Virus record (IMG/VR): IMGVR_UViG_3300050020_000061
Length of the DNA stretch: 64,000 bases
Source of the DNA: a virus
Strand: one strand, 5' to 3'
Shown here: one piece after another, positions 1 through 64,000 of the stretch
How positions within the stretch are numbered: position 1 is the stretch's first letter
Layout: each line of letters starts with the position of its first letter
The notes under the pieces: model-generated
The model's database searches: none
What the model was told of the DNA's origin: nothing
What the model saw: only the letters and a program-made list of their open reading frames with translations
Made by a program: the position numbers and the translations under genes

Positions 1-332
1 AAACCCGTGGTGTGGGTGGTCAGGATGAAGTGACCACCGGGTCGAAGAACTCGCCTGACCTCGTCCAGCGAGCGCCAGAAGGTCGGATCGTGTTCCAACT
101 GGGAGGTCGAGACTACGACGTCGAACATGGCATCGGGGAAGATCAGGTTGGAGGCGTCCATGACCATGTCGACCCCGGGCCCTGCCTCGCGGTCGATGCC
201 GATGTAGTCGCCCTTGAAGAGCTGCCTGACGCTGCCGTTGACGTTGTAGCTGCCGATCTCGAGCACCTTCTTGTGCCTGAGGTCGAACGTCTTGACTGCC
301 AGCGCGACGTATTCCATCACTGACTGGTGCAT
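1..332 (-). CDS. class I SAM-dependent methyltransferase, N-terminal part (runs off the left window edge)
   Basis: Open-ended, so absent from the ORF track. My reverse-strand translation from ATG 332: MHQSVMEYVALAVKTFDLRHKKVLEIGSYNVNGSVRQLFKGDYIGIDREAGPGVDMVMDASNLIFPDAMFDVVVSTSQLEHDPTFWRSLDEVRRVLRPGGHFILTTHTTG. VLEIGSxxxNG (motif I), IDRE and PGGHFIL fit the Rossmann methyltransferase pattern. Confidence 0.7.
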   Translation of the reverse strand, partial: MHQSVMEYVALAVKTFDLRHKKVLEIGSYNVNGSVRQLFKGDYIGIDREAGPGVDMVMDASNLIFPDAMFDVVVSTSQLEHDPTFWRSLDEVRRVLRPGGHFILTTHTTG

Positions 333-347
333 TGGTCCCTCGAGGGT

Positions 348-382
348 GGGGTGCCGCAAGGGGGTGGGCGCTGCGGCACCCC
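348..382 (-). terminator. 10-bp GC-rich stem-loop between the 113-aa gene and the methyltransferase gene
   Basis: GGGGTGCCGC (348-357) pairs with GCGGCACCCC (373-382) around a 15-nt loop. No U-tract follows, so it may be a stabiliser or attenuator rather than a full terminator. Confidence 0.3.
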
Positions 383-388
383 GGAGGA

Positions 389-730
389 TTACGCCTTGAC
401 GACGTCGTCGCGCTCGATCTCGAGCGTGGCGCTGGCAAGATCCTTCTTCCCGTCGGTGAAGGTGACCTTGTAGGTCCCGTAGCCCTGCACCATGAACTGG
501 GCGCGGAGAGGACGTTCCACTCCGCAACGCAGGGTGTCGTTGATCCCCGGTCCTTCGACCCGGAACCAACCCTCGTCGACCTTGTCGTGACCGTTGAGGG
601 TCATATCGACGAAGTCGCCGGGGCGGTAGACCGTCGCGACGGGGCCGATGGTGACGTCCTTGTTGCCAGTCTTCGCCACCTTCGTCTCGCCCCGATCCTT
701 GAGGGGCTTGACCTCGATGTCATCTGCCAT
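389..730 (-). CDS. hypothetical protein (113 aa, beta-rich; head-module position)
   Basis: ATG 730 preceded by GAGGAG. Clean ORF with no family recognised. Confidence 0.6.
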   Translation of the reverse strand: MADDIEVKPLKDRGETKVAKTGNKDVTIGPVATVYRPGDFVDMTLNGHDKVDEGWFRVEGPGINDTLRCGVERPLRAQFMVQGYGTYKVTFTDGKKDLASATLEIERDDVVKA

Positions 731-733
731 GAG

Positions 734-1321
734 CTACTCCTCGTGCTGTGGCGGGAACTCACCGCCCATCTCGACGATGATGTTCTGGAGGATCTTGATG
801 TACTCAGCCTCACGCCGACGGTGGAGGTGAATATGCTCCGCCACCGTCAGTCTCGTGAGGTTCTCGCGCCGGTCGTCACTCTCGTCACCATTCCGGTGAT
901 GAATGACATGCCCCTTGCCAATGAGTTCGCCCGGATGAGCCTCCCGCCAGACGAACCACGCTCTCGGGAAGTACCTCTTCCGATCCGGATCCCACAGGTA
1001 GACCCGCTTGCCGATGGTCTTCGTGCCACCCTTCCAGTTGGGGGCATCAGGGCCACGCTTGCCCTTGTTGGGGCTCGCTCGCCCGATCTGGGACTGTCCG
1101 ATCTTCGGGCCCCATGAATGATGACCGCCCCTCGCGACGGGCGTCGGGTTGGCGGTGTAGGGGCGGCCCGCGATCCCCGCCGCGATCATCCAGCGTCGAA
1201 CCGTTTTCTGGCTGACTCCGAACGATGCGGCGAGATCGCGAGTCGATTGGCCTTGCTCGTACAGCAGCCTGAGATCCGAGGCATCTGGCTGGGGGATCAG
1301 GCCCCCTTTTCGACGACCCAT
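734..1321 (-). CDS. HNH homing endonuclease with N-terminal helix-turn-helix
   Basis: ATG 1321 after AAGGAGGTGCTGC. N-terminal HTH (STRDLAASFGVSQKTVRRWM). HNH core HVIHHRNGDESDDRRENLTRLTVAEHIHLH. Confidence 0.8.
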   Translation of the reverse strand: MGRRKGGLIPQPDASDLRLLYEQGQSTRDLAASFGVSQKTVRRWMIAAGIAGRPYTANPTPVARGGHHSWGPKIGQSQIGRASPNKGKRGPDAPNWKGGTKTIGKRVYLWDPDRKRYFPRAWFVWREAHPGELIGKGHVIHHRNGDESDDRRENLTRLTVAEHIHLHRRREAEYIKILQNIIVEMGGEFPPQHEE

Positions 1322-1368
1322 GCAGCACCTCCTTGGTGCTGCCAGTCTACCAGATATGCCGCCTCGTA

Positions 1369-1860
1369 TCAGGCTTCATCATAGCTGTAGTTCGCGGTCT
1401 GCTGGGTCCAGTTGCCCGGTCCAGCCGTTGCCCCGACCTGAAGCTGCATCACGAGGTACTTGGAGTACGAGTTGAGCTGACCGGCCGTGTACTGGGCGTT
1501 GTCCCAGATGGCCTTGTTGCCCGACGTGTAGGTCGTGGCATTGGCGGAGGCAATGGTGGAGGTCGCCGTGGTGCCCTGCTGGTACGTCACGAAGGCCCCG
1601 GTGAAGTTCAGCGTCGTCGACGTGTCGACGGTGGAGTTGAACCAGACCTTGAAGCTCTGGACGTAGTTCGCGGGGGTGGCGGTGATCTTGAGGCGGGCCC
1701 ACTTCTCGAACGAGTTGGTGCCCACCGTGATCGGGTTCGCCTGCCGGTTGGCAAGCGTGTTGAGCGCGTTGTCGGCGCTGATCATGTCGATGCCCGTCAC
1801 GGCGTCCGTGACGGTTGGGCCTGCAGCGGTTGAAACGCTCAGGACGATGGTTGCGGCCAC
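1369..1860 (-). CDS. hypothetical structural protein (163 aa, Thr/Ala/Asn-rich) directly downstream of portal
   Basis: GTG 1860 after AAGGAG. Position and composition suggest a capsid accessory or decoration protein. No motif recognised. Confidence 0.5.
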   Translation of the reverse strand: MAATIVLSVSTAAGPTVTDAVTGIDMISADNALNTLANRQANPITVGTNSFEKWARLKITATPANYVQSFKVWFNSTVDTSTTLNFTGAFVTYQQGTTATSTIASANATTYTSGNKAIWDNAQYTAGQLNSYSKYLVMQLQVGATAGPGNWTQQTANYSYDEA

Positions 1861-1880
1861 TGGCTACTCCTTGTTGAGCC

Positions 1881-3248
1881 CTAGCTCGACGACTTGGCTG
1901 GCGTCTTCTTCGGCGGTCCAGCCGCCGGTGCGGGCGGAGGCGTTGCCACCTCCTTGGCGGAGAGAACGTCGTCGACGGTCACTACGCCCAGAGGGGTGTT
2001 CGCCATGAGCTTGTTGTACGGGTTGTTCTCGTCGTTGGGGTCACCCATCGGCGGGCGGCCGTCGTCCATCCGCGCCTCGTTGATCGGCTTCCAAGGCATG
2101 CCTGCGAGCGCCAGCTTGTTGATGCTGGCCTTTGACATGGACTCCTTGATGTTGAGCCGAAGGAAGCGGAAGGCGAGGTTGTTCTCGGGGCCACCGAAGG
2201 ACTCGTCCCAGACGATCTCCCGTGTCATGAAGTCCTGCCCGAGCGCCAGCAGAGGACGGAGACCACGATCCTCGGTCATGTCCGCCTGTGTCTCTGCGTT
2301 CGCCCTGTTGATGTCCATGGTCAGGCCCAGATCCTGAGGAGAAAGGCCGTAGACGGCCGCCACCTTGCGGACCAGATAGACCAGCCACTCTTGGTACTGC
2401 ATGTCTCGGTTCGATCCACGGAATGGCACGAACTTCGCGCCCTTGGATCCGCCGATGAACGCCATGGCACCCTTGCCTGCCACCTCACTGAGCCAGTAGG
2501 ACTTGAAGCCCTCTACCTGCTCTGGGCGGGCTGTCTCACCGAGGTCGAGCATCCCGTCAGGTGCGGCGTTGGTGACCTGTCGCGTGTTGTACTGGGAGCC
2601 GTTTAGCTCCGCGTCGATGGTCAGCTTCAGGGTCTCGAGTGGCGAGAGTCCCATCACCGAGTAGGTGCGGGGGTTCGCCATGATGTAGACCATGTCGCGG
2701 TTCTTGAAGGGCACCTCGTAGGTGGGCGTCGGGCACCACCAGTAGCGGTTCTCGTCGGGATCGCCGTCCCAGATCGTGGAGACCTTGATCCTGCCCCCGT
2801 CGGTGCCGTGCAGGTAGGCGAGGGAGCCGTCGAGGGTGCGCTCCTTCTCGATCACGCCCGCGTCGAGGACGAGGATGTCCTCCATGATCGGCTCGATCCA
2901 CGAACGGAACGACTCGACCATCGGGTTGGGCTGGTTGAAGAGTGCCCGCAGCTCCTTCTGGAGCGGCTTGCTGTACTCCAGAGTGGAGTCGAAGGGGACG
3001 ATGTCCCACTCCGCGCTGGACACCTGCGTCTTGCGGATGTTGATCGCAGCCCGGATCCACTCCGAGTGCTCGGCCCAGTTGCGGAACAGGGCCGAGGACG
3101 ACTTCGATGCCCGACCCCTGTCCTGATAGGCCAGCGAGGCGCTGCCCTTCGGTTGGTTCTTGGGCGAGGTGCGATACCCGTAGAGCGACTTCCTCAGGGC
3201 AATGCGACCCTGAGGCGTCAGCAGACCCGGCGGAGCGGTCAAGGCCAT
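1881..3248 (-). CDS. portal protein
   Basis: 455 aa, immediately downstream of large terminase. Sequence character is typical of the HK97/SPP1-type Phage_portal family (FRNWAEHSEWIRAAINIRKTQVSSAEWDIVP, acidic C-terminal region). Confidence 0.8.
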   Translation of the reverse strand: MALTAPPGLLTPQGRIALRKSLYGYRTSPKNQPKGSASLAYQDRGRASKSSSALFRNWAEHSEWIRAAINIRKTQVSSAEWDIVPFDSTLEYSKPLQKELRALFNQPNPMVESFRSWIEPIMEDILVLDAGVIEKERTLDGSLAYLHGTDGGRIKVSTIWDGDPDENRYWWCPTPTYEVPFKNRDMVYIMANPRTYSVMGLSPLETLKLTIDAELNGSQYNTRQVTNAAPDGMLDLGETARPEQVEGFKSYWLSEVAGKGAMAFIGGSKGAKFVPFRGSNRDMQYQEWLVYLVRKVAAVYGLSPQDLGLTMDINRANAETQADMTEDRGLRPLLALGQDFMTREIVWDESFGGPENNLAFRFLRLNIKESMSKASINKLALAGMPWKPINEARMDDGRPPMGDPNDENNPYNKLMANTPLGVVTVDDVLSAKEVATPPPAPAAGPPKKTPAKSSS

Positions 3249-3457
3249 CAGCGCGGCTCCTTGAAGTGCGCCGCAAGGACTCTGTCCTGCTGGGCGTTGA
3301 TGAAATCGGACTCGAGCTTCTTGTTGGCGGAGGCGATGGCCTCGTCGTAGGTGAGACGGTAGGTCTCGATCCCCTTCAGCAGGCTGGCAATGTAGGGCGG
3401 GACCGTGCGCTTCCCGTCACGGAACTCCAGCTCGACAGGCTCATCCCACGACAGCAT
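3248..3457 (-). CDS. hypothetical small protein (69 aa)
   Basis: I trimmed the start to ATG 3457 (MLSWDEPVELEF...), which overlaps the upstream stop by 1 nt (TGATG coupling). Confidence 0.5.
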   Translation of the reverse strand: MLSWDEPVELEFRDGKRTVPPYIASLLKGIETYRLTYDEAIASANKKLESDFINAQQDRVLAAHFKEPR

Positions 3458-3702
3458 CACGCCCACCCCTTGTAGAGGATCGTCACGTCGTGGACGGGGC
3501 ACATGCCGAGGTAGTTGTCACCCCTGCTCGGGGGGCAGGTGCAGCGCACCGTGGCGTCCCCCGTGAGGGGAGGCTTGACGTACGGTGTCCAGCGCCACGG
3601 GACCTCCATGGGAGCCGTGCTGGTTCCCGTCGTGTTCACGGGGCAGCGATGCTCGTTCCCCTGCCACCACGTCCCGCAGTCGGGACACTTCAACACCGCC
3701 AT
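3457..3702 (-). CDS. Cys-rich small protein (zinc-ribbon-like)
   Basis: MAVLKCPDCGTWWQGNEHRCP...RCTCPP...CPVH. Coupled to the terminase stop. Confidence 0.55.
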   Translation of the reverse strand: MAVLKCPDCGTWWQGNEHRCPVNTTGTSTAPMEVPWRWTPYVKPPLTGDATVRCTCPPSRGDNYLGMCPVHDVTILYKGWA

Positions 3703-5186
3703 CAGGCTGCTCTCACTTTCAGACTGCCGAAGAAGAACTCCTGACCACCGAGATCCATCGAGTACCCGAGGGCGTCCACGAAATCGTCGTGGCCCTTGGG
3801 GAAGGAGAGCAGCTCGACCTCGAACGCCGAGCCCTTGAGGGAGGAGTGCAGGAAGACCTTGTGGGCCTCGAACTTCGCAGCCACCGCTCGTGCTCGGGTC
3901 GTCTTGTCGACGTCCGCCTTCTTGCCCTCGATGGGGATCTTGGGGTAGGTCTCCATGACCTCTTGGATCAGGGTCGACTGGAACTGGTTGCTCTCGACGA
4001 TCACGATGCTGATGTTCGGGTAGGCCATCCAGCCGTCGTGGATGAACTCCGTGTGGTGCGACTCGCGCTTGTCGCGGTAAGCCGAGAGCACGTAGAAGTC
4101 GCCGGTATCGAGGTTCTCGGCAGTGATTACTCGAGCGGTGAAGTCAGCTCTCTCCCGAACAGAGGAGGCGAGGTCAACTCCCATCCGAAGGAGCCATCTC
4201 CCCGGAGGAAGGACGTCGAAGTGGGTGAAGGGCCCGTGGAAGATGTTGCCCTCGAGGAGCCCGCTGATGTCGTTCTGGTAGGCGCAGGAGAAGAGCGGAG
4301 AGCCCATCTCGTCCTTCTCCTTGAGCAGTCGATCAACCGACCAGTACTCAGGCCAGTACGAGACGAGCCTCCCATCAGGACCCTCCGTGAGCGCCGACAC
4401 GACGTGACTCCGCCAGCCCATCCCGCCATCGGCGAGCGGCTTCATGAAGATCTCGTACAGGTCTTCCTCGCCCCACCGCGTTCCGATGGCGACCACCACC
4501 CCGTCAGGGGAGAGGCACGGCTTGAGGGTCTTCTTGAACCACGTCTCGACCTGTTCCCGCTGGTCGACGCTCTGGGTGTTCTCCTCGTCGAGGATGTCGT
4601 CCATCAGGATCAGGTCGAGGCGCTTGCTGATGATCGCGCCGCCAACGCCGACGGCGAACATCGTGACGTCCTTGGAGATATGCCAGCGCGAGCCAGCGAC
4701 GAGCCATTCCTTGTCCGTCCACTTCGACGGTGAGGGCCTGCTGTCAGGGAAAACCTCGCGGTGGAGGGGGTTCGCTTCGACCGTGTACTTGATGGCTCGG
4801 GAGAAGTCCTTGGCCTGCGTGTCGGTGTTGGAGACCATCGCGATACGGAGATCGGGGTACTTCCCCACCAGCCAACTGCACAGGATGGTGTTGTCCCACG
4901 TCGTCTTCGCCCCGCCTCGCGGAAGCAGGTAGACCTCGTTCTCGCGGCGGTACATCGCGTCGAGGGTCTCGGCGACCATCTTGCGGTGGTGGGCCGAGGG
5001 AACGTACCCGAAGACGAACTCGCCGTAGGCGAAAACCGCCTCTGGCCCGTCAGTTCTTGCGAGGGCTACCAATGCGTGGGAGCGGAGACTCCCCAGTGTC
5101 TCCGGGGACCAGCCCGCGAGTTGCTTCAACAATGCCGCGAAGAACGTCGGGTCCGAGGGATCCGACGGCTGTGAGGGTGACTCCAA
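3702..5186 (-). CDS. terminase large subunit
   Basis: Walker A-like LLPRGGAKTTW, Walker B-like LDLILMDDILDEE, and a C-terminal RNaseH-like nuclease region. TTG start at 5186 follows GAGGAG. It overlaps the small-subunit gene by 137 nt. Confidence 0.85.
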   Translation of the reverse strand: MESPSQPSDPSDPTFFAALLKQLAGWSPETLGSLRSHALVALARTDGPEAVFAYGEFVFGYVPSAHHRKMVAETLDAMYRRENEVYLLPRGGAKTTWDNTILCSWLVGKYPDLRIAMVSNTDTQAKDFSRAIKYTVEANPLHREVFPDSRPSPSKWTDKEWLVAGSRWHISKDVTMFAVGVGGAIISKRLDLILMDDILDEENTQSVDQREQVETWFKKTLKPCLSPDGVVVAIGTRWGEEDLYEIFMKPLADGGMGWRSHVVSALTEGPDGRLVSYWPEYWSVDRLLKEKDEMGSPLFSCAYQNDISGLLEGNIFHGPFTHFDVLPPGRWLLRMGVDLASSVRERADFTARVITAENLDTGDFYVLSAYRDKRESHHTEFIHDGWMAYPNISIVIVESNQFQSTLIQEVMETYPKIPIEGKKADVDKTTRARAVAAKFEAHKVFLHSSLKGSAFEVELLSFPKGHDDFVDALGYSMDLGGQEFFFGSLKVRAA

Positions 5187-5622
5187 GGTTCCGCTCCTCG
5201 GTGATGTTGCTCGGCTTCCCGAAGAGAACCTGCAGCCGGTCGATCAGGAGCGCGACGTCGGAGGGCTTGATCACCACGAGGGGCTCTTCGATCCACTCGT
5301 TGGCCCGGAAGACCTTCCGGGTGCCCTTCATGTCCTCGCGCATCTTCATGATCGCTTCGTCGATGGCGTCGATGGCGTGATCGCGGACCTGAGCCTCGCG
5401 AGCCAGCTTCCTGCCCTCGGCGTCGGCCATCAGGGTCTCGGCGTGCTCAGTGGCCCGCGACTTGAACTCCTCGCGCTTGCGAGTCCACTCCCGCTTCTTC
5501 GACTGGATCGAGACCAGTGAGTGGTTGTGGACGTCAAACTGGCGAGCCAGCTCACGCAGGCTCACATCGCTCGAGACGTACATCCGCTCCATGGCGTCGT
5601 AGTCGTAGCGGTTGTTGCTCAC
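5050..5622 (-). CDS. terminase small subunit
   Basis: I trimmed the start to GTG 5622 (GTGA overlap with the QueD-like stop, GGGAGA upstream). HTH-like SLRELARQFDVHNHSLVSIQSKKREW, followed by a helical region. Position is immediately 5' of the large terminase. Confidence 0.7.
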   Translation of the reverse strand: MSNNRYDYDAMERMYVSSDVSLRELARQFDVHNHSLVSIQSKKREWTRKREEFKSRATEHAETLMADAEGRKLAREAQVRDHAIDAIDEAIMKMREDMKGTRKVFRANEWIEEPLVVIKPSDVALLIDRLQVLFGKPSNITEERNLGVTLTAVGSLGPDVLRGIVEATRGLVPGDTGESPLPRIGSPRKN

Positions 5623-5957
5623 CGGATCTCCCTGACGACGCCCACGTGGTAGTCGTCGTCGACCCAAACCTCGACCTCGGTCAGACGTGGCCTACGTGAT
5701 AGCAGGCGCTCCATGATCCACGCGGCGATCCCGTCCAGCGTCTGGACCCCGCCCACGAGCATGTCGCCGAGGGGATGAGCGTCCAGCTCGAGCAGAACGC
5801 TCCGTAGATCAGCGGGTAGGTCAGACCTGACCCCCGCGTCAGTCCCCTGCTCGGTGGCCTTCACGTAGAAGCGATGCCCATGGACGTAGGGCCCATGGGC
5901 AGGGTCGAGGTGCGTGGAGTCGAAGTGCTGCTCCGACGTGCAGTAGAACTTGCTCAC
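5619..5957 (-). CDS. queD: QueD-like 6-carboxytetrahydropterin / 6-pyruvoyl-tetrahydropterin synthase family protein
   Basis: 112 aa. FDSTHLDPAHGPYVHGHRFYVKA matches the His ... HGH zinc-ligand pattern of the PTPS/QueD fold, and length and C-terminal beta strands are consistent. GTG 5957 is in a GTGA overlap. Confidence 0.5.
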   Translation of the reverse strand: MSKFYCTSEQHFDSTHLDPAHGPYVHGHRFYVKATEQGTDAGVRSDLPADLRSVLLELDAHPLGDMLVGGVQTLDGIAAWIMERLLSRRPRLTEVEVWVDDDYHVGVVREIR

Positions 5958-6244
5958 GCCTCGGGCTGGACCTCAGTGGGCTCCGGCGGGATGTCCGCGT
6001 TGACCTGAGCCGCGAACTCCGGGTCGGAGCCGGTGGTGCCGTCGGGCTCCACGTCGGTCTTCCCCGCGAGGATGCGGAGGCAGTTGTTGCAGACGTCGTC
6101 CGTGACGTTGATGCGGTCGACGACCTCGTCCTCCTCCGCGATCTCGAGACCGCACATGGTGGACGTGGAGTCGTCGAGACGCACCGCGTGACGCGTCATG
6201 TGATGGATGCCGGTCCTGATCCTGACCCAGAGCATGTCGGCCAT
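5954..6244 (-). CDS. hypothetical protein (96 aa)
   Basis: I trimmed the start to ATG 6244 (MADMLWVRIRTG...), preceded by GAGGAGGATCTC. The ORF-track start lies inside the terminator hairpin. Confidence 0.55.
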   Translation of the reverse strand: MADMLWVRIRTGIHHMTRHAVRLDDSTSTMCGLEIAEEDEVVDRINVTDDVCNNCLRILAGKTDVEPDGTTGSDPEFAAQVNADIPPEPTEVQPEA

Positions 6245-6256
6245 GAGATCCTCCTC

Positions 6257-6296
6257 AACAAGAAAGACGGGTCGCCCTACAAGAGAGCGACCCGTC
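6257..6296 (-). terminator. intrinsic terminator (10-bp stem plus U-tract) separating the early-leftward genes from the QueD/terminase/head genes
   Basis: On the minus strand: GACGGGTCGC-tctcttgtagg-GCGACCCGTC followed by TTTCTTGTT. Confidence 0.7.
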
Positions 6297-6401
6297 CATT
6301 CGGGGCTACCTGCGGCTCGACCAGCCTCGGAGGTCAACCAAGAGAAGGGGGAGCCAGCGAACCCGTATGCAGTTGTAACACGGAGCCTACACCACGGGCA
6401 A

Positions 6402-6653
6402 CTACGTCTCGCTGTCCACCTGTTCAGGTTTGGGCATGCTGACGTCTACCCACTGGTCAGTTTCGACGCTGTACCTCCAGTCGAGAACGAAGGAAGTGAG
6501 CGGCATGAGGCTCACCGTCCCGTCCTCGGTGAGCACGACGCCGCCCACATATCCCTCGCCAGAAGCCATTCCAAGCAGGAGACCATTGCCGCCGACGCCG
6601 TCCAGCTTGATCGAGACGCGGGGCGGCTCGTCGAACAGGGCGATCCCGCTCAT
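6402..6653 (-). CDS. hypothetical protein (83 aa)
   Basis: I trimmed the start to ATG 6653 (MSGIALFDEPP...), in an ATGA overlap with the upstream stop. Confidence 0.55.
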   Translation of the reverse strand: MSGIALFDEPPRVSIKLDGVGGNGLLLGMASGEGYVGGVVLTEDGTVSLMPLTSFVLDWRYSVETDQWVDVSMPKPEQVDSET

Positions 6654-6931
6654 CCCAGCGCCTCGTAGATCGCTTCGCGGACCTTGGCGCGACCGGGCCC
6701 GATGCGGTAGAAGGTCTCCACCTCCTCGCGGATCGTCCGGTCGAGAGCTTCGCGGACGTGACGTCCGATGATCAGCTTGACGTTCTCGGGCTGGCAGAAC
6801 TCCTTGACCGCCGCCTGAAGGTCTTCGTCCAGCTTCGCCTCGTACTCCGAGAGAGCCGCGAGGATGCTGAACTCCATCCGCTCGAGGGTGAGGCGGACGA
6901 TGGGGATGCTGGGGAGGTTGGGAGGGCTCAC
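6650..6931 (-). CDS. hypothetical protein (93 aa; alternative start ATG 6877)
   Basis: GTG 6931 is in a GTGA overlap with the upstream stop. The helical region MEFSILAALSEYEAKLDEDLQAAVKEF... looks coding. Confidence 0.5.
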   Translation of the reverse strand: MSPPNLPSIPIVRLTLERMEFSILAALSEYEAKLDEDLQAAVKEFCQPENVKLIIGRHVREALDRTIREEVETFYRIGPGRAKVREAIYEALG

Positions 6932-7200
6932 CGGATCCCCGAGCACCGGGCGCACATGGTCGGGCCCCTGAGGGCTGACCCGAGGCCGATGTAGAAGCAG
7001 ACCCTCCGCTGACCGCAGGCATCGCACTTCTGGCGAGGCACCCGGTAGAGGCTGATCGCCATAGTCATGGTCATGGGGTGGTCGGACGTGGCGAACGTCG
7101 TGTCCACGTCAGGAGAGAACATCGTCCCCTGATCTGGGTGGTGTGGCTTGGGGGTCTTCACCACGACCGGCGGTGGTTTCGTCCCGAACTCGGGGAACAA
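6928..7200 (-). CDS. small Cys-rich protein (zinc-ribbon-like)
   Basis: TTG 7200 after GAGGAGGA. C-terminal CDACGQRRVC...CARC. Confidence 0.45.
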   Translation of the reverse strand: MFPEFGTKPPPVVVKTPKPHHPDQGTMFSPDVDTTFATSDHPMTMTMAISLYRVPRQKCDACGQRRVCFYIGLGSALRGPTMCARCSGIR

Positions 7201-7317
7201 GGTCTGGATCCTCCTCTTGGATGACGTTCATGAGGATGAGATGAAACTCAAGGCTGTTGATGGCCTTCCCCGGTGGGATCCGCTCCATGGCGGTGCGGAC
7301 CCACCGGGTGAAGGGGT

Positions 7318-8167
7318 TTACCGCGTGCGGAAGCGGCGGGTCGCCCACAGGCCCATCCCGCTCAGGAAGAGCAGGACCATCACGACCGGCAGGACTGGGT
7401 TGGTGCTCGAGCCAGAGGCTGCGAGGGTCGAGGTAGCCGGGGGCGTACCAACGGGCGGCGTCTCGGGCGGCACGGTGACCAGCGGCGTCGGAGACGGGCT
7501 CGGAGAGACGCTGGGCACTGGCGACGGGCTGACGCTCGGAACGGGCGACGGGCTCGGAACGGGCGACGGGCTCGGGGACGGACTCGCACTGGGGCTGGGC
7601 AGGATGCAGCCGTTCGCCAAGGTGCAGGGGGGGCTCGATGGTGCCACTGGCCTGATCTGCGCCCTTGAAGCGCAGGCCGTACGTATAGGTGCCGGGAGCG
7701 AGAGGGGTGGTTCCATCGGTCAGGAGCATGTCTCCCGGCTCGAGGATGAACTGCCAGCCCTCGGTCACACCGGCAACCGTGATGGAGCCGGATCCGTCGA
7801 TCTTCGCGCAGTCAGTGGTCTGGAATGTCGGCAGAGTGGGCGGAGTCGGGGTCGAGCAGGGGATGGCGACGATCTCGGTGGTGATCTTGCTCCACTCGTC
7901 GTCGTTGCTGTTTCGCTGGCGCTGGTCCAACGTGGCAGACCCATCAACGGTGATCTTGTCGCCGTTCTCGTAATCGGTCCACGCACCGCCTTCGAGGCGG
8001 TACTGGCTGTGCTTGGCATCGGCGTGCAGGGTCACCGTGGCGACCGACGTGCCGTCGACGCACTGCTGCGAAACGTCAGGGTTCCACGCCAGCGCCGAGC
8101 CAGCAGTGAACCCGAGCATGAGGGCGACGAGCCCGAGACTCGCCAGAACGGAAAGGATGCGCTTCAC
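7318..8167 (-). CDS. secreted surface protein with C-terminal sorting-signal-like anchor; reading frame broken at a G7/C7 homopolymer (7627-7633)
   Basis: GTG 8167 after AGGAGGTCCAC. Signal peptide MKRILSVLASLGLVALMLGFTAGSALA. After ...GTIEPP the frame must shift by one base to continue as CTLANGCILPSPSASPSPSPSPVPSP...TSTLAASGSSTNPVLPVVMVLLFLSGMGLWATRRFRTR, with stop at 7318. The unshifted frame runs on as Arg/Pro-rich nonsense to 7109. Confidence 0.65.
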
Positions 8168-8176
8168 GTGGACCTC

Positions 8177-8449
8177 CTATGAATGATCGTGGAAGAGTGG
8201 ATCTGAACAGGGGATGTCCGTCTTGATGTCGCGCAGCTCCTTCTCGATCTGGCGAAACATGTCGGCGATGTCGAGGGACGGCTTTGGAGGCGGAAGGCCC
8301 GCGCTCTCGAGGACCGGCACGATCCCCGTCATTTCCGTGGGCTCCTGCCCGACTGGGTAGTAGTAGCCCCGGATGTCCTTGTATCGCTTGATTGCGACGG
8401 GCTCAGTCAGCTCCTCGAAGTTCGCCCGCTTGAACTCGGCGGAGGTCAT
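8177..8449 (-). CDS. hypothetical protein (90 aa)
   Basis: I trimmed the start to ATG 8449 (MTSAEFKRANFEEL...) after GAAGGAA. Confidence 0.55.
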   Translation of the reverse strand: MTSAEFKRANFEELTEPVAIKRYKDIRGYYYPVGQEPTEMTGIVPVLESAGLPPPKPSLDIADMFRQIEKELRDIKTDIPCSDPLFHDHS

Positions 8450-8454
8450 TTCCT

Positions 8455-8718
8455 TCACGGCAGATCCTTCGTTCTCTCGGAGTTGAGGCGGGCCTGTGCC
8501 TCGGTGTTTGCCTTCTGGAGGTTCGCCACCATCACCTTCGTTCGCTCGAGTGGCTTGACCCACGGGATCGTCTCCCCGACGGGAGTGGATGGCGCAGCGA
8601 TCCGCGCCACCCACTCTTCCTCCGTCGGGGCGGGGTCACCAGCTCCTCTCCAGTGACCCCACGGGGCGGCCTCGATCCCCCCAGAGACCGAGGACTCCCC
8701 AGAAAAAAGCTTGTTCAC
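8455..8718 (-). CDS. hypothetical protein (87 aa)
   Basis: GTG 8718 is in a GTGA overlap with the upstream stop. Confidence 0.5.
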   Translation of the reverse strand: MNKLFSGESSVSGGIEAAPWGHWRGAGDPAPTEEEWVARIAAPSTPVGETIPWVKPLERTKVMVANLQKANTEAQARLNSERTKDLP

Positions 8719-9071
8719 AGCGGGTCCAGAGGCGGAGGCGTGAAGGGAGCCTCGCCCACCTCCGACAGGCGGGCGTAGATCATGTAGTCATGACCCTCCT
8801 CCCCCGGCTTCCCAACTTCCCACTCACCCGTCGTGAGGCGACGTGTGTGGGGATCCTCGTTCGATGCTCGAGCGGAGTACTCGAACGACCCGCCGAGAGC
8901 TGCGAGCATCTCGAAGAACAGCGGCTTCATCAGGATGAAGAGGTTGTAGACCTCGAGACCGTCCTTGAGCCACGCCTCGAGGTCGACGGCGTGGTCAGGC
9001 AGTCGGTACTTGCCCAGCGTCTTCTCGACCACCAGCGTGGCGTCTGCGGGCTCCCACGTCGTCTCAGCCAC
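8715..9071 (-). CDS. hypothetical protein (118 aa)
   Basis: GTG 9071 immediately after the lipoprotein gene stop. Clean ORF. Confidence 0.55.
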   Translation of the reverse strand: MAETTWEPADATLVVEKTLGKYRLPDHAVDLEAWLKDGLEVYNLFILMKPLFFEMLAALGGSFEYSARASNEDPHTRRLTTGEWEVGKPGEEGHDYMIYARLSEVGEAPFTPPPLDPL

Positions 9072-9667
9072 TACTTGCTCGGGCTCGGACTCGGGGCCGC
9101 GACGACGTTCCCCGGCTTCACGGTGATCGTGATGTTCGAGGACCCGCCAGCGTCAGTGATGGCACCGGTCGCGGGGTCGACCTTCACCGGGAAGGGGAAC
9201 ATCTGGACGTTGTTCTCGGTGTAGACGGGAGCGATCTTGCCGTCAGGACGAGCGCACAGGATGTAGGTGCCCTGCGTGTTCCCGGTGTAGATGCCGTTGG
9301 GCTCGGCCTGACCCACCGTGCCCGAGATGTAACCGGACCATGGACCCGGAACGCCAACCACCTGCGACGGATTGGAGAGCTGCGCGGCAGCCGGGATCGG
9401 CCATCCCACGGCCTCGCACTGGAACAGGAACTGGCCCGAGTACGACGTGATGACGTCCCACGTCTGGCTGTTCTGGTTCTGGCTGTTGTAGATGTCGATC
9501 AGGGCCTGCCGCTGCAGGCTGAAGTCGTAAAACGGGATCGGCTGGGCCTTGTTGTATTGCTGCTGCTGGGCGTTGACGACGGTCTGCTCTTGGCTCGTGC
9601 TGTTGCTCGAGCCGGTGCAGGCGGCGACGAGCAGGAGCGCGATGACCAGCGCGATGAGCTTCTTCAC
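9071..9667 (-). CDS. lipoprotein
   Basis: GTG 9667 after AGGAGGA. Signal peptide plus lipobox: MKKLIALVIALLLVAAC-TGSS. Confidence 0.75.
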   Translation of the reverse strand: MKKLIALVIALLLVAACTGSSNSTSQEQTVVNAQQQQYNKAQPIPFYDFSLQRQALIDIYNSQNQNSQTWDVITSYSGQFLFQCEAVGWPIPAAAQLSNPSQVVGVPGPWSGYISGTVGQAEPNGIYTGNTQGTYILCARPDGKIAPVYTENNVQMFPFPVKVDPATGAITDAGGSSNITITVKPGNVVAAPSPSPSK

Positions 9668-9676
9668 GAGATCCTC

Positions 9677-10009
9677 CTAGTTGGTGCAGTTCTGCGAGAC
9701 GAACGCCGAGATCTGGGCGGGCCATGAGCCTTGGTCAAGGAGAGGGGCCTGCTGGCAGATCAAGGTCTTGTAGGTGGCCTGATGCGTGGCGTCACCGGTC
9801 TGGTAGTTGCTCCAGTAGCCCATCAGGATCTGCTGGTGGGCTTGGATGTACTGCAGGCTCTGCTGCGTCACGCGGCGCTCGGCCGCCTGCGTCTGCACGC
9901 CCAAGGTGTTGAGGTAGACGATGTAGAGGGCCCCGGACCCGAAGACGAGCGCGATCACGATGATGATCGCCAGCGCCCCTGCTCCGAGGCTTCCGAAGAA
10001 TGCCTTCAT
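9677..10009 (-). CDS. membrane protein with one N-terminal transmembrane segment
   Basis: ATG 10009 after AAGGA. TM segment GAGALAIIIVIALVFGSGALYIVYL. Confidence 0.65.
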   Translation of the reverse strand: MKAFFGSLGAGALAIIIVIALVFGSGALYIVYLNTLGVQTQAAERRVTQQSLQYIQAHQQILMGYWSNYQTGDATHQATYKTLICQQAPLLDQGSWPAQISAFVSQNCTN

Positions 10010-10019
10010 GCCTGTCCTT

Positions 10020-10310
10020 TCATGACTGCCACGCGATGACGTTGCCCACCGCGCCGAGGAGCCCGATGGAGGCCCCGAACGCGGCGGTGGCGAAGCGGAG
10101 TCTCGAGTCGACCTTCACCATCCCGACTCCATACAGGATCACGGTCGTGAGCGCGATCTTGAGGACCCCCACTGCGATCAGGCCGAACCTGATGTACGCC
10201 TGCGCCATCAGAGGGTTCTGCTCGGCCCCGATCCCGACGTGGGGCACGATCAATGCGAAGGTCAGGAGGTCGAGGCCCATGCAGGTGGCGACGAGCGCGA
10301 AGGGCTTCAT
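10020..10310 (-). CDS. polytopic small membrane protein (96 aa)
   Basis: I trimmed the start to ATG 10310 (MKPFALVATCMGLDLLTFALIVP...), in an ATGA overlap with the upstream stop. Three to four hydrophobic segments. Confidence 0.6.
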   Translation of the reverse strand: MKPFALVATCMGLDLLTFALIVPHVGIGAEQNPLMAQAYIRFGLIAVGVLKIALTTVILYGVGMVKVDSRLRFATAAFGASIGLLGAVGNVIAWQS

Positions 10311-10738
10311 CCTGCGGTCAGGAGGGGCAGGCCCCCGTCTTCGATCAGCTCGCCGAGCGTCTGACCCGACTTCAGGACGGTGTAGGGCATGAACTCCAGC
10401 TCGAGCGTCGTGTCGCCTCCCTCGATGAACTCCAGCTTCGCCTTGATCAGAAGGACGTGGGCCCTCCAGCGCCGTCTCCACTCGTCGGCCGCCTTGAGCT
10501 TCCAGTCGACGTTGCGGGGGTAGGTGTACTCCCCGCCGTCCCTCTCGAGCATCTCCTCGGGTGTCGGCTTCTTGATCACGAAGCGGAACAGGTGGCCGCC
10601 CAGCGTGAACTGCAACGTGTCGGCCGCAGGCTCGGTGCCCCACGCCATGCGGTCGCAGCCGTGCTGGGCGAGGATCCCGCTGATCTCACCTCGAGACTTG
10701 TCCACCGTGACCGTGGTTCCTGCGGCAAACCTACGCAC
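10307..10738 (-). CDS. hypothetical protein (143 aa)
   Basis: GTG 10738. Clean ORF, coupled at both ends. Confidence 0.55.
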   Translation of the reverse strand: MRRFAAGTTVTVDKSRGEISGILAQHGCDRMAWGTEPAADTLQFTLGGHLFRFVIKKPTPEEMLERDGGEYTYPRNVDWKLKAADEWRRRWRAHVLLIKAKLEFIEGGDTTLELEFMPYTVLKSGQTLGELIEDGGLPLLTAG

Positions 10739-10925
10739 TGGCCTTGACCGCCTCTGCCTTGCGGTGAGCAGCGAACGCCGCTGCCAGCGCGTCGTGGCCG
10801 ATCTCCACCGGCAGCTCAGGCTCGATCTTCACCTTGAACTCCTGTCCGCAGTCGCACTTCACCCAGCCTTTCCTGAACGAGATGTCCGCAACACGATGGC
10901 CCGCGAAATGGGGCTTCTCACCCAC
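10731..10925 (-). CDS. hypothetical small protein (64 aa)
   Basis: GTG 10925. Overlaps neighbours by 8 nt at each end. Confidence 0.45.
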   Translation of the reverse strand: MGEKPHFAGHRVADISFRKGWVKCDCGQEFKVKIEPELPVEIGHDALAAAFAAHRKAEAVKASA

Positions 10926-11136
10926 GGCTCAACTCGGGGGAGAGAGCTTCGCGGATGGCCGCCTTCACGCGGTTGCGTTGATGCTTCTCGCCGACGGTCT
11001 CCGGCGTCAGCAGAGAGTCGAGGGTATATTCCGCATCCTCTCGCGTCAGATGAACCGTGACGACCTCGGGAGTGTCGCGGGTAGGGCGCGAAATGGGGAC
11101 GATGATCGGCGTGTACTCGAGATCTATGTCATCCAT
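10918..11136 (-). CDS. hypothetical small protein (72 aa)
   Basis: ATG 11136 directly after the GGAGGTCAACC module. Confidence 0.6.
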   Translation of the reverse strand: MDDIDLEYTPIIVPISRPTRDTPEVVTVHLTREDAEYTLDSLLTPETVGEKHQRNRVKAAIREALSPELSRG

Positions 11137-11185
11137 GGTTGACCTCCTTTGTTGTGCAACATTGTGGGGGTGGCGGAAATCGCCG

Positions 11186-11599
11186 TCAAGGGCGATCCAT
11201 GGGAGCGGGAATGGTCTTGGGGAAGTTCTCCTGCATGATCTTCAAACCCTGCTCGAGGCGCTCCACCTCCCCGAGGAGCCAGACCACCATGTCGGCGTGA
11301 TCAGGCCAGATGTTCTCCTTTCCGGGGTGGGCTGCCTGCCACCGCTTGATGGCCCGCATGTCGGCTTTCCAGCGAAGGTCGAAGGTGGCCTGAAGGTCGC
11401 GCTCCGACTCCACGATCCTCTCGACGCCCCGGTCGAACCACGACCCGTCGGCGGCGAAGACGCCCTTCTCCCCGAGGACGGCGACGGCGGCGAACGGGCC
11501 GAACGGCAGCCAGCCATTCGGTCCTTCGCAGACGTCGTTCCAGCGGTCGTGGGCCTCGGTAAGCGCCTTCTCCAGTGCGGCCAGTCCTCGATCAGCCAT
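11186..11599 (-). CDS. hypothetical protein (137 aa)
   Basis: ATG 11599 directly after the GGAGGTCAACC module. Confidence 0.6.
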   Translation of the reverse strand: MADRGLAALEKALTEAHDRWNDVCEGPNGWLPFGPFAAVAVLGEKGVFAADGSWFDRGVERIVESERDLQATFDLRWKADMRAIKRWQAAHPGKENIWPDHADMVVWLLGEVERLEQGLKIMQENFPKTIPAPMDRP

Positions 11600-11843
11600 G
11601 GTTGACCTCCTTGAGCTGACGCAGCTCCTCTTCGACCTCTCTCGCTCGACCTCGCCAGTAGTTGACGCGGTCGACGAGGAAGCCGCAGCCGGTGCAGAGC
11701 CAGAGCGTGTCGCCCCTGTGGGCCACGCCCTCCTTGTAGGCGGACTCGAACAGCATGCCGTTGCAGGCGGCCCTGCCAGAGCCCGGGGGATCCTCGAGAT
11801 GGACGACGATGTAGGGGCCCGCCCCCATGACCTTCTCAGTCAT
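11592..11843 (-). CDS. hypothetical small Cys-containing protein (83 aa)
   Basis: I trimmed the start to ATG 11843 (MTEKVMGAGPYIVVHLEDPP...CNG...CTGCG). Confidence 0.5.
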   Translation of the reverse strand: MTEKVMGAGPYIVVHLEDPPGSGRAACNGMLFESAYKEGVAHRGDTLWLCTGCGFLVDRVNYWRGRAREVEEELRQLKEVNHG

Positions 11844-12249
11844 CGGAGGGCACCACCGGCACCATGTCGTACAGCTCCTGCTCCTCGATGCGGAACCAGC
11901 CGTAGCAGTCGGGGCACTCCTCCTCCATGACGAGGGGCTTCTCGTAGTTCTTGACCGAGCGAACGAAGCTCGCCCGCCGCGAGTCACGGATCTCCTTCGC
12001 GCACCGCTCTGCGTGCTCCTCGGAATACATCGACACCCAAACGGGATGGTTGGCCGCGATGTTCGCCTCGTCCCACGAAGACCCGTCACGGTCGTACCGC
12101 TCCAGAGCCTTGCGGGCCCTCGAGAGATCCTTCTCGTGCTCCGAGGTCGCGAGAGCCAGCGCGTACTCCTTCGCCAGCTCCCTCGTGGTGAAGAGCGCCA
12201 CCACCTCGTAGCTCGAATACTCCCCCTGCGTGAGCATGAAGACCTTCAC
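11836..12249 (-). CDS. hypothetical protein (137 aa)
   Basis: I trimmed the start to GTG 12249 (VKVFMLTQGEYSSYEVV...), in a GTGA overlap. Confidence 0.5.
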   Translation of the reverse strand: MKVFMLTQGEYSSYEVVALFTTRELAKEYALALATSEHEKDLSRARKALERYDRDGSSWDEANIAANHPVWVSMYSEEHAERCAKEIRDSRRASFVRSVKNYEKPLVMEEECPDCYGWFRIEEQELYDMVPVVPSDD

Positions 12250-12458
12250 GATTTCACCTTCTCGATGGCCTTGAGGATGGCGATGGCCGAGGAGAGGTCG
12301 TAGGCGGGCATCGGACCTCTCCCGAACGCGAGAGGCAGGGCTGTCGCCAGCTCCTCGGGGGTTACGCCGGATCGGACGTCCCGGGCGCGAACCACGGTCC
12401 CCTGCTTCACCTCGATCCAGTCCCCCGTCTCCTCGTTGAGGAACGCCCAGCGCGTCAT
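12246..12458 (-). CDS. hypothetical small protein (70 aa)
   Basis: I trimmed the start to ATG 12458 (MTRWAFLNEETGDW...), in an ATGA overlap. Confidence 0.5.
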   Translation of the reverse strand: MTRWAFLNEETGDWIEVKQGTVVRARDVRSGVTPEELATALPLAFGRGPMPAYDLSSAIAILKAIEKVKS

Positions 12459-12709
12459 TGGTCCTCCGGCCACGGCTTGCCCTGCACAACCTGCCCGACA
12501 CCGTAGGAGTCGAGGTGGGCGAAGATGGGCGAGGAGTAGCGGCTGACGTGCTTGCCCAGCTCCTTGATGATCCGCTTCCGATCCTCCTCGGCAGCCTGCT
12601 CCTCGATGACTTCGATGACGTCCTGCAGCGCCTGTGCCGTGATCTTCAGCTCTTGGGTGGGGCCTCTCTTCGCCACCTCCATCAGGACGTGGCCCGCATG
12701 CGTCTTCAC
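12455..12709 (-). CDS. hypothetical small protein (84 aa)
   Basis: I trimmed the start to GTG 12709, in a GTGA overlap. Confidence 0.5.
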   Translation of the reverse strand: MKTHAGHVLMEVAKRGPTQELKITAQALQDVIEVIEEQAAEEDRKRIIKELGKHVSRYSSPIFAHLDSYGVGQVVQGKPWPEDQ

Positions 12710-12966
12710 CACTTCCGGTTCTCCTCCCAGTGGTACGCGAGCGTTCGGAAGTAGCACGTCTGGTCACACTCAGCGGGGTCCTCGTGTGCCTCCGTGCAGA
12801 GGCCCGTCATCACCTTGCCCTTGTAGACGAGGGTCCCGTCCTCGGGGATCGAGTACGAGAGGCAGCCCACCACGATGTCGCGGGCCTGCGTGTAGGGGAC
12901 GGTGGCTGGCACCCACCAGTCCCCGTCGTCGTTGAGGTAGGGGCCCAGATTGCCGTGGGTCGTCAT
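12706..12966 (-). CDS. hypothetical small protein (86 aa)
   Basis: I trimmed the start to ATG 12966 (MTTHGNLGPYLNDDGDWW...), in an ATGA overlap. Confidence 0.5.
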   Translation of the reverse strand: MTTHGNLGPYLNDDGDWWVPATVPYTQARDIVVGCLSYSIPEDGTLVYKGKVMTGLCTEAHEDPAECDQTCYFRTLAYHWEENRKW

Positions 12967-13211
12967 GCTTCCAGCTTGATCACGACGCCTACCTTCTCGG
13001 CGTCGACTGAGATCGCGACATAGTTGACGCGGCCGAAGGCCCATTCTGCTTCGATGTAGTCGCCGGAAACCGGGAGACGGATGTCCCACGGCCAGTCGAC
13101 CTCGACGATGCGTGAGGCGGCGCTCGCCTCCGCTGCGTCCATTCCTCCCGCTCGCAGCTCCTCGTAGTGCTTCTGGATCGCCGTCCCGTGAGGGTGGACG
13201 TAGACCTTCAC
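12963..13211 (-). CDS. hypothetical small protein (82 aa)
   Basis: I trimmed the start to GTG 13211 (VKVYVHPHGTAIQKHYEEL...), in a GTGA overlap. Confidence 0.5.
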   Translation of the reverse strand: MKVYVHPHGTAIQKHYEELRAGGMDAAEASAASRIVEVDWPWDIRLPVSGDYIEAEWAFGRVNYVAISVDAEKVGVVIKLEA

Positions 13212-13669
13212 TTCGCCTTGACCTCCTGCTCGTGGAACTTCCTGATCAGCTCCTGCAGTGCCTCCTCCGGGGTCTTGCCGATCCCCTCGATCTCGCGGTC
13301 GAAGCCATGGCCGGTGGCGTTGTAGGGATCGGCTATCGCCTGCCACTTGATCCCGTCGCGGAACTGCCACGGGCCCACGATGCGGATCCGGCCGTGGTCG
13401 AACCATCTCGCGAGGGGACCGTCGTACTCCTCCATCACGAACTTGGACGCCTCCGCGAGGAGGGTCGAAAGGCTCGGCGGGAGGGCGGCGAGGAGACGAC
13501 GAGCCACCGGGATCAGGTCACGGCCGAGCTGGATCTCGCTCTGCTGGATCTGAGTGGCGTTGATTGCCGCCGCCACCGTGTACTCGGTCTCAGTGGGGTG
13601 GTCCTTCGTCCAGTGGTCGCCGCCACAGGTCTTGCACATCTCCCACGGCGGGGTGAGGGGATCGGTCAT
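13208..13669 (-). CDS. hypothetical protein (153 aa)
   Basis: I trimmed the start to ATG 13669 (MTDPLTPPWEMCKTCGGDHW...), in an ATGA overlap. Confidence 0.55.
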   Translation of the reverse strand: MTDPLTPPWEMCKTCGGDHWTKDHPTETEYTVAAAINATQIQQSEIQLGRDLIPVARRLLAALPPSLSTLLAEASKFVMEEYDGPLARWFDHGRIRIVGPWQFRDGIKWQAIADPYNATGHGFDREIEGIGKTPEEALQELIRKFHEQEVKAK

Positions 13670-13851
13670 CGGTATTCCGTCGCTCTCCACTCGCGGATCG
13701 AGGTCAAGGGGATGTGACGGCGCTCGTCGTCGTAGCTCACCTTCAGGTGCAGGACCCCATCCCTGACCCATGGCTCCCCGAGGCACTCGATCTTCGTCTG
13801 GCTCCCGTCCAACCAGATGACCCAGACTGTTCTCCAGCCGTCGTAGCTCAT
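13666..13851 (-). CDS. hypothetical small protein (61 aa)
   Basis: I trimmed the start to ATG 13851 (MSYDGWRTVWVIWLDG...), in an ATGA overlap. Confidence 0.45.
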   Translation of the reverse strand: MSYDGWRTVWVIWLDGSQTKIECLGEPWVRDGVLHLKVSYDDERRHIPLTSIREWRATEYR

Positions 13852-14072
13852 CTCGACCTCCGGGTTCTCGGGTGAGAGGCGTTCCAGCGTCGATGAGCTG
13901 CAGCGTCCCTTTGGGGGCGGACCTTGAGCAGGGTCGCGTTGACGAACACGCGCTCGCGGGCCTTGGGGCTGGCCGTCAGGAGCACCTCGAGCGGCGTGCC
14001 CTTGTCGACGATGAACCACTGTCCGGGCTCGAGCCAGTCGGACTCGATGATCGGGATCCCGAAGAGGCTCAT
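13848..14072 (-). CDS. hypothetical small protein (74 aa)
   Basis: I trimmed the start to ATG 14072 (MSLFGIPIIESDWLEPGQWF...), in an ATGA overlap. Confidence 0.45.
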   Translation of the reverse strand: MSLFGIPIIESDWLEPGQWFIVDKGTPLEVLLTASPKARERVFVNATLLKVRPQRDAAAHRRWNASHPRTRRSR

Positions 14073-14290
14073 CGGGTCATGTCCACGACGAAGCGGATGC
14101 CCATCGCTGCGACCTGAATGGCCTCCGCGCACGCCGCGTCCGTCCGGTTCGCCTTCACGTCATCCCACAGCTCGTCCAGCTCCTCGGCGATGACGGCGTA
14201 GCCCTCGTGGGTGGAGTTGAACGCCCCGAACTTCGCGGTCGCCTTGTCGTACTCAGCGAGCACCAGACCCACCACCTCCTCGGGGGTCAC
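14069..14290 (-). CDS. small all-alpha protein, possibly MazG-like nucleotide pyrophosphohydrolase
   Basis: GTG 14290 in a GTGA overlap. NSTHEGYAVIAEELDELWDDVK resembles the acidic EExxE helix of phage MazG-like proteins. This is a weak, motif-only call. Confidence 0.3.
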   Translation of the reverse strand: MTPEEVVGLVLAEYDKATAKFGAFNSTHEGYAVIAEELDELWDDVKANRTDAACAEAIQVAAMGIRFVVDMTR

Positions 14291-14553
14291 CGGGATCTCG
14301 AGGCCGTCTTGGGCAGCTTCGCCATGATGACGTCGCGCTGGTGCTGGGTGAGCTTCGAGATCACGTCATCCCCCGGCAGGTAGTGATACCCGGAAGCGCC
14401 CTTGTACTCCTTCACGGTTGCCCTCCCGTCTTCGATCACGATCAGCGCGGTGGCGTCCTTGCCCTTCGCGAGATCCACCCCCACGACGGGCTTTCGCTTG
14501 GCCCTCAGGTCCCGCTGGTGCTGGGCGTTCTCTTCTGGGGTCCGAGCCTTCAT
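14287..14553 (-). CDS. hypothetical protein (88 aa), first gene of the leftward block
   Basis: ATG 14553 directly after the GGAGGTCAAC module. Confidence 0.6.
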   Translation of the reverse strand: MKARTPEENAQHQRDLRAKRKPVVGVDLAKGKDATALIVIEDGRATVKEYKGASGYHYLPGDDVISKLTQHQRDVIMAKLPKTASRSR

Positions 14554-14563
14554 GTTGACCTCC

Positions 14564-14587
14564 GGGTGGTACGGCTGGGTGGTACGG
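14564..14587. repeat. tandem direct repeat GGGTGGTACGG x2 (13-bp period) in the leader of the leftward block
   Basis: Copies at 14564-14574 and 14577-14587, about 10 nt from the GGAGG of the first leftward gene. Confidence 0.8.
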
Positions 14588-15098
14588 GGTGGATGTCAAG
14601 CAACATTCGTTCATGTTGGGGAAGAGTTAGGTGGTCAGGTGCAATATTTTGACGTCGCTCGACACGGCCCCGAAGTCCCGTGGACTTCCGAGACCGGGGG
14701 CCGTCCCCTCGTGGCCGTCGACCCCGCCGCGTGCTCGCCAGCGTGCTCCCAGACGCTGCAGGAGCCACGCAGAGCCACGATCCATCACGAACGGGTGTGT
14801 GGACATGGTCGAGGGCTGGCTGCGGGGATGTTGTGCAAGAGGAGGGGGTGCGGGGGCGTTGACGCCAGCACGCTCAACCGCTCGCCAGCGTGGGTCGAGG
14901 TAGAGCATGGGATGCCCATGGTGACTGGGCTGGGGGCGGGCCGAAGGGGTCGCGGGCGCAGTCTCTGAGCCGCCGTTGGAGGGTCATTCCGAAAGTGGGG
15001 AATGGGTCGCTCTGGTAGAGGTATTCCATTCGTGGCGGTGGGGATGCGGCGCTCCACGCCATGCTCGATGTTGCCAACACGGTAGGCCCTAGTGGGGG

Positions 15099-15127
15099 TT
15101 GACATCCCAACATGGTCCGTATAGGCT
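15099..15127 (+). promoter_or_regulatory. sigma-70/HrdB-type promoter candidate for the rightward block
   Basis: TTGACA (15099-15104), 17-nt spacer, TAGGCT (15122-15127; TAnnnT). The spacer contains CCCAACATGG, which is also found in the 22203 promoter. Confidence 0.55.
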
Positions 15128-15510
15128 CTGCCTTCGCAGTTGATCCTTACCCCTACGGAGGCCCTGCCTACCGCACGCTCACCACCGTCACAGGTCGCGT
15201 CGTGAAGACGCCGCCGCCAACTCCCGACGATGCGCGAACTGGCTCGCAAGGCCCACCCGCCACCGCCCCGAGCAGACCCCGAGCGATGAGGGAAGGCCTC
15301 GCAGCCCGCACACGGCTGTCACGCCCTCGCCTGAAGGTCATCAGCACGGACGCCGCTCCATTCACCAGAGCCCCCACGAGGGGCTCAGGCGAGTGGATGG
15401 GCCACTCAGATGGACATCCGCTCCGGCTACGGAGCACGTTCCTGACTCTCACCCGAGCCCTTGCGAGGGCTCCGGCGAGCGGAGGAGCCGCTCATCCAAG
15501 GAGGTCAACC

Positions 15511-16452
15511 GTGGGACACGGGATGGACATGACTCAGGAGGAGGTCCACGCCCTGTACGCCAGCATCATCGCTGAGCACAAGTCGTACCCGTGCATCTGG
15601 CCGGGTGGCTGCGATCAGGTGATCGAGTATCAGGATCTCACCTACTGCCCCAAGCACATGGTGGCGGTTCGCGCCATGTACGACGCACCGCTCACGGGCA
15701 TCGTGGGCGAGCGCACCCGCGCAGCCAGCTCCAAGGCCGACATGAGCCCAGAGGCCGTGGCAGCTCGCAAGCTCGCCAAGGCCCGCGAGTTCGAGGCGGT
15801 CGCCTACGTCAGGGAGTACACCGGCTCGTGGGGCCTGCCACTGGACATCCGCGCCAGTGAGAAGTGGGGCACCAAGTACATGAAGCTCACCGAGCGTCAG
15901 GTCGACGCCCTGCTGTCAGGCAAGGCACGCGACGTGGAGCGCGAGGCCGCACGTGTGGCGGCGCTCGCCACGGCTGCCGTCGACCCCCTGCTGGTCTGGC
16001 TCGCCAAGCCTGAGACGTGGAAGGCGTCGAGCTTCCTCGCATCTCTCGCGTCACAGGCTCGCAGGTTTGGCCTGAGCCCACGCCAGCGCGAGGTGGCCCA
16101 GCGGATCATGGACGAGCAGAGCGCCCGTCCTGCGGCCTCTGGTGTGGCCGTGGAGCCCGTCACCGAGGGCATGTATCGCACGCCCGAGGACGTGATCTAC
16201 AAGGTCGTGAAGGCAGTCCACGGCTCAGGTCGCCTGTACGCACAGCGGCTCGAGATCGAGGGCAACAGCGGACGGTTCGAGTACGCGGGCGGAGCGATCC
16301 GCTCTCTGCGGGCCGAGTGGAAGATGACTCTGGAACAGGCCAAGGCGTTCGGGAGCCTGTACGGCTTCTGCGTCCGGTGCGGTGCCACGCTCACCGACGA
16401 CGTCTCAATCAAGGCCGGGATCGGCCCCGTCTGCGCTGGGAGGTTCTCATGA
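15511..16452 (+). CDS. hypothetical protein with N-terminal Cys/His cluster and C-terminal DUF6011-like zinc motif
   Basis: GTG 15511 directly after GGAGGTCAACC. C-terminus is GFCVRCGATLTDDVSIKAGIGPVCAGRF (C-x2-C ... GIGP-x-C pattern). Confidence 0.65.
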   Translation: MGHGMDMTQEEVHALYASIIAEHKSYPCIWPGGCDQVIEYQDLTYCPKHMVAVRAMYDAPLTGIVGERTRAASSKADMSPEAVAARKLAKAREFEAVAYVREYTGSWGLPLDIRASEKWGTKYMKLTERQVDALLSGKARDVEREAARVAALATAAVDPLLVWLAKPETWKASSFLASLASQARRFGLSPRQREVAQRIMDEQSARPAASGVAVEPVTEGMYRTPEDVIYKVVKAVHGSGRLYAQRLEIEGNSGRFEYAGGAIRSLRAEWKMTLEQAKAFGSLYGFCVRCGATLTDDVSIKAGIGPVCAGRFS

Positions 16453-16718
16453 TCGGATCCATTCTCCTGTGCGACCGCTGCGGCGAGACCGGCGGCGCTC
16501 TGGCAGCCCCTGACGGGGCCACATCTCGCAAGGTCGCCTACCGAGGCACCATCCGCCGGGTCAAGGTGGGCCGCACGCACTACCGCGTGAGCGGACCCGG
16601 ACGCCTCCACTCGCTCGACCTGTGCGGGCGATGCAACACCCCCAAGGTTCTCGCCGACGCCCAGCGTGACGCGGCCAACAGGGCGGAACGCTACGGCGAG
16701 AAGTTCACGCGAGCCTGA
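16449..16718 (+). CDS. small Cys-rich protein (89 aa)
   Basis: ATG 16449 in an ATGA overlap. CDRCG...CGRC. Confidence 0.55.
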   Translation: MIGSILLCDRCGETGGALAAPDGATSRKVAYRGTIRRVKVGRTHYRVSGPGRLHSLDLCGRCNTPKVLADAQRDAANRAERYGEKFTRA

Positions 16719-16786
16719 CGTTCGCCTGTGCCACAAGAGCTGGCACAGGCGAGCCCCAGACTGGGACTCAGATGGAGGTCAACCAC

Positions 16787-16948
16787 GTGTGTGAGAAGCA
16801 CGGCACCACGTTCAAGGTCGTGTGCGGCGAAGAGGTCTGCGGCGGCTGCTGGGCAGACGAGTTTCTCGGCCCTGAGCCCGCGAGGCGGCAGCGGCCGAAG
16901 GTCAAGGTCGAGGCGAAGATGCGCCACCACAGGGTGAGCAGGCACTGA
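16787..16948 (+). CDS. small Cys-rich protein (53 aa; below the ORF-track size cutoff)
   Basis: GTG 16787 after GGAGGTCAACCAC. VCEKHGTTFKVVCGEEVCGGCWADEF... Confidence 0.5.
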   Translation: MCEKHGTTFKVVCGEEVCGGCWADEFLGPEPARRQRPKVKVEAKMRHHRVSRH

Positions 16949-16949
16949 C

Positions 16950-17147
16950 ATGAAGTGCCGCTGCGGTCATGGGCTGGGCGTCCATCGCCCGACACCGAAT
17001 GCCCTCGCGAAGCGCCGCGCTCGCGTCCGCATCCACGGCTTCGGCGTGCCGCGCTGTCGGCGGGCATGCCAAGCGATCACGCGCCCCTTCGCCACCGCTC
17101 CCATCCACTGCAAGTGCCGAGACTGGCACCCGGAGGTCAACCGATGA
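16950..17147 (+). CDS. small Cys-rich protein (65 aa)
   Basis: MKCRCGHGLGVH...CKCRDWHPE shares the CxCGH...CxCxxW pattern with 17746-17976. Composition is Arg-rich, so confidence is modest. Confidence 0.4.
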   Translation: MKCRCGHGLGVHRPTPNALAKRRARVRIHGFGVPRCRRACQAITRPFATAPIHCKCRDWHPEVNR

Positions 17148-17407
17148 GCCTGTTCAGCACCACCACCTACGAGCGCACCGACCACGGGCTGGTCGAGACC
17201 CACGTCCCCGTCTTCGACGGCCCCTACGCCTTCAAGGTCGAGGTCAGCGATGACCGTGGGCGGCACTGGGCCACCAACGGCCTGCGCTGGGCCGATCAGG
17301 AAGGCGCTGAGAGCTGGGGCTACGGGCTCTCGATGCGCTGGTTCGGCTGCACCAACATCCGCGTCGTGCGGGAAGCGGACGGCGTCGTCGTCCGCGACAT
17401 CCTCTAG
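17144..17407 (+). CDS. hypothetical protein (87 aa)
   Basis: ATG 17144 after GGAGGTCAACCG. Confidence 0.6.
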   Translation: MSLFSTTTYERTDHGLVETHVPVFDGPYAFKVEVSDDRGRHWATNGLRWADQEGAESWGYGLSMRWFGCTNIRVVREADGVVVRDIL

Positions 17408-17416
17408 GAGGTCGAC

Positions 17417-17746
17417 ATGGGCAAGGCAATCCCGATGGGCCGCACGCGGCCCGCATCCAATCCGTGGCTGACGATCACCAACGGCGACTGGACGTGGAAG
17501 GTGCTGCAGGCACACGTCGCCAACCCCGACCAGAAGTACGCCTCGTGGTTCTGCGTCGTGGTCACGCCCTACACCGGCTCGCTGGGCGACATGGGTGACA
17601 CCTACATCAGCGAGGTGCAGGGCTACGTCACCCAGCGCGACCCCAGCGTCCCAGACGAGGCGCTGCCTCGTCACCTGCGCCACAACGCGGCCAAGAGCGT
17701 GACCCGCGTCAACGCCGGGTTCACCATCGTGGAAGTAGGGGACTGA
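17417..17746 (+). CDS. hypothetical protein (109 aa)
   Basis: ATG 17417 after AGGAGGTCGAC. Confidence 0.6.
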   Translation: MGKAIPMGRTRPASNPWLTITNGDWTWKVLQAHVANPDQKYASWFCVVVTPYTGSLGDMGDTYISEVQGYVTQRDPSVPDEALPRHLRHNAAKSVTRVNAGFTIVEVGD

Positions 17747-17976
17747 TGGCACGTCCATCGGACTGTGTCTGCGGCCACGACTACCGCGACCACACGTTGC
17801 TGGAGATCGACCAGCGACGAGGCTGCGAGATGTGCGCGTGCGAGGAGTGGCGCACCCCACCCTGCTCCGAGTGCGAGCACATCAAGGCCAATGGCGGCTT
17901 CGGGCCGCCCCACAACGCCAGCCCACGCTGCCAGTCTGGCGGCCACAACCACTGCACGTGCGATACTTGTTTCTAG
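17746..17976 (+). CDS. Cys-rich small protein (76 aa)
   Basis: ATG overlaps the upstream TGA. CVCGHDYRDH...CEMCACEEW...CSECEH...CTCDTC. Confidence 0.55.
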   Translation: MARPSDCVCGHDYRDHTLLEIDQRRGCEMCACEEWRTPPCSECEHIKANGGFGPPHNASPRCQSGGHNHCTCDTCF

Positions 17977-17995
17977 AAGCACATCCCGCTGTACA

Positions 17996-18430
17996 ATGGG
18001 TGTCATGAAGCGCACCTGCCGGTTCTGCGGCACCAATGACCAAGCCGCGTTCTACGACCCCACCACCACATCTGGCATTGCCGCCGGTCATTGCTGCCGA
18101 TCCTGCTGGGTCGAGAAGAGCGTGGAGTGGCGGCGAACGCATCGAGACCAATGGAACCGGAAGCGCCATCGCACGATGACCATCAGGAAGTTGGGCATCG
18201 ACGGCGAGACGTACGACGCGCTCATGGTCGAGGCTAGGTGCGCCGCCTGCGGAGCCACGGAGGGTCAGGTCAGGAACGGCAAGCCGTCCCGGCTGGTCAT
18301 AGACCACGACCACGCTACAGGCCGCATCCGGGGCATCCTCTGCCACTCCTGCAACTTGGCTCTAGCCAACGCCAACGACGACCCGGCCATCCTTCGGGGG
18401 CTGATCGTCTATCTCGATACGTGCTTCTGA
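17996..18430 (+). CDS. Endonuclease VII-family (HNH-type) homing endonuclease (alternative start ATG 18005)
   Basis: CAACGATEGQVRNGKPSRLVIDHDHATGRIRGILCHSCNLALANANDD is the Endo VII signature (C-x2-C ... DHDH-x-tG-x-iRG-x-LC-x2-CN). TACAAT at 17992-17997 lies only 7 nt before ATG 18005, so the transcript may be leaderless. Confidence 0.8.
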   Translation: MGVMKRTCRFCGTNDQAAFYDPTTTSGIAAGHCCRSCWVEKSVEWRRTHRDQWNRKRHRTMTIRKLGIDGETYDALMVEARCAACGATEGQVRNGKPSRLVIDHDHATGRIRGILCHSCNLALANANDDPAILRGLIVYLDTCF

Positions 18431-18440
18431 GGAGGTCAAC

Positions 18441-18677
18441 ATGAAGCGTTTCGTGCTCAATCCGACGGAGGAGCGGCTCCTCCTCCACGTCCTGTCTGAG
18501 TACAGGGCGGCCCGCTTCGGTCGCGACCGAGCCAAGGCCAACCTCGCCAACGTCAACGATCACATCGGCTGGCGGCGCGAATTCGAGCGCGGCCTCGCCA
18601 CGGAGAGCCTCAACATCAACCGCGAGTCGATCCGCATCCTCACCGACGTCACCAGCATCCTGAGGACCCAACGATGA
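18441..18677 (+). CDS. hypothetical protein (78 aa)
   Basis: ATG 18441 directly after GGAGGTCAAC. Confidence 0.6.
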   Translation: MKRFVLNPTEERLLLHVLSEYRAARFGRDRAKANLANVNDHIGWRREFERGLATESLNINRESIRILTDVTSILRTQR

Positions 18678-18850
18678 CGACTCAGGAAGAGAACCTCGCC
18701 GTGATGGCGAGCGAGATGCGGGCAGCCCGGAACCTCAACACGAGGCTCCACGACATCTGCCCCAAGTGCCGCCAGTGCCTCCGCAACCACGGGCAGCCCC
18801 GGCCGCCCGCCCACCTCGACACGTGCCCAGACAAGGAGCCCCAGCCATGA
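18674..18850 (+). CDS. small Cys-containing protein (58 aa; below the ORF-track cutoff)
   Basis: ATGA coupling at both ends. MTTQEENLAVMASEMRAARNLNTRLHDICPKCRQC... Confidence 0.45.
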   Translation: MTTQEENLAVMASEMRAARNLNTRLHDICPKCRQCLRNHGQPRPPAHLDTCPDKEPQP

Positions 18851-19479
18851 TGTCAGCCCAGTTGATCAAGGACGTCTCCGACGTCGCAGCCTACCGGGCG
18901 GCCGAAGAGGACCGGAAGCCACTCAGCATCTGGTCCGAGCGCGACTCGACCCACATCCCGTTCCTCGGGGACTACGTGCCCGAGGGCTGGCGCATCGCCA
19001 AGTGCAGCGAGCTGGTCGAGCAGCCGGGCACGATGTGGCACTACAACCCCGACGAGGAGGTCACCTTCATGGTCGACTCCTCCGGCTTCGGCTCCCCCGG
19101 CGAGCCAGCCCTGACCATCCCCGAGTTCGGCCGGTTCGCCGTCGCCTCGGGCATGGCGTGGGCCATCCGCGAGGCGGGCCAGTTCCAGATCGTGGTCTCG
19201 CCCTACATCGAGGACCCCGAGTCCCCCGGCGTCCCCGCCCCCAGCGAGGACGACGTGATCTGCAAGGAGTGCCACACGATCCACGACGGTCTCGAAGAGT
19301 GCGACTTCGATCCCTACACCTGTGAGCACGAGAGCGTGGACACCCGTGACGAAGCAGACGGGGTCGCCTTCGGTGGCGCATCGCGCCACGAGGTCAACAC
19401 CTGCCTCAACTGCGGAGCCGATCTGTACATGTCCGAGCCCGACGAGGACGGCCAGACCCACTGGGAGGTCGAGGACTGA
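18847..19479 (+). CDS. hypothetical protein (210 aa) with acidic, Cys-rich C-terminal part
   Basis: I trimmed the start to ATG 18847 (MMSAQLIKDV...). Confidence 0.55.
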   Translation: MMSAQLIKDVSDVAAYRAAEEDRKPLSIWSERDSTHIPFLGDYVPEGWRIAKCSELVEQPGTMWHYNPDEEVTFMVDSSGFGSPGEPALTIPEFGRFAVASGMAWAIREAGQFQIVVSPYIEDPESPGVPAPSEDDVICKECHTIHDGLEECDFDPYTCEHESVDTRDEADGVAFGGASRHEVNTCLNCGADLYMSEPDEDGQTHWEVED

Positions 19480-19613
19480 TGAGGAACCCCAAGACGATCC
19501 CCACCCCGGGGCAGAAGTGCTCCTCGTGCGGGGCCAAGGCCAACTTCCAGTGCTCCTGCGGCTGCGGAGCCGCAGGCTGCTTCAAGTGCAAGCGTGAAGG
19601 GAAGATCGGATGA
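19479..19613 (+). CDS. small zinc-ribbon protein (44 aa)
   Basis: MRNPKTIPTPGQKCSSCGAKANFQCSCGCGAAGCFKCKREGKIG. Coupled at both ends. Confidence 0.45.
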   Translation: MRNPKTIPTPGQKCSSCGAKANFQCSCGCGAAGCFKCKREGKIG

Positions 19614-19894
19614 CTGAGCGCGTAGGCCCTGACATGAGCGCCCTCTACCGCGAGGACGCCACCTTCGAGGAGACCATCGAGGTCTACCAGTACATGATCG
19701 ACACCGGTCAGGCGTGGCACATGGAAGGCCACGTCGGACGCACCGCCATGCGCCTGATCGAGGACGGCTTCTGCACGCTGGGTCCGAAGCGCGTCAAGGA
19801 CTACTGGGGCAACACCATCCCGGCCATCACCGACGTGGTGCCGGGGACGAAGGGGAGCGCGGAGTACGCGCAGCAGAGGCAGGCGGCGCGGTGA
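19610..19894 (+). CDS. hypothetical protein (94 aa)
   Basis: ATGA coupling. Clean ORF. Confidence 0.55.
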   Translation: MTERVGPDMSALYREDATFEETIEVYQYMIDTGQAWHMEGHVGRTAMRLIEDGFCTLGPKRVKDYWGNTIPAITDVVPGTKGSAEYAQQRQAAR

Positions 19895-20172
19895 TCACCC
19901 ACGAGGCCATCCACGCGGCCACCGTCTACCGCATCCACGTCATCGACGAGCCCGTGATGGAGACGTGGGACATCACGGTCAACTGGACGCGCTACATCCT
20001 CGCCGAGACCGGCTGGGAGCGCGGCCATGGCGAGTGGATCACGCTCAGCGAAGACTCCGTCGCGTGGAGCTACATCGCCGAGAAGATGCCCAAGCTCGCC
20101 CAGCGCATCGGCGACAGGCCCGGATGGGTCAAGGCGTTCGCCTTGGCCGGGATCGAGGTCTTCGGTTGGTGA
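19891..20172 (+). CDS. hypothetical protein (93 aa)
   Basis: GTG 19891 in a GTGA overlap. Confidence 0.5.
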   Translation: MITHEAIHAATVYRIHVIDEPVMETWDITVNWTRYILAETGWERGHGEWITLSEDSVAWSYIAEKMPKLAQRIGDRPGWVKAFALAGIEVFGW

Positions 20173-20339
20173 ACGTCTACCGCGTCACCTACTGGAAGGG
20201 CCACGGCCTGACCACCACCGTCACAGTGTCCGCCAACAGCGCGCAGGAGGCCCGCGAGGAGGCCCAGCGACGCGACCCGAAGTACATCGTCAACGCCAAG
20301 CCGCCCCGCATCGTCTACAAGGAGGTCAACCGATCATGA
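20169..20339 (+). CDS. hypothetical small protein (56 aa)
   Basis: GTG 20169 in a GTGA overlap. Confidence 0.45.
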   Translation: MNVYRVTYWKGHGLTTTVTVSANSAQEAREEAQRRDPKYIVNAKPPRIVYKEVNRS

Positions 20340-20593
20340 GCGAGCTTCACTTCCTCGTTGTCTTCGACACCGAGACCAGCACCTTCCGGGTGGGCTCTCT
20401 GGACGAGGGACCGACCGACTCCCGCCAGCCCGTCTGGGACATCGAGGCCGACAAGTGGCGCAGGCCCACGGACGAAGAGTCCAGCCTCGCGGTCGATGCC
20501 GAGGGCGTCCTGATCCATGCGGTCAAGGACATCGGCATCCCGGTCAGCGCCGAGCCCGGATCGCTCGCCGACCGACTGGTCGGTGGACTGTGA
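20336..20593 (+). CDS. hypothetical acidic protein (85 aa)
   Basis: ATG 20336 after GGAGGTCAACCGATC. Confidence 0.55.
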   Translation: MSELHFLVVFDTETSTFRVGSLDEGPTDSRQPVWDIEADKWRRPTDEESSLAVDAEGVLIHAVKDIGIPVSAEPGSLADRLVGGL

Positions 20594-21540
20594 GCCCCCA
20601 GATCCGGTATCGCGAGATCAACCTGCGGCCTGCGGCCCTCGCCATCGTGGAGCAGGCCAACCAGATCGCCCGGGACTATCGGGCAGGAGGCGACAGCCTC
20701 ACCCTCCGCCAGCTCTACTACAGGTTCGTGGCGGGCGGGCTCATCGCCAACAGGGACACCGAGTACAAGCGCCTCGGCTCGATCCTCAACGACGCCCGAT
20801 ACGCGGGCCTGTTCGACTGGTCCTACATCACCGACCGCACCCGCAACGTCCGTGGCGGCGACGGAGCGGACGAGGAGCCCAGCGACGTGATCAGCACCGT
20901 CCACTTCTACGCTGCCCTGTGGCAGGGCCAGAAGGAGCGGGTCGAGGTCTGGGTCGAGAAGGACGCGCTCGTGGACGTCGTGGGACGCGCCACGAACCCC
21001 CTCCGCACGCCCTACTTCTCCTGCCGTGGCTACACCTCGGCGTCCGAGGTCTGGGCGGCTGCGCGTCGGATCGAGGGCTACTTCGACACCGACGGCGTCG
21101 AGCACGTCACGATCCTGCACCTCGGCGACCACGACCCCTCGGGCATCGACATGACCCGCGACATCACCGAGCGCCTTGAACTGTTCCTCGATGGGGACGG
21201 CTACGACGCCGGGAACCTGACCGTGGACCGGATCGCCCTGAACCGGCCCCAGATCGACCAGTACAACCCGCCTCCCAACCCGGCCAAGATCACGGACAGC
21301 CGCGCCACCGGCTACATCCGCATCCATGGCCGCTCGTCGTGGGAGCTTGACGCGCTCGAGCCCCGCGTCCTGCGCGACCTGATCACCTCGCGCCTCTCGC
21401 CCCTAATCGACCAGACCCTTTGGAGTGAGCGGATCGACTTCGAGCGCGAGGGCAACGTCACCCTGCGGGCGTTCAAGACCCACTACGACCGGATCCACTC
21501 GTTCCTCGTCGACGAGGGCCTGCTGGAAGACTCCGAATGA
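20590..21540 (+). CDS. Topoisomerase VI subunit A / Spo11-like protein (winged-helix 5Y-CAP plus Toprim)
   Basis: GTG 20590 in a GTGA overlap. Three ordered motifs are present: TLRQLYYRFV (tandem Tyr), VEVWVEKDALVDVV (Toprim Glu) and HLGDHDPSGIDM (Toprim DxD). Confidence 0.55.
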   Translation: MSPQIRYREINLRPAALAIVEQANQIARDYRAGGDSLTLRQLYYRFVAGGLIANRDTEYKRLGSILNDARYAGLFDWSYITDRTRNVRGGDGADEEPSDVISTVHFYAALWQGQKERVEVWVEKDALVDVVGRATNPLRTPYFSCRGYTSASEVWAAARRIEGYFDTDGVEHVTILHLGDHDPSGIDMTRDITERLELFLDGDGYDAGNLTVDRIALNRPQIDQYNPPPNPAKITDSRATGYIRIHGRSSWELDALEPRVLRDLITSRLSPLIDQTLWSERIDFEREGNVTLRAFKTHYDRIHSFLVDEGLLEDSE

Positions 21541-21644
21541 GCGCCGGGAAGCTCAGCGAGTACATCCTCGCTGGCGTCCTGCTCTTCCTGATCGGCTATC
21601 TCTGGCTGGTCACCATCCTCGTACAAGCACCGAAGGGAGCCTGA
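21537..21644 (+). CDS. 35-aa single-pass membrane peptide
   Basis: ATGA overlap. MSAGKLSEYILAGVLLFLIGYLWLVTILVQAPKGA. Confidence 0.4.
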   Translation: MSAGKLSEYILAGVLLFLIGYLWLVTILVQAPKGA

Positions 21645-21647
21645 CCC

Positions 21648-22205
21648 ATGGGCCAGTACCACGTCATCGTGAACCTCGACAAGGGCGAATACATCCACCC
21701 CCACAAGCTGGGCGATGGCCTCAAGTGGGGCGAGCAGGCAAGCTCCGAGCTTGGCATCATGACCGCGCTCTGGGCCGCGATCACCTGCCCCGAGCCGCGT
21801 GGTGGCGGCGATCCCAACGAGCACCCGTGGGTCGGCCGCTGGCACGGCGACCGCGTCGTGATGGTCGGCGACTACGCCGAGGACAAGGACCGCCCCGACG
21901 TCCCCCAGTGGGGAGCCCTGTACAGCCGATGCCAAGGCCCCGAGCACTTCGCTGATCACATCGCCAGCGAGCGGGAGCGCCTCGACGAGGCCAGCCGCGA
22001 TCACGTCTACGCCAAGCCGGTCGAGTGGGTCGATGCCGTGGAGGCGGCCGGTCCCCTCCTCGACGTCTCGCTGGTCGCGCAGACCTTCCTGACCGCCCAG
22101 TACGGCCTCGTGTTCAAGGGCACGGGCTGGGTGGAGCGCACCCGCCCCGGCAGGAAGAAGCCACGAACCGTGCTCGCCCCCGACATGGTCATCAATCTGG
22201 GATAG
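21648..22205 (+). CDS. hypothetical protein (185 aa)
   Basis: Clean ORF; ATG 3 nt after the upstream stop. Confidence 0.55.
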   Translation: MGQYHVIVNLDKGEYIHPHKLGDGLKWGEQASSELGIMTALWAAITCPEPRGGGDPNEHPWVGRWHGDRVVMVGDYAEDKDRPDVPQWGALYSRCQGPEHFADHIASERERLDEASRDHVYAKPVEWVDAVEAAGPLLDVSLVAQTFLTAQYGLVFKGTGWVERTRPGRKKPRTVLAPDMVINLG

Positions 22206-22231
22206 ACATTCCCAACACGGACGTCTAAGAT
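22203..22231 (+). promoter_or_regulatory. internal promoter candidate
   Basis: TAGACA, 17-nt spacer, TAAGAT. The spacer contains CCCAACACGG, as in the 15099 promoter. An AT-rich -10 is conspicuous in this GC-rich DNA. Confidence 0.55.
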
Positions 22232-22252
22232 ACGCAACAGGAGGTCAACCTG

Positions 22253-22567
22253 ATGAGCATCGTTCCTAGCCCCACCCCTCGCGAGGTCTACGAGCCCCGC
22301 TTCTGGAAGGGTCGCATCTGGGTCGTGGGCGGCCCGTTCCAAGGCGTCGGGTTCATCACCCGCTGCCCCTACGGGGTCGCCATGAACCTGTCCGAGATCC
22401 TGACGCGGGCCTGCGCCCGACGCCAGATCACCCGCTACACCTTCGGCCCCATGCCAGCGGCCGAGCTGAAGCGGCTCCCCAAGGCCACCAAGAACGCCCC
22501 CGAGCTGCGCTACGAGCCCGTGCTGTCGAAGCTGGCGGGCGAGTGGCAGATCGACTGGTCAGCCTGA
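22253..22567 (+). CDS. hypothetical protein (104 aa)
   Basis: ATG 22253 after GGAGGTCAACCTG. Confidence 0.6.
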   Translation: MSIVPSPTPREVYEPRFWKGRIWVVGGPFQGVGFITRCPYGVAMNLSEILTRACARRQITRYTFGPMPAAELKRLPKATKNAPELRYEPVLSKLAGEWQIDWSA

Positions 22568-22737
22568 TGGCGGGGGCTGGATGCCTCACCGCCATCCTCC
22601 TCATCTTCGTGGGCGGCGTCATGAACGCCGTCACGCGAGGACGTGAGGCACGCGAGGAGGAGAAACGCTGGCCGAAGAAGGAGTGGGGGAAGGACTCGCA
22701 CGGCAGCCACTACCCACTGGACGGGAGATGGAAGTGA
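22567..22737 (+). CDS. small membrane protein (56 aa)
   Basis: I trimmed the start to ATG 22567. MAGAGCLTAILLIFVGGVMNAV, then a charged tail. Confidence 0.45.
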   Translation: MAGAGCLTAILLIFVGGVMNAVTRGREAREEEKRWPKKEWGKDSHGSHYPLDGRWK

Positions 22738-23138
22738 GCCGCACCTACGGCAGCCTGATCCGTGATCTGGGCCTCACCCCATGTCACGGCATCGGGCCCT
22801 CCGGGCACCACTGCGACCTCGACCACCGCGCTGGGGCGAGCGACCCCGGCGTGGTCCACACACTCGACGGACCCGTGGGCCGGTGGCCCGACATCAAGCG
22901 GTTCCTGCTGCTCTGCGCCAGAGCCAAGGACCCCACCCTCTGGGCGTCCTACGACGAGCCCGTCTGGCTCAAGGTCTACCGGGGCAACGTGGCAGCCCGG
23001 TATATCGGGTGGCAGATCCACATCCGCGTCCCAGCCCGCTACCACCGCTTCGACAAGATGATCGTGCTCTCTGGCGTGACCCTTCTCAGCAACGACGTTC
23101 CGCTCCGCAAGCAGGCGTTCGACTGGGCGAGGCGCTGA
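22734..23138 (+). CDS. hypothetical protein (134 aa; alternative start ATG 22728)
   Basis: GTG 22734 in a GTGA overlap, with GGGAG 6 nt upstream. Confidence 0.5.
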   Translation: MSRTYGSLIRDLGLTPCHGIGPSGHHCDLDHRAGASDPGVVHTLDGPVGRWPDIKRFLLLCARAKDPTLWASYDEPVWLKVYRGNVAARYIGWQIHIRVPARYHRFDKMIVLSGVTLLSNDVPLRKQAFDWARR

Positions 23139-24145
23139 TGTGGCGGAATGACCTCGTCGACGACGTGCTGGCAGGCAAGTTCGATCACCTCAAGGAGGAA
23201 CGCATGGCATCAACGCTTCCCACCATCGACTGGCAGAAGGACGATCACACCCCACCTCGCAGCAACGAAGACGTGACCCAGATCATGCTGGTCGAGGGTG
23301 TCAGCAGGCGGCGGGCTTACAGGATCCTCCAGCAGAGACGAGCGGCCGAGGTGGACATCAGCAACGTCTCCGAAGGCCAGCGCGTGGCCGTGCTGGGCGT
23401 CCTGATCAACGTCCACGAGTCCCGCAAGGATGTCCACTCCCTGATCGAGGAGTGCCACGCCGTCGGCGTGAAGATCGACGGCCACGACGTCACCAAGACC
23501 CTGTTCGCCCTCCAGCATCAGGGCTTCGTCAGGTTCCGCGAGCGCAACCGCCCGCGCACCCTCTACGCCATCGTCGTGACCCACGCAGGGAACGACGCGT
23601 GGCTCAGGCGCAACCCGTCCAAGAACCTGCTGCTTCTGGAAGAGGCCGAGGCATCGGTGGCGCTCGACCACGGTGAGGCTGAGACACAGGTCGCGGAGGG
23701 CGCTCACACGGCCAAGGGGCCGGTCATGGAAGTGACAACCGTACGCGACCCAGAGGTCGTGGCGGCCATCGAGGGAGCCCGCATGCTCCAGCAGGCAGTC
23801 AACGCTCTGGGCGCTGGGCCCAAGGACATCGTCAACCCCGACGGCAACGCACCGGGAACCCCACGCTGGAAGTACAACGGCGCTGACCTCGTCGAGGGAC
23901 CCCAGAGCAACCCAGACGACTTCATCTACCGCCCGTGGATCAAGTACAGCCTGACCGGCTGGCCGATGTTCCGCGCCATCCGCGACCGCTACACGCGGGC
24001 ACAGAAGCTCAACGCCGCCGCCAAGCTGCTGGAAGAGGCTGGCGGGCAGGACGAGATGGTGCTCACCCTGATGGGCGAGACCGAGTTCACGCAGCTCGAG
24101 GAAGAGGTTCTCGAGCTGCTCAAGAAGTGTGGGGAGATCGAGTGA
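23138..24145 (+). CDS. hypothetical protein with a winged-helix-like central region (335 aa)
   Basis: I trimmed the start to ATG 23138 (MWRNDLVDDV...). LIEECHAVGVKIDGHDVTKTLFALQHQGFVRFRERNRP resembles a wHTH. Weak call. Confidence 0.5.
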   Translation: MWRNDLVDDVLAGKFDHLKEERMASTLPTIDWQKDDHTPPRSNEDVTQIMLVEGVSRRRAYRILQQRRAAEVDISNVSEGQRVAVLGVLINVHESRKDVHSLIEECHAVGVKIDGHDVTKTLFALQHQGFVRFRERNRPRTLYAIVVTHAGNDAWLRRNPSKNLLLLEEAEASVALDHGEAETQVAEGAHTAKGPVMEVTTVRDPEVVAAIEGARMLQQAVNALGAGPKDIVNPDGNAPGTPRWKYNGADLVEGPQSNPDDFIYRPWIKYSLTGWPMFRAIRDRYTRAQKLNAAAKLLEEAGGQDEMVLTLMGETEFTQLEEEVLELLKKCGEIE

Positions 24146-24261
24146 CCCCCGAACAGGCGATCTCGACGAGTCTCGGCCTGTTCTCGATCACCTGCTGCCT
24201 CATCGCCATCTACCTCAGGCTGGGCGAGATCCACTCGACCCTCAAGGAAGGAGCCAAGTGA
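24142..24261 (+). CDS. 39-aa membrane peptide
   Basis: GTG 24142 in a GTGA overlap. ISTSLGLFSITCCLIAIYL. Confidence 0.35.
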   Translation: MTPEQAISTSLGLFSITCCLIAIYLRLGEIHSTLKEGAK

Positions 24262-24662
24262 GAGAGCTTCTGGTCTTCGGTGAGAAGACCTTCAAGATCA
24301 GCATCCCCGACGACGCGAAGATCACCTTCGGACCGTGGAGCCCGCCCAGCGCAGGCGTCAAGGCGTACGACAGCCCCAAGGCGCTGTCGGGCACCCTGCG
24401 CGTCTACGAGAACGCCAAGTCAGGAGCCAGCGTGCTCGCCGTGTTCAGCGGCGTGAACGGCTACCGCGACACGTCTCTCGGCTACGCCGAGGAGGTTGCC
24501 CGCGAGGAGTGGGCGACGATCTGGAAGAGCGACGAGCACGGCTACCAGCGCGAGGAGCGCGTCTCCGCGCAGACCAAGTGGGTCGACTCCGCTGGTCTCC
24601 TCGGCGACGGCAAGAAGAAGCGCCCCGGCAGGGGCAAGAAAGAGAAGGAGGTCGAGTTCTAG
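24258..24662 (+). CDS. hypothetical protein (134 aa) with Lys-rich tail
   Basis: GTG 24258 in a GTGA overlap. Confidence 0.5.
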   Translation: MRELLVFGEKTFKISIPDDAKITFGPWSPPSAGVKAYDSPKALSGTLRVYENAKSGASVLAVFSGVNGYRDTSLGYAEEVAREEWATIWKSDEHGYQREERVSAQTKWVDSAGLLGDGKKKRPGRGKKEKEVEF

Positions 24663-25036
24663 TGGGCATCAAGCTCAACATCGAGATCACGTCCCCGATG
24701 GACGCACGCGACCACGAGCTGCTCTCGGGCATCGCGGTCATGACCCTCGCCATCGCCAACCACGAGCTGGCCGAGCAGCGGTTCCCCGAGGCCTTCGAGG
24801 ATCCGGGCGAGAAGGCAACGCAGGAGGCTCTCGACAGCCTCGTCAAGGACGGCCTGCTGGAGGAGGTCAAGGAGCCCGACGCCACCCCGCCGAAGCTCTG
24901 CGGCGTCCTCGCAGATCCCCCCGACGGGGACATGATCTGCGTCAGCGAGGTGGGCTCGAACGGCCTCCACAAGGGCCGCCACAAGTTCCGCCCGATCCAG
25001 AGCGTCGAAGCCCAGCTCGCGCCTCTGGCGAACTGA
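24662..25036 (+). CDS. hypothetical acidic protein (124 aa)
   Basis: GTG 24662 after GAAGGAGGTCGAG. Confidence 0.5.
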   Translation: MGIKLNIEITSPMDARDHELLSGIAVMTLAIANHELAEQRFPEAFEDPGEKATQEALDSLVKDGLLEEVKEPDATPPKLCGVLADPPDGDMICVSEVGSNGLHKGRHKFRPIQSVEAQLAPLAN

Positions 25037-25039
25037 TCC

Positions 25040-25306
25040 ATGCCCCCTCTCCCGGCAGAGGGGCAGGCGCAGCACGAGCTGCTCCTGCTCCTCCGCCACC
25101 ACATCGACACCGCCATGCGGTATCCCTCCTACGAAGCCGTCACCCTCGCGGTCGACTTCGCCAAGGCCCACCCCCGTGCCCTGCGGGGTGGTCACTTCGC
25201 CCACCTTCTCGGCGTGCGCCGATGGAAGTGGTTGGCAGAGCAGGGCGTCTACCCGTTCCAGTCGCTCAATGAGGCCCTCGGTCCAGCAGGGGAGGTCAAC
25301 CTATGA
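25040..25306 (+). CDS. hypothetical protein (88 aa)
   Basis: Clean ORF. Confidence 0.5.
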   Translation: MPPLPAEGQAQHELLLLLRHHIDTAMRYPSYEAVTLAVDFAKAHPRALRGGHFAHLLGVRRWKWLAEQGVYPFQSLNEALGPAGEVNL

Positions 25307-25458
25307 CCCTCCGCGTCCAGCGGTTCGTCGACGACGACCTCACCATCCACATCGGCTGGCTCCAGATCTACCGCTGGTCGAGGGTTCTCGCGGCAGCGCG
25401 TGATCGCTACGTCCACGGACTGGTCACCATTGGCCCGTGGACGGTGGCCGAGTGGTGA
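25303..25458 (+). CDS. hypothetical small protein (51 aa; below the ORF-track cutoff)
   Basis: ATG 25303 after GGAGGTCAACCT. Confidence 0.45.
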   Translation: MTLRVQRFVDDDLTIHIGWLQIYRWSRVLAAARDRYVHGLVTIGPWTVAEW

Positions 25459-25459
25459 T

Positions 25460-25699
25460 ATGCCGAAGTGGAACGAGTACCGCGTCAGGTGCAAGGTCTG
25501 CGGCTGGCGCGGCGTCCGTCACGCTCGCGACTGCGAGTGCTACGAGGACTGGGTGATGTACTGCCGACCTGACGGGCCGGGGCCGGGTTGCCCATCGTGG
25601 GTCACCTACCCCTGCCCGCAGGGGCACCTCAATCAGGGGAAGACGTACCTCTGGCGCGAGTCGGACAGCGCCGTCGTCGTCACCCAGAGACCAGCATGA
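25460..25699 (+). CDS. Cys-rich small protein (79 aa)
   Basis: I trimmed the start to ATG 25460. CKVCGWRGVRHARDCECYEDW...CPSW...CPQGH. Confidence 0.5.
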   Translation: MPKWNEYRVRCKVCGWRGVRHARDCECYEDWVMYCRPDGPGPGCPSWVTYPCPQGHLNQGKTYLWRESDSAVVVTQRPA

Positions 25700-26466
25700 G
25701 ACCCGTCGTCTTCTCAGCCTCGTCCGTCAACACGTACCAGACGTGCCACCTCCAGTGGTACTTCGAGTACGTGCTGGTGGATCCGGGCATCGTCTCCGAG
25801 CCCCAGATCGTGGGGCAGGAGGTCCACGACTACGCCGAGAACCGCCTCCACTGGAAGCGGGATCGCGGCTGGCCCAACCTTCAGGGGCGAGCTACCAAGC
25901 CTGAGGTCGGCCTGCTCTACGACGTCTTCGACCGCGACATCCTGCCCACCTACCGGGATGCGGTGCTGATCGAGGCACCCTTCCAGATCGAGGTCGACGG
26001 GATCCCGTTCAGCGGCGTGATCGACAGCGTCGACCGTCAGGACATCCCCCCGGTGCCCGAGGTCGACTGGGACGGCGAGGGGCGGGCCCTGATCGGGCCA
26101 CCGATGCCCGCCTTCGCCAACATCCTGCGCGACCTGAAGACCACCGGGAAGCGTCCCCGCCGGGGGAAGTACTGGTTCGCCATGATCGGGTACTTCCTCG
26201 GGGCTCGAGACCTCGGCTTCGAGATCGACGCGATCCAGCTCGACTACATCGTCCGCACCCAGCACCCGTACTACTGGCCCGAGGTGATCCCGGTGCCAGA
26301 CATGGGCGAGATCGCAACGTGGGCTGGACAGCTTCACGCCGTCGCAGGAGGCGTGGAGAGGGCCGATTACGAGCCCACTGGACTGGGAACCTACGTCTGC
26401 AAGTTCTGCCCCTACAGGAACATCTGCGGGCCTCTCTTGCGATATAATGCTGCCCTAGACAAATAG
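25696..26466 (+). CDS. Cas4/RecB-family PD-(D/E)XK exonuclease with a 4-Cys cluster
   Basis: N-terminal Cys (YQTCHLQWYFEY), IDSVD ... LRDLKT (D ... D/E-x-K), C-terminal CKFCPYRNIC. The last about 10 codons switch to AT-rich codons (ttg cga tat aat gct gcc cta gac aaa tag). Confidence 0.75.
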   Translation: MRPVVFSASSVNTYQTCHLQWYFEYVLVDPGIVSEPQIVGQEVHDYAENRLHWKRDRGWPNLQGRATKPEVGLLYDVFDRDILPTYRDAVLIEAPFQIEVDGIPFSGVIDSVDRQDIPPVPEVDWDGEGRALIGPPMPAFANILRDLKTTGKRPRRGKYWFAMIGYFLGARDLGFEIDAIQLDYIVRTQHPYYWPEVIPVPDMGEIATWAGQLHAVAGGVERADYEPTGLGTYVCKFCPYRNICGPLLRYNAALDK

Positions 26467-26478
26467 CATGAGGACAGC

Positions 26479-27030
26479 ATGTCGAAACAGCCTTCAGCCA
26501 AGGAACGCCTCTGGCGGAAGCAACACCCAGAAGAGTGGGCCGAGGAGAAGCACCGCCGCCATCTCGAATACCAACATCGTTGGCGAGCGGCCCATCCCGA
26601 GAAAGTCGCTCTCTGGAATGAGCAGAACACTCTCTGGAGGAAGAACAACAGAGACCACGTCAACCGTCGGGCTCGTGAGTACGTTGCGAGCCACCCAGAG
26701 CAGGCCAAGGCCACTCAACGGCGGTTCAAGGCCAAGCACCCTGATGCGTTCCGCCTCTACAACCTCAAACGGAAAGTCGAGATGGTCGACTCCTATGGAG
26801 GCAAGTGTGCCTGCTGCGGGGAGACCGAGATCGCCTTCCTCTCGCTCGACCACGCCAACGGAGGCGGTACGCAACATCGACTCCGAATGGGCCAGAACAA
26901 GATGATGGCCGAGCTGCGGGCGGCGGGATGGCCGAAAGACGGCTACAGGATCCTGTGCATGAACTGTCAGTTCGGAACCCGATACGGACACGAATGTCCA
27001 CACACGCGCTTCAAGGAGGCCACCGAATGA
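26479..27030 (+). CDS. HNH-type homing endonuclease
   Basis: GGKCACCGETEIAFLSLDHANGGG...ILCMNCQFGTRYGHECPH. Preceded by TATAAT (26443-26448) and GAGGA. Inserted between the exonuclease and ERF genes. Confidence 0.7.
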   Translation: MSKQPSAKERLWRKQHPEEWAEEKHRRHLEYQHRWRAAHPEKVALWNEQNTLWRKNNRDHVNRRAREYVASHPEQAKATQRRFKAKHPDAFRLYNLKRKVEMVDSYGGKCACCGETEIAFLSLDHANGGGTQHRLRMGQNKMMAELRAAGWPKDGYRILCMNCQFGTRYGHECPHTRFKEATE

Positions 27031-27425
27031 GCCGCGAGAGGGAGATGGATCAGGCGCTCCGCTCCGACGAACCGGGGAGCCGACGGTTCCGCGACCTGAT
27101 CGCCCGCGAGCGGAGCGACATGGCGTGGCTCGTCCATGTCGTGGCGTCCATGTACGACGAGATCAGCGGGGGTCGAGTCTCGATCCCGATGACCTACCCG
27201 CACGAGGTCATCACGGCCTTTGACGAACGCATGGAGGAGGGAGCCGACGAAGCTGTGGGCGAAGAGCGGCTGCGGGCCACGGAAGCCGTGCAGAGTCTGG
27301 CCGAGAAGCTGGGCCGTCGATACCAGTCAGCGGGGCAGGACTGGCCGACGGCACCAAAGTACGTCCCCGTCGACGCCGTCATCGCCATCATCAACGACAA
27401 GGAGGTCACCAGTGCCGACAGCTAA
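27027..27425 (+). CDS. hypothetical protein (132 aa)
   Basis: ATG 27027 in an ATGA overlap. Confidence 0.55.
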   Translation: MSREREMDQALRSDEPGSRRFRDLIARERSDMAWLVHVVASMYDEISGGRVSIPMTYPHEVITAFDERMEEGADEAVGEERLRATEAVQSLAEKLGRRYQSAGQDWPTAPKYVPVDAVIAIINDKEVTSADS

Positions 27426-28329
27426 GACCGCAACGCCAGCCGAGGAGCCGAAGGAAGAGGCGGCGGAAGCTCCCGAGGAGCCGAAGTACGTCCCCACCAA
27501 CCTCCCGGCCAAGCTCGCCTACATCACGGGCAAGATGGCCGGAGTCCCGAAGGCGGGCTTCAACACCAACCAGAAGTACAAGTTCGTCCGCGAGAGCGAC
27601 GTAGCCGAGAAGCTCTCTGCCCTGCTCGCAGAGCAGCACGTCTTCCTCAAGCAGACGGTCCTCAACCACTCGATGACCGAGCTGTACAAGACCTCCAGCG
27701 GCAGCCTGATGTGGTTGACCGAGGTCGAAGTCGAGTTCACGTGGATGGATGGCGACACGGGCGAGGTACTGGGCCCCGTCGTCTTCCCGGGCCACGGTGC
27801 CGACACCGGGGACAAGGGCATCTACAAGGCCATGACCGGGGCGGAGAAGTACTTCATCATGAAGACCTTCCTCGTCTCCACCGGGGATGACCCGGAGGCC
27901 GACGAGAGGGTCGACAAGGCGTCTGCGGCAGCCGGTGCGGCCACTGGCACCCGCGTGGTGCGCGGCAACGTCGCGGGAGCCCAGCGTGGCGGCAAGAGCG
28001 AGACCGTCACCGACGCTCAGGTCAAGGAGATGTCCCGCCTGACCAAGGAAGCTGGCCTCGACGCCACGACGATCATCCCGGTGATCAAGAAGGTGCTGGG
28101 CAAGGCCCCTGCGGGTCCGACCGAGGTCCGCGCCTTCCTGCTGGGTCTTTCGTCCGAGGATGGCGGCAAGCTGATCGCGGTCCTCGCGAGCGGCTTCGCG
28201 GCCGACATCGAGACCGAAGGGGCACCCGTGGCGGCCGATGACACGGCCGAACTGGACGAGGAGACGCAGGCCAGCACCGTCGAGGAGCTGGACGAGCGGG
28301 GCGAGCCAGACGGGTTCTCGCTGGTCTAG
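27412..28329 (+). CDS. erf: ERF-family single-strand annealing protein
   Basis: GTG 27412 after AAGGAGGTCACCA. KLAYITGKMAGVPKAGFNTNQKYKFVRESDVAEKLSALLAEQHVFL is typical of the ERF core. Acidic C-terminal tail. Confidence 0.7.
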   Translation: MPTAKTATPAEEPKEEAAEAPEEPKYVPTNLPAKLAYITGKMAGVPKAGFNTNQKYKFVRESDVAEKLSALLAEQHVFLKQTVLNHSMTELYKTSSGSLMWLTEVEVEFTWMDGDTGEVLGPVVFPGHGADTGDKGIYKAMTGAEKYFIMKTFLVSTGDDPEADERVDKASAAAGAATGTRVVRGNVAGAQRGGKSETVTDAQVKEMSRLTKEAGLDATTIIPVIKKVLGKAPAGPTEVRAFLLGLSSEDGGKLIAVLASGFAADIETEGAPVAADDTAELDEETQASTVEELDERGEPDGFSLV

Positions 28330-28466
28330 ACTGTCCCCGGAGGTCAACCCCGTGGGGTCGGGACAAGATCCGTAGCGGACGTTGATCTCCACCATGGCGG
28401 GACGGTGCTGGGCGACCGACACCGTTCCACCCGTCCCGCCGCCCTCCTTTCAGTGTCGGAGGAGCC

Positions 28467-29417
28467 ATGCCATACGACCAGCGTCAGGTCGTCTCCGTCT
28501 ACCTCAACACCTTCGCCAACCGCACCGACGTCTACAGTCGCTGGACCCCTGAGGTAAGCGGCTGGAGACCCGTCAGGGAGCCCCTGACGCCCGACGTCGT
28601 GATCGCTGGCCTGATGGGCACCGGACCCAGCATCAGCGCCTACATGATTGCTCCGGGCTCTCTGGCTCACTGCCTCGCCATCGACTTCGACACGGACAAC
28701 GGCCTCGAGCAGGCGTTCGTGTTGGGCAAGACGATGTGGAGGCTGGATTTACCGGCCTACGTGGAGACATCTCGTCGAGGTTCCCACCTGTGGTGCGTCA
28801 TCAGCTCGACGTTGAAAGCCTCCACCGTCCGCAAGGCAGCCCGTGCCCTTCTGGGTGCGGCCCTGCTGCCCACCGACGACCCGCACATCGAGATCCGCCC
28901 CGGCTCTGACCACGTCGATGCCGAGGATCACCTCCACGTGGCTGGAGCAGTGGTCGGTGAGGGTCTGGGCCATGCCCTTCGGATGCCGATGATGCCCCAC
29001 CCCAAGACAGGCAAGCGCGGCGTCATGCAAGACCCACGTACACAGACGCCCATGGGCCCCAGCCTCGGCCAGATCATGCTCGACATCGAGCACGCCCCGT
29101 CTCACCTGATCCTGAAGTGGGCTGATCGCTGGAACCCCGCAGTCGAGCGCATCGACTCATCCCACCGCACCCCCAAGCCGCCGCGAGAGGAGGACCATGC
29201 TTCAGCCTGCGAGCTGCTCAGTACCCTCTGGGGCGTGGTCGAACCCATCCCCGGTCGCAACAGCCACTGCCCTGTGCATGGACGCGACCGAAACCCGTCC
29301 CTCACCGTCATGAAGGACGACAAGCGCGTCATCTGCCGCGTCCCCGGCTGCATCCTGAACAACGACGACAAGGGTCGAGGGACGTGGGAGCTGAGAACCA
29401 TGGCCCCTCATGGCTGA
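28467..29417 (+). CDS. AEP-type primase/polymerase with C-terminal CHC2-like zinc finger
   Basis: ATG after GGAGGAGCC. LAIDFDTD (DxD), SRRGSHLWC (sGxGxH-type motif), HCPVHGRDRNPSLTV...CRVPGC. Confidence 0.7.
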   Translation: MPYDQRQVVSVYLNTFANRTDVYSRWTPEVSGWRPVREPLTPDVVIAGLMGTGPSISAYMIAPGSLAHCLAIDFDTDNGLEQAFVLGKTMWRLDLPAYVETSRRGSHLWCVISSTLKASTVRKAARALLGAALLPTDDPHIEIRPGSDHVDAEDHLHVAGAVVGEGLGHALRMPMMPHPKTGKRGVMQDPRTQTPMGPSLGQIMLDIEHAPSHLILKWADRWNPAVERIDSSHRTPKPPREEDHASACELLSTLWGVVEPIPGRNSHCPVHGRDRNPSLTVMKDDKRVICRVPGCILNNDDKGRGTWELRTMAPHG

Positions 29418-30744
29418 AGAGGAGCCCCGCTGGCGCTTTGAACGGCTGGGCATGACCTACCACTGCTGGTCAGACAGCATCCAGACCCACTTTCGACTGT
29501 CCCACGTAAAGCGGTCCCGCGACTCACTGTCGGGGATCCTCAAGGTGAGCACCAACCTCGTCGGCGTGAAGACGGTCAACGGCGTCCTGCACGCCGCCAA
29601 CTTCAACGTCCTCTCCACCAGCACCCGCACGGCGCTCTCCAACGCACTGGAGAAGCGCACCCCCGGCCACGACATGGACTGGTTCGACGGTCTCGAGTGG
29701 TTGTGCCAGCACGTGATCATCTCGGAGGAGCAGGGCGAGATCGTGGACGAGGTGGGACTGGATGCACCGACCCCGCAACACGACCGCTGGTGCATCGAGC
29801 CGCTGATCATGAAGGGCCGTCCAGCCCTGCTATTCGGACCCGGTGGCGTAGGCAAGAGCCTGATCGCCCTGACGTGCGGCCTGTCGGTCGCCTACGGACT
29901 GGAGATCATCCCCGGCATGCCGCCCGCCATGAAGGGCCCGATCCTGTACCTCGACTGGGAGACCACGAAGGACGTCATCAACGACCGGATCCAGAACATC
30001 GCCGCCGGTCACAAGTTCACCCCGGTCCCCAAGTCGGTCTACTACCGGCGCTGCGTCAGGCCTCTGGCGAACGATGCCGAGGAGCTGAGTGCTCTGGTCG
30101 CAGACAAGGGGATCGTGTTGGTTATCGTCGACAGCTCGGCGTATGCCATGGGGGCTCAGGGCGAATACGGTGACGCCAACGAGTCGATCCTCCGCATGCA
30201 CGAGGGCCTCCGCATCATCGGTGTGACCTCCCTGCTGGTCGACCACGTCAACAAGACCGACGCCAAGAGCAAGGGCGGCGCGGCCACCCCATACGGCTCC
30301 GCCTACAAGACCAACGCGGCTCGCGTGAGCTGGGAGGTCCGCAAGGAGGCGTCGGCCGAGGGTCTCCGCATCAGCCTGTACCACGCCAAGAGCAATGACA
30401 CCGCCCTCCTGCCGCCCATCGGCATCGCTCTCGACTGGACGTACGACTCCATCATGTTCCGCAAGGTCGCGGTCGAGACGGAGAACGCGGAGCCGGTCGA
30501 GGATCGCAGCCTCCTCACCCTGATGATCGAGCTGACAGACGAGGTCATCGAGGTCGAGACAGCCCGCCTGTTCCCCCAGCTCGAGAGTCAGGGATACAAG
30601 CGCGACACGGTGAGGACCACGTTCTACCGCGCCGTCGACAACGGGGTCTTCCTGAAGACCGAGCGCCGAGGCGTCTACCGCAGGGCCACCCGGCCCGTGA
30701 AGATGCCTGCTCTGCCGAAGGTTTCACCCGGTCTCTTCGACTGA
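29410..30744 (+). CDS. RecA-fold (DnaB/RepA-like, AAA_25-type) replicative helicase
   Basis: Walker A LLFGPGGVGKS, Walker B GIVLVIVDSS, SLLVDHVNK. Directly downstream of the primase, overlapping it by 8 nt. Confidence 0.7.
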   Translation: MAEEEPRWRFERLGMTYHCWSDSIQTHFRLSHVKRSRDSLSGILKVSTNLVGVKTVNGVLHAANFNVLSTSTRTALSNALEKRTPGHDMDWFDGLEWLCQHVIISEEQGEIVDEVGLDAPTPQHDRWCIEPLIMKGRPALLFGPGGVGKSLIALTCGLSVAYGLEIIPGMPPAMKGPILYLDWETTKDVINDRIQNIAAGHKFTPVPKSVYYRRCVRPLANDAEELSALVADKGIVLVIVDSSAYAMGAQGEYGDANESILRMHEGLRIIGVTSLLVDHVNKTDAKSKGGAATPYGSAYKTNAARVSWEVRKEASAEGLRISLYHAKSNDTALLPPIGIALDWTYDSIMFRKVAVETENAEPVEDRSLLTLMIELTDEVIEVETARLFPQLESQGYKRDTVRTTFYRAVDNGVFLKTERRGVYRRATRPVKMPALPKVSPGLFD

Positions 30745-30807
30745 TGTGTACATGTCCACAAGTGAGATGTTTCAGTACACAACTGGCCCACTTGGGAGAT
30801 GTATACA

Positions 30808-30836
30808 AACACCCCGTTTCTTTAGAAACGGGTGTT
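30808..30836 (+). terminator. stem-loop after the helicase gene (one bulged C; no U-tract)
   Basis: AACACCCCGTTTC-ttta-GAAACGGGTGTT. Confidence 0.4.
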
Positions 30837-30873
30837 GTACACATCCACAAGGCCCGAGTGGAGGGAGTTTGAA

Positions 30874-31347
30874 ATGAAGGAGAGGATCGCTCCTTCGACC
30901 AGAGACGAAGTCCTGAGGCGGGACGGGTTCCGGTGTCAGGCTCCGATCCTCGACCCCGGTGCTGGTCCGTGCCGCGATGCCTTCGGCAGCGTCCTCGTCG
31001 GAGCCCGCTTCTGGCGGGACCCCGGCCCGCTGTACCTGCAGATGTCCCACACCAAGCCACGCGGCGAGCTGTCGATGCAGAAGAAGGCAACGTCCATCCC
31101 CGCCCACCTCATCACGCTCTGCCCCGGTCATCACACCGGGACGGAGGCAGGATCCAACTGGGAGGCAGTCCACAGGGAGGTGATCCGCGACCATCTGGAG
31201 AGTCTTACAATGTTGGCAACATTGAGCCACGAGCACCGTGTCCGCGAGGATCTCGAACGGGGCGGCGCGATGGATGCGTCGTGCCTCGACTGCGGCAAGG
31301 AGGTCTGGCGCTCGGGGTTCGGGCTGCTCGGACCATGGCGAACGTAG
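30874..31347 (+). CDS. HNH endonuclease
   Basis: I trimmed the start to ATG 30874 after GGAGGGAG. STRDEVLRRDGFRCQ ... HLITLCPGHHTG. Confidence 0.65.
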   Translation: MKERIAPSTRDEVLRRDGFRCQAPILDPGAGPCRDAFGSVLVGARFWRDPGPLYLQMSHTKPRGELSMQKKATSIPAHLITLCPGHHTGTEAGSNWEAVHREVIRDHLESLTMLATLSHEHRVREDLERGGAMDASCLDCGKEVWRSGFGLLGPWRT

Positions 31348-31357
31348 AGGAGACCAG

Positions 31358-31927
31358 ATGACAAACGTGTTCCTGTTGGGTCGCAAGCTACCGGCTGGCG
31401 ATTTCGAGGGCGACGACTTCACCCCCGGCGCTACGGGCTGGGTCACCTGCACTGACACCGCCCTCGGCAGGATGATCGCCTACGCAACTAACGGGAGAGT
31501 GGACAGGGACGGCAGGGTCTACAGAGCAGCGGTCCACCCTCACGACGTCGACGGCATCACCCTCGCGCAGGCGGCGGTCGCGTCCATGGCCGTCGCCGGT
31601 CTCCAGCTCACCCGTCCCATGTGGCACTGGGACGACGTCCTGAAGTGGTTGACGGCCCGCAACGGCCTCATCGTGCAGGGCTGGTACGGGGACATCCCCC
31701 GCGACTATCGCTACCAGAAGGACCCCTCGAACTTCGGCCACGCGATGTGGATCTCGCACTTCTCCTCGACCAGTGGCATGCGGGTCTGGGATCCGTTGGA
31801 TGCCAACACCACCCACCACGGCCAGTGGATCCCCGCGAAGTACATCCGCGCCTACATGGAGCATCTCCAGCAGCAGCAGGGCTCAGGCGTCCTGTTCTGT
31901 GGCTACGTGCCACTCCAGAAGCTGTGA
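31358..31927 (+). CDS. hypothetical protein, possible papain-fold Cys peptidase/amidase
   Basis: I trimmed the start to ATG 31358. Candidate Cys (WVTCTDTALG), His (FGHAMWISH) and Asp (VWDPLD) are in the order expected for NlpC/P60- or C39-like folds. Weak call. Confidence 0.3.
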   Translation: MTNVFLLGRKLPAGDFEGDDFTPGATGWVTCTDTALGRMIAYATNGRVDRDGRVYRAAVHPHDVDGITLAQAAVASMAVAGLQLTRPMWHWDDVLKWLTARNGLIVQGWYGDIPRDYRYQKDPSNFGHAMWISHFSSTSGMRVWDPLDANTTHHGQWIPAKYIRAYMEHLQQQQGSGVLFCGYVPLQKL

Positions 31928-32253
31928 GCGGAAACGCTCGCTTCCTCGAGCTGCTCGAGGAGGTCAAGGCTGTTCATGTTGGGAAGGCGGCGGGCTACGC
32001 CGGATCTGAGAACCCCGACACGTGGACCAACTTCCGTGAGGCCCTCGCGTGGGGCTCGACCCCGCTGCAGGGCTGCCTCATCCGCATGGGCGACAAGTAC
32101 CGTCGGGTCCAGAACCTGCGCCGCAACCCGGCCAACGATCAGGTCGGCGAGTCGATCAAGGACACCCTGATGGGCCTCGCCAACTATGCGATAATAAGCG
32201 TATGCTTGCTAGAGGAAGAGGAGCTTGAGCGCCAAGGGGGAGCCAAGGGCTAA
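31924..32253 (+). CDS. DUF1599-like (nucleotide-modification-associated) protein; its 3' end was replaced by the Endo VII cassette
   Basis: GTG 31924 in a GTGA overlap. KAAGYAGSENPDTWTNF...IRMGDKYRRVQNL...ESIKDTLMGLANYA resembles DUF1599. The last codons are AT-rich (ata ata agc gta tgc ttg cta). Confidence 0.45.
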   Translation: MSGNARFLELLEEVKAVHVGKAAGYAGSENPDTWTNFREALAWGSTPLQGCLIRMGDKYRRVQNLRRNPANDQVGESIKDTLMGLANYAIISVCLLEEEELERQGGAKG

Positions 32254-32713
32254 GCCCCTGTGCGAGCACGGCCTGCTTCGTACCTACTGCCGAGATTGCC
32301 AGAATGCCTACGCGAGAGCGTACGGCGCTAGATACCCGGAGCGGCGCAGGCAAATCTCGCGTGACGCGAAGGCGCGTCTCCGTGCGACCCCGGAGGGTCG
32401 AGAGGTACTGCGGGCTACTCATCGTCGTTGGTGGCACAAGAGAGGCAGTTACGCACGGTACGGATTGACAGACGCTGGCTTCAAGCAGTTGCTGGAGGCC
32501 CAAGACGGTCGGTGCGCTATCTGCCGCGTGCCGTTCGAGGAAGAGCGTGTTCGGATCCACATCGACCACGACCCGAAGGAGGTCAGGGTGGGCTGGCGTC
32601 TCGCTACCAAGCCCAGAGGGCTGTTGTGCTTCAGTTGCAATGTCGGGCTGGGCAAGTTCGGGGACGACCCCGAGCGACTGGCCCGCGCTATCGAGTACCT
32701 GCGCGAGCCGCCC
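32185..32713 (+). mobile_element. Endo VII homing-endonuclease cassette inserted in the 3' end of the DUF1599-like gene (529-nt offset between duplicated target copies)
   Basis: YAIISVCLLEEE (32185-32220, AT-rich codons) is repeated as YALIAVCLLEEE (32714-32749, GC-rich codons). The downstream RusA start is coupled to the second copy's stop. Confidence 0.6.
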
Positions 32714-32761
32714 TACGCCCTCATCGCGGTCTGCCTGCTGGAGGAAGAGCAGGCACAGTGA
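32225..32761 (+). CDS. Endonuclease VII-family homing endonuclease, fused in frame to the relic 3' end of the DUF1599-like gene
   Basis: TTG 32225 after GAGGAG. DGRCAICRVPFEEERVRIHIDHDPKEVRVGWRLATKPRGLLCFSCNVGLGKFGDD. Confidence 0.75.
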   Translation: MSAKGEPRAKPLCEHGLLRTYCRDCQNAYARAYGARYPERRRQISRDAKARLRATPEGREVLRATHRRWWHKRGSYARYGLTDAGFKQLLEAQDGRCAICRVPFEEERVRIHIDHDPKEVRVGWRLATKPRGLLCFSCNVGLGKFGDDPERLARAIEYLREPPYALIAVCLLEEEQAQ

Positions 32762-33129
32762 GCTGGACCGTCGTCATCCCCGGCCAGCCCGTCAGTGGGA
32801 ACCACGCCAACAAGATCGGGCGCGGCTACCGGGCGGGAGGGATCAGCTTCCCGAAGATGGTGAAGACGCCCGAGGCCGAGGCGTACATGCAGGGCGCGGC
32901 GATGCTGACGAGGCTCGCCCGCCCATCCGGCTGGAAGTGGAACGGGGGGCAGGTGGTCTGCGAGTACCGCTTCTACCTGACCCACGACATCGACTGCACC
33001 AACATGTTCAAGGTCATCGAGGACAGCATCTTTCCGGCACTGGGCATCGACGACAAGTGGGCCCTGCCGCGAGCCATGAGCAAGGAGTTGGTGAAGACCA
33101 ACCCTCGCGTGGAGGTGACAATCGCGTGA
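32758..33129 (+). CDS. rusA: RusA-family Holliday junction resolvase
   Basis: GTG 32758 in a GTGA overlap. VVIPGQPVSGNHANK ... DIDCTNMFKVIEDSIFPALGIDDKW (the D-x-DN-x-K-x-i-x-D pattern). Confidence 0.7.
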   Translation: MSWTVVIPGQPVSGNHANKIGRGYRAGGISFPKMVKTPEAEAYMQGAAMLTRLARPSGWKWNGGQVVCEYRFYLTHDIDCTNMFKVIEDSIFPALGIDDKWALPRAMSKELVKTNPRVEVTIA

Positions 33130-33425
33130 GCAAGGACTACCGCGACATCCAAACGAAGTACGAAGAATGGAGAGCCACGCACGACGGTCATGTGGTCTAC
33201 GACGCCGTCCGCGATGCCGCTCTCCGCATCCGTGATCGTGGCTTCAGCCACTACGGGATCGCAGCTCTCTGGGAGGCGGCGAGGTACACCTACTGGCTCA
33301 AGGTGGGTCCAGATGCCGAGGGCTGGAAGGTCAACAACAACTGGCGCAGCAGGATGGCCCGCGAGCTGATGCTGAAGGAGCCCGAGCTGAAGGATTTCTT
33401 CGAGCTTCGCGAGCTTCGGGCATGA
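33126..33425 (+). CDS. hypothetical protein (99 aa)
   Basis: GTG 33126 in a GTGA overlap. Confidence 0.5.
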   Translation: MSKDYRDIQTKYEEWRATHDGHVVYDAVRDAALRIRDRGFSHYGIAALWEAARYTYWLKVGPDAEGWKVNNNWRSRMARELMLKEPELKDFFELRELRA

Positions 33426-33982
33426 CCCGCCGCATCGTCGTCCCCTGCAACCCAGAGGGGACACCCTACCGTCGCCACCGCTGGCAGTGGCGGGACGTCT
33501 ACGGGGATCCCGAGCATCCCGTCAAGGACCGCTGGTGCGAACGCTGCGGGAACTGGTGGCTCGACGTTCTCGAGGACGTCATCCTGCCAACCAACACCAC
33601 CGCCGAGTTCACGCTGGCCGAGGGCACGGCCGAGTCCTTCGAGCCCCTCGACAACGGCCTCCCGGGGTTCCGGCTGGCTGGCATGCGAGACGTGCAGGGG
33701 ACCTTCGAGGGGAAGCTCAACGACGGAGCGTTCGCCGCGATGAACCCCGGCCCCATCGAGGTCTTCCTCTACGGCCCCGCCATCCTCCCGTGGTGGAAGC
33801 ACTGGTTCTACCGCCTGCGGGAGAACCTCAGGGGCACTCCCTATCCATCAGTCCTGATCGCCAAGGGCCCCGCCACCTTCAACATCGAGTCAGAGGTCGA
33901 CGACGGAGGCGACGTCGTGATCTCAGGTACGTTCACCAAGACAGGCAAGTGGTCCATCGACAAGGAGGTCAACACCAAGTGA
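33422..33982 (+). CDS. hypothetical protein with a C-terminal region resembling the two tail-tube proteins
   Basis: GMRDVQGTFEGKLNDG vs GLRDVSGTFAGILDV and GLKDISGTFAGLLDV. ISGTFTKTGKW vs TTGNFKAAGAW. The N-terminus has a Cys/Trp-rich extension (CNPEG...CERCGNWW). Confidence 0.5.
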   Translation: MTRRIVVPCNPEGTPYRRHRWQWRDVYGDPEHPVKDRWCERCGNWWLDVLEDVILPTNTTAEFTLAEGTAESFEPLDNGLPGFRLAGMRDVQGTFEGKLNDGAFAAMNPGPIEVFLYGPAILPWWKHWFYRLRENLRGTPYPSVLIAKGPATFNIESEVDDGGDVVISGTFTKTGKWSIDKEVNTK

Positions 33983-34320
33983 AGGTCATCACGATCCAGA
34001 TCAGCGTCCCTGACGGAGTCGAGGTGCGCGTCAACGGGACAGGTCAGGCAGCAGCCCAGCCGCAGCGCCCCTTCGTCCCTCAGGCTGACCCGGCCTACCC
34101 GGGCGGCGTCTGCCCCGAGCACGGCGAGGAGTGGAAGCTCGTCCCCTCCGGTATCAGCAAGACGAAGGTCGACGCCAACGGCAACCCGAAGCGGTACAAC
34201 GCCTTCTGGACGTGCCCAGCGCAGGGCTGCACCCAGAAGCCCCAGAAGGCCAGCGTGGTCGAGGACGTCACCGGGTTCAACGACACCGGGTTCTCCGACG
34301 CGGATGGAATGCCCTTCTGA
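33979..34320 (+). CDS. small Cys-containing protein ending in an SSB-like acidic tip (DADGMPF)
   Basis: GTG 33979 after AAGGAGGTCAACACCAA. CPEHG...CPAQGC. C-terminus ...GFNDTGFSDADGMPF-stop. Confidence 0.55.
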   Translation: MKVITIQISVPDGVEVRVNGTGQAAAQPQRPFVPQADPAYPGGVCPEHGEEWKLVPSGISKTKVDANGNPKRYNAFWTCPAQGCTQKPQKASVVEDVTGFNDTGFSDADGMPF

Positions 34321-34322
34321 CC

Positions 34323-34517
34323 ATGCTCCGCTACTTCGTCACCTTCCCGGCTGGGGTCCGCATCCCGCGTGAACAGTTCGAGATGTTCGCCATGTACCTC
34401 AAGGACGCGGCGAACGCTCGGGAGTGGAAGGACATCGTGACGAGCGAGGGAGCGATCCTCCACGACGTCCGCCACCCCCGGGTGAAGCCCAAGTTCAACC
34501 AGATGCCCGTACGATGA
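34323..34517 (+). CDS. hypothetical small protein (64 aa)
   Basis: I trimmed the start to ATG 34323. Confidence 0.45.
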   Translation: MLRYFVTFPAGVRIPREQFEMFAMYLKDAANAREWKDIVTSEGAILHDVRHPRVKPKFNQMPVR

Positions 34518-34981
34518 AGATCGTGATCGCTGGCTCCCGCAAGCTGCCTGAGGGCAAGGCCCCGTTCATGTTGATCAGGTTCCTCGGGGCCCTGCCGGAT
34601 GATGCGGTCGTCATGCTCCGCTGCCCCTACACGGAGGGCAGGTTGCCGGGGGCCTTCGAGAAGGACGTCGACGCCCTGTGCGATGCCCTCAACATCCCGG
34701 TCGAGTGGCACGCCCCCGAGCCCACGATCCTCAACCCCGGCAGGGCATCCGTCTACATCCGCGACATCGACATGGTCGCCAAGGCTGACCTCGTCCTCCT
34801 GTTCTTCACGACAGAGGACGCCCTCTACGGCTACAGCGGCACCACCCACCTGCAGGACAAGGCCCTCGACCAGAACATCCCGATGTATGCCTACCGGGTC
34901 GAGAACGACGGCCGCGTCGAGCGGGTGGGAGAGCACGACCCCGAGAACGCCTTCGGGGATCTGGTGCCAGCAGCCTCTTGA
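34514..34981 (+). CDS. SLOG-fold / DUF2493-like protein
   Basis: MKIVIAGSRKL start and ...YIRDIDMVAKADLVLLFF resemble the DUF2493 (YspA-type SLOG) pattern. Motif-level call only. Confidence 0.45.
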   Translation: MKIVIAGSRKLPEGKAPFMLIRFLGALPDDAVVMLRCPYTEGRLPGAFEKDVDALCDALNIPVEWHAPEPTILNPGRASVYIRDIDMVAKADLVLLFFTTEDALYGYSGTTHLQDKALDQNIPMYAYRVENDGRVERVGEHDPENAFGDLVPAAS

Positions 34982-35007
34982 CAGGTGGCGAGAAACGCCA
35001 CTAGCAT
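34978..35007 (+). promoter_or_regulatory. promoter candidate for the tRNA cluster
   Basis: TTGACA (34978-34983), 18-nt spacer, TAGCAT (35002-35007). The spacer is itself a hairpin: GTGGCG-agaaa-CGCCAC. Confidence 0.5.
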
Positions 35008-35045
35008 TCGAGACTCGCGTGGACGTCTTCTAACGGGACAGGATG

Positions 35046-35095
35046 GCGGTCTCCAAAACCGCCCGACGAGGGTTCGAGTCCCTCCGGCCGCGCCA
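35046..35095 (+). tRNA. tRNA-Trp(CCA)-like 3' portion (anticodon arm to CCA); I could not find a 5' acceptor strand or D-arm
   Basis: GCGGT-CTCCAAA-ACCGC anticodon arm, 5-nt variable loop, GAGGG-TTCGAGT-CCCTC T-arm, CGGCCGC-G-CCA. Upstream sequence has no GCGGCCG-type partner and no D-stem. Confidence 0.5.
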
Positions 35096-35361
35096 ACAGT
35101 GACGTCGAGGCCGTTCGAGGCCAATGATCCGGGGTAGGTGCCTAGCGCACAGGAACCATTGACCCGCTGGTGCATCAGCGGGCGGTGCGCCCGTGTGTAT
35201 AGCCGGAGCAAGGGGCACCAAGCGCGGCCGACGGGAGAGAGTCGCGCACAAAGCAGGGCTTCATTGAACGACTCAGCGGTGAGACGCCGTGAACATGCCG
35301 GGTGCGCTTGCGATGAGCAACCTCCCCGGCTCTGTGGCTGGTCCGCAGCCCTGCTCTTCAG

Positions 35362-35438
35362 GCCGAGGTGATGCAACTGGCAGACATCGGGTCCTCAAAC
35401 CTCCCGTCATGCGAGTTCGAGTCTCGCTCTCGGCACCA
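35362..35438 (+). tRNA. tRNA-like gene with a canonical acceptor, D- and T-arm but a weak anticodon stem; the loop reads CU-CAA-AC
   Basis: GCCGAGG/TCTCGGC acceptor (one G-U), T-arm GCGAG-TTCGAGT-CTCGC, A73, encoded CCA. The anticodon stem has only 3 Watson-Crick pairs plus U-U and C-C. There is no long variable arm, although CAA would be a Leu anticodon. Confidence 0.5.
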
Positions 35439-35440
35439 CC

Positions 35441-35515
35441 GCCAAGGAAGCTCAATGGACGAGCAACCGGCTTCTAACCGGCAGGCTGCGGGTTCGACCC
35501 CCGCCCTTGGCACCA
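35441..35515 (+). tRNA. tRNA-Arg(UCU)
   Basis: Full cloverleaf folded by hand: GCCAAGG/CCTTGGC acceptor, GCTC/GAGC D-stem, ACCGG-CTTCTAA-CCGGC anticodon arm, GCGGG-TTCGACC-CCCGC T-arm, A73, CCA. Confidence 0.8.
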
Positions 35516-35607
35516 TTCAGGGGCGCTACCGGCCAGAGAGGACGCTCACTGCTCAGCCCCGGTACTGGCTGTAGTTTGTCAGCCCGCCCCACACAGAAGA
35601 AGGAACC

Positions 35608-36219
35608 ATGAAGACCTACATCAACGTGATCCTCGACAAGAGCGGCTCCATGCAGAGCGTGCTCACCGACACCATCGGCGGGTACAACGCGTGGCTCGAA
35701 AAGCAGAAGGAGGCGAAGGGAAAGCAGTCCCTCGTCCTGACGCTGTTCGACACCATTACCGAGACGCGTGAGTACGCGGACCTCGACAGCGCCCCCAGCC
35801 TGACCAAGTCGACCTACGTGCCGGGGGGCATGACCGCCCTGCTCGACGCCATCGGGAACACGATCAAGAAGGTCTCGGCCAAGGCCAAGAAGGTTCTCGT
35901 CGTGATCATCACGGATGGCTTCGAGAACAGCTCCCATGAGTACACGCGGGAGGCGATCAAGGAGCTGATCAAGGAGCGCGAGCTGGAAGGCTGGACGTTC
36001 GCCTACATCGGCGCTTCGCAGGGTGGCTTCGCTGAAGCGGGCCAGCTCGGCATCAGCCTCCGCAGCCACTACGTCCCGAGCGGGCTCGGCACGCGCTCCG
36101 CGTTCATGAACCTGAGCGGATCGACCATGGCCTACTCTGCAGCCCCTGACGCGCTCACGGGCAACGCGGCCGTCGCCTCGAACACGGTCGAGAACATCCC
36201 CGAGAACGCCACTTCCTGA
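35608..36219 (+). CDS. von Willebrand factor type A (vWA) domain protein
   Basis: MIDAS motif ILDKSGSM, then ...GGMTALLDAIG... and VVIITDGFENSS. Confidence 0.7.
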   Translation: MKTYINVILDKSGSMQSVLTDTIGGYNAWLEKQKEAKGKQSLVLTLFDTITETREYADLDSAPSLTKSTYVPGGMTALLDAIGNTIKKVSAKAKKVLVVIITDGFENSSHEYTREAIKELIKERELEGWTFAYIGASQGGFAEAGQLGISLRSHYVPSGLGTRSAFMNLSGSTMAYSAAPDALTGNAAVASNTVENIPENATS

Positions 36220-36416
36220 TGGTCAGGATCAAGGCCCGCAAGATGCCAGTCGAGACGGCAGGGCACCCTTGGCTACCAGCCGGGGGTGCTCCTTCTTTGC
36301 CAGCCGCTGACCCTGACTGGTTCTGCTACCCCTGCGGGAGCCGCACCCCTGTCGTACGAGAGGACGGCTCCCTGTATTGCGGGACCTGTCATCCTCTCGC
36401 GGTGAGGCAGCCATGA
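36219..36416 (+). CDS. small zinc-ribbon protein (65 aa)
   Basis: CYPCG...CGTCH. ATG overlaps the upstream TGA. Confidence 0.5.
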   Translation: MVRIKARKMPVETAGHPWLPAGGAPSLPAADPDWFCYPCGSRTPVVREDGSLYCGTCHPLAVRQP

Positions 36417-36850
36417 AGCAGTACTACTCAGAGACCGTGCTCGCCCAGACCGCTCACTGGGCCCAGTGGTTCTCGGCAGACTGGCGGCAAGAAGTCCCGA
36501 CGCGGATCCACTCGTCGGATGTAGCTGCAGACGGGACGCCGGAGTGGCACCCCGACTTCGCCAAGTGGATCACCCGCGACGAACCTCGAAGGCGCAATGA
36601 TGACCAGCGCCTCCGCACCACCAAGGTCATGCGTCGACTCCGGCGCTTGGCCGTCCGTGAGTACGAAGTCGCGTTCCGCGTCCTCGTCCACGGCGAACGC
36701 TTGGAGGAGACGACGCGATGGCTCAACGAGAGAGCCCAGCGGAACGGGATCCCCTTCCCACCGTACAGACCCGCTGGTCCCCACTATGTCGAGAAAGACG
36801 CACTGGCGCTGTTCATCTGCGCCATCGACTACGCGAGGCAGTGCTGGTAG
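36413..36850 (+). CDS. possible DNA-binding regulator (sigma region-4-like HTH)
   Basis: I trimmed the start to ATG 36413. RRLAVREYEVAFRVLVHGERLEETTRWLNERA resembles an ECF sigma region 4 / LuxR-type HTH. Weak call. Confidence 0.3.
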   Translation: MKQYYSETVLAQTAHWAQWFSADWRQEVPTRIHSSDVAADGTPEWHPDFAKWITRDEPRRRNDDQRLRTTKVMRRLRRLAVREYEVAFRVLVHGERLEETTRWLNERAQRNGIPFPPYRPAGPHYVEKDALALFICAIDYARQCW

Positions 36851-37446
36851 TCGCAGGCACCATCGGGCTGGCCCTGCTCCTCACCCCTCAGGCCGCGAGC
36901 GAGCCTCCGGCCACCTCAAGCCCGATCCCCGCCTCCCTGTTCACACGGGTGGAGGCACCAGCCCTTCCTCTTCCAACGCCCGGGACATCGACCACCACGG
37001 CCAGTCCGGTGCGAGACCAGCCTGAGACTCCTCGGGCGGCTGCGACAGCTCCACCGCCAACCGCACGGCCCACACTGCGACCACGCCCAGCAGCGACAGC
37101 ACGACCAGCCACCTTCTCACCACCAACCTCCGTGACCAAGGGTGACTTCTCTGCGGCCATCCTCGCGGCTCGACAATACGCCCTCACTGCCATCGGCAGC
37201 ACCCAGTTCGCGTGCCTCGACGCCATCGTCCAGAGGGAGTCACGCTGGAACCCCGTCGACCTCAACCGGTCGAGTGGAGCGTATGGCCTGCCGCAGGCTG
37301 TACCGGGCAGCAAGATGGCCTCGGCCGGAGCTGACTGGGAGACCAACCCCACCACCCAGTTGAAGTGGATGCTGGGCTACGTCCACGGCCGCTACGGCTC
37401 GGCCTGTGGTGCCCTCCAGCACTCCAACGCCACGGGGTGGTACTAG
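36841..37446 (+). CDS. secreted lysozyme-like (SLT/transglycosylase-type) protein with a Pro-rich linker
   Basis: GTG 36841. Signal/TM segment VLVVAGTIGLALLLTPQAASE, Pro/Thr/Ala linker, then CLDAIVQRESRWNPVDLNRSSGAYGLPQAVPGSKM...NPTTQLKWMLGYVHGRYGS. Confidence 0.6.
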   Translation: MLVVAGTIGLALLLTPQAASEPPATSSPIPASLFTRVEAPALPLPTPGTSTTTASPVRDQPETPRAAATAPPPTARPTLRPRPAATARPATFSPPTSVTKGDFSAAILAARQYALTAIGSTQFACLDAIVQRESRWNPVDLNRSSGAYGLPQAVPGSKMASAGADWETNPTTQLKWMLGYVHGRYGSACGALQHSNATGWY

Positions 37447-37645
37447 GCGCGGCTCACGAGGGGAACGCCCGTCTGGGGCCGTCCTGTGGGCTCTGGAGGG
37501 CAAAGAAGAACCCGGCCCCTCTGCTGAGTGGGACCCTTGCGGGTCTGCCTCTGCGGAGTGACCGGGTTTCATCTGTCCCGAGTTATCAGCGGGGCAACCT
37601 TGCGGCTACCGTGCCTTTCCCCTCGGGAGCCTGCGTAATCTAGCC

Positions 37646-37663
37646 GACGGCCACGAGGCCGTC
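37646..37663. terminator. hairpin between the convergent ends of the rightward and late-leftward blocks
   Basis: GACGGCC-acga-GGCCGTC, 12 nt from the stop of the last minus-strand gene. No clear U-tract on either strand. Confidence 0.4.
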
Positions 37664-37674
37664 AACTAGTACTT

Positions 37675-38070
37675 TCAGGCGGTGGGCGTGACCGGCTGGA
37701 CCGTCGGCGCGACCGCAGCGGCGGTCTGGTCGAAGGCCGCGTCGGCTGCCGTGACGGTCGTCGTCAGGGCGTCGATGGTGGCCTGATCGACCTGACCCGC
37801 CACGAGCGCGTCGACCTGCGTCTTGAGGTCGGCGAGCTGCGTGCCGAGGGCGGTGAAGGCGGCCATGACGGCTGCCTGATCGGTCGTCGAGTCCGTGCCG
37901 AGGTTGTCGACGGCTGCCTGAAGTGCGCTGAGATCCGCCATGATCTTCTCCTGCTGTTCCATGTTGAGGTCCGCGTGGACCCCGAGGGCGATGAGGAGAT
38001 GGAGTTCTACGTGCTCCATCCCGATGAGCTGGTCGATGGGCCGGGTCCACGGCCGTGATCGTTCGTTCAT
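37675..38070 (-). CDS. hypothetical coiled-coil protein (131 aa), last gene of the late block
   Basis: I trimmed the start to ATG 38070 (GGGAGG 4 nt upstream). Ala/Thr/Asp/Gln-rich helical repeats. Confidence 0.5.
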   Translation of the reverse strand: MNERSRPWTRPIDQLIGMEHVELHLLIALGVHADLNMEQQEKIMADLSALQAAVDNLGTDSTTDQAAVMAAFTALGTQLADLKTQVDALVAGQVDQATIDALTTTVTAADAAFDQTAAAVAPTVQPVTPTA

Positions 38071-38097
38071 AGCGCCTCCCATGCTACACCCGCCCTG

Positions 38098-38724
38098 CTA
38101 CGACCCGACTGCTCGAGCTACGGGTTCAGAGAGATGGATGATCAGGGTGATCAGGCCCAGCACGCTGGCGATGATACTGAACACCATCCCTACGGCGAGG
38201 CCGATCTTCCACCTCCGGCTGGCCCTCGAGTTCTCGGAGGCAATGTTCGCCGCCGTCGTCAACTTCTCGGTCGCCGACTCGTGGCCCTTCCGCTCCGCGT
38301 CTGTCTCTCGGAACCCCTCGGTCCCCGAGACATTGATGTCCTTCAGCTCGCGGTCCAGCCGGTCGGACAGCGCGTTGTGGGACGCCTGAAACTTGTCGGT
38401 GAGCGCCTTGTTCAGGCTGTCCTCTCGGATCCGAGCTTCCTTGACGAAGGTGTCGTACTCGTTCCTGCTCACGCTCTCGGCGTTGCGCTGACGCTCGAGT
38501 TCGTGAGCGTGGTTCAGATCGCTGAGTCGCCGCTCGTACTCGTTGAACTGGATGTCGCGGGCTTTCTCGACTGCGCTTTCCTCCTGCGTACGCAGCTCGC
38601 GTTCGTGCTGGTCGAAGACGCTCCGCAGCTCGCGCTCATGATCGAAGGCGACCTTCTCGGCTTCGCGGAGTTCACGCTCATGGGCGATCCTCTCCGCGAG
38701 GACGAGATGCTTGGCCCTGCTCAC
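38098..38724 (-). CDS. tail-anchored coiled-coil membrane protein (lysis-cassette position)
   Basis: Long charged helical region (ERELR repeats) and a C-terminal TM segment WKIGLAVGMVFSIIASVLGLITLIIHL. Confidence 0.55.
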   Translation of the reverse strand: MSRAKHLVLAERIAHERELREAEKVAFDHERELRSVFDQHERELRTQEESAVEKARDIQFNEYERRLSDLNHAHELERQRNAESVSRNEYDTFVKEARIREDSLNKALTDKFQASHNALSDRLDRELKDINVSGTEGFRETDAERKGHESATEKLTTAANIASENSRASRRWKIGLAVGMVFSIIASVLGLITLIIHLSEPVARAVGS

Positions 38725-38924
38725 ATGCGGCGCTTCTTCGGCCGAGCAGAGAGCAACTCACTACCACAGTTGGGGCAGGCGATCATCTTGACCCCCGGCA
38801 GCTTGAGCCACCCGAAGCCACACTCTGGCTTCGGGCAGCGCATCGGCAGGCCGTAGTCCTGTGAGGAGATGTGCGGCCTGTCGAGGTAGTTGGAGACGTG
38901 GCGGCCTCCGCCGCCCGCGCTCAC
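38721..38924 (-). CDS. small zinc-ribbon protein (start uncertain)
   Basis: CPKPECG...CPNCG. No convincing RBS for either candidate start. Confidence 0.35.
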   Translation of the reverse strand: MSAGGGGRHVSNYLDRPHISSQDYGLPMRCPKPECGFGWLKLPGVKMIACPNCGSELLSARPKKRRM

Positions 38925-38955
38925 GTCAGGAGAGGGAGGCGCACCCCGTAGGTGC

Positions 38956-39291
38956 TCACTTGGCCGTGGCGACGAAGGAACCAGTCACCTTCTGGATCAG
39001 TGTTGCGACCTCGCCAGCGAGTGCAGCCACCGCGCCTGCGATGTACGCAGCTTCAAGTGCGGTCTTGGCTGCGCCGTCGGTCACGAAGTAGGAAGCGATC
39101 CCGAGACCCGCCAGAGGGATGACCTTCTGGAGAACGGTCGAGTCGAGGATCTGGGGAAGCTTGCCCCAGTCGAAGACGCCCTGCTGGATGGAGCGGTACA
39201 CGCCCAACAGCAAGTCCACGATGGTGATGACGAGCAGGGCGTAGAGCGGAGCGACCAGAGGGTTGTTCAGGAAGTCCGTGATCTGTGTCAC
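38956..39291 (-). CDS. holin (three predicted transmembrane segments)
   Basis: GTG 39291 after AGAGGTG. LVAPLYALLVITIVDLLLGVY, VIPLAGLGIASYFV, AAYIAGAVAALAGEVATLI. DLLLGVYRSIQQGVFDW resembles phage_holin_4-type holins. Confidence 0.6.
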   Translation of the reverse strand: MTQITDFLNNPLVAPLYALLVITIVDLLLGVYRSIQQGVFDWGKLPQILDSTVLQKVIPLAGLGIASYFVTDGAAKTALEAAYIAGAVAALAGEVATLIQKVTGSFVATAK

Positions 39292-39343
39292 GAGTGGGCA
39301 CCTCTTATGGAGCTGCCCCTCCCGAGTGCCGCCTGACGACAGG

Positions 39344-39829
39344 CTACACCATCCGCCACGTCAAACGAAGGTCAACGCCACGGATTGTCGCTCGAGCCAC
39401 TCCGAACCGACGAGCCAGATCGCCTCGCTTGGCCCCCTGTGCCAGCTCGCTCCTGATCTGGAGAACTCCCTCTCGCGTCAACTTCGTCGTCTCGTGACCT
39501 GACCCGCTGGCGATGTAGCCGCGCCGCCGTCCCTTCTCCATCATGTCGCGAGCGTTGTCCTTGGCGGTCCCGAGCCAGAGGTGAGCCGGGTTGCAGCACG
39601 GCGGGTTGTCGCAGTGATGGAGCACGAGCATGCCGATGGGGATGGGGCCGAAGACGATCTCCCACACGTACCGATGGGCACGAACGCAACGCGGGTGGCC
39701 GGGGTTGAACAGGCCGTAGCCCTTGGCGCTTCTGGCCGCCATCCACGGCCAGCACTCGTCAGGCCCCCTGAGTCCGTCTGCCCCGAAGCAGTCAACCTTG
39801 CTCCAGAAGCGTTGCGTTGTTGCCGTCAA
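39344..39829 (-). CDS. HNH homing endonuclease (HNH_3-type) with C-terminal HTH
   Basis: TTG 39829 after GGGAGGAC. ECWPWMAARSAKGYGLF...RAHRYVWEIVFGPIP...VLHHCDNPPCCNPAHLWLGTAKDN. C-terminal HTH RGDLARRFGVARATI. Confidence 0.8.
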   Translation of the reverse strand: MTATTQRFWSKVDCFGADGLRGPDECWPWMAARSAKGYGLFNPGHPRCVRAHRYVWEIVFGPIPIGMLVLHHCDNPPCCNPAHLWLGTAKDNARDMMEKGRRRGYIASGSGHETTKLTREGVLQIRSELAQGAKRGDLARRFGVARATIRGVDLRLTWRMV

Positions 39830-40223
39830 GTGATTGTCCTCCCGGTGCCACCGGGGACACGATAGCACGCGATCCGGGCGTCAAGCTCCCATTCAACACC
39901 CTCTCCGCGAACTTCTCCTTGGGGTAGCCCCTCGCGAAGAGGAAGTGGTACTCCTCGTCCGTCAGCCCTGAGATGGTCATCCACGCCCGCGCTGCCCAGA
40001 ACGGCTCGTCACCCAGTCGGGCGATGCCGATCCAACGCATGGTCGGGCCCAGTACGGGCAGGAGGTCGCGCAGGGCCACGTAGGCCCACTCGCACGGGAT
40101 CTGGTGGGGGTCCTCCCCGAACTCGTGGGCGTAGGCGAAGTCGATAGCCGGGTCGCACGAGATGTACTGCTTGAAGTGGTCAGCGAACTCGGCGAACGTA
40201 CCGAACTCTGGTCCGAACATCAC
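39792..40223 (-). CDS. hypothetical protein (143 aa); its 3' end overlaps the HNH gene start
   Basis: ATGA coupling to the upstream gene. The C-terminal about 25 residues look low-complexity and may be altered by the HNH insertion. Confidence 0.5.
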   Translation of the reverse strand: MMFGPEFGTFAEFADHFKQYISCDPAIDFAYAHEFGEDPHQIPCEWAYVALRDLLPVLGPTMRWIGIARLGDEPFWAARAWMTISGLTDEEYHFLFARGYPKEKFAERVLNGSLTPGSRAIVSPVAPGGQSLDGNNATLLEQG

Positions 40224-41251
40224 AGCCCCCTGATGTCGAGCGAGTTGAGGCGGTTGCTGCCCGCGTTGGTGTCGACGGTGCGGGCCGTCCTCTGGCCCTG
40301 ACGCAGGGTCGCGGCCACCACGAGGTAGGTGACGATCACCCTCGACAGGGACTCACAGGGCCCGCTGATGTCCCTCAGGAGACGGTACGCCAGCCCTGTG
40401 GTGTCGCATGGGTCGTTGTCCCAGTCGAGTCCCCTCATGAGCATCAGACCCTTCGGGGTGTAGACGTTCAGCGTGCCTCTGGCGGGCGAGGTCGTGAGGG
40501 TGAAGATCCTGTGCCCAGCCGGGTCCGTCGAGACCCTCGCAGTGTCGGTGCCCCAGCCTTCGCTCTGGTTCTCGAGAGACAGGGAAGCGGAGGTAGCCGT
40601 GGCCTCGGAGCGGTCGCACAGGTCAAAGGTCCACGTCGACTTGGTCATGCCGCCGCCGGGTGCGATCCCGTGGCTGAGACCGAAGTGGCCCCAGAAGCCA
40701 GTGTTCTGCTTGGACATGTCACCGACGGCAGCGTACTTGGGCCCGATCCCGATGTTCTCCTTGCTGCCACCGTATTCGTTGTTGCCGAAATAGCGGTTGT
40801 TCAGGTAGCCGTACAGGAGGCCGCCAGCTCCGAAGCCCGTCCCGACCCCCGGCCAGTACCCTCCGGGGACCGGCACCAAGAACTCGGTGACCGCCTCGTA
40901 GTGGAGGGTCGTCGGCATCGCGATGGAGTCGTGCATGAGGTTGTCGACGTCCGTCGAGGGCACGGTGGTGTAGGGCTGGAGGTGCCACTGGCCGCAGTCG
41001 AAGTCGGTGGCACCCATGTCGGGGATGATGTGGGTGCGCCTCATTTCCCAGATGCGGGCCGTCTTGAACTGGGCCGGGAACGGCAGGATCCCCGCATTCA
41101 ACTGCTCCCCTGTGTAGACAAGCTCCCCGTCGGCGTACAGGTCAGCGTCGGTGAGGCCTGTCCAGCTATCAATGAGGATGATGCCGGGATGGTCACCCAG
41201 CGCGTTCCAGAAGCGGCGCTGCCCGACCTCGAAGGCTCCGGGGTTCGGCAT
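40220..41251 (-). CDS. minor tail / receptor-binding candidate (343 aa)
   Basis: Follows the giant tail protein with a 1-nt gap. Gly/aromatic-rich beta-type composition. No motif recognised. Confidence 0.5.
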   Translation of the reverse strand: MPNPGAFEVGQRRFWNALGDHPGIILIDSWTGLTDADLYADGELVYTGEQLNAGILPFPAQFKTARIWEMRRTHIIPDMGATDFDCGQWHLQPYTTVPSTDVDNLMHDSIAMPTTLHYEAVTEFLVPVPGGYWPGVGTGFGAGGLLYGYLNNRYFGNNEYGGSKENIGIGPKYAAVGDMSKQNTGFWGHFGLSHGIAPGGGMTKSTWTFDLCDRSEATATSASLSLENQSEGWGTDTARVSTDPAGHRIFTLTTSPARGTLNVYTPKGLMLMRGLDWDNDPCDTTGLAYRLLRDISGPCESLSRVIVTYLVVAATLRQGQRTARTVDTNAGSNRLNSLDIRGL

Positions 41252-41252
41252 G

Positions 41253-44200
41253 TCAGGCTCCCGTGACGTCCATCCCGAGCCCCGGCGTCGACATGCCGGG
41301 GTAGGGGAGGAAGTCGTAGATGTTCCACGGAGCCTCGGGATCGAGGCCCATGGTCAGATCGTACTGGGGCAGGGCGTAGAACTTCTCGCCCACGGGCTCC
41401 TTCGCCACGGTGAAGGTGATGTGGAGCTGGCGGATCACGAGGTTGATGTCGATCCCGTAGACCGAGGACTTCACGTTGATCACCTGACCAGCCTGATAGC
41501 CGGGGTCCCAGACGGTGGCGGTCGCCATCATGATCGGGTCGTCGTAGCGCAGCAGGATCGACCGAGCGCGGATGTCCAACCACTTCTGGTGGAAGATGTC
41601 CTGCCTGAACTCGGCGTACTGCCAGCGGCCGTACAGGTCGAAGGACGCCACCTCAGGGTGGGCTCGAGCGTTCGCGAGGTTCGCCTTGTAGATGATGATC
41701 CTCGCCTGATGCGCGGCCAGCGTGGTCTTCTGGTACACGCTCCTCTTGGCTGCGGGGACGGCGAGGATGTTGTTGATGTAGGTCTGCTGGGCCACGACGG
41801 CCGCCAACCAGTACCGCTCCCTCCAGTGCCCGTCACCCAGCTCATGGGTCACGAGGATCTCACCCTCGACCGTCTTGCCGAGGGTGCCCCACACGAGGAC
41901 GTCGTTCATCATCTGGCTGATGTCGGTGGTCACGGAGAGGGCGCGGGAGCTGATGCCCCCCAGCCCATCGGTGAGCGGGTACGGGGCCGTCACGGTCGCA
42001 CGGTCGTGGTACTGCAGCACCATGTAGGGGTCGATGCACCACACACCTGCCGTGATCTGGCTCACCGACTGCATGAACACCCGCAGAGGGGAGCCGGGGT
42101 CCGGCATGACCCACGGTGACTCGGGGGCCGGAGTGGCGACCGGGAACACGCCCGACTCGTAGTCGAAGCCCATGGGGAGATCAGGCAGCAGGTACGTCTT
42201 GAAGACGTACTCGATCATGTCGTCGTCCATGGTGCCCTTCTTGAAGGCAGGCCAGTTTCGGTAGGGGCCAGCGTCCCCGCCCGTCTTGTGGTGGTTGGCG
42301 AACTCCCACGGCCAGTTGCGGACGACGAGGCGGTCGAACAGGATGTTGTAGTCGACCCCGTGGAGCACGGTCTTCGGTGCCACGGCAGCCTCGAAGAAGT
42401 AGCCCCTCTCCACGTCCGTGACGAAGCCACCGAACACCCTCAGGCCGTCGATCTCGAAGTGGATCTCCTCGCCCCCGACGAACTCGTTGTGAGCGCCCTT
42501 CATGGTGATCGTGAAGGTGCCGGGGCCGGTGCGGGCCATCTGGGTGAACTCGGTGCCGCTCCAGATGCAGTCCCCCGTGATCTCGACCCACGTCTTCTGG
42601 GGCTCACGCGCCATGCGGAGCCGCATGAGGTCGTAGTTGTAGGTCTTCAGGTCGATCTCGTACGCAGCCTGCTGGGCGTCCGTCGGATCCTTCACGGCGA
42701 GGTAGGTGTCGAGGTAGGCCCGCATCTTGCTGGTCGCATCCATCCAGAACTCGCTCGGATCCTGATAGCGGGCGACGAGCAGCTCCTTCTGGAGCCATGC
42801 GATCTGCTCGCGGAGGTCTTTGATCGCCGCGTTCTCGGCTGGGATGCGCTCGTCCACGGGGATGCAGAGGAGGGCGTCGAGGCGTGCCTGCAGAGCCGCG
42901 ATCTGGCGCAGGATCGAGGCCACGAGGTCCATGTCGGCCTGTGGCAGGGGCTGGGCGAAGCCAGCCTCGATCTTGACCGCGAACTTGCGGGTGAGCATGG
43001 GCGGGTTGCCGAAGGGATCGGTGGGAGCGCCGCCGTCACCGGGGAAGATGATGTAGCTGCTGCCCCTGACGTAGGCACCGATGGTGAAGCCGCCCAGCCC
43101 GCCGCCCTTGGGCGCGATCCACGCGTCGACCGTGAACCATGGGGCCACCATGGCGTCGAGGGAGAACCCGGCGGGAGGCAGGCAGATGTAGGCGGCGAGG
43201 TAGAACCTCGAGACCCGCTCGATGGACACGACAGCGTCGATGGAGACCCCGCCGCGCATGTCGCCTATGGACACGATCTCTGCGTCTATGTGCATCTGGC
43301 TCATAGGCGTCAGATAGGCCTTCCACGCCTTGATCGTGAAGCTGCCCGTGCCCGCGAACTGGACGGGCACGAGGAACGCATCGATGGTCAGGAAGGGCTG
43401 GATGTAGGCGTCGATGGTCACGCACGGCTGCCAGACCACCGCATCCATGGTGAAGTGCTGGGGCACGATGGTCGCGAAGATCTTGAAGAACGAGAACTCC
43501 CTGCCCCGAATGCTGGCATCCAGCGTCCACGAGCCCCGCTTCTCGCCCTGAGCTGACACATCGGCAGCGAGAGTGAAGGCACCCTGCTTCTCGCGGCCCA
43601 CGATCTCCGCGTCGATGGTGATCGGCTCGCCCATGGTGCCCACGATCCACGCATCGATGGTCGGAGCTGGGTGCGAGATCACGACGTCGTCGTAGCGGTA
43701 GCGAGACCAGATGGCCGAGCCGATCATTGAGGGCTCGAAGGTCCCGGTGTTGTTCAGGTAGACGTACTTGGGCTCGCTGTAGACCGGGATGGCGGTGAAG
43801 ACCCAGCCGCCGTTGTCCATGGGTACGAGCGAGGTGCCCCACTCCCCGCCCGTCATGCTCTGGTACGGGGCGCACCACTGGTTCTCGTTCGTCGACGCGA
43901 GACCGAAGTCGTTCTCGGGGCGGCCGGGGCCCACTGGCATCTCGTAGATGTAGAAGACGACCGGCAGGTTTGGCACCGCGTCGAACGGGCCGAAGAGAAT
44001 GTTCGGGTAGATCGTGCCGAGAGCGATACCGTCGCGACCGGGGAAGTCGAGGCGCTCCGTGATCTGGTGGAGGACGCGGACCACCTCGCCCTCGCCCTCG
44101 TAGACCACCGTGTGCTCGCTCGAAATGAAGGCCTCGATGTCGAAGCTGGTCCGCACCACCGAGGTGATCTGGGCGTCGATGAACCAACTGGTGATCGGCT

Positions 44201-46685
44201 GCCCCGGCAGGATGATCGCGGCCTTGATCGTGAACGAGCCGGTGGGGTGGGTAGCCTTGACCGCGTCGATGTAGAAGTGCGGGTGCAGCCACATCTCCCA
44301 GTACTGGTCCCAGTACGCGGAGGCGTCGTACTTCTCGGCGCTGATCGTGAAGGACCCGGTCCCCTGACGGCGGCCCTTGATCGCGAAGATCGTGAAGCGG
44401 GACTGCTGGTCAGGGGCGTAGATCACCGCGTTGATGAGGAAGCCGGTGATCCCCGCGCTGATCGTGAAGCTGCCTGTCGGGCGGCGGACGATGGCCGCCC
44501 TCAGGGTGGTCGACCCATACCCGTGGCTCAGGACGAGGGCATCGATCCCGAAGGAGGGCTGGACGAACGCATCGATGGAGAAGCTGCCGGGGATGATGTT
44601 CGAGACGTAGGCATCGATGAAGATCTCGAAGGACCCCGGAATGGAGCCCTTGAAGATGACCGCGTTGATGCGGAAGTAAGGCTTGATGACGGCGTTGATG
44701 GAGAAGCTCGAGGCGATCCCCGAGTTCTTCCACGCATCGATCTTGATGCCACGGTCATCGTGCCGGTAGTAGGTGATGACCTTGGCCGCACGGATCTCGA
44801 AGAACGGCTGGATGTAGGCGTCGACCGTGAAGGTGGCGTAGACCGGGTTCGTGATCCACGAGGCAATGTGGAGGGTTCCAGCCTGAGAACCCGTGACAAT
44901 GGCCCTGATCGAGAAGTAGCCACTGATGAAGGCCCCGACCGTGAAGGAGCCTGTGACCTTGCGGATGATCCATGCGTCGATGGGGATCTCGCACTTGATC
45001 CACGCGTCGACCGTGAAGTGGCGCGGGACGATCCGGGCGTCGATCCTGAAGAACGGCTGGATCCATGCTGCGACCGGGAACGCCGAGACGACGCGGATCT
45101 GCTTGAACGCATCGAGCGTGAAGTCGAAAGCGAAGGTCCAGACGAAGTTGGCGTCGATGGTGAACGTCGGGCTGATGAACGCGTCGATGCTGAAGTGCAG
45201 CGTCGAGGTGTTCCAGTCCTTGTAGGACCCGAGGCCCGTCAGGGACGGCCGGTAGACGTTCCCCTTCGAGGAGTAGACCCGGTAGGAGCCGGGGATGGGG
45301 AAGACGAAGTGCTCACCCGGCGTGGTCGGGATGGAGTACCTGATCGCACCCGTCGAGCTGATGATCCCCAAGTCCCCGCCGTCACTGGGCGGGTTGACCA
45401 CCACCACCACAGCAGGCTTGCCCGCCTCGACAGAGACGGAGGGGGACAGGATGTTGGCCGTCTGCCCGAGGTAGGTGGCGCTCACCCCCGGATAGGCGAG
45501 GGCCTTCTGGGTGGGACCCACCGTCGCGAGGATGACCGCATCGAGCTTGAACTCGAGGCAGATCTCCGCGTTGATGTAGAAGTACGGGTGGATGTAGGCG
45601 TCGATGTAGAAGAACGGGACGTGGAACGCATCGATGCTGAACGACGCCGTCTCCGTCGCCTTCTGGACAGCGTCGACCCTGAAGTAGGGGTGGATGAAGG
45701 CGTCGATGGAGAAGCGCGGCCGAATGACCGCGTCAATGGAGACCGAGCCCGTCTCCGCCCTGAGCTTGATCGCGTCGACCCTGAAGAAGGGCTGGATGAA
45801 GGCGTCGACGAAGAAGACCTGACCGAAGACGGAGTTGATCGTGAACGACCCAGCAGGGGTCGCCTTGATCGTGGCGTCGACGAGGAACTTCTTCGGGACG
45901 AGGAGAGCGGCGATGGAGAACGAGCTGGTGCGCTCCGCCTTCAGGGCAGCCCTGATGCGGATGGCCTGACGTGAGGACTGCACCTGCACGCTGCAGCCGG
46001 GGATGAGTGTCTCGCCCGAGTAAACGACGTAGGTGACCGTGCTCGACGTGAACGAGTCGGTGTCGATGCCCGTGGCTGAGAACGTCCGCGCCCCGACATA
46101 GAAGTCGGACGCGCCGCTGATCTTCAGGACCGAGAGGACGTACTTGCCCGTGGTCGGGGCTTCGTCGACGAAGGACCCGACGGCGTGCCACTGGTAGCCG
46201 CTGGAGTTGTCCCCGTAGTCCCAGCTACTGCCCTGTGGGTCGCTGGTGGCGAGCAGCTCGCCGCTCAGGTTGTCCCGGCGCAGCAGGATGATCTCGTGCT
46301 TGAAGACGGCCACCTGCGAGTGGCTGAACCAGACGTCCCACGAGATGGAGACGGGGACGCCAGTGGCCTCCATCGTCCGCAGGGCGATGGCGTCCAGCGT
46401 GAAGCGCGGCATGATGACCGCGTCGGCGGTGAAGGAGCCAGTCCGCGTGAGGCGGATGACGGCCGCGACCGTGAAGGATCCGCCTCGAGTCGCCTTCAGA
46501 ACCGCGTCGATCTTCGCCCAGCGAGCGATGAATGCGTCGAGGGTCAGGCTCCCCGTCTGGGTGCTTGGACCTCCGCCTGAGACGTCCTGAAACGCATTGG
46601 CCTGATACGCGCTGTCCTGAAAGGCGTGGAGACCGTTGTCGAAGACGGTCGCAGCGAAGACGCCGGGGTCGAAGATGCCGCTCAC
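41253..46685 (-). CDS. giant minor tail protein (1810 aa): N-terminal about 1200 aa is a degenerate F-x-I-D-A repeat array with three globular insertions; the C-terminal about 600 aa is a paralogue of the 46784-48385 tail protein
   Basis: GTG 46685. Example repeats: SFSIDAFISPTFTIDANF, QPFFRIDARIVPRHFTVDAWIKCEIPIDAWI, HPYFRVDAVQKATETASFSIDAFHVPFFYIDAYIHPYFYINAEI. C-terminal matches to the neighbour: VLHGVDxNILFDxL, TTDISxxxNDV, GRxQxAE, IRARS. Confidence 0.8.
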   Translation of the reverse strand: MSGIFDPGVFAATVFDNGLHAFQDSAYQANAFQDVSGGGPSTQTGSLTLDAFIARWAKIDAVLKATRGGSFTVAAVIRLTRTGSFTADAVIMPRFTLDAIALRTMEATGVPVSISWDVWFSHSQVAVFKHEIILLRRDNLSGELLATSDPQGSSWDYGDNSSGYQWHAVGSFVDEAPTTGKYVLSVLKISGASDFYVGARTFSATGIDTDSFTSSTVTYVVYSGETLIPGCSVQVQSSRQAIRIRAALKAERTSSFSIAALLVPKKFLVDATIKATPAGSFTINSVFGQVFFVDAFIQPFFRVDAIKLRAETGSVSIDAVIRPRFSIDAFIHPYFRVDAVQKATETASFSIDAFHVPFFYIDAYIHPYFYINAEICLEFKLDAVILATVGPTQKALAYPGVSATYLGQTANILSPSVSVEAGKPAVVVVVNPPSDGGDLGIISSTGAIRYSIPTTPGEHFVFPIPGSYRVYSSKGNVYRPSLTGLGSYKDWNTSTLHFSIDAFISPTFTIDANFVWTFAFDFTLDAFKQIRVVSAFPVAAWIQPFFRIDARIVPRHFTVDAWIKCEIPIDAWIIRKVTGSFTVGAFISGYFSIRAIVTGSQAGTLHIASWITNPVYATFTVDAYIQPFFEIRAAKVITYYRHDDRGIKIDAWKNSGIASSFSINAVIKPYFRINAVIFKGSIPGSFEIFIDAYVSNIIPGSFSIDAFVQPSFGIDALVLSHGYGSTTLRAAIVRRPTGSFTISAGITGFLINAVIYAPDQQSRFTIFAIKGRRQGTGSFTISAEKYDASAYWDQYWEMWLHPHFYIDAVKATHPTGSFTIKAAIILPGQPITSWFIDAQITSVVRTSFDIEAFISSEHTVVYEGEGEVVRVLHQITERLDFPGRDGIALGTIYPNILFGPFDAVPNLPVVFYIYEMPVGPGRPENDFGLASTNENQWCAPYQSMTGGEWGTSLVPMDNGGWVFTAIPVYSEPKYVYLNNTGTFEPSMIGSAIWSRYRYDDVVISHPAPTIDAWIVGTMGEPITIDAEIVGREKQGAFTLAADVSAQGEKRGSWTLDASIRGREFSFFKIFATIVPQHFTMDAVVWQPCVTIDAYIQPFLTIDAFLVPVQFAGTGSFTIKAWKAYLTPMSQMHIDAEIVSIGDMRGGVSIDAVVSIERVSRFYLAAYICLPPAGFSLDAMVAPWFTVDAWIAPKGGGLGGFTIGAYVRGSSYIIFPGDGGAPTDPFGNPPMLTRKFAVKIEAGFAQPLPQADMDLVASILRQIAALQARLDALLCIPVDERIPAENAAIKDLREQIAWLQKELLVARYQDPSEFWMDATSKMRAYLDTYLAVKDPTDAQQAAYEIDLKTYNYDLMRLRMAREPQKTWVEITGDCIWSGTEFTQMARTGPGTFTITMKGAHNEFVGGEEIHFEIDGLRVFGGFVTDVERGYFFEAAVAPKTVLHGVDYNILFDRLVVRNWPWEFANHHKTGGDAGPYRNWPAFKKGTMDDDMIEYVFKTYLLPDLPMGFDYESGVFPVATPAPESPWVMPDPGSPLRVFMQSVSQITAGVWCIDPYMVLQYHDRATVTAPYPLTDGLGGISSRALSVTTDISQMMNDVLVWGTLGKTVEGEILVTHELGDGHWRERYWLAAVVAQQTYINNILAVPAAKRSVYQKTTLAAHQARIIIYKANLANARAHPEVASFDLYGRWQYAEFRQDIFHQKWLDIRARSILLRYDDPIMMATATVWDPGYQAGQVINVKSSVYGIDINLVIRQLHITFTVAKEPVGEKFYALPQYDLTMGLDPEAPWNIYDFLPYPGMSTPGLGMDVTGA
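43065..46560 (-). repeat. coding tandem-repeat array (about 11-residue / 33-nt period, highly degenerate)
   Basis: GCGTCGATGG / GCATCGATGG / GCGTCGACC strings recur on the plus strand every few tens of nt. On the protein they give h-x-(I/V/L)-(D/N)-A-x-(I/V). Confidence 0.75.
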
Positions 46686-46700
46686 ATGTCACCGGACACA

Positions 46701-46727
46701 ACAAAAGAGCCCCGCCGTTCGGGGCTC
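46701..46727 (-). terminator. intrinsic terminator between the two minor tail genes
   Basis: Minus strand: GAGCCCC-gaacggc-GGGGCTC followed by TTTTGTTGTG. Confidence 0.7.
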
Positions 46728-46740
46728 CTCGTCGTTCTCG

Positions 46741-46778
46741 CCATGGGATTGGCCTTCATTTCGACCATGGGATTGGCC
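46741..46778. repeat. 14-nt direct repeat CCATGGGATTGGCC x2 (24-nt period)
   Basis: Copies at 46741-46754 and 46765-46778, between the stop at 46784 and the terminator. Confidence 0.85.
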
Positions 46779-46783
46779 GCCGA

Positions 46784-48385
46784 TCAGACTGCGTTGGCGT
46801 CCAGATTGTGCCAGACGTGGTACTCGACGTAGACGCTCTTGGCTGCCTTCAAGAGCTGGAAGGTCCCGAGGTCTGGACTGGTCTCGAGGAACCCCGCTCC
46901 ACCCGCGCTCTGCGGGTCGGGCACGCTCGTCAGGCGAAGCCCCTGTGCCACCACCGTCAGGCTGTCGCGGACGTAGGCGTAGGTGAGCTGCCACTTGTTC
47001 CCCGACATCGGGGTGGCCCACTCCTTCACCAGCACCATCGGTGAGGCCACGATGTAGGGGTAGTCAGTTCCGTACTTCGAGCGGTCGATCACGTTGAAGT
47101 TGGGCTGGACGAGGCCCCTCGCCGGGGGACGCTTCAGGGCGAGGAGCAGGCCCCACGGATCCTGCGTGTCGAAGCTGCAGGTGACCCGGTACTCCACCGT
47201 CGTGGGAGTGGGGAAGCTCATGTCGATGGCGCGGACTGGCAGGTTCACCCCGCTCTTCGTCTGCGGACCGAACACCGGGTCGTAGGTGGTGAAGGTGTGG
47301 ACCCCCGAGAAGATGCTCACGATCTGGCCCGGATAGAGACCGTGCTTGTAGATCGTGAACTCGGCCCGCATCGCAGGCACGCCCTCCTGATTGAGGATCT
47401 TGTTCGACCTCGCCCTGATCATCCCCGCCAGCCAGTCGGAGCCCATGGTCTCGGCCCACTGGAAGCGGCCGTACTGGTTGACCGAGGCCGCCAGTGAGTT
47501 GTGGACGTAGAGCAGGAACTCCTGCGTCGACGTTGGAGTCGGGTCGAGAGAGCCGGTGAAGATGATGACGTCGTTCTTGAGGCGGCTGATGTCGGTGGTG
47601 ATCGTGAGGGACTTGCAGGCCACGCTGCCCTCGTTGTCTCCAACGGAGAACGGGGCCCAGTCGGTGTCCTGCTCCTTGTAGACGATGTAGCCCTCGGGGT
47701 CGATGTACCAGATCGAGGACCCCGGCATGCTCCTCAGGATGTTGGCCGAGACGTCGGTGAAGAATGCCCTCAGGGAGGTCCCCGCAGACGGTGGGGTCCA
47801 CGTGGCACCCGTGTCGCCCGTGTTGATGACGGCGACCTCGTCGATCCGGCTGTCAGCGGGGTTGAGCTGGCCCCACTTGATCAGCGGGCTGACCTTGTCG
47901 AGGTCGAAGCTGGTCAGCATCTTGGTGATGTACGCCTTGTCGGTGGTGCCCTTGGGCACCGCCACCACGTAGCCCGAGATCTGGCCGTTGGTGGTCACCT
48001 TCTGGCGCTTGTACCCACCCAGCCCGGTCTTCGGGTTGCTGCCATCGGGATACCACGTGGGCTTGAAGCGGTTGTACAGGTACAGCTTGTCGAACAGGAT
48101 GTTCAGATCGACACCGTGCAGGACCATGCGCGGCTCAGGTGCGTCGGGGAAGACGTAGCCCTGCTCGAGCACGAACAGGTAGCCCCACCACATCCTCACG
48201 CCGTTGATGTAGAGGGCGATCAGATCCCTCCCCGGAGAGAAGGTGTAGAGAGCCCTCAGGGTGACGGTGCAGGACCCCGGCTGGGCTGCAGCCACGGCCT
48301 GAAAGTTGGTTTGGCTGAAGATGACGTCCGCCGTGACATCGGTCGTCCCGACCGTGATCGTGACGACCGCCTCCTCGACGTCCAT
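46784..48385 (-). CDS. minor tail protein (533 aa; distal-tail/hub position directly after the tape measure)
   Basis: I trimmed the start to ATG 48385 (MDVEEAVVTITVGTTD...), overlapping the tape-measure stop by 1 nt. Paralogous to the C-terminus of the 1810-aa protein. Confidence 0.75.
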   Translation of the reverse strand: MDVEEAVVTITVGTTDVTADVIFSQTNFQAVAAAQPGSCTVTLRALYTFSPGRDLIALYINGVRMWWGYLFVLEQGYVFPDAPEPRMVLHGVDLNILFDKLYLYNRFKPTWYPDGSNPKTGLGGYKRQKVTTNGQISGYVVAVPKGTTDKAYITKMLTSFDLDKVSPLIKWGQLNPADSRIDEVAVINTGDTGATWTPPSAGTSLRAFFTDVSANILRSMPGSSIWYIDPEGYIVYKEQDTDWAPFSVGDNEGSVACKSLTITTDISRLKNDVIIFTGSLDPTPTSTQEFLLYVHNSLAASVNQYGRFQWAETMGSDWLAGMIRARSNKILNQEGVPAMRAEFTIYKHGLYPGQIVSIFSGVHTFTTYDPVFGPQTKSGVNLPVRAIDMSFPTPTTVEYRVTCSFDTQDPWGLLLALKRPPARGLVQPNFNVIDRSKYGTDYPYIVASPMVLVKEWATPMSGNKWQLTYAYVRDSLTVVAQGLRLTSVPDPQSAGGAGFLETSPDLGTFQLLKAAKSVYVEYHVWHNLDANAV

Positions 48386-51300
48386 CAGACGGCTGGACCA
48401 CGCAGGCCGAACATCTGGCCCTTGCGAGCGAGGGTCTTCTCTACCTCGGCCGCCACCTGACGCGCCAGATCCGTGATGTCCTGATCGTTGCGAACGGAGG
48501 TCCCTGTGATGTTCACCGTCAGGTTCATCGGGCCCACGCCACCGCCACTGGGAGCGAGAGTGGCGGCTCGCGGGTTGCGGAGGATCGCGACCGCCTCGCT
48601 GCCAGCCTCGCCGATCATGGCGTGGGTCGGCATCGAGGTGATCCCCACTGCACCGGAGGCGATCCCGAAGATGCGCTTGTAGTAGGGGTCCACCCCACCG
48701 GCCTTGGCGAGGCCACCGGGGCCGAGGTGCCACGGGGAGCGAGCGATGGCGTTGAGCTGGGCGTTCGCGCTCTGGCCCACCGTGCCCATGATCCCCGAGT
48801 AGTACGAGCTGGACTTGATCAGGTTCGCGGCTGCGGCAGCGCCTGCCTCAGGGGTCGCGAAGCCAGCAGGCTGGCCCGGACCCTTCATGATCCCGAGGTT
48901 ATTCAGGGGCCCGACCTCGGCCTGCGCCCACTTCCGTGAGGCTTCGACCGTCAGGCCGGTGTTCTTGGCGAGGGCCGCAGCGAACCGATCCAGCCGCTCG
49001 TTCTTGGGGAGGTTGGCCGTGGTCGAGGGAGAGAACGAGGGGGCGGCGACCTTGGGGTTGGCGGCCTTGGGGTTGTCCCCCGGAACCGTCGGGGTGGCGG
49101 CGGCCTGAAGATCCGAGATGGCCTTGGCGAGGGAAGCCACGGACGCGTCAGCGAGGACGACCTTGGGGAAGCTGGTCTGGATGGCCCGCATCCAAGCGTT
49201 GATGTTCGTGTCCGTCAGGGCCACGTCGGTGGGGCCGTTGTTCCCCGTCAGCGGACGAGCGTTGCGGATGATCGCGACGGTCTCGGGGCCAGCCTCGCCC
49301 ACGATCATCTCGGTGGCGTGACCGATGCTGCCGAGGAACCCGGCCGCGTTCTTCTTGCCGCCGCCGCCGCCGCCCGAGGAGACAGGGGCGTAGCCGGGGA
49401 CCACCACGACCGGAGTCCCAGTGGATCCGAACCCGGAGGTCGGTGCCGTCAGGACGGTATTGCCGCTCTTGTCGGTCGTCTTGGTGTAGCCGAGGGCCTC
49501 GTAGACGGCCTTGACCCCGTCCTTCACGGAGCCAGCGAACTGCCCAACACCCTGCGCGGCAGCGGACAGGGCGTCTGACCAGTTGCCCGTGGCCGTCCCG
49601 AGGATGGCGTTCATGCCCGCCACCTTGGTCGCCAAGATCGCCTGCTGCTTGGCGATGTTCTCCTGCGCCGTGATCGCGTAGCCCTCGGCGTTGCGGGCCA
49701 ACTGCATGTTCGTGATGGCCTTGGAGGCGTCGAGAGCGGCACGGTTGGCGTTCTCGTTCCAGATCTTCTGGCCGAGATCGAACTGCTGGGTCGCGATGTT
49801 GAGCTGCTGCTGCTGGATCGAGGCCTTCTGGATCGCCTCGACCTGAGCGAAGTACCGCTCCTCTCCCGTCTGTCCGGGGGCGGAGAACTGGGCCTGAGCC
49901 AGAGCCGTGGTGATGCTGCGCTGCTGGAGCTGCAGGCTCAGGCTCTGGTTCATGATGTCCAACTTGTGGGACATTCCCTGCCAGATGCCGAGCTGGGTGG
50001 CGGTCCCGCTCACGCCGGAGGTGTTCTTGATCCCGGCCCCAGAGATGGCACCGAGGGCGTCCCCCACGGCGCGGCTGGCGAGGCGGATCTGGTTGTCCCA
50101 GTTGAACTGGCTCGCCTCCTGATTGAGCTTGCCCATCTTCGTGGTGAGATCGGCGATCTTCGCCGACGACACGTTCGCCTGAATGGCGAGCACCGCGAAG
50201 TCAGGCAGGGAGGCCGGGTTGAACTGCCCGACCTTCGTGAGCGCCTCGAACAGGCCCTTGCCGGAGATGGCAGCCAACTGGGAGTTGGCGGCGGCCGTGG
50301 ACGCCAGCGACTGCTGGGCCATGCCCGCAGCGGGGCCGGTCAAGCCGGTCGCGGTCGCGCTCGGCCGACCTGTCTCAGCTCCCTTGAAGAACCCGAGGCC
50401 GGGGGCCACCAGAGGCTGCTGGAGCAGGTTCTGGGTCATCTGGAAGGGGATCTCGAGGGCCATGGTGAGCTGCTGCTGGGCCTGACGAGACTGCTGCTGG
50501 GCCTGAAGCTGGCGGATGTTCAACTGGGCCCAGACGCCGGGGTCGACGAGGTTCTTCCCGGCTGCGGTCTGCTCGATGGCGTCCTGATGCTGCTTGATCT
50601 GATCGGCTGCCGTCTTCGAGCTGTCGACGATCTGGCCGTTCACCTTCATGACGATGTTCGACTGCATCGCCAGATTGGCGCTGTACGTGTCGCCAGCCTT
50701 GGTGGCGATGGCGACCGCCTTATCGACCTCGTCCCACGACTTGGCGACTTCCCACGTCACCTTCACGGACTTCTTGCCGGAGACCTCCATGTTCTTCCCG
50801 GCCCGATCAGCGGCAGACCCGAGATCGTTCAGCGCGTTGGTCCGGGCATTCACGTCGATCTGACCCATGCCGATGTTGGCGTCGAACTTCGGGAGCTGGG
50901 CAGCCTTCTGCTCGGGGGTCATCTGGTAGTTGGAGCTGTAGTTGCCTGCCCCGATGGATCCGATCAGCGCCCCGGCGATAGCGCCGATGGCAGTCCCCGG
51001 ACCCGGCAGGATCGAGCCGATGGCCGCCCCTGCCAGAGCGCCACCCACGCCACCAATCGCGGTGCTCGCGCCTACGTCGCCGGGTGTCGCCATCCCGGCC
51101 GCCTTGGCCTTGTAGTCGATGTACGCCTGCTCGTTGGGGCTGGTGACGTAGTTGGCCCCGGTAGCGATCTGGTTGAGGGTCCCGGTGACGCCATTCCCGC
51201 CGGTCTCAGCCTTGCTGTAGCCGCTGAACTGACCGGCAACGGTCTCCATGAAGCCCTTGCCGCCGCCCATCTGCTCGGCGAACAGAGCGGACCCGAGAAC

Positions 51301-54300
51301 GCCTCCGTAGCCCCCGTAGAGGCCCTGAGGCGGCCCTGTCTGGGACCCCATCGAGGCGCGGAAGATGTCGGCCGTCGCCTGCTGGGCCTTCTGCCCCGCC
51401 TTGGCGGTGACGGACGCGTCCAGAGACGTGGAGACGAAGGCGAGCATGTCCTTCGACAGCCCAGCCGTCACGGCAGCCTGAGCCATCGTCGCCTGCATGT
51501 TCCCGTGGGACTCGTAGGTGGCCTGAGCGAGGGCCGAGGTGGCAGCCGTGGACGTCGACCTGAAGCCGGTCATCTGGTCGACGAACTTGCCAGCCGCCTC
51601 CGACCCGGCGTCGATGCCCTTGCTGGCGAGGGACATCGCCATGCCGTAGACCGTGGTGGCACCGATGACCACGCCGAGGTTCCGAATGATGTTGCCCGTG
51701 CTGGGCTGCATCTTGACCGTGGTGGCTCGGAGATCGTCGAACTTCGAGATCACCTTCCCCAGCTCACCGGGGGCCTTCTTGTACTCCTCGATGGACCTCT
51801 TGATCGAGTCCCGCTCCTTGCCACGGGCACCCATCAGGTCGGCCTGAAGGTTGACGTACTTGTTCAGCTCTGGGGCGGTCTCAGGAGTGACGAGGCCAGA
51901 CAACTGGCGCTGCTGGTGCCGCGCCTCGGTCTGAAGCTGGAGCATCTTGCCCCGGCCACCGAGCCCCATGGAGGCGAGCTGGGCGATGCCGCCTCGCGGG
52001 GTGCGCCCCGACATCACCTGCTGCCACGCGCTCGACTCACCCATGATGTCGGCGAGGGTGCCCTTGAACTCCTTGTAGGCATCAGCCTGCTCGGGGGACA
52101 CCGCTGCGCGACGAGCAGCGCCCATGCGTGCCGAGGCTCCCTGCATCCCACGAGGTGCGCGAGGAGCGCGACCACCACCCATGGCGGCCTGCACGTCAGC
52201 GCCCTGCTGCTCGATCCACTCCTGATACGCGCCGGGGTTGTTGAAGCCACCGGCCGGAACGGTCGGTCCAGCGGTCGGCGTGGCCTGAGGGCGATGACGA
52301 GGCGAGACCCTCTCGGTGGGCGGACGCGAAGCCTCGCGGCTCCGCATCAGGGCGTCGTGCTCGCGCTGCCAGACGGGATCACCGAACAGGGCAGGACCGC
52401 TCGTGAGCTGCTCGTCCGTGAACTTCCGGCCGCCTCTGCCGGGGCCAGCCGTGGCGACACTGGGCTGCTTGGCCGCCCTCTGCACGGGGAGGATCAAGCC
52501 AGTGAAAGCCGCCTGCAGCTTCTCGGCGGCGAGCGCCATCTCGTTGATGGGGGCCGCCATCTTGCCTGCGGCCTCGGCGGCCGGAGTCAGGATCGGGCCC
52601 GTGGACACTCCGGCTCCGGGCTTGGTGAGGCCCAGCGATGCCAGAGTGGCGGTCGACGGGGCGAAGGAGGGGCCCGGAGGAGGCGTGCGCGGGATGGCGA
52701 ACATGTTCTGGGGGGTGCGGAGACCACCGTGCAGGGTCTCGAACTCCCTCGCAGCACGCTCCCTGATCTTCTTGTAGGGGTCGACCTTGCTCTGCTGGAA
52801 GGCGGCCTCGAGCGTCTCCCCTCCGTCCTGACGATGGGGCACGAGGTGCATCAGGCGGTTGGGGACGATGATCCCGTCCTCGGGGGGCGCGAACAGGCTG
52901 TTCGGCTTCTGGCCGATCACCTGCATGCCGCCCTGCGCCTTCGGGATCTGGTCCATGACCTTCTTGGGGATCAGGGGCGTCAGGGGCTTGGGGACGAACA
53001 GCTCCCTGCCAATCTCGCCGACGATGTACAGGCCCTTGCCGCCGGGAGACAGTTCCTTCGCGGGAAGGTTGTTCTCGAGCGCACGTCGCACCCATGGCGA
53101 CATGACGGGACCACCGCCCTCGCGACCAGTGAACTTCGCGAAGATCTCGGCTGCCCGCATGCGCTGCGGATCCACCCGCTCGAGCGAGCGGTTGGCCGAG
53201 GCAATCCGGGTGAGCCCGGGGCTCTCGATCAGTCCGCCGATGGCGCGAACTGCCGCCTCCGCGTCGGTGCCGGTGGCACGGAGCCGGAGCTGGTCACCCT
53301 GCCGCGCACCCAGCGCCAGCAGGTGGTGCATGTACTTCGCGTCGACCACGCCGCGCTGCGGCATGCCACGGGTCAGGTTCTCGACGCTGATGAAGGCGTC
53401 GAAATCGGCCGCCATCCTCGCGAGGTGGGCCGAGGGACGCATGTGGAGGCCGAGCTGGTCCGCGACCGTGAAGAGATGGCTGACCGGCCCTCCGCCCTCG
53501 CGGTAGATCTTCGGGGGGAGCTTCGACGTGCGGGCGCGCTTCAACCACTCGGGCTCGAAGGGCTCGACCGGCTTCGGCATCTCGACCTTCGGAGGCTCGG
53601 GCAGGCCGAGGATGCGGCGCTGCAGTGGGCCCAGAACGGGGCCCCCCTCGGCGTGCCCTCCCTTGGTCCAGTTGGTGCCGTAGACGCCGCGCATGTAGTT
53701 CCCGGCCAAGGCCCGAGTCCAACGTCGGGGGTCATTGAGACTCCCCATGGTCTCGTTCCAGCGCCGGTCGCCGACCAGCGTGCCACCCGTGAAGGGAAGA
53801 GGCGCTCCGACGAAGTCCTCGTTCAGGCGGGGAGGTCCGACACGCTCGATACGCTTGGGATTGAAGACACCAGCGCGGTACTGGCGCAGGCGCTCGCGAC
53901 GACGCTCCCAGTCGCGGTTCGGCACGTACCCGCCGCGAGCCTTGTGCTGGTCCGCCTGCTGCTGCCACGCCATGATCGCCATGAAGGGATCGTTGGCCCA
54001 GTCGGCAGCGGTCTGGAACATGGACGAGACGAACCCGGGCTTGGCGATCTGGTTGAGGGGCGGAGTCATGCCCCCCAGAGCAGGGCCACCAGCGGCCCGA
54101 TGGAAGGGGATCTCGAGCCCCGGATGACGCGGGATCGAGATGCCGCGCTGGGTCCTGAGCCAGTCCGTGCCGAGGCCAGCGCCCTTGTGGGCGGCGTTGA
54201 CGTTCGTGTCGAGGCCAGACCAGAGGATGGCCTGAAACTCGCTCAGGTTGTGGAGGTCCCACCGCTTCGCGTACTCGGGGTAGAGATCCTCCATCGCCCC

Positions 54301-57300
54301 GATGCCGAGCTTGCGGATCATGTCGCTCCCGGCGGGAGCCTTCCAGAAGGTCTTGCTGTTCGGGCCGGTGTGGCGACGAGCAGCGGTGATGATCTGGGAC
54401 ATGCGGGAGTCGTAGGTGATGGCGTTCGGATCGAGGCCAGTGATGTTCTGGAACATCGCGCCGCGCTTGGGCCCAGTCGGAGAGCCCTCGCGGCCCATCA
54501 AGAACGCCCATGCGTCCTCGATGGGGCCAAGGCCCCGACCGGCGGAGAAGGACGTCTCGCCGAACCCGGGCACGTTGGAGCTGCCGGAGGTCTGGGGGAC
54601 TCCGGTCTCGAGCAGGTGACGGACGATGGCGCGGTTGGAGCGCCACTCCTGCCCCGACGATGCGGCAGCGAACGCGCCGAGCCCCGACAGGGCATCCATC
54701 CCGAGGGACTGCCAGCTCGTCTTCCCGCCGATGATCGGGTCCATGAGGTCGCCCACGGCCTGCGCGTGAGCGATGGTCCACCAGTCCCGGGCCTCGTTGA
54801 CCACCTCGGGCTTGATCGTCTCGGCGTGGGCACGGATGTTCGCATGGAGATCGCGGGCGTTCTCAGGCAGCCGCATCAGGCCACGGAGGGGGTTCTTGGG
54901 AGTGGAGGATGGCACCACCCAGCCGCCGTCAGCTCGGAGGCCGATGCTGCTGGGGGCGAGGAGAGCGCCGCGAGGGGCGTCGACCGGCGAGCCCGAGAGG
55001 CCCACCAGCTTGTAGTGGCGCTTGCTCTGGGGACCGCTGCTGATCGCGTAGGCGGGCACGGTCTCGAGACCCAGTCGACGAGCCACGGCGAGGCGATGAT
55101 TGCCATCGTCGACCATGGCCGCGTGGTGCGACGGGTCGTAACGCAGGGCGATGGGCTTCTGGATGCCACGCGCCGCGATGTCGCCGGTCAGCTCACCGAG
55201 ATCGGTGGCACCCTGTCCGGTGCGTGGGTACGTCTCCCGGTCCTCGCGGAGCAGGGGCAGCAGAGTCGACAGGCGGACGTTCTCGACCATTCCCCCCGAC
55301 TCGCGCTTGCGGCCAGCCATGATGAGCTGTTGGATCCGCTCGGCGTTGGCGCGCAGCTTGTGGCCGCTGGTCGGGATCTCGTCGAACCGCTTCAGGTCGA
55401 AGAACGCGAGCTGCGCCTTGGCGCGAGCGACCATGTCTGCTTCGCGCTTGCGGCCAAGGACAGCGGCGGGGTCGATGTGGATCTGGCCCTCGTGGAGCCA
55501 CGTGCCGACGTACGGCGGGAAGCTGCCAGCCGCGAGCTGGGACTGCTTCTGGGCGTTGAACTGCTTCAGGAAGTCGCGGAAGTTGTTGGGGTCCTCGACG
55601 AGGTGCGACGTCCCGGTCGCGATGCCGACGGCGTAGCCCTTGGGCGGCTGCGGCCCACCGGAGAGCGGGAAGGTGCCGCCCTCGTTCTCCATCGTGGCCC
55701 GGTAGGCCATGGCCCCGAACCCGGCCTTCTTGATGTTCCGCAGGATCCGCCACGACTCGATCTCGCCAGCAGCGTTGTGGAGCTGCACGGCATAGCCGCG
55801 TCCGACAGGAGCCACGCCCACATACCCGCCCGGGGCGGAGTGGTCCTGATAGTGGTTGATCGTGTCCTGAATGGCGTGGTAGAGCCCCTCGGGACGCGGG
55901 GCGTAGTGGCCCCCGCCACCGGGCAGTCGGCTGATCTCGACCGCGCCACCGCGAGCGCGGAAGCGCACGCCGGGGCGGTCGGGAATGAACTGGTTCTCAC
56001 CGAATGCTGGGGCAGGCTGGGGAACGTGAGCGCGAGGCTGAGTCGAAGGGTTCCATTCCGAGGTGGCAGTCCATGGACCGTTCTCCCCATAGGAGACACG
56101 TCGCATCTGCTCCTGCGGGTCGTTGCGGCGCTGCGCTCGGGTCCGGGCCCTCGTCGGGAGAGGCTGGCCGAACGCAGGAGGCTCACGCCGTGGGGCTCGG
56201 GCGGCTGCAGCCATTTCGATGGGTGACAGCGACGGGCCGGGGAGCGGGGGGACATTGCCCAGCCCACCCCACGGCCTGCCGCCCGCCAGAGTCTCTGGCC
56301 GATGCGCGAACGAGATGTGAGCATCGAGACCGGACTGGGCGAGGAATGGACCGGCCGCCGTGCCGCACGTGGGGCACAGGAGGTTCTGGCTCTGACGGAT
56401 GGCCTGCGCTCGGGCTCGCTGGACAGGATCGTATGTCGTGGGGCCTTGGCCGGATGCTGCCTGCCTGCGCTGGTACTCCAGCGTGTAACGGTCGTACTCT
56501 TCCTCCCGCCGTGCCGTGGACAGGATGCGGGCATCGACGGGCCGGTCCCCGAAGATCTTCCCGAACGGACGATCCTTCTGCGCCCAGAACGCCTTGCCGC
56601 GTGTGAGCTGGACGCTCGAGGGGGCGATGGGCCTGCCGGTGAACCGCTCCGTCTTGACGTAGGCGGCTGTCGCCAGACCCTTCCTGCGGTGCTCGACACC
56701 CGTGATCGAGTAATCAGGGTGGAAGCTCCCTGCGGGAGTGGGGACGCCCCACTGCTCAGGATCTGACCTGTAGCTGAAGGGGAAGGTCGCCGCGACCTTG
56801 TCGCCCTTCATGACGATAGCGACGAGCCCCGCTGCATAGTCCTTGGACAGGATCACGGGCTTCTTGACGGGCTTGAACCCGGGCCCGGGCTTGTCCAGCC
56901 GCCCACCGAAGTTGCGGATGTCGAAGTCGTTGCTCTGGGGGCTGTAGAACTCGATGTGGTAGCCCTTGGGGAGACCACCCTTGTGGGCTGGCCCGCCATG
57001 GGCACGAGCGGAGATGTTCTCTCCACCCTGCAGCTTGGCCGCAAGAAGCTCCAACTGGCGGATCTCGGACTCGCTGTAGCCGCCACGGTTGGCGGCCACA
57101 CGGCGCTTGCCACGCTGCTGGATCTGGTACTCGAGGGCAGCCAGCTCCGCTTCCGCCTTCCGCAGGCGAGCCTGTTCCCTGTGATAGGCGTTGATGTCAG
57201 GCAGAACCATGCCCGATGAACGCGGGCGAATGATCTCAGGCCCGCGCTCCCCCACCAGAACGTCACGTCCCTGCTGAACAGCGCCACCATGGGCCCGGGT

Positions 57301-57738
57301 GGGCAGGTTGTTGCGAACGGCCGTCTCAACGGCTCTGGCAGCCCCTGAGCGCGTTCCAATGGCCGGGGTAGAGACCGCCGAGACCACGCTCTTCGCTTCG
57401 GCCGCGATGGCCTTCGACATCTGCGGAGTGATGGTGATCGGGATGGAGCCGAGGCCCTTGATGATCTGGGCGCGGAGAGAGGCGAGGCTCTCCGCGTTGA
57501 CCGTCAGGGGGACGTTGACAGCCTGCATCTGGGCAGGGGTGCCCCCGGCGACGGCTCGCCCGCCACCGGCTACCTGTGCCCCACCCAGCGCCTTCATCCC
57601 GCCCGCGCCGGAGACGGCCCTCTCGGCAGCGGCCGTGAAGGCATTCATCGACGCGGTCGCCTTATCGGCTCCGCCCGCAAACCCAGAGGCGTCCAGCGTG
57701 AGCCTGACGCCGATGGTCTCGACTTCCGTGTTGCCCAT
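48385..57738 (-). CDS. tape measure protein, 3117 aa, with an N-terminal about 1500-aa array of globular modules
   Basis: It sits between the G/G-T chaperones and the minor tail genes. The C-terminal half is Ala/Gly/Gln-rich and helical, with a glycine-zipper segment and MIVGEAGPETVAIIRN / AMIGEAGSEAVAILRN motifs. The N-terminal half carries the GNAT-like, Zn-finger, ParB-like and HPr-like modules listed separately. No stop or frame break across 9354 nt. Confidence 0.85.
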   Translation of the reverse strand: MGNTEVETIGVRLTLDASGFAGGADKATASMNAFTAAAERAVSGAGGMKALGGAQVAGGGRAVAGGTPAQMQAVNVPLTVNAESLASLRAQIIKGLGSIPITITPQMSKAIAAEAKSVVSAVSTPAIGTRSGAARAVETAVRNNLPTRAHGGAVQQGRDVLVGERGPEIIRPRSSGMVLPDINAYHREQARLRKAEAELAALEYQIQQRGKRRVAANRGGYSESEIRQLELLAAKLQGGENISARAHGGPAHKGGLPKGYHIEFYSPQSNDFDIRNFGGRLDKPGPGFKPVKKPVILSKDYAAGLVAIVMKGDKVAATFPFSYRSDPEQWGVPTPAGSFHPDYSITGVEHRRKGLATAAYVKTERFTGRPIAPSSVQLTRGKAFWAQKDRPFGKIFGDRPVDARILSTARREEEYDRYTLEYQRRQAASGQGPTTYDPVQRARAQAIRQSQNLLCPTCGTAAGPFLAQSGLDAHISFAHRPETLAGGRPWGGLGNVPPLPGPSLSPIEMAAAARAPRREPPAFGQPLPTRARTRAQRRNDPQEQMRRVSYGENGPWTATSEWNPSTQPRAHVPQPAPAFGENQFIPDRPGVRFRARGGAVEISRLPGGGGHYAPRPEGLYHAIQDTINHYQDHSAPGGYVGVAPVGRGYAVQLHNAAGEIESWRILRNIKKAGFGAMAYRATMENEGGTFPLSGGPQPPKGYAVGIATGTSHLVEDPNNFRDFLKQFNAQKQSQLAAGSFPPYVGTWLHEGQIHIDPAAVLGRKREADMVARAKAQLAFFDLKRFDEIPTSGHKLRANAERIQQLIMAGRKRESGGMVENVRLSTLLPLLREDRETYPRTGQGATDLGELTGDIAARGIQKPIALRYDPSHHAAMVDDGNHRLAVARRLGLETVPAYAISSGPQSKRHYKLVGLSGSPVDAPRGALLAPSSIGLRADGGWVVPSSTPKNPLRGLMRLPENARDLHANIRAHAETIKPEVVNEARDWWTIAHAQAVGDLMDPIIGGKTSWQSLGMDALSGLGAFAAASSGQEWRSNRAIVRHLLETGVPQTSGSSNVPGFGETSFSAGRGLGPIEDAWAFLMGREGSPTGPKRGAMFQNITGLDPNAITYDSRMSQIITAARRHTGPNSKTFWKAPAGSDMIRKLGIGAMEDLYPEYAKRWDLHNLSEFQAILWSGLDTNVNAAHKGAGLGTDWLRTQRGISIPRHPGLEIPFHRAAGGPALGGMTPPLNQIAKPGFVSSMFQTAADWANDPFMAIMAWQQQADQHKARGGYVPNRDWERRRERLRQYRAGVFNPKRIERVGPPRLNEDFVGAPLPFTGGTLVGDRRWNETMGSLNDPRRWTRALAGNYMRGVYGTNWTKGGHAEGGPVLGPLQRRILGLPEPPKVEMPKPVEPFEPEWLKRARTSKLPPKIYREGGGPVSHLFTVADQLGLHMRPSAHLARMAADFDAFISVENLTRGMPQRGVVDAKYMHHLLALGARQGDQLRLRATGTDAEAAVRAIGGLIESPGLTRIASANRSLERVDPQRMRAAEIFAKFTGREGGGPVMSPWVRRALENNLPAKELSPGGKGLYIVGEIGRELFVPKPLTPLIPKKVMDQIPKAQGGMQVIGQKPNSLFAPPEDGIIVPNRLMHLVPHRQDGGETLEAAFQQSKVDPYKKIRERAAREFETLHGGLRTPQNMFAIPRTPPPGPSFAPSTATLASLGLTKPGAGVSTGPILTPAAEAAGKMAAPINEMALAAEKLQAAFTGLILPVQRAAKQPSVATAGPGRGGRKFTDEQLTSGPALFGDPVWQREHDALMRSREASRPPTERVSPRHRPQATPTAGPTVPAGGFNNPGAYQEWIEQQGADVQAAMGGGRAPRAPRGMQGASARMGAARRAAVSPEQADAYKEFKGTLADIMGESSAWQQVMSGRTPRGGIAQLASMGLGGRGKMLQLQTEARHQQRQLSGLVTPETAPELNKYVNLQADLMGARGKERDSIKRSIEEYKKAPGELGKVISKFDDLRATTVKMQPSTGNIIRNLGVVIGATTVYGMAMSLASKGIDAGSEAAGKFVDQMTGFRSTSTAATSALAQATYESHGNMQATMAQAAVTAGLSKDMLAFVSTSLDASVTAKAGQKAQQATADIFRASMGSQTGPPQGLYGGYGGVLGSALFAEQMGGGKGFMETVAGQFSGYSKAETGGNGVTGTLNQIATGANYVTSPNEQAYIDYKAKAAGMATPGDVGASTAIGGVGGALAGAAIGSILPGPGTAIGAIAGALIGSIGAGNYSSNYQMTPEQKAAQLPKFDANIGMGQIDVNARTNALNDLGSAADRAGKNMEVSGKKSVKVTWEVAKSWDEVDKAVAIATKAGDTYSANLAMQSNIVMKVNGQIVDSSKTAADQIKQHQDAIEQTAAGKNLVDPGVWAQLNIRQLQAQQQSRQAQQQLTMALEIPFQMTQNLLQQPLVAPGLGFFKGAETGRPSATATGLTGPAAGMAQQSLASTAAANSQLAAISGKGLFEALTKVGQFNPASLPDFAVLAIQANVSSAKIADLTTKMGKLNQEASQFNWDNQIRLASRAVGDALGAISGAGIKNTSGVSGTATQLGIWQGMSHKLDIMNQSLSLQLQQRSITTALAQAQFSAPGQTGEERYFAQVEAIQKASIQQQQLNIATQQFDLGQKIWNENANRAALDASKAITNMQLARNAEGYAITAQENIAKQQAILATKVAGMNAILGTATGNWSDALSAAAQGVGQFAGSVKDGVKAVYEALGYTKTTDKSGNTVLTAPTSGFGSTGTPVVVVPGYAPVSSGGGGGGKKNAAGFLGSIGHATEMIVGEAGPETVAIIRNARPLTGNNGPTDVALTDTNINAWMRAIQTSFPKVVLADASVASLAKAISDLQAAATPTVPGDNPKAANPKVAAPSFSPSTTANLPKNERLDRFAAALAKNTGLTVEASRKWAQAEVGPLNNLGIMKGPGQPAGFATPEAGAAAAANLIKSSSYYSGIMGTVGQSANAQLNAIARSPWHLGPGGLAKAGGVDPYYKRIFGIASGAVGITSMPTHAMIGEAGSEAVAILRNPRAATLAPSGGGVGPMNLTVNITGTSVRNDQDITDLARQVAAEVEKTLARKGQMFGLRGPAV
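53218..53483 (-). other. HPr (PTS phosphocarrier)-like domain inside the tape-measure ORF
   Basis: HLFTVADQLGLHMRPSAHLARMAADFDAFISVENLTRGMPQRGVVDAKYMHHLLALGARQGDQLRLRATGTDAEAAVRAIGGLIE. This aligns by eye along its whole length with E. coli and B. subtilis HPr (GLHxRPA with His15, vdAKS, LG-x3-G, G-x-DE). The Ser46 position is Tyr. Confidence 0.75.
55048..55288 (-). other. ParB/Srx-like nuclease-fold domain inside the tape-measure ORF
   Basis: VENVRLSTLLPLL...GIQKPIALRYDPSHHAAMVDDGNHRLAVARRLGLETVPAYAI. The DGxHRxxAxxxxGxxxVP core is present. Confidence 0.55.
56302..56380 (-). other. C2H2-like zinc finger inside the tape-measure ORF
   Basis: LLCPTCGTAAGPFLAQSGLDAHISFAH. Confidence 0.45.
56551..56964 (-). 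other. GNAT acetyltransferase-like domain inside the tape-measure ORF
   Basis: GYHIEFYSPQSNDF...GLVAIVMKGDKVAATF...ITGVEHRRKGLATAAYVKTERF. The last segment fits GNAT motif A (V-x2-h-RRKG-h-A). Confidence 0.45.
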
Positions 57739-57755
57739 GATCGCCTCGCCGCGAT

Positions 57756-58333
57756 CTACACCGCCTCACCCGTGTGAGACTCAGCGTTGAAATCTATGAC
57801 GTCGCCGTCCGTGGGTAGTCTGTCGCCTTCGGTGGCGATGGTGTTTCCCTTCACCCAATCCTCGCGCAAGGCGAGGTAATAGTGAAAAGGGAGGCCAGCT
57901 ACCTCGTGAGGCCATTTCCCGTACTGGCGGGCAATACGGAAGATGAGATCACGAGTGGTCAGGCGTTTCCCTTGGGGGTCTCCTCGGCCTCGTCCGACTC
58001 CGGCTTCTCGACCTTCTTGCCCTCCGGCTCGTCACCGTAGTGCATCTTGTTGACGGTCTGGTTGAGCTTCAGGACCACGCGCATCGGGAGGCTCGAGAGC
58101 GCCTCCGCAGTGAGCTTCGGGTCGAAGGCGCACTTGAGGACCATCATCTTGAGGAGGACGGCGTTGTCGATGCTCTCGACGTCCTCGCCCGTCAGGGGGT
58201 TGGTGGTCTTCTTGGAGGCCTTGGTCACCAGATCGTCGTACTCCCCGATGGAGAGTTCGCGCAGGTGGTAGATGGTGCCACGGATGTTGACCTCCTCCTC
58301 GAGGAAGTCGGGTGTCAGCGTTCGACCGGCCAT
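57756..58333 (-). CDS. tail assembly chaperone frameshift product (gpG-T-like), made by a -1 shift at 57965-57971
   Basis: The -1 frame continues as ...KGN|RLTTRDLIFRIARQYGKWPHEVAGLPFHYYLALREDWVKGNTIATEGDRLPTDGDVIDFNAESHTGEAV to TAG at 57756-57758. This extension is absent from the ORF track because it has no start codon. Confidence 0.7.
57959..58333 (-). CDS. tail assembly chaperone (gpG-like)
   Basis: 124 aa, acidic C-terminus, directly upstream of the tape measure, with a slippery heptamer just before its stop. Confidence 0.75.
   Translation of the reverse strand: MAGRTLTPDFLEEEVNIRGTIYHLRELSIGEYDDLVTKASKKTTNPLTGEDVESIDNAVLLKMMVLKCAFDPKLTAEALSSLPMRVVLKLNQTVNKMHYGDEPEGKKVEKPESDEAEETPKGNA
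57965..57971 (-). promoter_or_regulatory. -1 programmed ribosomal frameshift slippery heptamer G GGA AAC
   Basis: X XXY YYZ in the zero frame (aaG GGA AAC gcc tga). Lambda G-T uses G GGA AAG. Confidence 0.7.
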
Positions 58334-58650
58334 ATCGTCACCTTCTCTATCAGTAGGCTCCGGCCTTCGCGCACCGTTCGCGAGTCGTCGGCCAACTCGA
58401 GCCTGTACTGCTTGTGGGGATTGAGGTTGAGGACAAAGACCTTGTCGTATTCAGGGTCGTTCCACAACGCATCGCTCAGAAATGAGAAGACGGCGTGGAG
58501 ATCGTAGAAGCCCGCTTCCGGGCCTTGATCCCCACGCCGCTGAAGAGTCCACGACTGCAGTTCCCCAACCTTCGCTCCAAGGAAGGGAACTTCTACGGTT
58601 CCGGCGGGCTTGAAGATCCCTGACCGGATGGTCTTGAACAGATAACCCAT
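58315..58650 (-). CDS. hypothetical tail-module protein (111 aa)
   Basis: ATG 58650 after AAAGGGA. Lies between the tube genes and the chaperone. Confidence 0.55.
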   Translation of the reverse strand: MGYLFKTIRSGIFKPAGTVEVPFLGAKVGELQSWTLQRRGDQGPEAGFYDLHAVFSFLSDALWNDPEYDKVFVLNLNPHKQYRLELADDSRTVREGRSLLIEKVTIWPVER

Positions 58651-58666
58651 CGCAATCCCTTTGTCG

Positions 58667-58713
58667 TGCTGGAGGCGGCAGCAGCCGGGAGGGGCCTAGT
58701 TAGCCGCCTCCAG
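58667..58713 (-). terminator. 12-bp stem-loop immediately after the major tail gene (attenuator/terminator candidate)
   Basis: GCTGGAGGCGGC (58667-58678) pairs with GCCGCCTCCAGC (58702-58713) around a 23-nt loop. Confidence 0.45.
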
Positions 58714-58739
58714 CGCGGATGTTACGGGCTAACCGAGGC

Positions 58740-59165
58740 TCAGAGAGACCCGGCGTTGAACACGGTCCACGCCCCGGCAGCCTTGAAGTTGCCGGTCGTC
58801 TTGATCGCGTCCGAGATGGACGCGGTGATCGCGGCGTCGATGAGGCTCGGGCCGTAGCCGACGAGCATCTCGAAGCCTGCGCGGTCGTCCGCGTAGAGAT
58901 AGACGTCGATGCTGTCGCTCGCCGCCGCGTTGACCTCGTAGTCACCGCTCACGTCGAGGATCCCGGCGAACGTGCCGGAGACGTCGCGAAGACCCACGAG
59001 GTAGGTTTTGTTCGTGTCGCCGAAGACGGTCGCGTCGACGAAGTCGCGGTTGAGGTTGAGCGTCCACTCGGTCTTCGTCGAGACCTTCTTGCCGACGCCC
59101 TTGGGGCCCCAGAAGTAGATCGCGCCGTTTTTGCCGTGGAGCTTCTTGCCGTCGCCTGTTGCCAT
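58740..59165 (-). CDS. major tail (tube) protein, copy 2
   Basis: 141 aa. MATGDGKKLHGKNGAIYF...DVSGTFAGILDV...TTGNFKAAGAW. Position is typical for a siphovirus tube protein. Confidence 0.7.
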   Translation of the reverse strand: MATGDGKKLHGKNGAIYFWGPKGVGKKVSTKTEWTLNLNRDFVDATVFGDTNKTYLVGLRDVSGTFAGILDVSGDYEVNAAASDSIDVYLYADDRAGFEMLVGYGPSLIDAAITASISDAIKTTGNFKAAGAWTVFNAGSL

Positions 59166-59196
59166 GAGAAGACCCTTTCAGGGATCTAGCCGATGG

Positions 59197-59562
59197 TTAC
59201 CATGCCCCGGCAGCCTTGAAGTTGCCGGAACATCTCACCGCGTCGGAGACGCTGACAGTCACGGACACATCCACGTACGCAGGGCCTTCGGCCACGAGAT
59301 GCCCATCGTCGGCGTACAGGGAAACGAGTACCGACTCGCCCGTGTTGCTCTGAAAGGCAAGGTCGTAGTCGACGTCCAGCAGTCCCGCGAAGGTCCCACT
59401 GATGTCCTTGAGCCCCGCCGCGTACACCTTGTTCCTGTCACGAAACGTGGAGACGTCGGCGTAGTCACGAGCCATGTTGAGGGACCACTCGGTCTTGTCG
59501 GAGACCTTGACGTGGTTGATGCGGATGGATCCGTTCTTGCCATGCAGCTTCCCGTCAACCAT
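59197..59562 (-). CDS. major tail (tube) protein paralogue, copy 1
   Basis: I trimmed the start to ATG 59562 (MVDGKLHGKNGSIRINHV...). Collinear with copy 2. They share an identical 24-nt string (59205-59228 = 58772-58795). Confidence 0.65.
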   Translation of the reverse strand: MVDGKLHGKNGSIRINHVKVSDKTEWSLNMARDYADVSTFRDRNKVYAAGLKDISGTFAGLLDVDYDLAFQSNTGESVLVSLYADDGHLVAEGPAYVDVSVTVSVSDAVRCSGNFKAAGAW

Positions 59563-59990
59563 CAGGGAGTCCCCAGTGGCTGATCGGTCCAGATCGAGTA
59601 CGTGCCCCCGACCTGATAGATGCGCTTCCCCTCGGAGTCGACGTCTGGCCCCGTTGGCAGATCGGCGACCCGGCGGCAAAGCAGGCTGGTCTGCCCATCC
59701 ACATTCAGCTCAGCCTCGTTGAGAGCTGTACAGATGAGCGCGTCGATGTTATTGGCATCGACGGGGTTCACCGCATAGGTGGAGATGTCCATCAGCGCCT
59801 TGATCATCATCCCGGTCCAGTCGTACTCGTAGGACCCAGCGACGATCTGGTAGACGATGAAGGGGTACTTCACCTTGCGGGGAGCAATCGCCTCGTGTAT
59901 TCCGCCTGCGATGGCGGACACGAGTGGCGAGGAAGCACGGAGCTTCTGCACGACCGCTCTCTTGACAGGGGCGACGGTGGTCGTAGCCAT
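59562..59990 (-). CDS. tail terminator / tail completion protein candidate
   Basis: 142 aa, directly upstream of the tube genes. ATG after AAGGGAG. Confidence 0.5.
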   Translation of the reverse strand: MATTTVAPVKRAVVQKLRASSPLVSAIAGGIHEAIAPRKVKYPFIVYQIVAGSYEYDWTGMMIKALMDISTYAVNPVDANNIDALICTALNEAELNVDGQTSLLCRRVADLPTGPDVDSEGKRIYQVGGTYSIWTDQPLGTP

Positions 59991-60003
59991 CAGTCACTCC
60001 CTT

Positions 60004-60669
60004 TCACAGCCGCACCACGATCTCGATTGAGACGTTCGTGACCCCGTGCGGCAGGGCTCCTCGAACGCCTTCCGCCACCAAGGCGGCTACCTGACTGCGG
60101 CTCTCCTCGGCGGCTGGGCGAAGGAAGGGGTGGGCAGCGTTGTGGCGCGTGCCGTACTCCTGAAACCTGCCGTAGCTCGTCGGGGAGATGACCCATATCT
60201 CGGCGTGATCGCCGGAGATGCTTGGATCCGTGGCGTAGATCTCGCCACGGAGTCTTCCACCAACCTTGAGGTGCTCCCACGTGGCGAAGTTGGCTCGACC
60301 ACTGCGAACCTCGTACGCCCCGCGTCTCGAGAGCATCGTCTTCTGGGGAACGAAGCCCGCCTTGCGGCGCTTCATCTCTGTGTCGTACTGACTCAGGAGC
60401 TTGCTGGCCGCAGCCAGACGCCGCTCCCTCCAGTGGACCGGGACCTTGCCTACCGTGGGCGGCTTGCCCGCCCGGGCCATCGCTCCTCGGGCGTCCCTGA
60501 GGGCCTCGACCGTACCGGCCGTCTTGGTGCGGACCCCCTGCCCGCCGGAGAACACGCTGCGAACCGGGGCTCTTGCCTTGGCCCTCTCGACCACCACCTG
60601 AGAACCCAGCCCGAGGCCCTGAATGGCTCCCTCGTAGGCTCCCTGCAGGATCGCCCCGAAGTCGATCAC
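60004..60669 (-). CDS. HK97 gp10-family head-tail connector protein
   Basis: C-terminal FQEYGTRHNAAHPFLRPAAEE matches the gp10-family E-x-G-T ... PF-h-x-PA signature. Confidence 0.6.
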   Translation of the reverse strand: MIDFGAILQGAYEGAIQGLGLGSQVVVERAKARAPVRSVFSGGQGVRTKTAGTVEALRDARGAMARAGKPPTVGKVPVHWRERRLAAASKLLSQYDTEMKRRKAGFVPQKTMLSRRGAYEVRSGRANFATWEHLKVGGRLRGEIYATDPSISGDHAEIWVISPTSYGRFQEYGTRHNAAHPFLRPAAEESRSQVAALVAEGVRGALPHGVTNVSIEIVVRL

Positions 60670-60971
60670 GAGCCGACCGTCTGCCCGTCCTCATCCCAGA
60701 CGAACTCCCCGACAGGGCGGTGCATCTGGCAGTGGGCGCAGTAGGTGGCTCCATAGAACTTCGGGTTCCGGGCATAGGTCTCGCACAGGGCGAGCCCCAT
60801 CGTGGTGAGCGCCCCACAGGTGCTGTGGATGTAGGCCCGTCGAAGCGGTCGAACGAACCCCTTGGCTCGCTCCTCCTCCGAGAGCACGAGGTAGACCTCG
60901 GCCTGTGGGCGCGGCGTCTCGTCGATGCCGTGCGTCAAGCGAGGATCATTACGGTCGTCGGTGAGGCTCAA
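60666..60971 (-). CDS. Cys-rich hypothetical protein inserted in the connector module (101 aa)
   Basis: I trimmed the start to TTG 60971 (TTGA overlap, GAGGAAG upstream). HSTCGALTTMGLALCETYARNPKFYGATYCAHCQMHRPVGEFVW. Confidence 0.45.
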   Translation of the reverse strand: MSLTDDRNDPRLTHGIDETPRPQAEVYLVLSEEERAKGFVRPLRRAYIHSTCGALTTMGLALCETYARNPKFYGATYCAHCQMHRPVGEFVWDEDGQTVGS

Positions 60972-61369
60972 TCTCGCTTCCTCAAGCTGCACGTCAGGAA
61001 CGGCAGCCACGTGCTCTCGGCGGTGGTGTCGCTGACGGTGTACTCGTCCGTCCCCACGTGGACGTGATCGCCCGGGAGGACGTCCGTCCCCACCGGCACG
61101 TACAGACGGTAGGTGTTGACCGTGACGATGGCTCCCGAGTCGACCTCCTGCAGGGGGGTCGGGGTCGAGAAGAACCAGCCCTTGACCGTGAGCCTGCGGC
61201 TCTCGCTGGTGACCGGGTAGGCGAGGAAGTCGTCCCCGTAGTCGCCGCCCACCGGGGGTGTCGCCTCAGTCCGTCGCTCGATGGTGATCGTCGTGGTCAT
61301 CCCCAGCAGGGGGATGTCGCGGATCCGCTCCATCTGCTTATCGGTGAAGAAGCGGTCCTGCCGAGGCAT
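60968..61369 (-). CDS. head closure / head-tail adaptor candidate (133 aa)
   Basis: I trimmed the start to ATG 61369 (MPRQDRFFTDKQMERIRD...). Size and position fit. Confidence 0.5.
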   Translation of the reverse strand: MPRQDRFFTDKQMERIRDIPLLGMTTTITIERRTEATPPVGGDYGDDFLAYPVTSESRRLTVKGWFFSTPTPLQEVDSGAIVTVNTYRLYVPVGTDVLPGDHVHVGTDEYTVSDTTAESTWLPFLTCSLRKRD

Positions 61370-62280
61370 CAGCGCACCGTGATGTTGTCGTCGCGGAACG
61401 AGGAGAGAAGGATCGCCGCCTCGGGGACGAGGGAGTCGAGCTGCTGGATCAGGGACGAGATGGGGCGCGGGTCGCGCCGCGTCATGGAGATCTCGGCCAC
61501 CTTCACGCTCGTGAGGTGGGCCATGCCCCGGGAGTGCAGCTCCGCCTGCCCGTGGAGGTAGGCGACGATGTGGGCCGCTCCGTACTGGATGTCTGGCGGC
61601 AGCTTGTAGTGGTACGAGGCCGTCACGTTGTCGCTGGCGGCGAGCTGCGTGTCGAAGACCACCGTGCCCTCGTTCGAGTCGACGGTGTACCCGGTCGTGA
61701 TGACCGTGCCGTTCTTCTTGACCACGGGGGCGCGATCCGTGTCGCTGTACCAGAACTGGTTCTGGGCCCTCCACGTCTGGCCGTCCGTGGCGACGAGGGT
61801 CTCGTCGACCTCTTGGAGGTCCCAGCCGTAGGTGTAGTTGGTGGCGGCCACCGGGGTGGCGAGTCCCACGTTGGGGATGATGAGAGCGTTGAAGAGACCG
61901 GTCGAGGTGAGCGCAAGAGAGACGACCTCGAAGTAGCGGTCGGTGTTGTTGATCATCAGCTCCGTCGGACGGATCTCGACGAACTGGGTGTTCGTGACGT
62001 AGATGCGGAACGACTCGACCGAGATGATCGGCCAGTGGAACGGATAGAACCGCCGCTGCCCGATCTCGAAGGGGGTCACCGGGTAGCGCCAGACGTGACG
62101 CTCGTTGGTGATGACGCCGCCTCGGAAGTCGTGGGGCTGCGGAATGCGGGGGACGTTGCAGTACCCGTTGACCACCGTCGTGGCCTGAGCGATCAGGGCC
62201 ATCAGTTCGGCGGGGTCGAGTTCGGAGACGTCGATCCCCAGACCCATCTCCATGAACCGCTGCGGGGTCAGGTACTGCAT
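61369..62280 (-). CDS. head-tail connector / adaptor candidate (303 aa)
   Basis: First gene after the major capsid. Clean ORF with no motif recognised. Confidence 0.5.
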   Translation of the reverse strand: MQYLTPQRFMEMGLGIDVSELDPAELMALIAQATTVVNGYCNVPRIPQPHDFRGGVITNERHVWRYPVTPFEIGQRRFYPFHWPIISVESFRIYVTNTQFVEIRPTELMINNTDRYFEVVSLALTSTGLFNALIIPNVGLATPVAATNYTYGWDLQEVDETLVATDGQTWRAQNQFWYSDTDRAPVVKKNGTVITTGYTVDSNEGTVVFDTQLAASDNVTASYHYKLPPDIQYGAAHIVAYLHGQAELHSRGMAHLTSVKVAEISMTRRDPRPISSLIQQLDSLVPEAAILLSSFRDDNITVR

Positions 62281-62344
62281 CGTTCCTCCGAGGAGTGGAG
62301 AGGGCCGGGGTGGTAGACCTCGGCCCCCTCAATCACCAACGAGA

Positions 62345-63688
62345 TCAGGAGGCGACCTTCACCCGGATCTTGTTGTTCCACGGCAGAACCTTCACCGCGA
62401 GGCCGTTCATCATGAAGATGATGAACAGGTGGGTGAGCTGGCCCGAGATGCCGATGGGGATCTCGAGGACCGTGGGGCCCGGGCTGCCGAGGTACGGCAT
62501 CGTGATGCTGCCCTCGTCCAGCATGTACAGGTCGCGACGGAGCGTCCCACCGCCGTCGGTGTACGAGGCGATGGAGTCGCCCGGAACGACCGCGAAGGGG
62601 ATCTGACCGGCGTAGGTGTTGAACGCCTGCGCGGTCGCACCGACACCGATGTTGACGTAGTTCGGAGCGACCAGACGGACGTTGGGGTCCTGCTGCTCGT
62701 CGAACGTGATCTTCTCCTGCGGGTGGCCCCAGAGGATCGAGGTCATGCCCTGAGACTGGGTGACCGGCAGGAGACCGGCATCCACGGCCCGCCGGAAGTT
62801 TCCGGTGGTCGTGGGGGCCGTGGCGGGATCGAGGTCCACGGCGTTGGCCGTGTTCAGGATCGAGCGAAGGCCGGTGAAGCCGTTCGCGTCGTAGAGGCCG
62901 CTCTCGTCGGTGGCGGTCCCGGTCGTGACCGTGGACTGCCCCTCGAAGATCGCCTTCTGCATCGTGTGGGCCATGGCACGAAGGCCACCCTGAAGCTCGA
63001 TGGCCTCGGGGTTGTAGTTCATGCCACCAGCCATGACGGCGAACTGGCTCTTCAGCGAGATGCCGCGCCGGGTCGCGAGGATCGCCACGTTGGTCGACTC
63101 GCGATGGAAGACGCTGTTGTCGTCGCTGACGGTGCCCAGCTCCGCCATGAACTTCGCACCACCGTACGAAGTGATCTGGTTCCATGCGTGCAGGAGGCCG
63201 TTGGCCGGTTCCTTCGCGATCCGGTCGTAGGCCGGGAAGGAGCGGATGAAGACCTCGTACAGCATCGGCTCGAGATCCTGCCGGATCAGCGCGCCGACGG
63301 CTCCCGTGTCGAGGGCCTTGGCGATGTCCGGGTCGAGCTTGCTGCCGAGCTGGTTGAAGACGTTCTGGGCCGCGAAGCCCGCCGTGTTCAGCCAGAGACC
63401 GAGCGGGATGCCCGTGTTCTCCTTCGACGCCTGCTTGGTGATCAGGGTCGTGATCTCGGCGATGGACTTGGTGCGAAGGGTCGAGAAGAGGGTGTCCCTC
63501 TCATCGGGGGTGATGTAGCGACGGTTGGTCTCGGGAGCTGCGGCACTCTGCTGCTCCATCCCGACGGCCGGAGCCGGGGGAGTCGCAACATTGGGGGCCT
63601 CGTTCAGCTTGAGCAGAGTCGCGCCGATCTGCTCCTGCGTCTCGAGAACTCCCTTGAGAAGGGCCGCCAGCTCAGGTGAAAGCACCAT
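62345..63688 (-). CDS. major capsid protein
   Basis: 447 aa, directly after the scaffold-like ORF and before the connector genes. Composition is typical of major capsid proteins. The call rests mostly on position. Confidence 0.7.
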   Translation of the reverse strand: MVLSPELAALLKGVLETQEQIGATLLKLNEAPNVATPPAPAVGMEQQSAAAPETNRRYITPDERDTLFSTLRTKSIAEITTLITKQASKENTGIPLGLWLNTAGFAAQNVFNQLGSKLDPDIAKALDTGAVGALIRQDLEPMLYEVFIRSFPAYDRIAKEPANGLLHAWNQITSYGGAKFMAELGTVSDDNSVFHRESTNVAILATRRGISLKSQFAVMAGGMNYNPEAIELQGGLRAMAHTMQKAIFEGQSTVTTGTATDESGLYDANGFTGLRSILNTANAVDLDPATAPTTTGNFRRAVDAGLLPVTQSQGMTSILWGHPQEKITFDEQQDPNVRLVAPNYVNIGVGATAQAFNTYAGQIPFAVVPGDSIASYTDGGGTLRRDLYMLDEGSITMPYLGSPGPTVLEIPIGISGQLTHLFIIFMMNGLAVKVLPWNNKIRVKVAS

Positions 63689-63703
63689 GCTGGTTACGTA
63701 CCT

Positions 63704-64000
63704 TTCTTCAGGAGGGTGAGGAACTCCTCGCTGTAGACCGACTTGAGGCTCGCGAACGTGTCGCTCGACTCGCGGAAGACAGCGCGGCGACCCACAGGGG
63801 TCTTGGACAGGCCCTTCAGGATCACGTCCATGTTCTTGAGGACCATCTCGGTCGCCTCCATGGCCTGATCCCTCTCGGCGGTGACGTCGACGAGCGCCGC
63901 CTTGGTGGTGATCAGCTCGCTGGTGATCGCCTTCAGGAGGTCACTCGAGGTACGAAGCGAGGCGATGACGGTGGGCTCCAGTGCATGGAGCGCCGCGTCG
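63704..64000 (-). CDS. scaffolding protein candidate, C-terminal part (runs off the right window edge)
   Basis: Open-ended, so absent from the ORF track. My translation: ...DAALHALEPTVIASLRTSSDLLKAITSELITTKAALVDVTAERDQAMEATEMVLKNMDVILKGLSKTPVGRRAVFRESSDTFASLKSVYSEEFLTLLKKGT-stop (TAA 63704-63706). It is all-helical and ends 15 nt before the capsid start. Confidence 0.55.

Follow-up and report, generated by a model that had tools for sequence, protein, structure and literature searches.

Why should a tape-measure gene carry, ahead of the part that looks like a ruler, a long chain of enzyme-like and regulator-like domains? The question is raised by an open reading frame of 3117 codons (48385..57738, on the minus strand, as are all features described below) in the 64,000-nucleotide stretch of viral DNA analysed here (the window), which belongs to an uncultured siphophage of ~75 kb known from metagenomes alone. 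By the lambda rule of thumb, ~0.15 nm of tail per tape-measure residue, 3117 residues would correspond to a tail of ~470 nm. We propose that the ORF encodes a giant tape-measure polyprotein. A leader of ~150 aa and a cargo region of ~1500 aa would be followed by a conventional tape measure of ~1480 aa, in which a linker leads to a ruler region that contains a glycine zipper and, at the C-terminus, to motifs that bind the tip.

The reading frame and its tape-measure end

The ORF starts with ATG, which is preceded at 8 nt by the Shine-Dalgarno-like GAGG, and in 15 of 15 windows of 600 nt the in-frame third position was the codon position richest in GC (GC3 0.73-0.92). The 3117-aa protein recurs unchanged on Logan SRR35911453, JGI 3300037087 and Logan SRR11568929, three further contigs that each show 0 mismatches over 9354 nt, and the last 4320 nt of the ORF are matched exactly by JGI 3300037356, where the contig's own end truncates the rest. 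An identical 1439-aa protein, considered as a separate C-terminal ORF, was rejected as a contig-end truncation. The 3117-codon ORF is real and, as originally predicted, a single uninterrupted frame; given the continuous GC3 signal and the absence of mismatches across the contigs, a missed frameshift is very unlikely. That a misassembly or sequencing error joined the tape measure to a gene upstream of it is scarcely credible: the data are metagenomic only and the samples behind the four contigs may be related, but the agreement spans three full-length and one partial assembly from different pipelines, the sole short copy is a contig-end cut, and dozens of divergent relatives have the same uninterrupted architecture.

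The gene occupies the tape-measure position that had been assigned to it, with the tail assembly chaperone on one side and the distal tail genes on the other. Upstream lie the genes for the major head protein, the tail completion protein gp17, the major tail protein and the tail assembly chaperone (phrog_344), the last as a putative pair of overlapping small ORFs of 111 and 124 aa (57959..58650; phrog_344 E=7e-4). Downstream, on the distal tail/tip side, are genes for proteins of 533, 1810 and 343 aa. In the relatives P0003 and P0012 the tape-measure gene has the same position.

The description of the C-terminal half as tape-measure-like stood with respect to composition and motifs. An Ala/Pro-rich linker (aa 1641-1900, 52039..52818) leads into a core that is conserved in the family, rich in Ala, Gly and Gln and poor in Pro (aa 1901-2810, 49309..52038; 3% Pro versus 9% in the cargo). 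The glycine zipper is located within this core (aa 2227-2265, 50944-51060), and over it the Pfam model Gly-zipper_Omp gave a subthreshold match of 16.7 bits. What did not follow was recognition by curated tape-measure models: PhageMin_Tail, TIGR01760 and similar models had no match in Pfam or NCBIfam scans, and PHROGs likewise offered no tape-measure family for the ORF. Near the C-terminus an insert (aa 2831-3035, 48634..49248) without a Pfam or PDB match separates two VGEAGxExVAIxRNP copies, at aa 2814 and 3043; among 27 relatives compared it was present in P0001, P0002 and P0011 only. The last motif copy and a conserved C-terminal tail (…SRKGQMFGLRGPAV) occupy aa 3036-3117 (48388..48633), the canonical tip-proximal position.

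Giant relatives number 14 in a collection at 90% identity, and at 50% identity ~27 more or less complete metagenomic representatives of about 2000-3360 aa were found. Common to the family are aa 1-215, 1567-1640 and 1900-3117; the content and order of the cargo differ, and relatives with similar ruler cores can differ in cargo length by over 1000 aa. No cargo-free relative was found in a word-index search that saturated with both of its queries, the C-terminal half, which is of low complexity (3 matches), and the N-terminal 215 aa (2 matches, both fragments). When GenBank phages were searched with the whole ORF or its halves, at the DNA and the protein level, nothing was found beyond one match of 45 aa, a GNAT motif under a gene annotated 'MutT/NUDIX hydrolase'.

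Modules of the cargo region

The N-terminal leader (aa 1-148, 57295..57738) was identified by BLASTP and phmmer and is kept in most family members beginning at the N-terminus. After it come the GNAT module, the Zn-finger-like element, a module of ~75 aa and module B (~145 aa), followed by ParB, then by module D (~280 aa) and, after two short peptides, by HPr. The original prediction had named the same recognisable modules but placed both unrecognised ones before ParB, whereas one of them, module D, comes after it.

The HPr domain (aa 1414-1510, 53209..53499) was found with Pfam, NCBIfam and alignments to HPr structures in the PDB. PF00381 matched aa 1422-1505 with E=3e-18 / 4e-20 and 66-72 bits against a curated cut-off of 23. 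The active-site His15 and Arg17 are kept (GLHMRPS versus GLHARPA of solved HPr structures), and the regulatory Ser46 is absent, with Tyr at the aligned position (AKY versus AKS). What had been called an HPr-like module is, on sequence grounds, certain to be HPr.

For the ParB/Srx-like module (aa 813-935, 54934..55302) the assignment came partly through relatives. The query itself scored 22.3 bits with ParB_N (PF02195, aa 835-896), below the cut-off of 26.3, but it has the DDGNHR motif and five of nine stand-alone homologues matched ParB_N at E<=0.001. Likewise, the mini-GNAT-like module (aa 290-410, HRRKGLATAAY ... FWAQKDRPFGK, 56509..56871) had no direct Pfam match. Among 15 homologues of aa 344-399, however, 12 matched Acetyltransf_1, and the RxxGxA motif is present as RRKGLA. 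With a profile of the GNAT family the best PDB match was the GNAT 3dsb (E=0.0047), among spurious nuclease matches. The ParB/Srx and GNAT folds appear supported, weakly to moderately, via these homologues. As for the predicted C2H2-like zinc finger (aa 455-481, 56296..56376), its Cys and His residues, C455-x2-C-x15-H-x4-H, are kept in 5/5 sequences (the query and four relatives), but it had no profile match and its spacing is atypical for C2H2 (C-x2-4-C-x12-H-x3-5-H).

The remaining modules stayed unrecognised. Pfam, NCBIfam and PHROGs gave no function for the ~75-aa module, module B, module D or the C-terminal insert. The ~75-aa module (aa 594-669, 55732..55959) has stand-alone homologues of 76-145 aa. 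For module B (phrog_17808; aa 668-812, 55303..55737), stand-alone homologues of 112-140 aa are common. It was modelled alone since a joint alignment of aa 590-815 misaligned these homologues; the AF2 model was confident (pLDDT 90.8), and Foldseek found no significant match in the PDB (best E=0.17, eIF4E-like noise). Module D (aa 936-1214, 54097..54933) is DUF7178-like by alignment to homologues that bear DUF7178. Its core was modelled by AF2 with pLDDT >90 and had no significant PDB match (best E=0.72), and in BFVD its fold recurs in phage and polyvalent proteins, among them ones named 'Large polyvalent protein associated domain' and 'ART-PolyVal-like'. The profile DUF7178 (PF23802) did not match the query directly; aa 956-1274 align at 27-28% identity with the DUF7178 regions of P0002, P0004 and P0010. 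Two short peptides complete the series. One, of 52 aa between two junction sites (aa 1215-1266, 53941..54096), contains the highly conserved FQTAADWANDPFMAIMAWQ; the other, of 51 aa (aa 1363-1413, GPLQRR...EPEWLKRAR, 53500..53652), is conserved and is duplicated in P0003.

Pfam scans of 18 relatives detected DUF7178 in 10, HPr in two, GNAT in two and a SprT-like domain in one; the DUF7178-like module D is the commonest cargo of the family. The cargo modules are also met singly, as small phage proteins of their own, and within further large multidomain proteins of phages. These observations support the view that autonomous modules make up the chain of the cargo region.

The junction motif and the T5 maturation site

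The modules are joined by a recurrent peptide. R-[A/M]-x-G-G-P-V occurs in 10 copies in the N-terminal part of the query, compared with 1.0 expected from shuffling (maximum 5), and in 0 copies in its last 1400 aa; all 14 relatives show a similar distribution. A site of this class is present at every module boundary. A scan with the wider pattern [R/K/H]↓[A/E/Q]-x-G-G-x-x located 12 junction sites (span 52813..57297), with P1 residues at aa 148, 245, 594, 812, 935, 1214, 1266, 1362, 1413, 1539, 1600 and 1636. P1' varies across the cargo junctions (A, M, E or Q), and Pro follows GG. A survey that presupposed no basic residue covered 91 GGP[VIT] sites in 27 proteins: R stood at position -3 in 59 cases, K in 10 and H in four (background R 7.6%), and A or M at position -2 in 56 of the 91.

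Modules are exchanged exactly at GG: the query continues ...IMAGRKRESGG/MVENV into ParB, and P0003 continues ...IMAGRKRESGG/PISRSFTVAD into HPr. DNA microhomology as the cause of the motif was rejected; codons differ among the 12 sites of the query, which places the constraint at the peptide rather than the DNA level. In the models of modules B and D the junction sites lie where pLDDT is low, just at the margins of the confidently modelled domains, and the HPr domain begins 3 residues past a site. The motif was found to be absent from other large proteins, not tape measures, that bear GNAT or ParB. Single-linkage clustering of the junction-delimited segments collapsed them into one cluster.

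R-A-x-G-G-P-V is also the first half of a motif situated near the C-end of ordinary tape measures. The composite R-A-x-G-G...VGE.GPE was found by tblastn in 359 phage records; among the matches listed, most fell under genes annotated as tape measure and a few under 'hypothetical protein'. In 7/7 tape measures examined, six of them from the tblastn matches, it was 75-100 aa from the C-end. The query has two full copies in the N-terminal part, the first at aa 146-175 (TR↓AHGGAVQQGRDVLVGERGPEIIRP, 57214..57303; tblastn and tape-measure comparison) and the second, which ends the cargo stretch, at aa 1537-1582 (GR↓EGGGPV ... LYIVGEIGRELFVP, 52993..53130). The GExGxE copies at aa 163, 1574, 2814 and 3043 agree with the original prediction of two short motifs bracketing the cargo and two more near the C-terminus; the bracketing account had, however, overlooked R-A-x-G-G-P-V at every module boundary.

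The nearest mapped site is that of T5 pb2, in which residue 1127 is R, followed by AEGGM. LC-ESI-TOF-MS placed the cleavage after R1127, and the fragment was shown to be retained by the tail (Linares et al. 2023, PMC10038345). The junction sites have the T5-type pattern (R at P1, A at P1', GG at P3'-P4', in a disordered stretch), and the junction motif is identical in sequence with the mapped pb2 cleavage site. It is this match that turns 'one giant multidomain protein' into a 'probable polyprotein'. An adenain- or ubiquitin-like reading, with the cut after GG, was dropped in favour of the cut after Arg mapped in T5. Only two cargo junctions carry the downstream VGE.GPE half, and if the full motif or a tail-tip context is required for cleavage, the internal sites may stay uncut. 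The tape-measure protease is still unknown, in T5 and lambda as well, and so are the lambda cleavage site and its catalysis (PMC12617516).

The likeness to pb2 (TMPpb2 / pb2C) extends to the order of a hydrophobic/Gly-rich stretch and R↓A-x-G-G ... G-E-x-G-x-E; outside the motif no sequence similarity was detectable. In pb2, a protein of 1219 aa, an enzyme domain follows the motif: there is one site, cut at tail maturation, and one C-terminal, muralytic, periplasm-directed domain, as opposed to ~12 sites and ~8 N-terminal modules of cytoplasmic type (HPr, GNAT, ParB) in the query.

Fate of the module chain

We put at about even chances the reading that the protein is a tape-measure polyprotein cut at its junctions and expelled ahead of the DNA. 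By the normal chaperone-dependent pathway the entire chain would enter the lumen of the tail tube, where the activity responsible for the maturation of ordinary tape measures would cut it at the junctions; the freed modules would leave ahead of the DNA as the tape measure exits the tail. In the new host the GNAT module might acetylate targets, the ParB/Srx module might act on DNA or in an NTP-dependent manner, and HPr with its phosphorylatable His15 might interfere with PTS signalling of the host. Only the C-terminal ~1480 aa would serve as ruler and membrane conduit. We estimate that the volume of a lumen of ~4 nm suffices for 3-6 copies of ~1500 aa of folded cargo only if these are staggered or partly unfolded.

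A bolder form of this reading, against which we would lean slightly, makes the protein a programmable multi-effector cassette, R↓AxGG the general maturation site of many siphophage tape measures and the injected HPr a hitherto unknown means of seizing host PTS/carbon signalling at entry. In that case whatever small domain lies between R↓AxGGPV sites would be loaded into the tail lumen, cut free and delivered before the genome. The maturation activity might here be lumen-catalysed or autocatalytic, with the same site in T5 and perhaps in lambda.

It is unlikely that the protein remains one uncleaved giant multidomain tape measure whose cargo acts tethered, like unprocessed polyvalent proteins such as N4 vRNAP; the R-A-x-G-G-P-V peptides, derived from a duplicated C-terminal motif, would be hinges or gpG-like chaperone-binding or tube-docking sites. 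The lack of the VGE.GPE half at most junctions fits this reading, a linker role alone could account for a motif that marks recombination boundaries, and some polyvalent proteins are delivered unprocessed (PMC5512222). Against it, R at -3 and A/M at -2 are constrained more than a hinge needs, the junction residues match P1 and P1' of the mapped T5 cut, and cleavage at the site before HPr would give this domain a near-native N-terminus.

Less probable still is a polyprotein that serves as an expression strategy only, the cargo being cut off and active in the producing cell late in infection and only ~1480 aa entering the tail. All canonical sites are upstream of aa 1640, a tape measure of conventional length is left after the last site, and no globular domain would have to be fitted into the lumen. 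However, the N-terminal 150 aa are kept in most of the family as if they were a functional tape-measure end, and late cytoplasmic proteins have no obvious need of a tape-measure fusion. In T5 and lambda, moreover, cleavage takes place during or after tail assembly and the fragments remain in the particle (PMC10038345, PMC12617516), and GNAT and ParB are cargo types of injected polyvalent proteins (PMC5512222).

That all 3117 residues measure, giving an extremely long tail in which the modules are extended structural filler, is very improbable: tail length does scale with tape-measure length in the siphophages studied and the family is uniformly long, but modules B and D model as compact globular domains, the folds of HPr, GNAT and ParB are globular, the modules also exist on their own as stand-alone proteins, and cargo length varies widely while the ruler cores are alike.

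The polyprotein reading, with cleavage and delivery, has parallels in two known kinds of phage protein. Polyvalent proteins are large late-gene chains of unrelated effector-type domains with rampant shuffling, in which GNAT and ParB are listed as hub and cargo domains beside many 'LPD' unknowns; it was proposed that they are injected together with the DNA and processed into units, with a zincin-like MPTase, embedded in ~36%, as the processing device (Iyer et al. 2017, PMC5512222). The predicted resemblance to them is supported by the repertoire of GNAT-like and ParB/Srx-like modules, by several unrelated effector-type domains in one large polypeptide that are shuffled among relatives, and by the fold of module D in polyvalent-associated proteins. 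Polyvalent proteins are MuF/head- or T4SS-linked, whereas the carrier here is a tape measure. Pfam detected no zincin-like MPTase in the query, the SprT-like domain in one of 18 relatives being the only case, and we propose that the conserved junction peptide would replace the MPTase as processing device. Neither tape measures nor HPr are mentioned in that survey (PMC5512222).

The second kind is represented by the tape measures of TM4, phiIPLA35 and SPbeta, whose embedded peptidoglycan hydrolase motifs enter the envelope at infection (cited in PMC12617516). These, too, have functional domains embedded in a tape measure, but single, cell-wall-directed ones in a ruler of normal length; Pfam and PDB searches detected no peptidoglycan hydrolase domain in the query. 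We place the protein with domain-bearing tape measures and polyvalent proteins. Judged from its sequence, the module chain looks like a cleavable multi-effector package that would be packaged in, and delivered from, the tail.

MARTX toxins offer an analogy only, as the sequences are unrelated and the vehicle here is a phage tail. They are giant secreted chains with variable, shuffled effectors freed at conserved inter-domain sites after delivery; a cysteine protease domain is built into the toxin itself, and the membranes crossed are eukaryotic.

Known routes by which host-directed phage proteins are pre-loaded are the internal proteins of the capsid and the MuF-linked polyvalent proteins. If the polyprotein reading is true, the tail lumen, via the tape measure, joins these routes and HPr joins the known delivered cargo. 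Each protein supplies ~12 natural copies of an apparent tape-measure maturation site, and the conserved R↓AxGG consensus makes the question of lambda cleavage directly testable by mutagenesis of T5 or lambda. Shuffling at exact boundaries suggests a natural rule for engineering phages to deliver chosen proteins.

A host scan of GTDB genomes returned two MAG contigs only, one assigned to Acidimicrobiales and one in a 'Thermotogae' bin; the 76.6-kb contig of the latter is probably phage.

The giant reading frame and its setting

The giant ORF (48385..57738, minus strand, 3117 codons) opens with an ATG preceded by a Shine-Dalgarno-like GAGG. G+C was highest at the third codon position in all fifteen 600-nt windows (0.73-0.92), thus the frame is coding throughout. 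The identical protein was called on contigs of 60-76 kb from Logan SRR35911453, JGI 3300037087 and Logan SRR11568929, without a mismatch to the query gene over 9354 nt on each of these three full-length contigs, and the JGI 3300037356 contig, which starts within the gene, matches its last 4320 nt exactly. Since these assemblies are independent (the samples are possibly related), a missed frameshift is very unlikely, and the single uninterrupted frame described in the original prediction is borne out. Taking into account the identical gene on other contigs and the continuous third-position signal, an artefact can practically be dismissed.

The window is a permuted siphophage genome of ~75 kb. 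The genes for the portal (1881-3248) and the large terminase (3702-5186) are on the minus strand at one end, and a replication/recombination block (ERF, AEP primase, AAA_25 helicase, PD-(D/E)XK nuclease) occupies the middle. At the other end, the minus-strand order is major head protein (62345-63688), HK97-gp10-like protein, tail completion gp17, major tail protein, chaperone pair and giant ORF, followed by proteins of 533, 1810 and 343 aa, which confirms the predicted tape-measure position. Pfam, PHROGs and NCBIfam gave no match for the 1810-aa protein, presumably a tail tip or fibre protein, whose gene (41253-46685, minus strand) is the second one downstream of the tape measure. Directly downstream of the tail genes lies an HNH_3 endonuclease domain gene (39344-39868, minus strand; Pfam on the gene call of the compared phage contig L002), and a second one occurs slightly further on in another contig, L003. 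Just past the window end, upstream of the capsid gene, L002 has a gene for an S78 prohead protease domain protein of 551 aa (L002:2390-4045). Still further upstream (L002:175-1455) come a short LAGLIDADG-like ORF, subthreshold in Pfam, and a GT4 glycosyltransferase with an additional match to the 'GT4-conflict' family. On the plus strand, a primase (28467-29417) was hit by PF22548, the AEP domain of the 'TOTE conflict system', and a 446-aa protein (15112-16452) has DUF6011 at its end.

No curated tape-measure profile matches the giant ORF, which is filed as a tape measure by its position and C-terminal motif. The C-terminal ~1480 aa consist of a linker rich in Ala and Pro, a core rich in Ala, Gly and Gln but poor in Pro that contains a glycine zipper (aa 2227-2265), and the C-terminal motifs. 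Between two VGEAGxExVAIxRNP copies near the C-terminus there is an insert of ~205 aa (aa 2831-3035; 48634-49248, minus strand), present only in P0001, P0002 and P0011 among 27 relatives compared and without a Pfam or PDB match; T5 carries its muralytic pb2C domain at this position.

Cargo modules and their shuffling

The N-terminal module list of the original prediction was essentially right; the order needed correction, as the unrecognised module D (aa 936-1214) sits between the ParB and HPr modules. Assignment of aa 1422-1505 to HPr is unambiguous: besides the Pfam match (E=3e-18; 4e-20 on a tile), HPr models in NCBIfam and HPr chains in the PDB matched, and His15 and Arg17 are retained (GLHMRPS), with Ser46 replaced by Tyr. 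The ParB/Srx-like module carries DDGNHR, and ParB_N was matched by five of nine stand-alone homologues, whereas the query itself (aa 835-896) scored 22.3 bits, below the cut-off of 26.3. The GNAT-like module had no direct Pfam match in the query, but phmmer, run exhaustively against 1.84 billion representatives, yielded many homologues of aa 344-399, 12 of the 15 sampled matching Acetyltransf_1; R-x-x-G-x-A is retained, and the best PDB match of the family profile was a GNAT, 3dsb (E=0.0047). For the predicted C2H2-like zinc finger (C-x2-C-x15-H-x4-H), all four ligands are conserved in the query and in the four relatives holding the region, without a profile match. Module B (aa 668-812, phrog_17808) was modelled at a pLDDT of 90.8 and found no relative in the PDB (best E=0.17). 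Neither did the model of module D, with a core pLDDT >90. The module lines up with DUF7178 regions in relatives; in a viral structure library it matched stand-alone phage proteins of ~200 aa as well as 'Large polyvalent protein associated domain' and 'ART-PolyVal-like' protein domains.

Large protein collections contained 14 giant relatives (2150-3325 aa), and an exhaustive search raised about 27 more-or-less complete ones (about 2000-3360 aa). Common to the family are query aa 1-215, 1567-1640 and 1900-3117; between these regions the members differ in modules and module order. Among 18 relatives, Pfam detected DUF7178 in 10, HPr and GNAT in two each and a SprT-like domain in one. P0003, which has two HPr copies, and P0012 are encoded at the same gene position in their own contigs. 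Cargo modules occur too as stand-alone small proteins, and the GNAT and ParB modules also in large multidomain proteins other than tape measures. A full-length relative is encoded on an 'uncultured Thermotogae' MAG contig (CAYHBG010000001.1, 76,653 bp), probably a mis-binned phage because its size matches these phage genomes.

The junction motif and tape-measure maturation

The motif R-[A/M]-x-G-G-P-V is present at every module boundary. The N-terminal part of the query holds 10 strict copies as opposed to 1.0 expected from shuffles (maximum 5), the last 1400 aa hold none, and the pattern was alike in all 14 relatives. When GGP[V/I/T] sites of 27 family members were collected with no prior, position -3 was R in 59, K in 10 and H in 4 of 91 sites (background R frequency, 7.6%), and position -2 was A or M in 56. 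Large non-tape-measure proteins sharing GNAT or ParB modules are without the motif. Module swaps have single-residue precision: ...IMAGRKRESGG leads directly into MVENV and then ParB in the query and P0001, and into PISRSFTVADPMGLHIRPS and then HPr in P0003. The codons differ among the query's 12 junction sites, therefore the constraint is on the peptide, and DNA microhomology was rejected as the cause of the motif. In the models the sites sit in low-confidence, presumably disordered stretches at domain edges.

Two short conserved segments were also seen. A 52-aa peptide between two junction sites (aa 1215-1266; 53941-54096, minus strand) holds FQTAADWANDPFMAIMAWQ, a highly conserved sequence seen again in many family members, and a 51-aa module (GPLQRR...EPEWLKRAR...PPKIYR; aa 1363-1413; 53500-53652, minus strand) is found in at least nine relatives, duplicated in P0003 and always bounded by junction sites.

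The first junction copy of the query belongs to a longer motif, TRAHGGAVQQGRDVLVGERGPEIIRP, with which tblastn retrieved 359 phage records; among the matches listed, most were under genes annotated as tape measures or, in T5-like Vibrio phages, 'pore-forming tail tip protein', and a few under 'hypothetical protein'. In all seven ordinary tape measures checked (Caulobacter Kronos, Vibrio Ceto, T5, Roseobacter CRP-701, Vibrio jenny, Salmonella W5 and Pelagibacter HTVC026P) the composite motif R-A-x-G-G ... VGE.GPE is located 75-100 aa before the C-terminus and follows a hydrophobic or Gly-rich stretch; six of the seven have Arg at -3. T5 pb2 reads ...FVPR(1127)AEGGMMYPGVSYQMGEHGTEVVTP, and its maturation cleavage was mapped by LC-ESI-TOF-MS 'after R1127' by Linares et al. 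2023, the C-terminal fragment remaining in the tail (PMC10038345). Given this mapping, the junction motif is, as far as sequence goes, the one mapped tape-measure cleavage site. According to a 2025 Ur-lambda study, T5 and lambda have the only tape measures known to be cleaved, and both the lambda site and the way in which cleavage is catalysed are unknown (PMC12617516). In lambda gpH, related ATGG[F/Y] elements occur at aa 734 and 779, positions that appear compatible with a C-terminal fragment of ~14 kDa. The two copies, FHFATGGFTG and RGYATGGYVG, are about 120 and 75 aa from the C-end, the first without Arg at the P1 equivalent. The conserved R|AxGG consensus makes the old question of tape-measure maturation directly testable.

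A polyprotein model and its alternatives

The original view of a tape measure delivering host-directed effectors is partly supported and was recast as a testable model, in which the gene would encode a polyprotein: a leader, cargo modules split by maturation sites, and a conventional tape measure of ~1480 aa. By analogy to T5 and lambda, the whole chain would be packed into the tail tube, cleaved there and ejected before the DNA. Expected fragments are, among others, an HPr of ~14 kDa (aa 1414-1539), aa 813-935 with the ParB module and aa 936-1214 with module D. Cleavage, packaging, delivery and host targets of the cargo are all inferences. At most internal junction sites the T5-type motif is incomplete, its downstream half VGE.GPE being absent, and this, together with the lack of a known protease, is the main weakness of the polyprotein model. 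An uncleaved multidomain tape measure, with the motif only a hinge or docking element, is unlikely but carries some weight. It is rather improbable that a polyprotein frees its cargo in the producing cell and never packages it. A true ruler of 3117 residues, implying a tail of ~470 nm, is a poor candidate, since the modules fold compactly and occur as stand-alone proteins too, and relatives whose cores are similar differ in cargo length by >1000 aa.

Under the polyprotein model the giant protein would work like T5 pb2 and polyvalent proteins combined. T5 pb2 is a tape measure whose enzyme domain can be cleaved off, with a single site and a single, C-terminal muralytic domain, and polyvalent proteins are large late-gene proteins with shuffled GNAT, ParB and unknown domains, for which injection and processing have been proposed. 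In the giant protein the carrier is the tape measure and processing would depend on a repeated cleavage peptide, whereas for polyvalent proteins the carriers are MuF/head or T4SS and the device put forward is an embedded zincin MPTase; HPr cargo is, unlike in polyvalent proteins, a feature of the giant protein. The polyvalent-protein survey mentions neither tape measures nor HPr (PMC5512222), and in text searches of the literature no earlier account turned up of tape measures in combination with GNAT, ParB, HPr, polyprotein or DUF7178. A tape measure loaded with HPr, GNAT and ParB, and module shuffling at exact boundaries, would surprise a specialist.

Among large proteins other than tape measures (1.6-2.5 kaa), P0030, P0033, P0034, P0036, P0039, P0052, P0053, P0069 and P0073 contain three to four tandem copies of the same mini-GNAT module of ~110 aa (HRRKGLAxAxY ... 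LWxQPNRPFGK), and the junction motif is absent from them. P0033 and P0052 have a NUDIX-box-like sequence near the N-terminus, which probably explains a 45-aa match under a 'MutT/NUDIX hydrolase' gene of Tunturiibacter phage Tunturi_5.

Follow-up and report, generated by a model that had tools for sequence, protein, structure and literature searches.

We found that a giant open reading frame in the window (the whole stretch of 64,000 nucleotides of viral DNA analysed here), which probably encodes the tail tape measure of a siphovirus-type phage, contains an HPr-family domain that is structurally intact in the predicted model. HPr is one of several swappable passenger modules that lie between the N-terminal region of the protein and its tape-measure core. 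These findings suggest that the phage delivers part of the host phosphotransferase system (PTS) together with its DNA.

An HPr-family domain within a giant open reading frame

The segment is a bona fide HPr-family domain, judged from profile matches, matches to solved structures and a predicted model. Pfam PF00381 (cut-off of 23 bits) matched the whole 3117-aa protein with E = 3.2e-18 and 66 bits, and the excised segment with E = 4.7e-20 and 72 bits (71.9), covering profile positions 4-80 of 81. NCBIfam HPr-family models also matched the domain, the best being the FruB-type fused IIA/HPr model; TIGR01003 scored 45.3, marginally under its cut-off of 47.9. A sequence search of solved structures returned 16 matching chains that are HPr, NPr or HPr-related. 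The AlphaFold2 model of the domain (pLDDT 78) has the topology beta-alpha-beta-beta-alpha-beta-alpha (order E-H-E-(E)-H-E-H), and in a Foldseek search of the PDB its best 39 matches were all HPr, Crh or NPr. The closest was E. coli HPr (4xwj_B; target-normalised TM of 0.93, rmsd of 1.1 Å). Based on the Pfam, NCBIfam and PDB sequence matches and on the AlphaFold2 and Foldseek results, the HPr identity is far beyond chance. An earlier sequence-only reading had proposed this identity, and had suggested that it be checked by a PF00381 search and by superposition of a predicted structure on HPr; both checks supported it.

The domain retains a complete phospho-acceptor loop. The active-site loop is D-x-x-G-L-H-M-R-P-S and retains Gly13, Leu14, His15, Arg17 and Pro18, in agreement with the GLH-x-RPA-type loop with His15 that had been noted before (GLHMRPS in the window copy). 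The C-terminal half, LG-x3-G...A-x-G-x-D-A, was also correctly recognised, as was the replacement of Ser46 by Tyr, which we read in 'VDAKY'. Ser46 is the HprK/P site and marks just the HprK-regulated subset of the HPr family. The peptide that had been quoted is present, on the minus strand (which had gone unstated), but it is 85 and not 88 residues long, and the interval assigned to it, 53218-53483, is 5-6 nt too wide on each side and out of frame, so that neither strand of it as given translates into anything but nonsense or stop codons (the corrected interval is in Table 1).

The window HPr resembles the HPr/NPr/FPr family (PF00381; E. coli PtsH, PtsO and the HPr-like part of FruB) in its fold, its His15/Arg17/Pro18 loop and its LG...G...A-x-G-x-D half, and it has an 'NLTxG' loop in common with multi-domain HPr modules of the FruB type. 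In contrast to that family, it is neither free-standing nor fused to PTS proteins but sits at residue ~1420 of a 3117-aa structural protein. In addition, the phage HPr differs by 5-10 residues inserted between beta2 and beta3, in the loop that joins them, by the replacement of Ser46 (Tyr here) and by an extra C-terminal helix. This helix comprises residues 97-106 of the AlphaFold2 model. The complete module consists of the HPr fold and a conserved C-terminal helix and tail ('SPGLTRIASANRSLE...') and ends at the next R-x-G-G-G junction; the tail is kept in subtype-A relatives.

Table 1. Features of the giant open reading frame and of the genes directly upstream, in order of transcription
Feature	Residues	Position in window	Strand	Basis
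Major tail (tube) protein gene		58740..59165	minus	phrog_10528, phrog_1407, phrog_9522 'major tail protein', E = 2e-9 to 2e-4
Tail assembly chaperone G-like gene	124 aa	57959..58333	minus	phrog_344 'tail assembly chaperone', E = 7e-4; gene order
Programmed -1 frameshift and GT extension		57756..57971	minus	Read from sequence
Putative giant tape-measure protein	3117 aa	48385..57738	minus	One unbroken ORF, GC3 0.86; adjoins G/GT chaperone pair
Conserved N-terminal region, ending 'RAHGGAVQQGRDVLVGERGPEIIRP'	aa 1-152	57283..57738	minus	phrog_30701, E = 8e-8
Variable passenger (cargo) array	aa 250-1543	53110..56991	minus	Module table across 18 relatives; Pfam architectures
ParB/Srx-like passenger module ('...DDGNHRLAVARRLGLETVP')	aa 835-896	55051..55236	minus	Sub-threshold, tentative
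Junction motif 'YREGGGPV'		53482..53505	minus	Directly N-terminal to HPr fold
Whole HPr passenger module	aa 1418-1543	53110..53487	minus	Edges set from junction motifs
HPr (PTS phosphocarrier) domain	aa 1421-1505 of giant ORF; 85 residues	53224..53478	minus	Pfam PF00381, PDB matches, AlphaFold2 and Foldseek
Hinge	aa 1569-1640	52819..53034	minus	Between cargo array and tape-measure core
Tape-measure core	aa 1900-3117	48388..52041	minus	Conserved in 18/18 relatives
Glycine-zipper hydrophobic segment 'TAIGGVGGALAGAAIGSILP'	aa 2226-2245	51004..51063	minus	Kyte-Doolittle hydropathy ≥1.5

The putative tape-measure gene and its setting

The giant ORF is most probably the tape measure of an uncultured ~75-kb siphovirus-type phage. 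This assignment is based on the gene order, an in-phase frameshift before the ATG, and a glycine-zipper segment that matches a tape-measure PHROG. The genes are ordered major head, adaptor, Neck1, gp17-like tail completion, major tail, chaperone and giant ORF. The slippery heptamer G_GGA_AAC, which is of the same type as the lambda G/GT site, is at 57971..57965 and in the correct phase; the -1 frame is then open for ~70 codons and ends at a stop (57758..57756) that is 18 nt ahead of the tape-measure ATG. Placement of the G/GT frameshift between the ORFs of 111 aa and 124 aa was rejected: there is no slippery site there, and the real one lies at the end of the 124-aa ORF. The match of phrog_23574 ('tail length tape measure protein') to the glycine-zipper segment had E = 2.3e-6 and was short (45 residues), and that of the RcGTA-type tape measure (RcGTA_tape) was weak (E = 7e-4; 19 bits, under its cut-off of 220). 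The earlier view that HPr is embedded in a tape-measure gene thus held up, given a siphovirus-type structural module with the chaperone and frameshift directly upstream.

The protein is organised as a conserved N-terminal region, an array of passenger modules, a hinge and the tape-measure core, and the identical 3117-aa protein is present on 4 contigs. The N-terminal region was at the N-terminus in 16 of 18 family proteins. The hinge has the consensus 'GLYIVGEIGxELFVP...IPKAxGGMQVIGQKPNSLFAPPEDGIIVPNRL' with a mean column identity of 82%, and occurred in 20 of 26 family sequences that we examined; among the remainder are several truncated fragments. Used as a query, it picked up 8 contigs of viruses and a single mis-binned contig from a MAG. 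The core is A/Q/G-rich, in keeping with the long, low-complexity helical core expected of a siphovirus tape measure, and has two C-terminal 'GEAGxE' motifs.

A megablast search with 24 kb and a tblastn search with the C-terminal 1871 aa of the giant protein, each against 50,697 phage records, both gave zero matches, and the terminase shares no more than 31% identity with that of any deposited phage. The sole match in a genome collection, a 76.6-kb contig in a 'Thermotogae' MAG, is almost certainly a phage that was binned wrongly. Scanning 40 ORFs of the window with Pfam gave no pointer to the host, no lysis cassette was recognised, and there was no PTS gene among the window ORFs scanned. Three tRNAs were found.

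Passenger modules and HPr copies among relatives

Passenger modules (~10 over ~1300 residues) have been gained, lost, duplicated and reordered between relatives. The family has at least two unrelated domains, HPr and a ParB/Srx-like domain (sub-threshold), with DUF7178 in relatives, and both order and content vary. Pfam ParB_N matched the ParB/Srx-like module of the window with E = 0.0067 and 16.9 bits, and the homologous module of relative P0003 with 23.7 bits, both under the cut-off of 26.3; phrog_6218 ('ParB-like') matched the window module with E = 0.003. Another module, M4b (aa 673-816), was in 9 of the 9 HPr-bearing family proteins of the module table (the window protein and eight relatives). 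A fold search of the PDB with M4b gave no match (best E = 0.39, from a mediocre model with pLDDT 67). The sequence-only reading had missed this wider pattern, in which a conserved family of giant tape measures carries HPr among many interchangeable modules.

The modules are separated by a recurrent junction. There are 17 [RKH]-x-x-G-G sites in the giant ORF, compared with 3.2±1.8 in shuffled sequences; all fall within the N-terminal 60% of the protein, whereas its C-terminal 40% has 0. Over 171 sites from 16 family proteins, the consensus reads R-A-x-G-G-P-V. The form R-x-x-G-G-P-V/I precedes every phage HPr copy except that of P0016, which has a non-canonical lead-in.

HPr recurs in other members of the family. 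Looking for the same insert in other tape measures, as had been suggested, yielded at least 13 distinct HPr copies of three subtypes, in giant homologues from uncultured phage genomes of ~75-77 kb. PF00381 was matched in 4 of the 14 giant homologues found. The position of HPr varies, being before or after DUF7178 and ParB_N, and some giant homologues (e.g., P0004) have two copies. All eight IMG/VR HPr matches (8/8) were inside giant open frames, and the top-ranked matches in an exhaustive search of 1.84e9 representatives include family members and a distant one, P0027, that is on 49 contigs. The same architecture was present in independent ENA, NCBI, JGI and Logan assemblies and on 8 IMG/VR contigs. 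Four independent sources, together with a member on 49 contigs, suggest a selected strategy and not a curiosity. Many family members in the module table do not have HPr, indicating that HPr is accessory and dispensable for injection.

Among the 50,697 deposited phage records, we found no HPr in a tail gene. There were eight weak HPr matches and none of the three that were inspected was in a tail gene: the first is a bacterial chromosome (folK-panBC-rapZ-ptsO), the second, in an UNVERIFIED record, is ptsH of S. aureus, and the third is an HPr of 88 aa that stands alone on an unverified faecal contig. Likewise, no HPr in a phage tape measure, tail or other structural protein is described in the literature searched, as the sequence-only reading had supposed.

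The HPr module is the most constrained of the modules compared and under the strongest purifying selection. Between the window protein and L001, a relative that is 54% identical, 85 of 85 HPr residues are identical and all differences are synonymous (pS = 0.15, pN = 0), while dN in the flanking modules is 0.06-0.19. Across 12 divergent full-length phage copies, with identity as low as 36%, GLH[MI]RP does not vary, and the position of Ser46 is Leu, Gln or Ser in the other phage copies. We also compared the canonical partner-contact positions of HPr (helix 1 and helix 2) with the rest of the domain. Their mean column entropy was 1.33, versus 1.20 for the rest; that is, except for the active-site loop, partner-contact positions were no more conserved than other positions across the phage subtypes. 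Finally, the GC and GC3 of the module are the same as those of the rest of the gene, which rules out recent capture of HPr from a host.

Possible roles of the domain

We give slightly less than even chances to a model in which the delivered HPr module engages a host PTS partner locally, at the site of genome entry. The tape measure would leave the tail before the DNA and then cross or insert into the cytoplasmic membrane; being expelled ahead of the DNA, it would bring the passenger array, including HPr, to the inner membrane face as the genome enters. There, the HPr module could bind a host PTS partner through its native face around His15, the candidates being enzyme I and EIIA-type domains carried by a PTS permease or a PTS-Ntr component. 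Binding might tether both the tape measure and the entering genome to a membrane complex of the PTS; alternatively, phosphorylation by EI~P might read the PEP/energy state of the host. Where two subtypes co-occur, each might serve a PTS branch of its own. A virion has only ~3-6 copies of its tape measure; for T4, an estimate of a hexamer is quoted in PMC5099701. Because few copies would arrive per infection, local docking or sensing is likelier than bulk titration.

There is precedent for contact between tape measures and the PTS. Entry of lambda DNA requires ManYZ (PMC6832061), HK97 requires PtsG (PMC5099701), and TurboID-ManZ proximity-labels the lambda tape measure during injection, along with ManX, the EIIAB to which HPr normally passes its phosphoryl group (PMC13190303). 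As with the window protein in our model, a siphovirus tape measure (gpH with ManYZ in lambda; the HK97 tape measure with PtsG) is tied to the host PTS in the inner membrane at DNA entry (PMC6832061, PMC5099701, PMC13190303). By analogy, we infer a link between this dependence and the window HPr. Several considerations count against the model. Partner-contact positions beyond the active-site loop are no better conserved across subtypes than other positions, and many relatives do without HPr. The precedents concern membrane permease subunits: the lambda and HK97 tape measures do not have HPr, and the phages depend on EIIC/D membrane subunits and, as far as known, not on phosphotransfer. In addition, folded HPr on several chains must fit, or unfold, in a tube lumen of ~4 nm.

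A more specific version of local engagement is possible but unlikely. HPr might be an adaptor and sensor that docks on EI or EIIA at the permease, becomes phosphorylated on His15 and ties the DNA-entry channel to the PTS. It might also read the PEP/pyruvate state, thereby gating entry or biasing early decisions, and the A and B subtypes might serve, for example, the sugar PTS and PTS-Ntr. If this were true, it would account in molecular terms for the frequent reliance of siphoviruses on PTS permeases. The HPr tape measure offers a testable route into the old puzzle of why lambda-like phages need a PTS permease.

We think it improbable that HPr is an exapted, inert fold, serving as stable filler or as an adaptor in virion assembly after its link to the PTS was lost. 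No copy departs from the G-L-H-[MI]-R-P loop, even where overall identity is 36%, and HPr has had zero non-synonymous change while its neighbours changed. Furthermore, HPr paralogues that function outside phosphotransfer, such as Crh, lose His15. Some observations would fit an inert fold: the helix-1 and helix-2 contact positions differ between subtypes, many relatives are without the module, and other passenger modules have no recognisable function.

An equally improbable alternative is that the protein is a polyprotein vehicle, in which the R-A-x-G-G junctions are protease sites, the modules are freed late in the producer cell (for example, for sugar uptake or PTS signalling), and the C-terminal core alone enters the tail. 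The concentration of the 17 junction motifs in the cargo half, with 0 in the core, and the behaviour of the modules as autonomous cassettes are consistent with this, and a full 3117-aa ruler, at ~0.15 nm per residue by our own estimate, would imply an exceptionally long tail. However, neither the giant ORF nor those window genes that were scanned showed a protease gene or domain (~11 kb of the genome is beyond the window), and phages co-express genes without polyproteins. Cleavage would also part the N-terminal region from the core, because the N-terminal region precedes the cargo. The junction resembles the N-terminal part of a 'GG...VGExGPE..P' motif that recurs in tape-measure termini, which suggests a structural repeat or a recombination linker and not a cleavage site.

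The sequence-only reading had suggested titration or spoofing of enzyme I, HPr kinase or HPr-binding regulators. This was not supported in the form proposed, and we consider it distinctly unlikely that injected HPr acts as a decoy that competes for these partners and rewires catabolite control globally. In favour of a decoy, both His15 and Arg17 are present in an intact domain, and HPr is a known hub, with complexes of Rsd, glycogen phosphorylase, the fructose regulator, CcpA and HprK among the structural matches; two HPr modules in some proteins would double the dose. But HPr is among the more abundant cytoplasmic proteins, and with few tape-measure copies per virion facing a large host pool, stoichiometric competition is quantitatively implausible. 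Nor would small numbers shift a fast-equilibrating phosphorelay, because HPr itself lacks catalytic turnover. Tyr, Leu or Gln at the position of Ser46 excludes the HprK/CcpA route for several copies; in the window copy, HPr kinase cannot act in the usual way because the residue is Tyr.

An artefact, either a chimeric host ptsH fragment in a phage contig or genes fused by error, would fit the metagenomic source of the assemblies and the host contamination behind several 'phage' database HPr matches, but it has been effectively refuted, with a chance close to nil, by the identical 3117-aa protein on 4 contigs, the shared architecture across ENA, NCBI, JGI, Logan and 8 IMG/VR contigs, the GC and GC3 of the module, which equal those of the rest of the gene, and the family-specific junctions that flank HPr in frame.

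The tape measure of mycobacteriophage TM4 reportedly has an Rpf-like motif, and T5 pb2 is said to have a muralytic region. Like these, the window protein is predicted to carry an extra activity to the point of genome entry, and the insert is dispensable for length in relatives. Unlike these, in which the inserts act on peptidoglycan and are single motifs, it has a cytoplasmic signalling or phosphotransfer domain and ~10 shuffled modules over ~1300 residues. If HPr is delivered and phosphorylated, this would be the first case known to us of a virion structural protein with a component of the central phosphorelay by which the host signals its carbon state.

The giant protein also resembles polyvalent proteins (Iyer et al. 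2017, PMC5512222) in being very large, in its late or structural context, in having unrelated, shuffled domains and in its presumed entry with the DNA. HPr, the phosphotransferase system and tape measures each have 0 occurrences in that paper (PMC5512222). Of the domains of the polyvalent class (MuF, zincin MPTase, ART, methylase, helicase and DdrB-like ParB), only a ParB_N-like match was found, under the cut-off (16.9-23.7 bits; cut-off 26.3). Whereas the anchors of polyvalent proteins are head-associated (MuF, vRNAP, DarB-like), the anchor here is the putative tape measure. The concept would thus come to include tape measures, as a chassis for delivery whose modules meet at a defined junction, R-A-x-G-G-P-V, and this junction could serve in engineering cargo-carrying phages.

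A further likeness is to the Sle1-type effectors of contractile injection systems, which have a tape-measure-related scaffold with exchangeable 'functional domains' and are loaded into the tube and ejected (PMC13277306). Those effectors belong to actinobacterial intracellular systems and have a single, C-terminal functional domain, with HPr unreported in the abstract, whereas the window protein is from a phage and has an array of modules (PMC13277306).

An HPr domain in the giant ORF

The segment is HPr in every test that we ran. Pfam matched the whole 3117-aa giant ORF to PF00381 (E = 3.2e-18, 66 bits, profile positions 4-80 of 81), and the excised segment scored 72 bits against a curated cut-off of 23 bits. 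In a phmmer search, the segment matched 16 solved HPr, NPr or HPr-related sequences, and the best NCBIfam models were those for FruB-type fused IIA/HPr proteins and for the generic HPr family. A model predicted by AlphaFold2 from five phage copies (pLDDT 78) had the beta-alpha-beta-beta-alpha-beta-alpha order of HPr. All of its top 39 PDB matches in Foldseek were HPr, Crh or NPr, the best being E. coli HPr (4xwj_B; target-normalised TM 0.93, rmsd 1.1 Å).

Both profile and superposed model bear out the sequence-only reading, which had called the domain HPr-like. It was also right about three motifs: the active-site loop (GLHMRPS) keeps His15, Arg17 and Pro18, Tyr occupies the position of Ser46, and the LG...G...AxGxD half is present. 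The peptide that it quoted exists, but on the minus strand and with 85 rather than 88 residues, and its interval, 53218-53483, was out of frame and 5-6 nt too long on each side.

The tape measure and its passenger modules

We identify the giant ORF as the tape measure by its position, frameshift and composition, despite weak homology to named tape-measure families. That homology is weak because it consists only of a glycine-zipper hydrophobic segment (aa 2226-2245) that matches a tape-measure PHROG (E = 2.3e-6) and a weak match to the RcGTA tape measure at the extreme C-terminus. The siphovirus-type structural module lies on the minus strand and runs between ~63.7 kb and ~40 kb. At the end of the chaperone-like ORF, G_GGA_AAC (57971..57965) is phased correctly for -1 slippage; past it, the -1 frame is open for ~70 codons to a stop at 57758..57756, 18 nt before the ATG of the giant ORF. 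This layout is the canonical G/GT arrangement preceding tape-measure genes. The corresponding slippery site of lambda is G_GGA_AAG. The C-terminal ~1200 residues of the giant ORF are A/Q/G-rich. Gene order, frameshift and composition thus agree with the earlier placement of the domain within a tape measure. The 1810-aa and 533-aa ORFs, which had no match to Pfam or PHROG, presumably encode distal tail, hub or fibre proteins.

Coordinates of features in the window
Feature	Position	Strand	Remark
Terminase and portal genes	1881..5186	minus	left end of window
446-aa protein	15112..16452	plus	C-terminal DUF6011 domain
Three-tRNA cluster	35019..35515	plus	Trp-CCA, Leu-CAA, Arg-TCT
HNH_3/HTH_7 homing-endonuclease-like gene	39344..39868	minus	near tail genes
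1810-aa ORF	41253..46685	minus	downstream of tape measure
533-aa ORF	46784..48388	minus	downstream of tape measure
Giant ORF	48385..57738	minus	3117 aa
Pro/Ala-rich segment	52042..52818	minus	aa 1641-1899, between hinge and core
Passenger array with junctions	53110..56991	minus	example junction 53482..53505
HPr domain	53224..53478	minus	residues 1421-1505 (85 aa) of 3117-aa ORF
ParB/Srx-like module	55051..55236	minus	
Zinc-finger-like element	56302..56376	minus	in passenger module M3
Chaperone-like ORF	57959..58333	minus	
Major tail protein	58740..59165	minus	
gp17-type tail completion	59562..59990	minus	
Neck1 / tail completion	60004..60669	minus	
Head-tail adaptor	61369..62280	minus	
Major head protein	62345..63688	minus	right end of window

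The protein combines a conserved backbone with a variable passenger array. We cut the window protein at each junction motif and compared the resulting pieces with 18 relatives by sequence search. Three parts make up the backbone: the N-terminal ~250 residues, a strikingly conserved hinge (mean column identity 82% over aa 1569-1640) and the tape-measure core. The passenger array separates the first two, and its modules are present in some relatives and absent from others, duplicated and reordered. Each module is immediately preceded by a junction, R-A-x-G-G-P-V, a consensus from 171 sites in 16 family proteins. There are 17 sites in the N-terminal 60% of the window protein (3.2±1.8 in shuffles) and none in its C-terminal 40%. 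The junction may serve as a protease site, as a flexible linker or, in the exchange of modules, as a recombination "splice" sequence.

The ParB/Srx-like module, DDGNHRLAVARRLGLETVP, contains DGNHRLA and scored 16.9 bits in the window protein, below the Pfam threshold, and 23.7 bits in the homologue P0003; it recalls the DdrB-like ParB domains of polyvalent proteins. DUF7178 is a passenger module in relatives, and several other modules had no recognisable relatives. One of the latter, M4b, occurs together with HPr in all nine HPr-bearing proteins of the module table (the window protein and eight relatives); it gave no fold match, and its predicted model was mediocre. Module M3 has a C-x2-C...H-x4-H zinc-finger-like element, CPTCGTAAGPFLAQSGLDAHISFAH, for which database support was a single faint match to the YnfU family (E = 0.1). 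The Pro/Ala-rich segment (~260 aa) had no detectable counterpart in the 18 relatives compared, just its start in the record L004 and the protein P0016.

The remainder of the window is plainly phage, encoding a large terminase, portal, ERF recombinase, PD-(D/E)XK nuclease, AEP primase, AAA_25 helicase, HNH endonuclease and three tRNAs. The identical 3117-aa protein is on four contigs, one of 75,053 bp, and contigs of relatives are 76.5, 77.1, 76.7 and 75.8 kb, lengths that fit complete genomes of ~75-77 kb. The terminase is at most 31% identical to those of cultured phages, and among deposited phage records we found no nucleotide or tape-measure match to a cultured phage; the lineage is distant from all of these. 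On the 75-kb contig, the portal and major head genes are unusually far apart (~13 kb, of which ~11 kb is beyond the window), and in L001, the contig encoding the homologue P0004, this gap includes a GT4 glycosyltransferase. L012 (CAYHBG010000001.1, 76,653 bp), filed under an "uncultured Thermotogae" MAG, is as long as these genomes and encodes the family hinge (78% identical); it is almost certainly a phage placed in the wrong bin.

HPr among relatives and its conservation

HPr is a feature of the tape-measure family rather than an accident. With the whole protein as query, a word-indexed search gave 14 giant homologues (2150-3325 aa), four of which have PF00381, at residues ~1406, ~1000, ~849 and ~1347 (two copies, in P0004) and ~534. 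Depending on the relative, HPr precedes or follows DUF7178 and the ParB-like module. In an IMG/VR scan, the phage HPr alignment matched eight viral contigs (GC 63.5-65.6%), always within a giant open frame; the two frames not cut by a contig end were 2261 and 2609 aa. When 1.84 billion representatives were searched exhaustively with a profile, the highest-ranked matches included family members and the more distant P0027. This 2583-aa protein, found on 49 contigs and automatically named "HPr family protein" by JGI, contains AGGGPV junctions as well as HPr and ParB-like modules.

The same insert is found in other tape measures, and we counted 13 distinct phage copies in total, one of them N-terminally truncated. 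They form subtypes A, B and C; A, which includes the window copy, and B are together in P0004 and in the contig L008. G-L-H-[MI]-R-P and Asp at position 10 are invariant in 12 of 12 full-length copies, even at 36% overall identity, and all copies but that of P0016 directly follow a junction. HPr is missing from many relatives.

The HPr domain is a long-standing part of these phages, ameliorated and under strong constraint, because its differences from L001 are all synonymous and its GC and GC3 equal those of the whole gene. We compared the window gene with the P0004 gene, whose product shares 54% identity with the window protein in the best local alignment. The HPr modules were identical at 85 of 85 residues and 96% identical in DNA (pS 0.15, pN 0), while the adjoining modules had dN of 0.06-0.19 and dS of 0.31-0.75. 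Against more distant relatives, dN/dS of the HPr module was 0.3-0.6, like the rest of the protein. The matching composition rules out recent capture from a host. The HPr fold is intact and selected, and its phospho-acceptor loop is complete, within a modular array of tape-measure cargo.

Possible roles and other settings of HPr

Some tape measures are known to contain embedded wall-degrading motifs. Also known are multi-domain injected "polyvalent" proteins (PMC5512222) and CIS effectors that derive from tape measures and have swappable domains (PMC13277306). An HPr module is not described in any of these. In line with the earlier statement that no described phage structural protein was known to carry HPr, full-text literature searches found no HPr module in a phage tape measure, and in the survey of polyvalent proteins there is no mention of HPr, of the phosphotransferase system or of tape measures (PMC5512222). 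HPr had 8 matches among 50,697 phage records; three of these were inspected, and each proved to be either host contamination or a standalone gene in an unverified contig. Contig 14 of "Acinetobacter phage MD-2021a" (L023, CAKLQH020000014.1) contains host DNA (folK-panB-panC-rapZ-ptsO-thrS), as does an UNVERIFIED Staphylococcus phage record (L021, OR845008.1; apparent S. aureus ptsH, GC 31%). HPr in a tape measure should surprise phage and PTS specialists and is directly testable, and the function proposed below is putative.

Tape measures are released from the tail before the DNA and interact with the inner membrane (PMC5099701), so the cargo should reach the cytoplasmic face at genome entry. 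There, the HPr module would give EI or EIIA domains at the PTS permease complex a ready-made handle or, alternatively, act as a phospho-acceptor reporting host PEP status. DNA entry of lambda and its relatives depends on ManYZ, the mannose permease of the PTS (PMC6832061), and HK97 requires PtsG (PMC5099701). In 2026, TurboID-ManZ was found to proximity-label the lambda tape measure during injection, and also ManX, an EIIAB normally phosphorylated by HPr (PMC13190303). The absence of HPr from many relatives counts against docking or sensing. Canonical partner-contact positions outside the active-site loop had no special conservation across subtypes, which would fit subtype-specific partners but is not positive evidence for them. 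HPr identity and the modular architecture are near-certain. A docking or sensing mechanism, with packaging of the cargo, is possible but less likely than not, and the overall explanation that joins all three is tentative, a little short of an even chance.

It is unlikely that the module is an inert, exapted fold, given the invariant His loop and dN of zero. Equally improbable is a polyprotein whose junctions are cleaved to free the modules in the producer cell: the junction array and extreme length speak for it, but the scanned parts yielded no protease, and the junction resembles the start of a longer "GG...VGExGPE..P" motif that recurs at tape-measure termini. Slightly less probable still is the global decoy proposed earlier, in which injected HPr titrates host PTS proteins. 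Titration fails because each virion brings a few tape-measure copies, too few to compete with the abundant, fast-equilibrating host phosphocarrier pool, and the window copy lacks Ser46; a local role would fit the module better. An assembly artefact (a chimera) is excluded by independent assemblies and by module composition equal to the gene's.

HPr domains are also found in other giant proteins. P0020, P0021, P0024, P0025 and P0029 are unrelated, cellular-looking proteins (925-2235 aa), several with an N-terminal signal-like sequence, whose tandem HPr domains are separated by "R-D-G-G" motifs; these would be a second, independent case of HPr modules between GG junctions. P0026, P0097 and P0102, low-GC-looking proteins of up to 2673 aa, appear, with domains assigned by eye, to carry two HPr domains close to the C-terminus along with a PEP-utilising-enzyme-like region.
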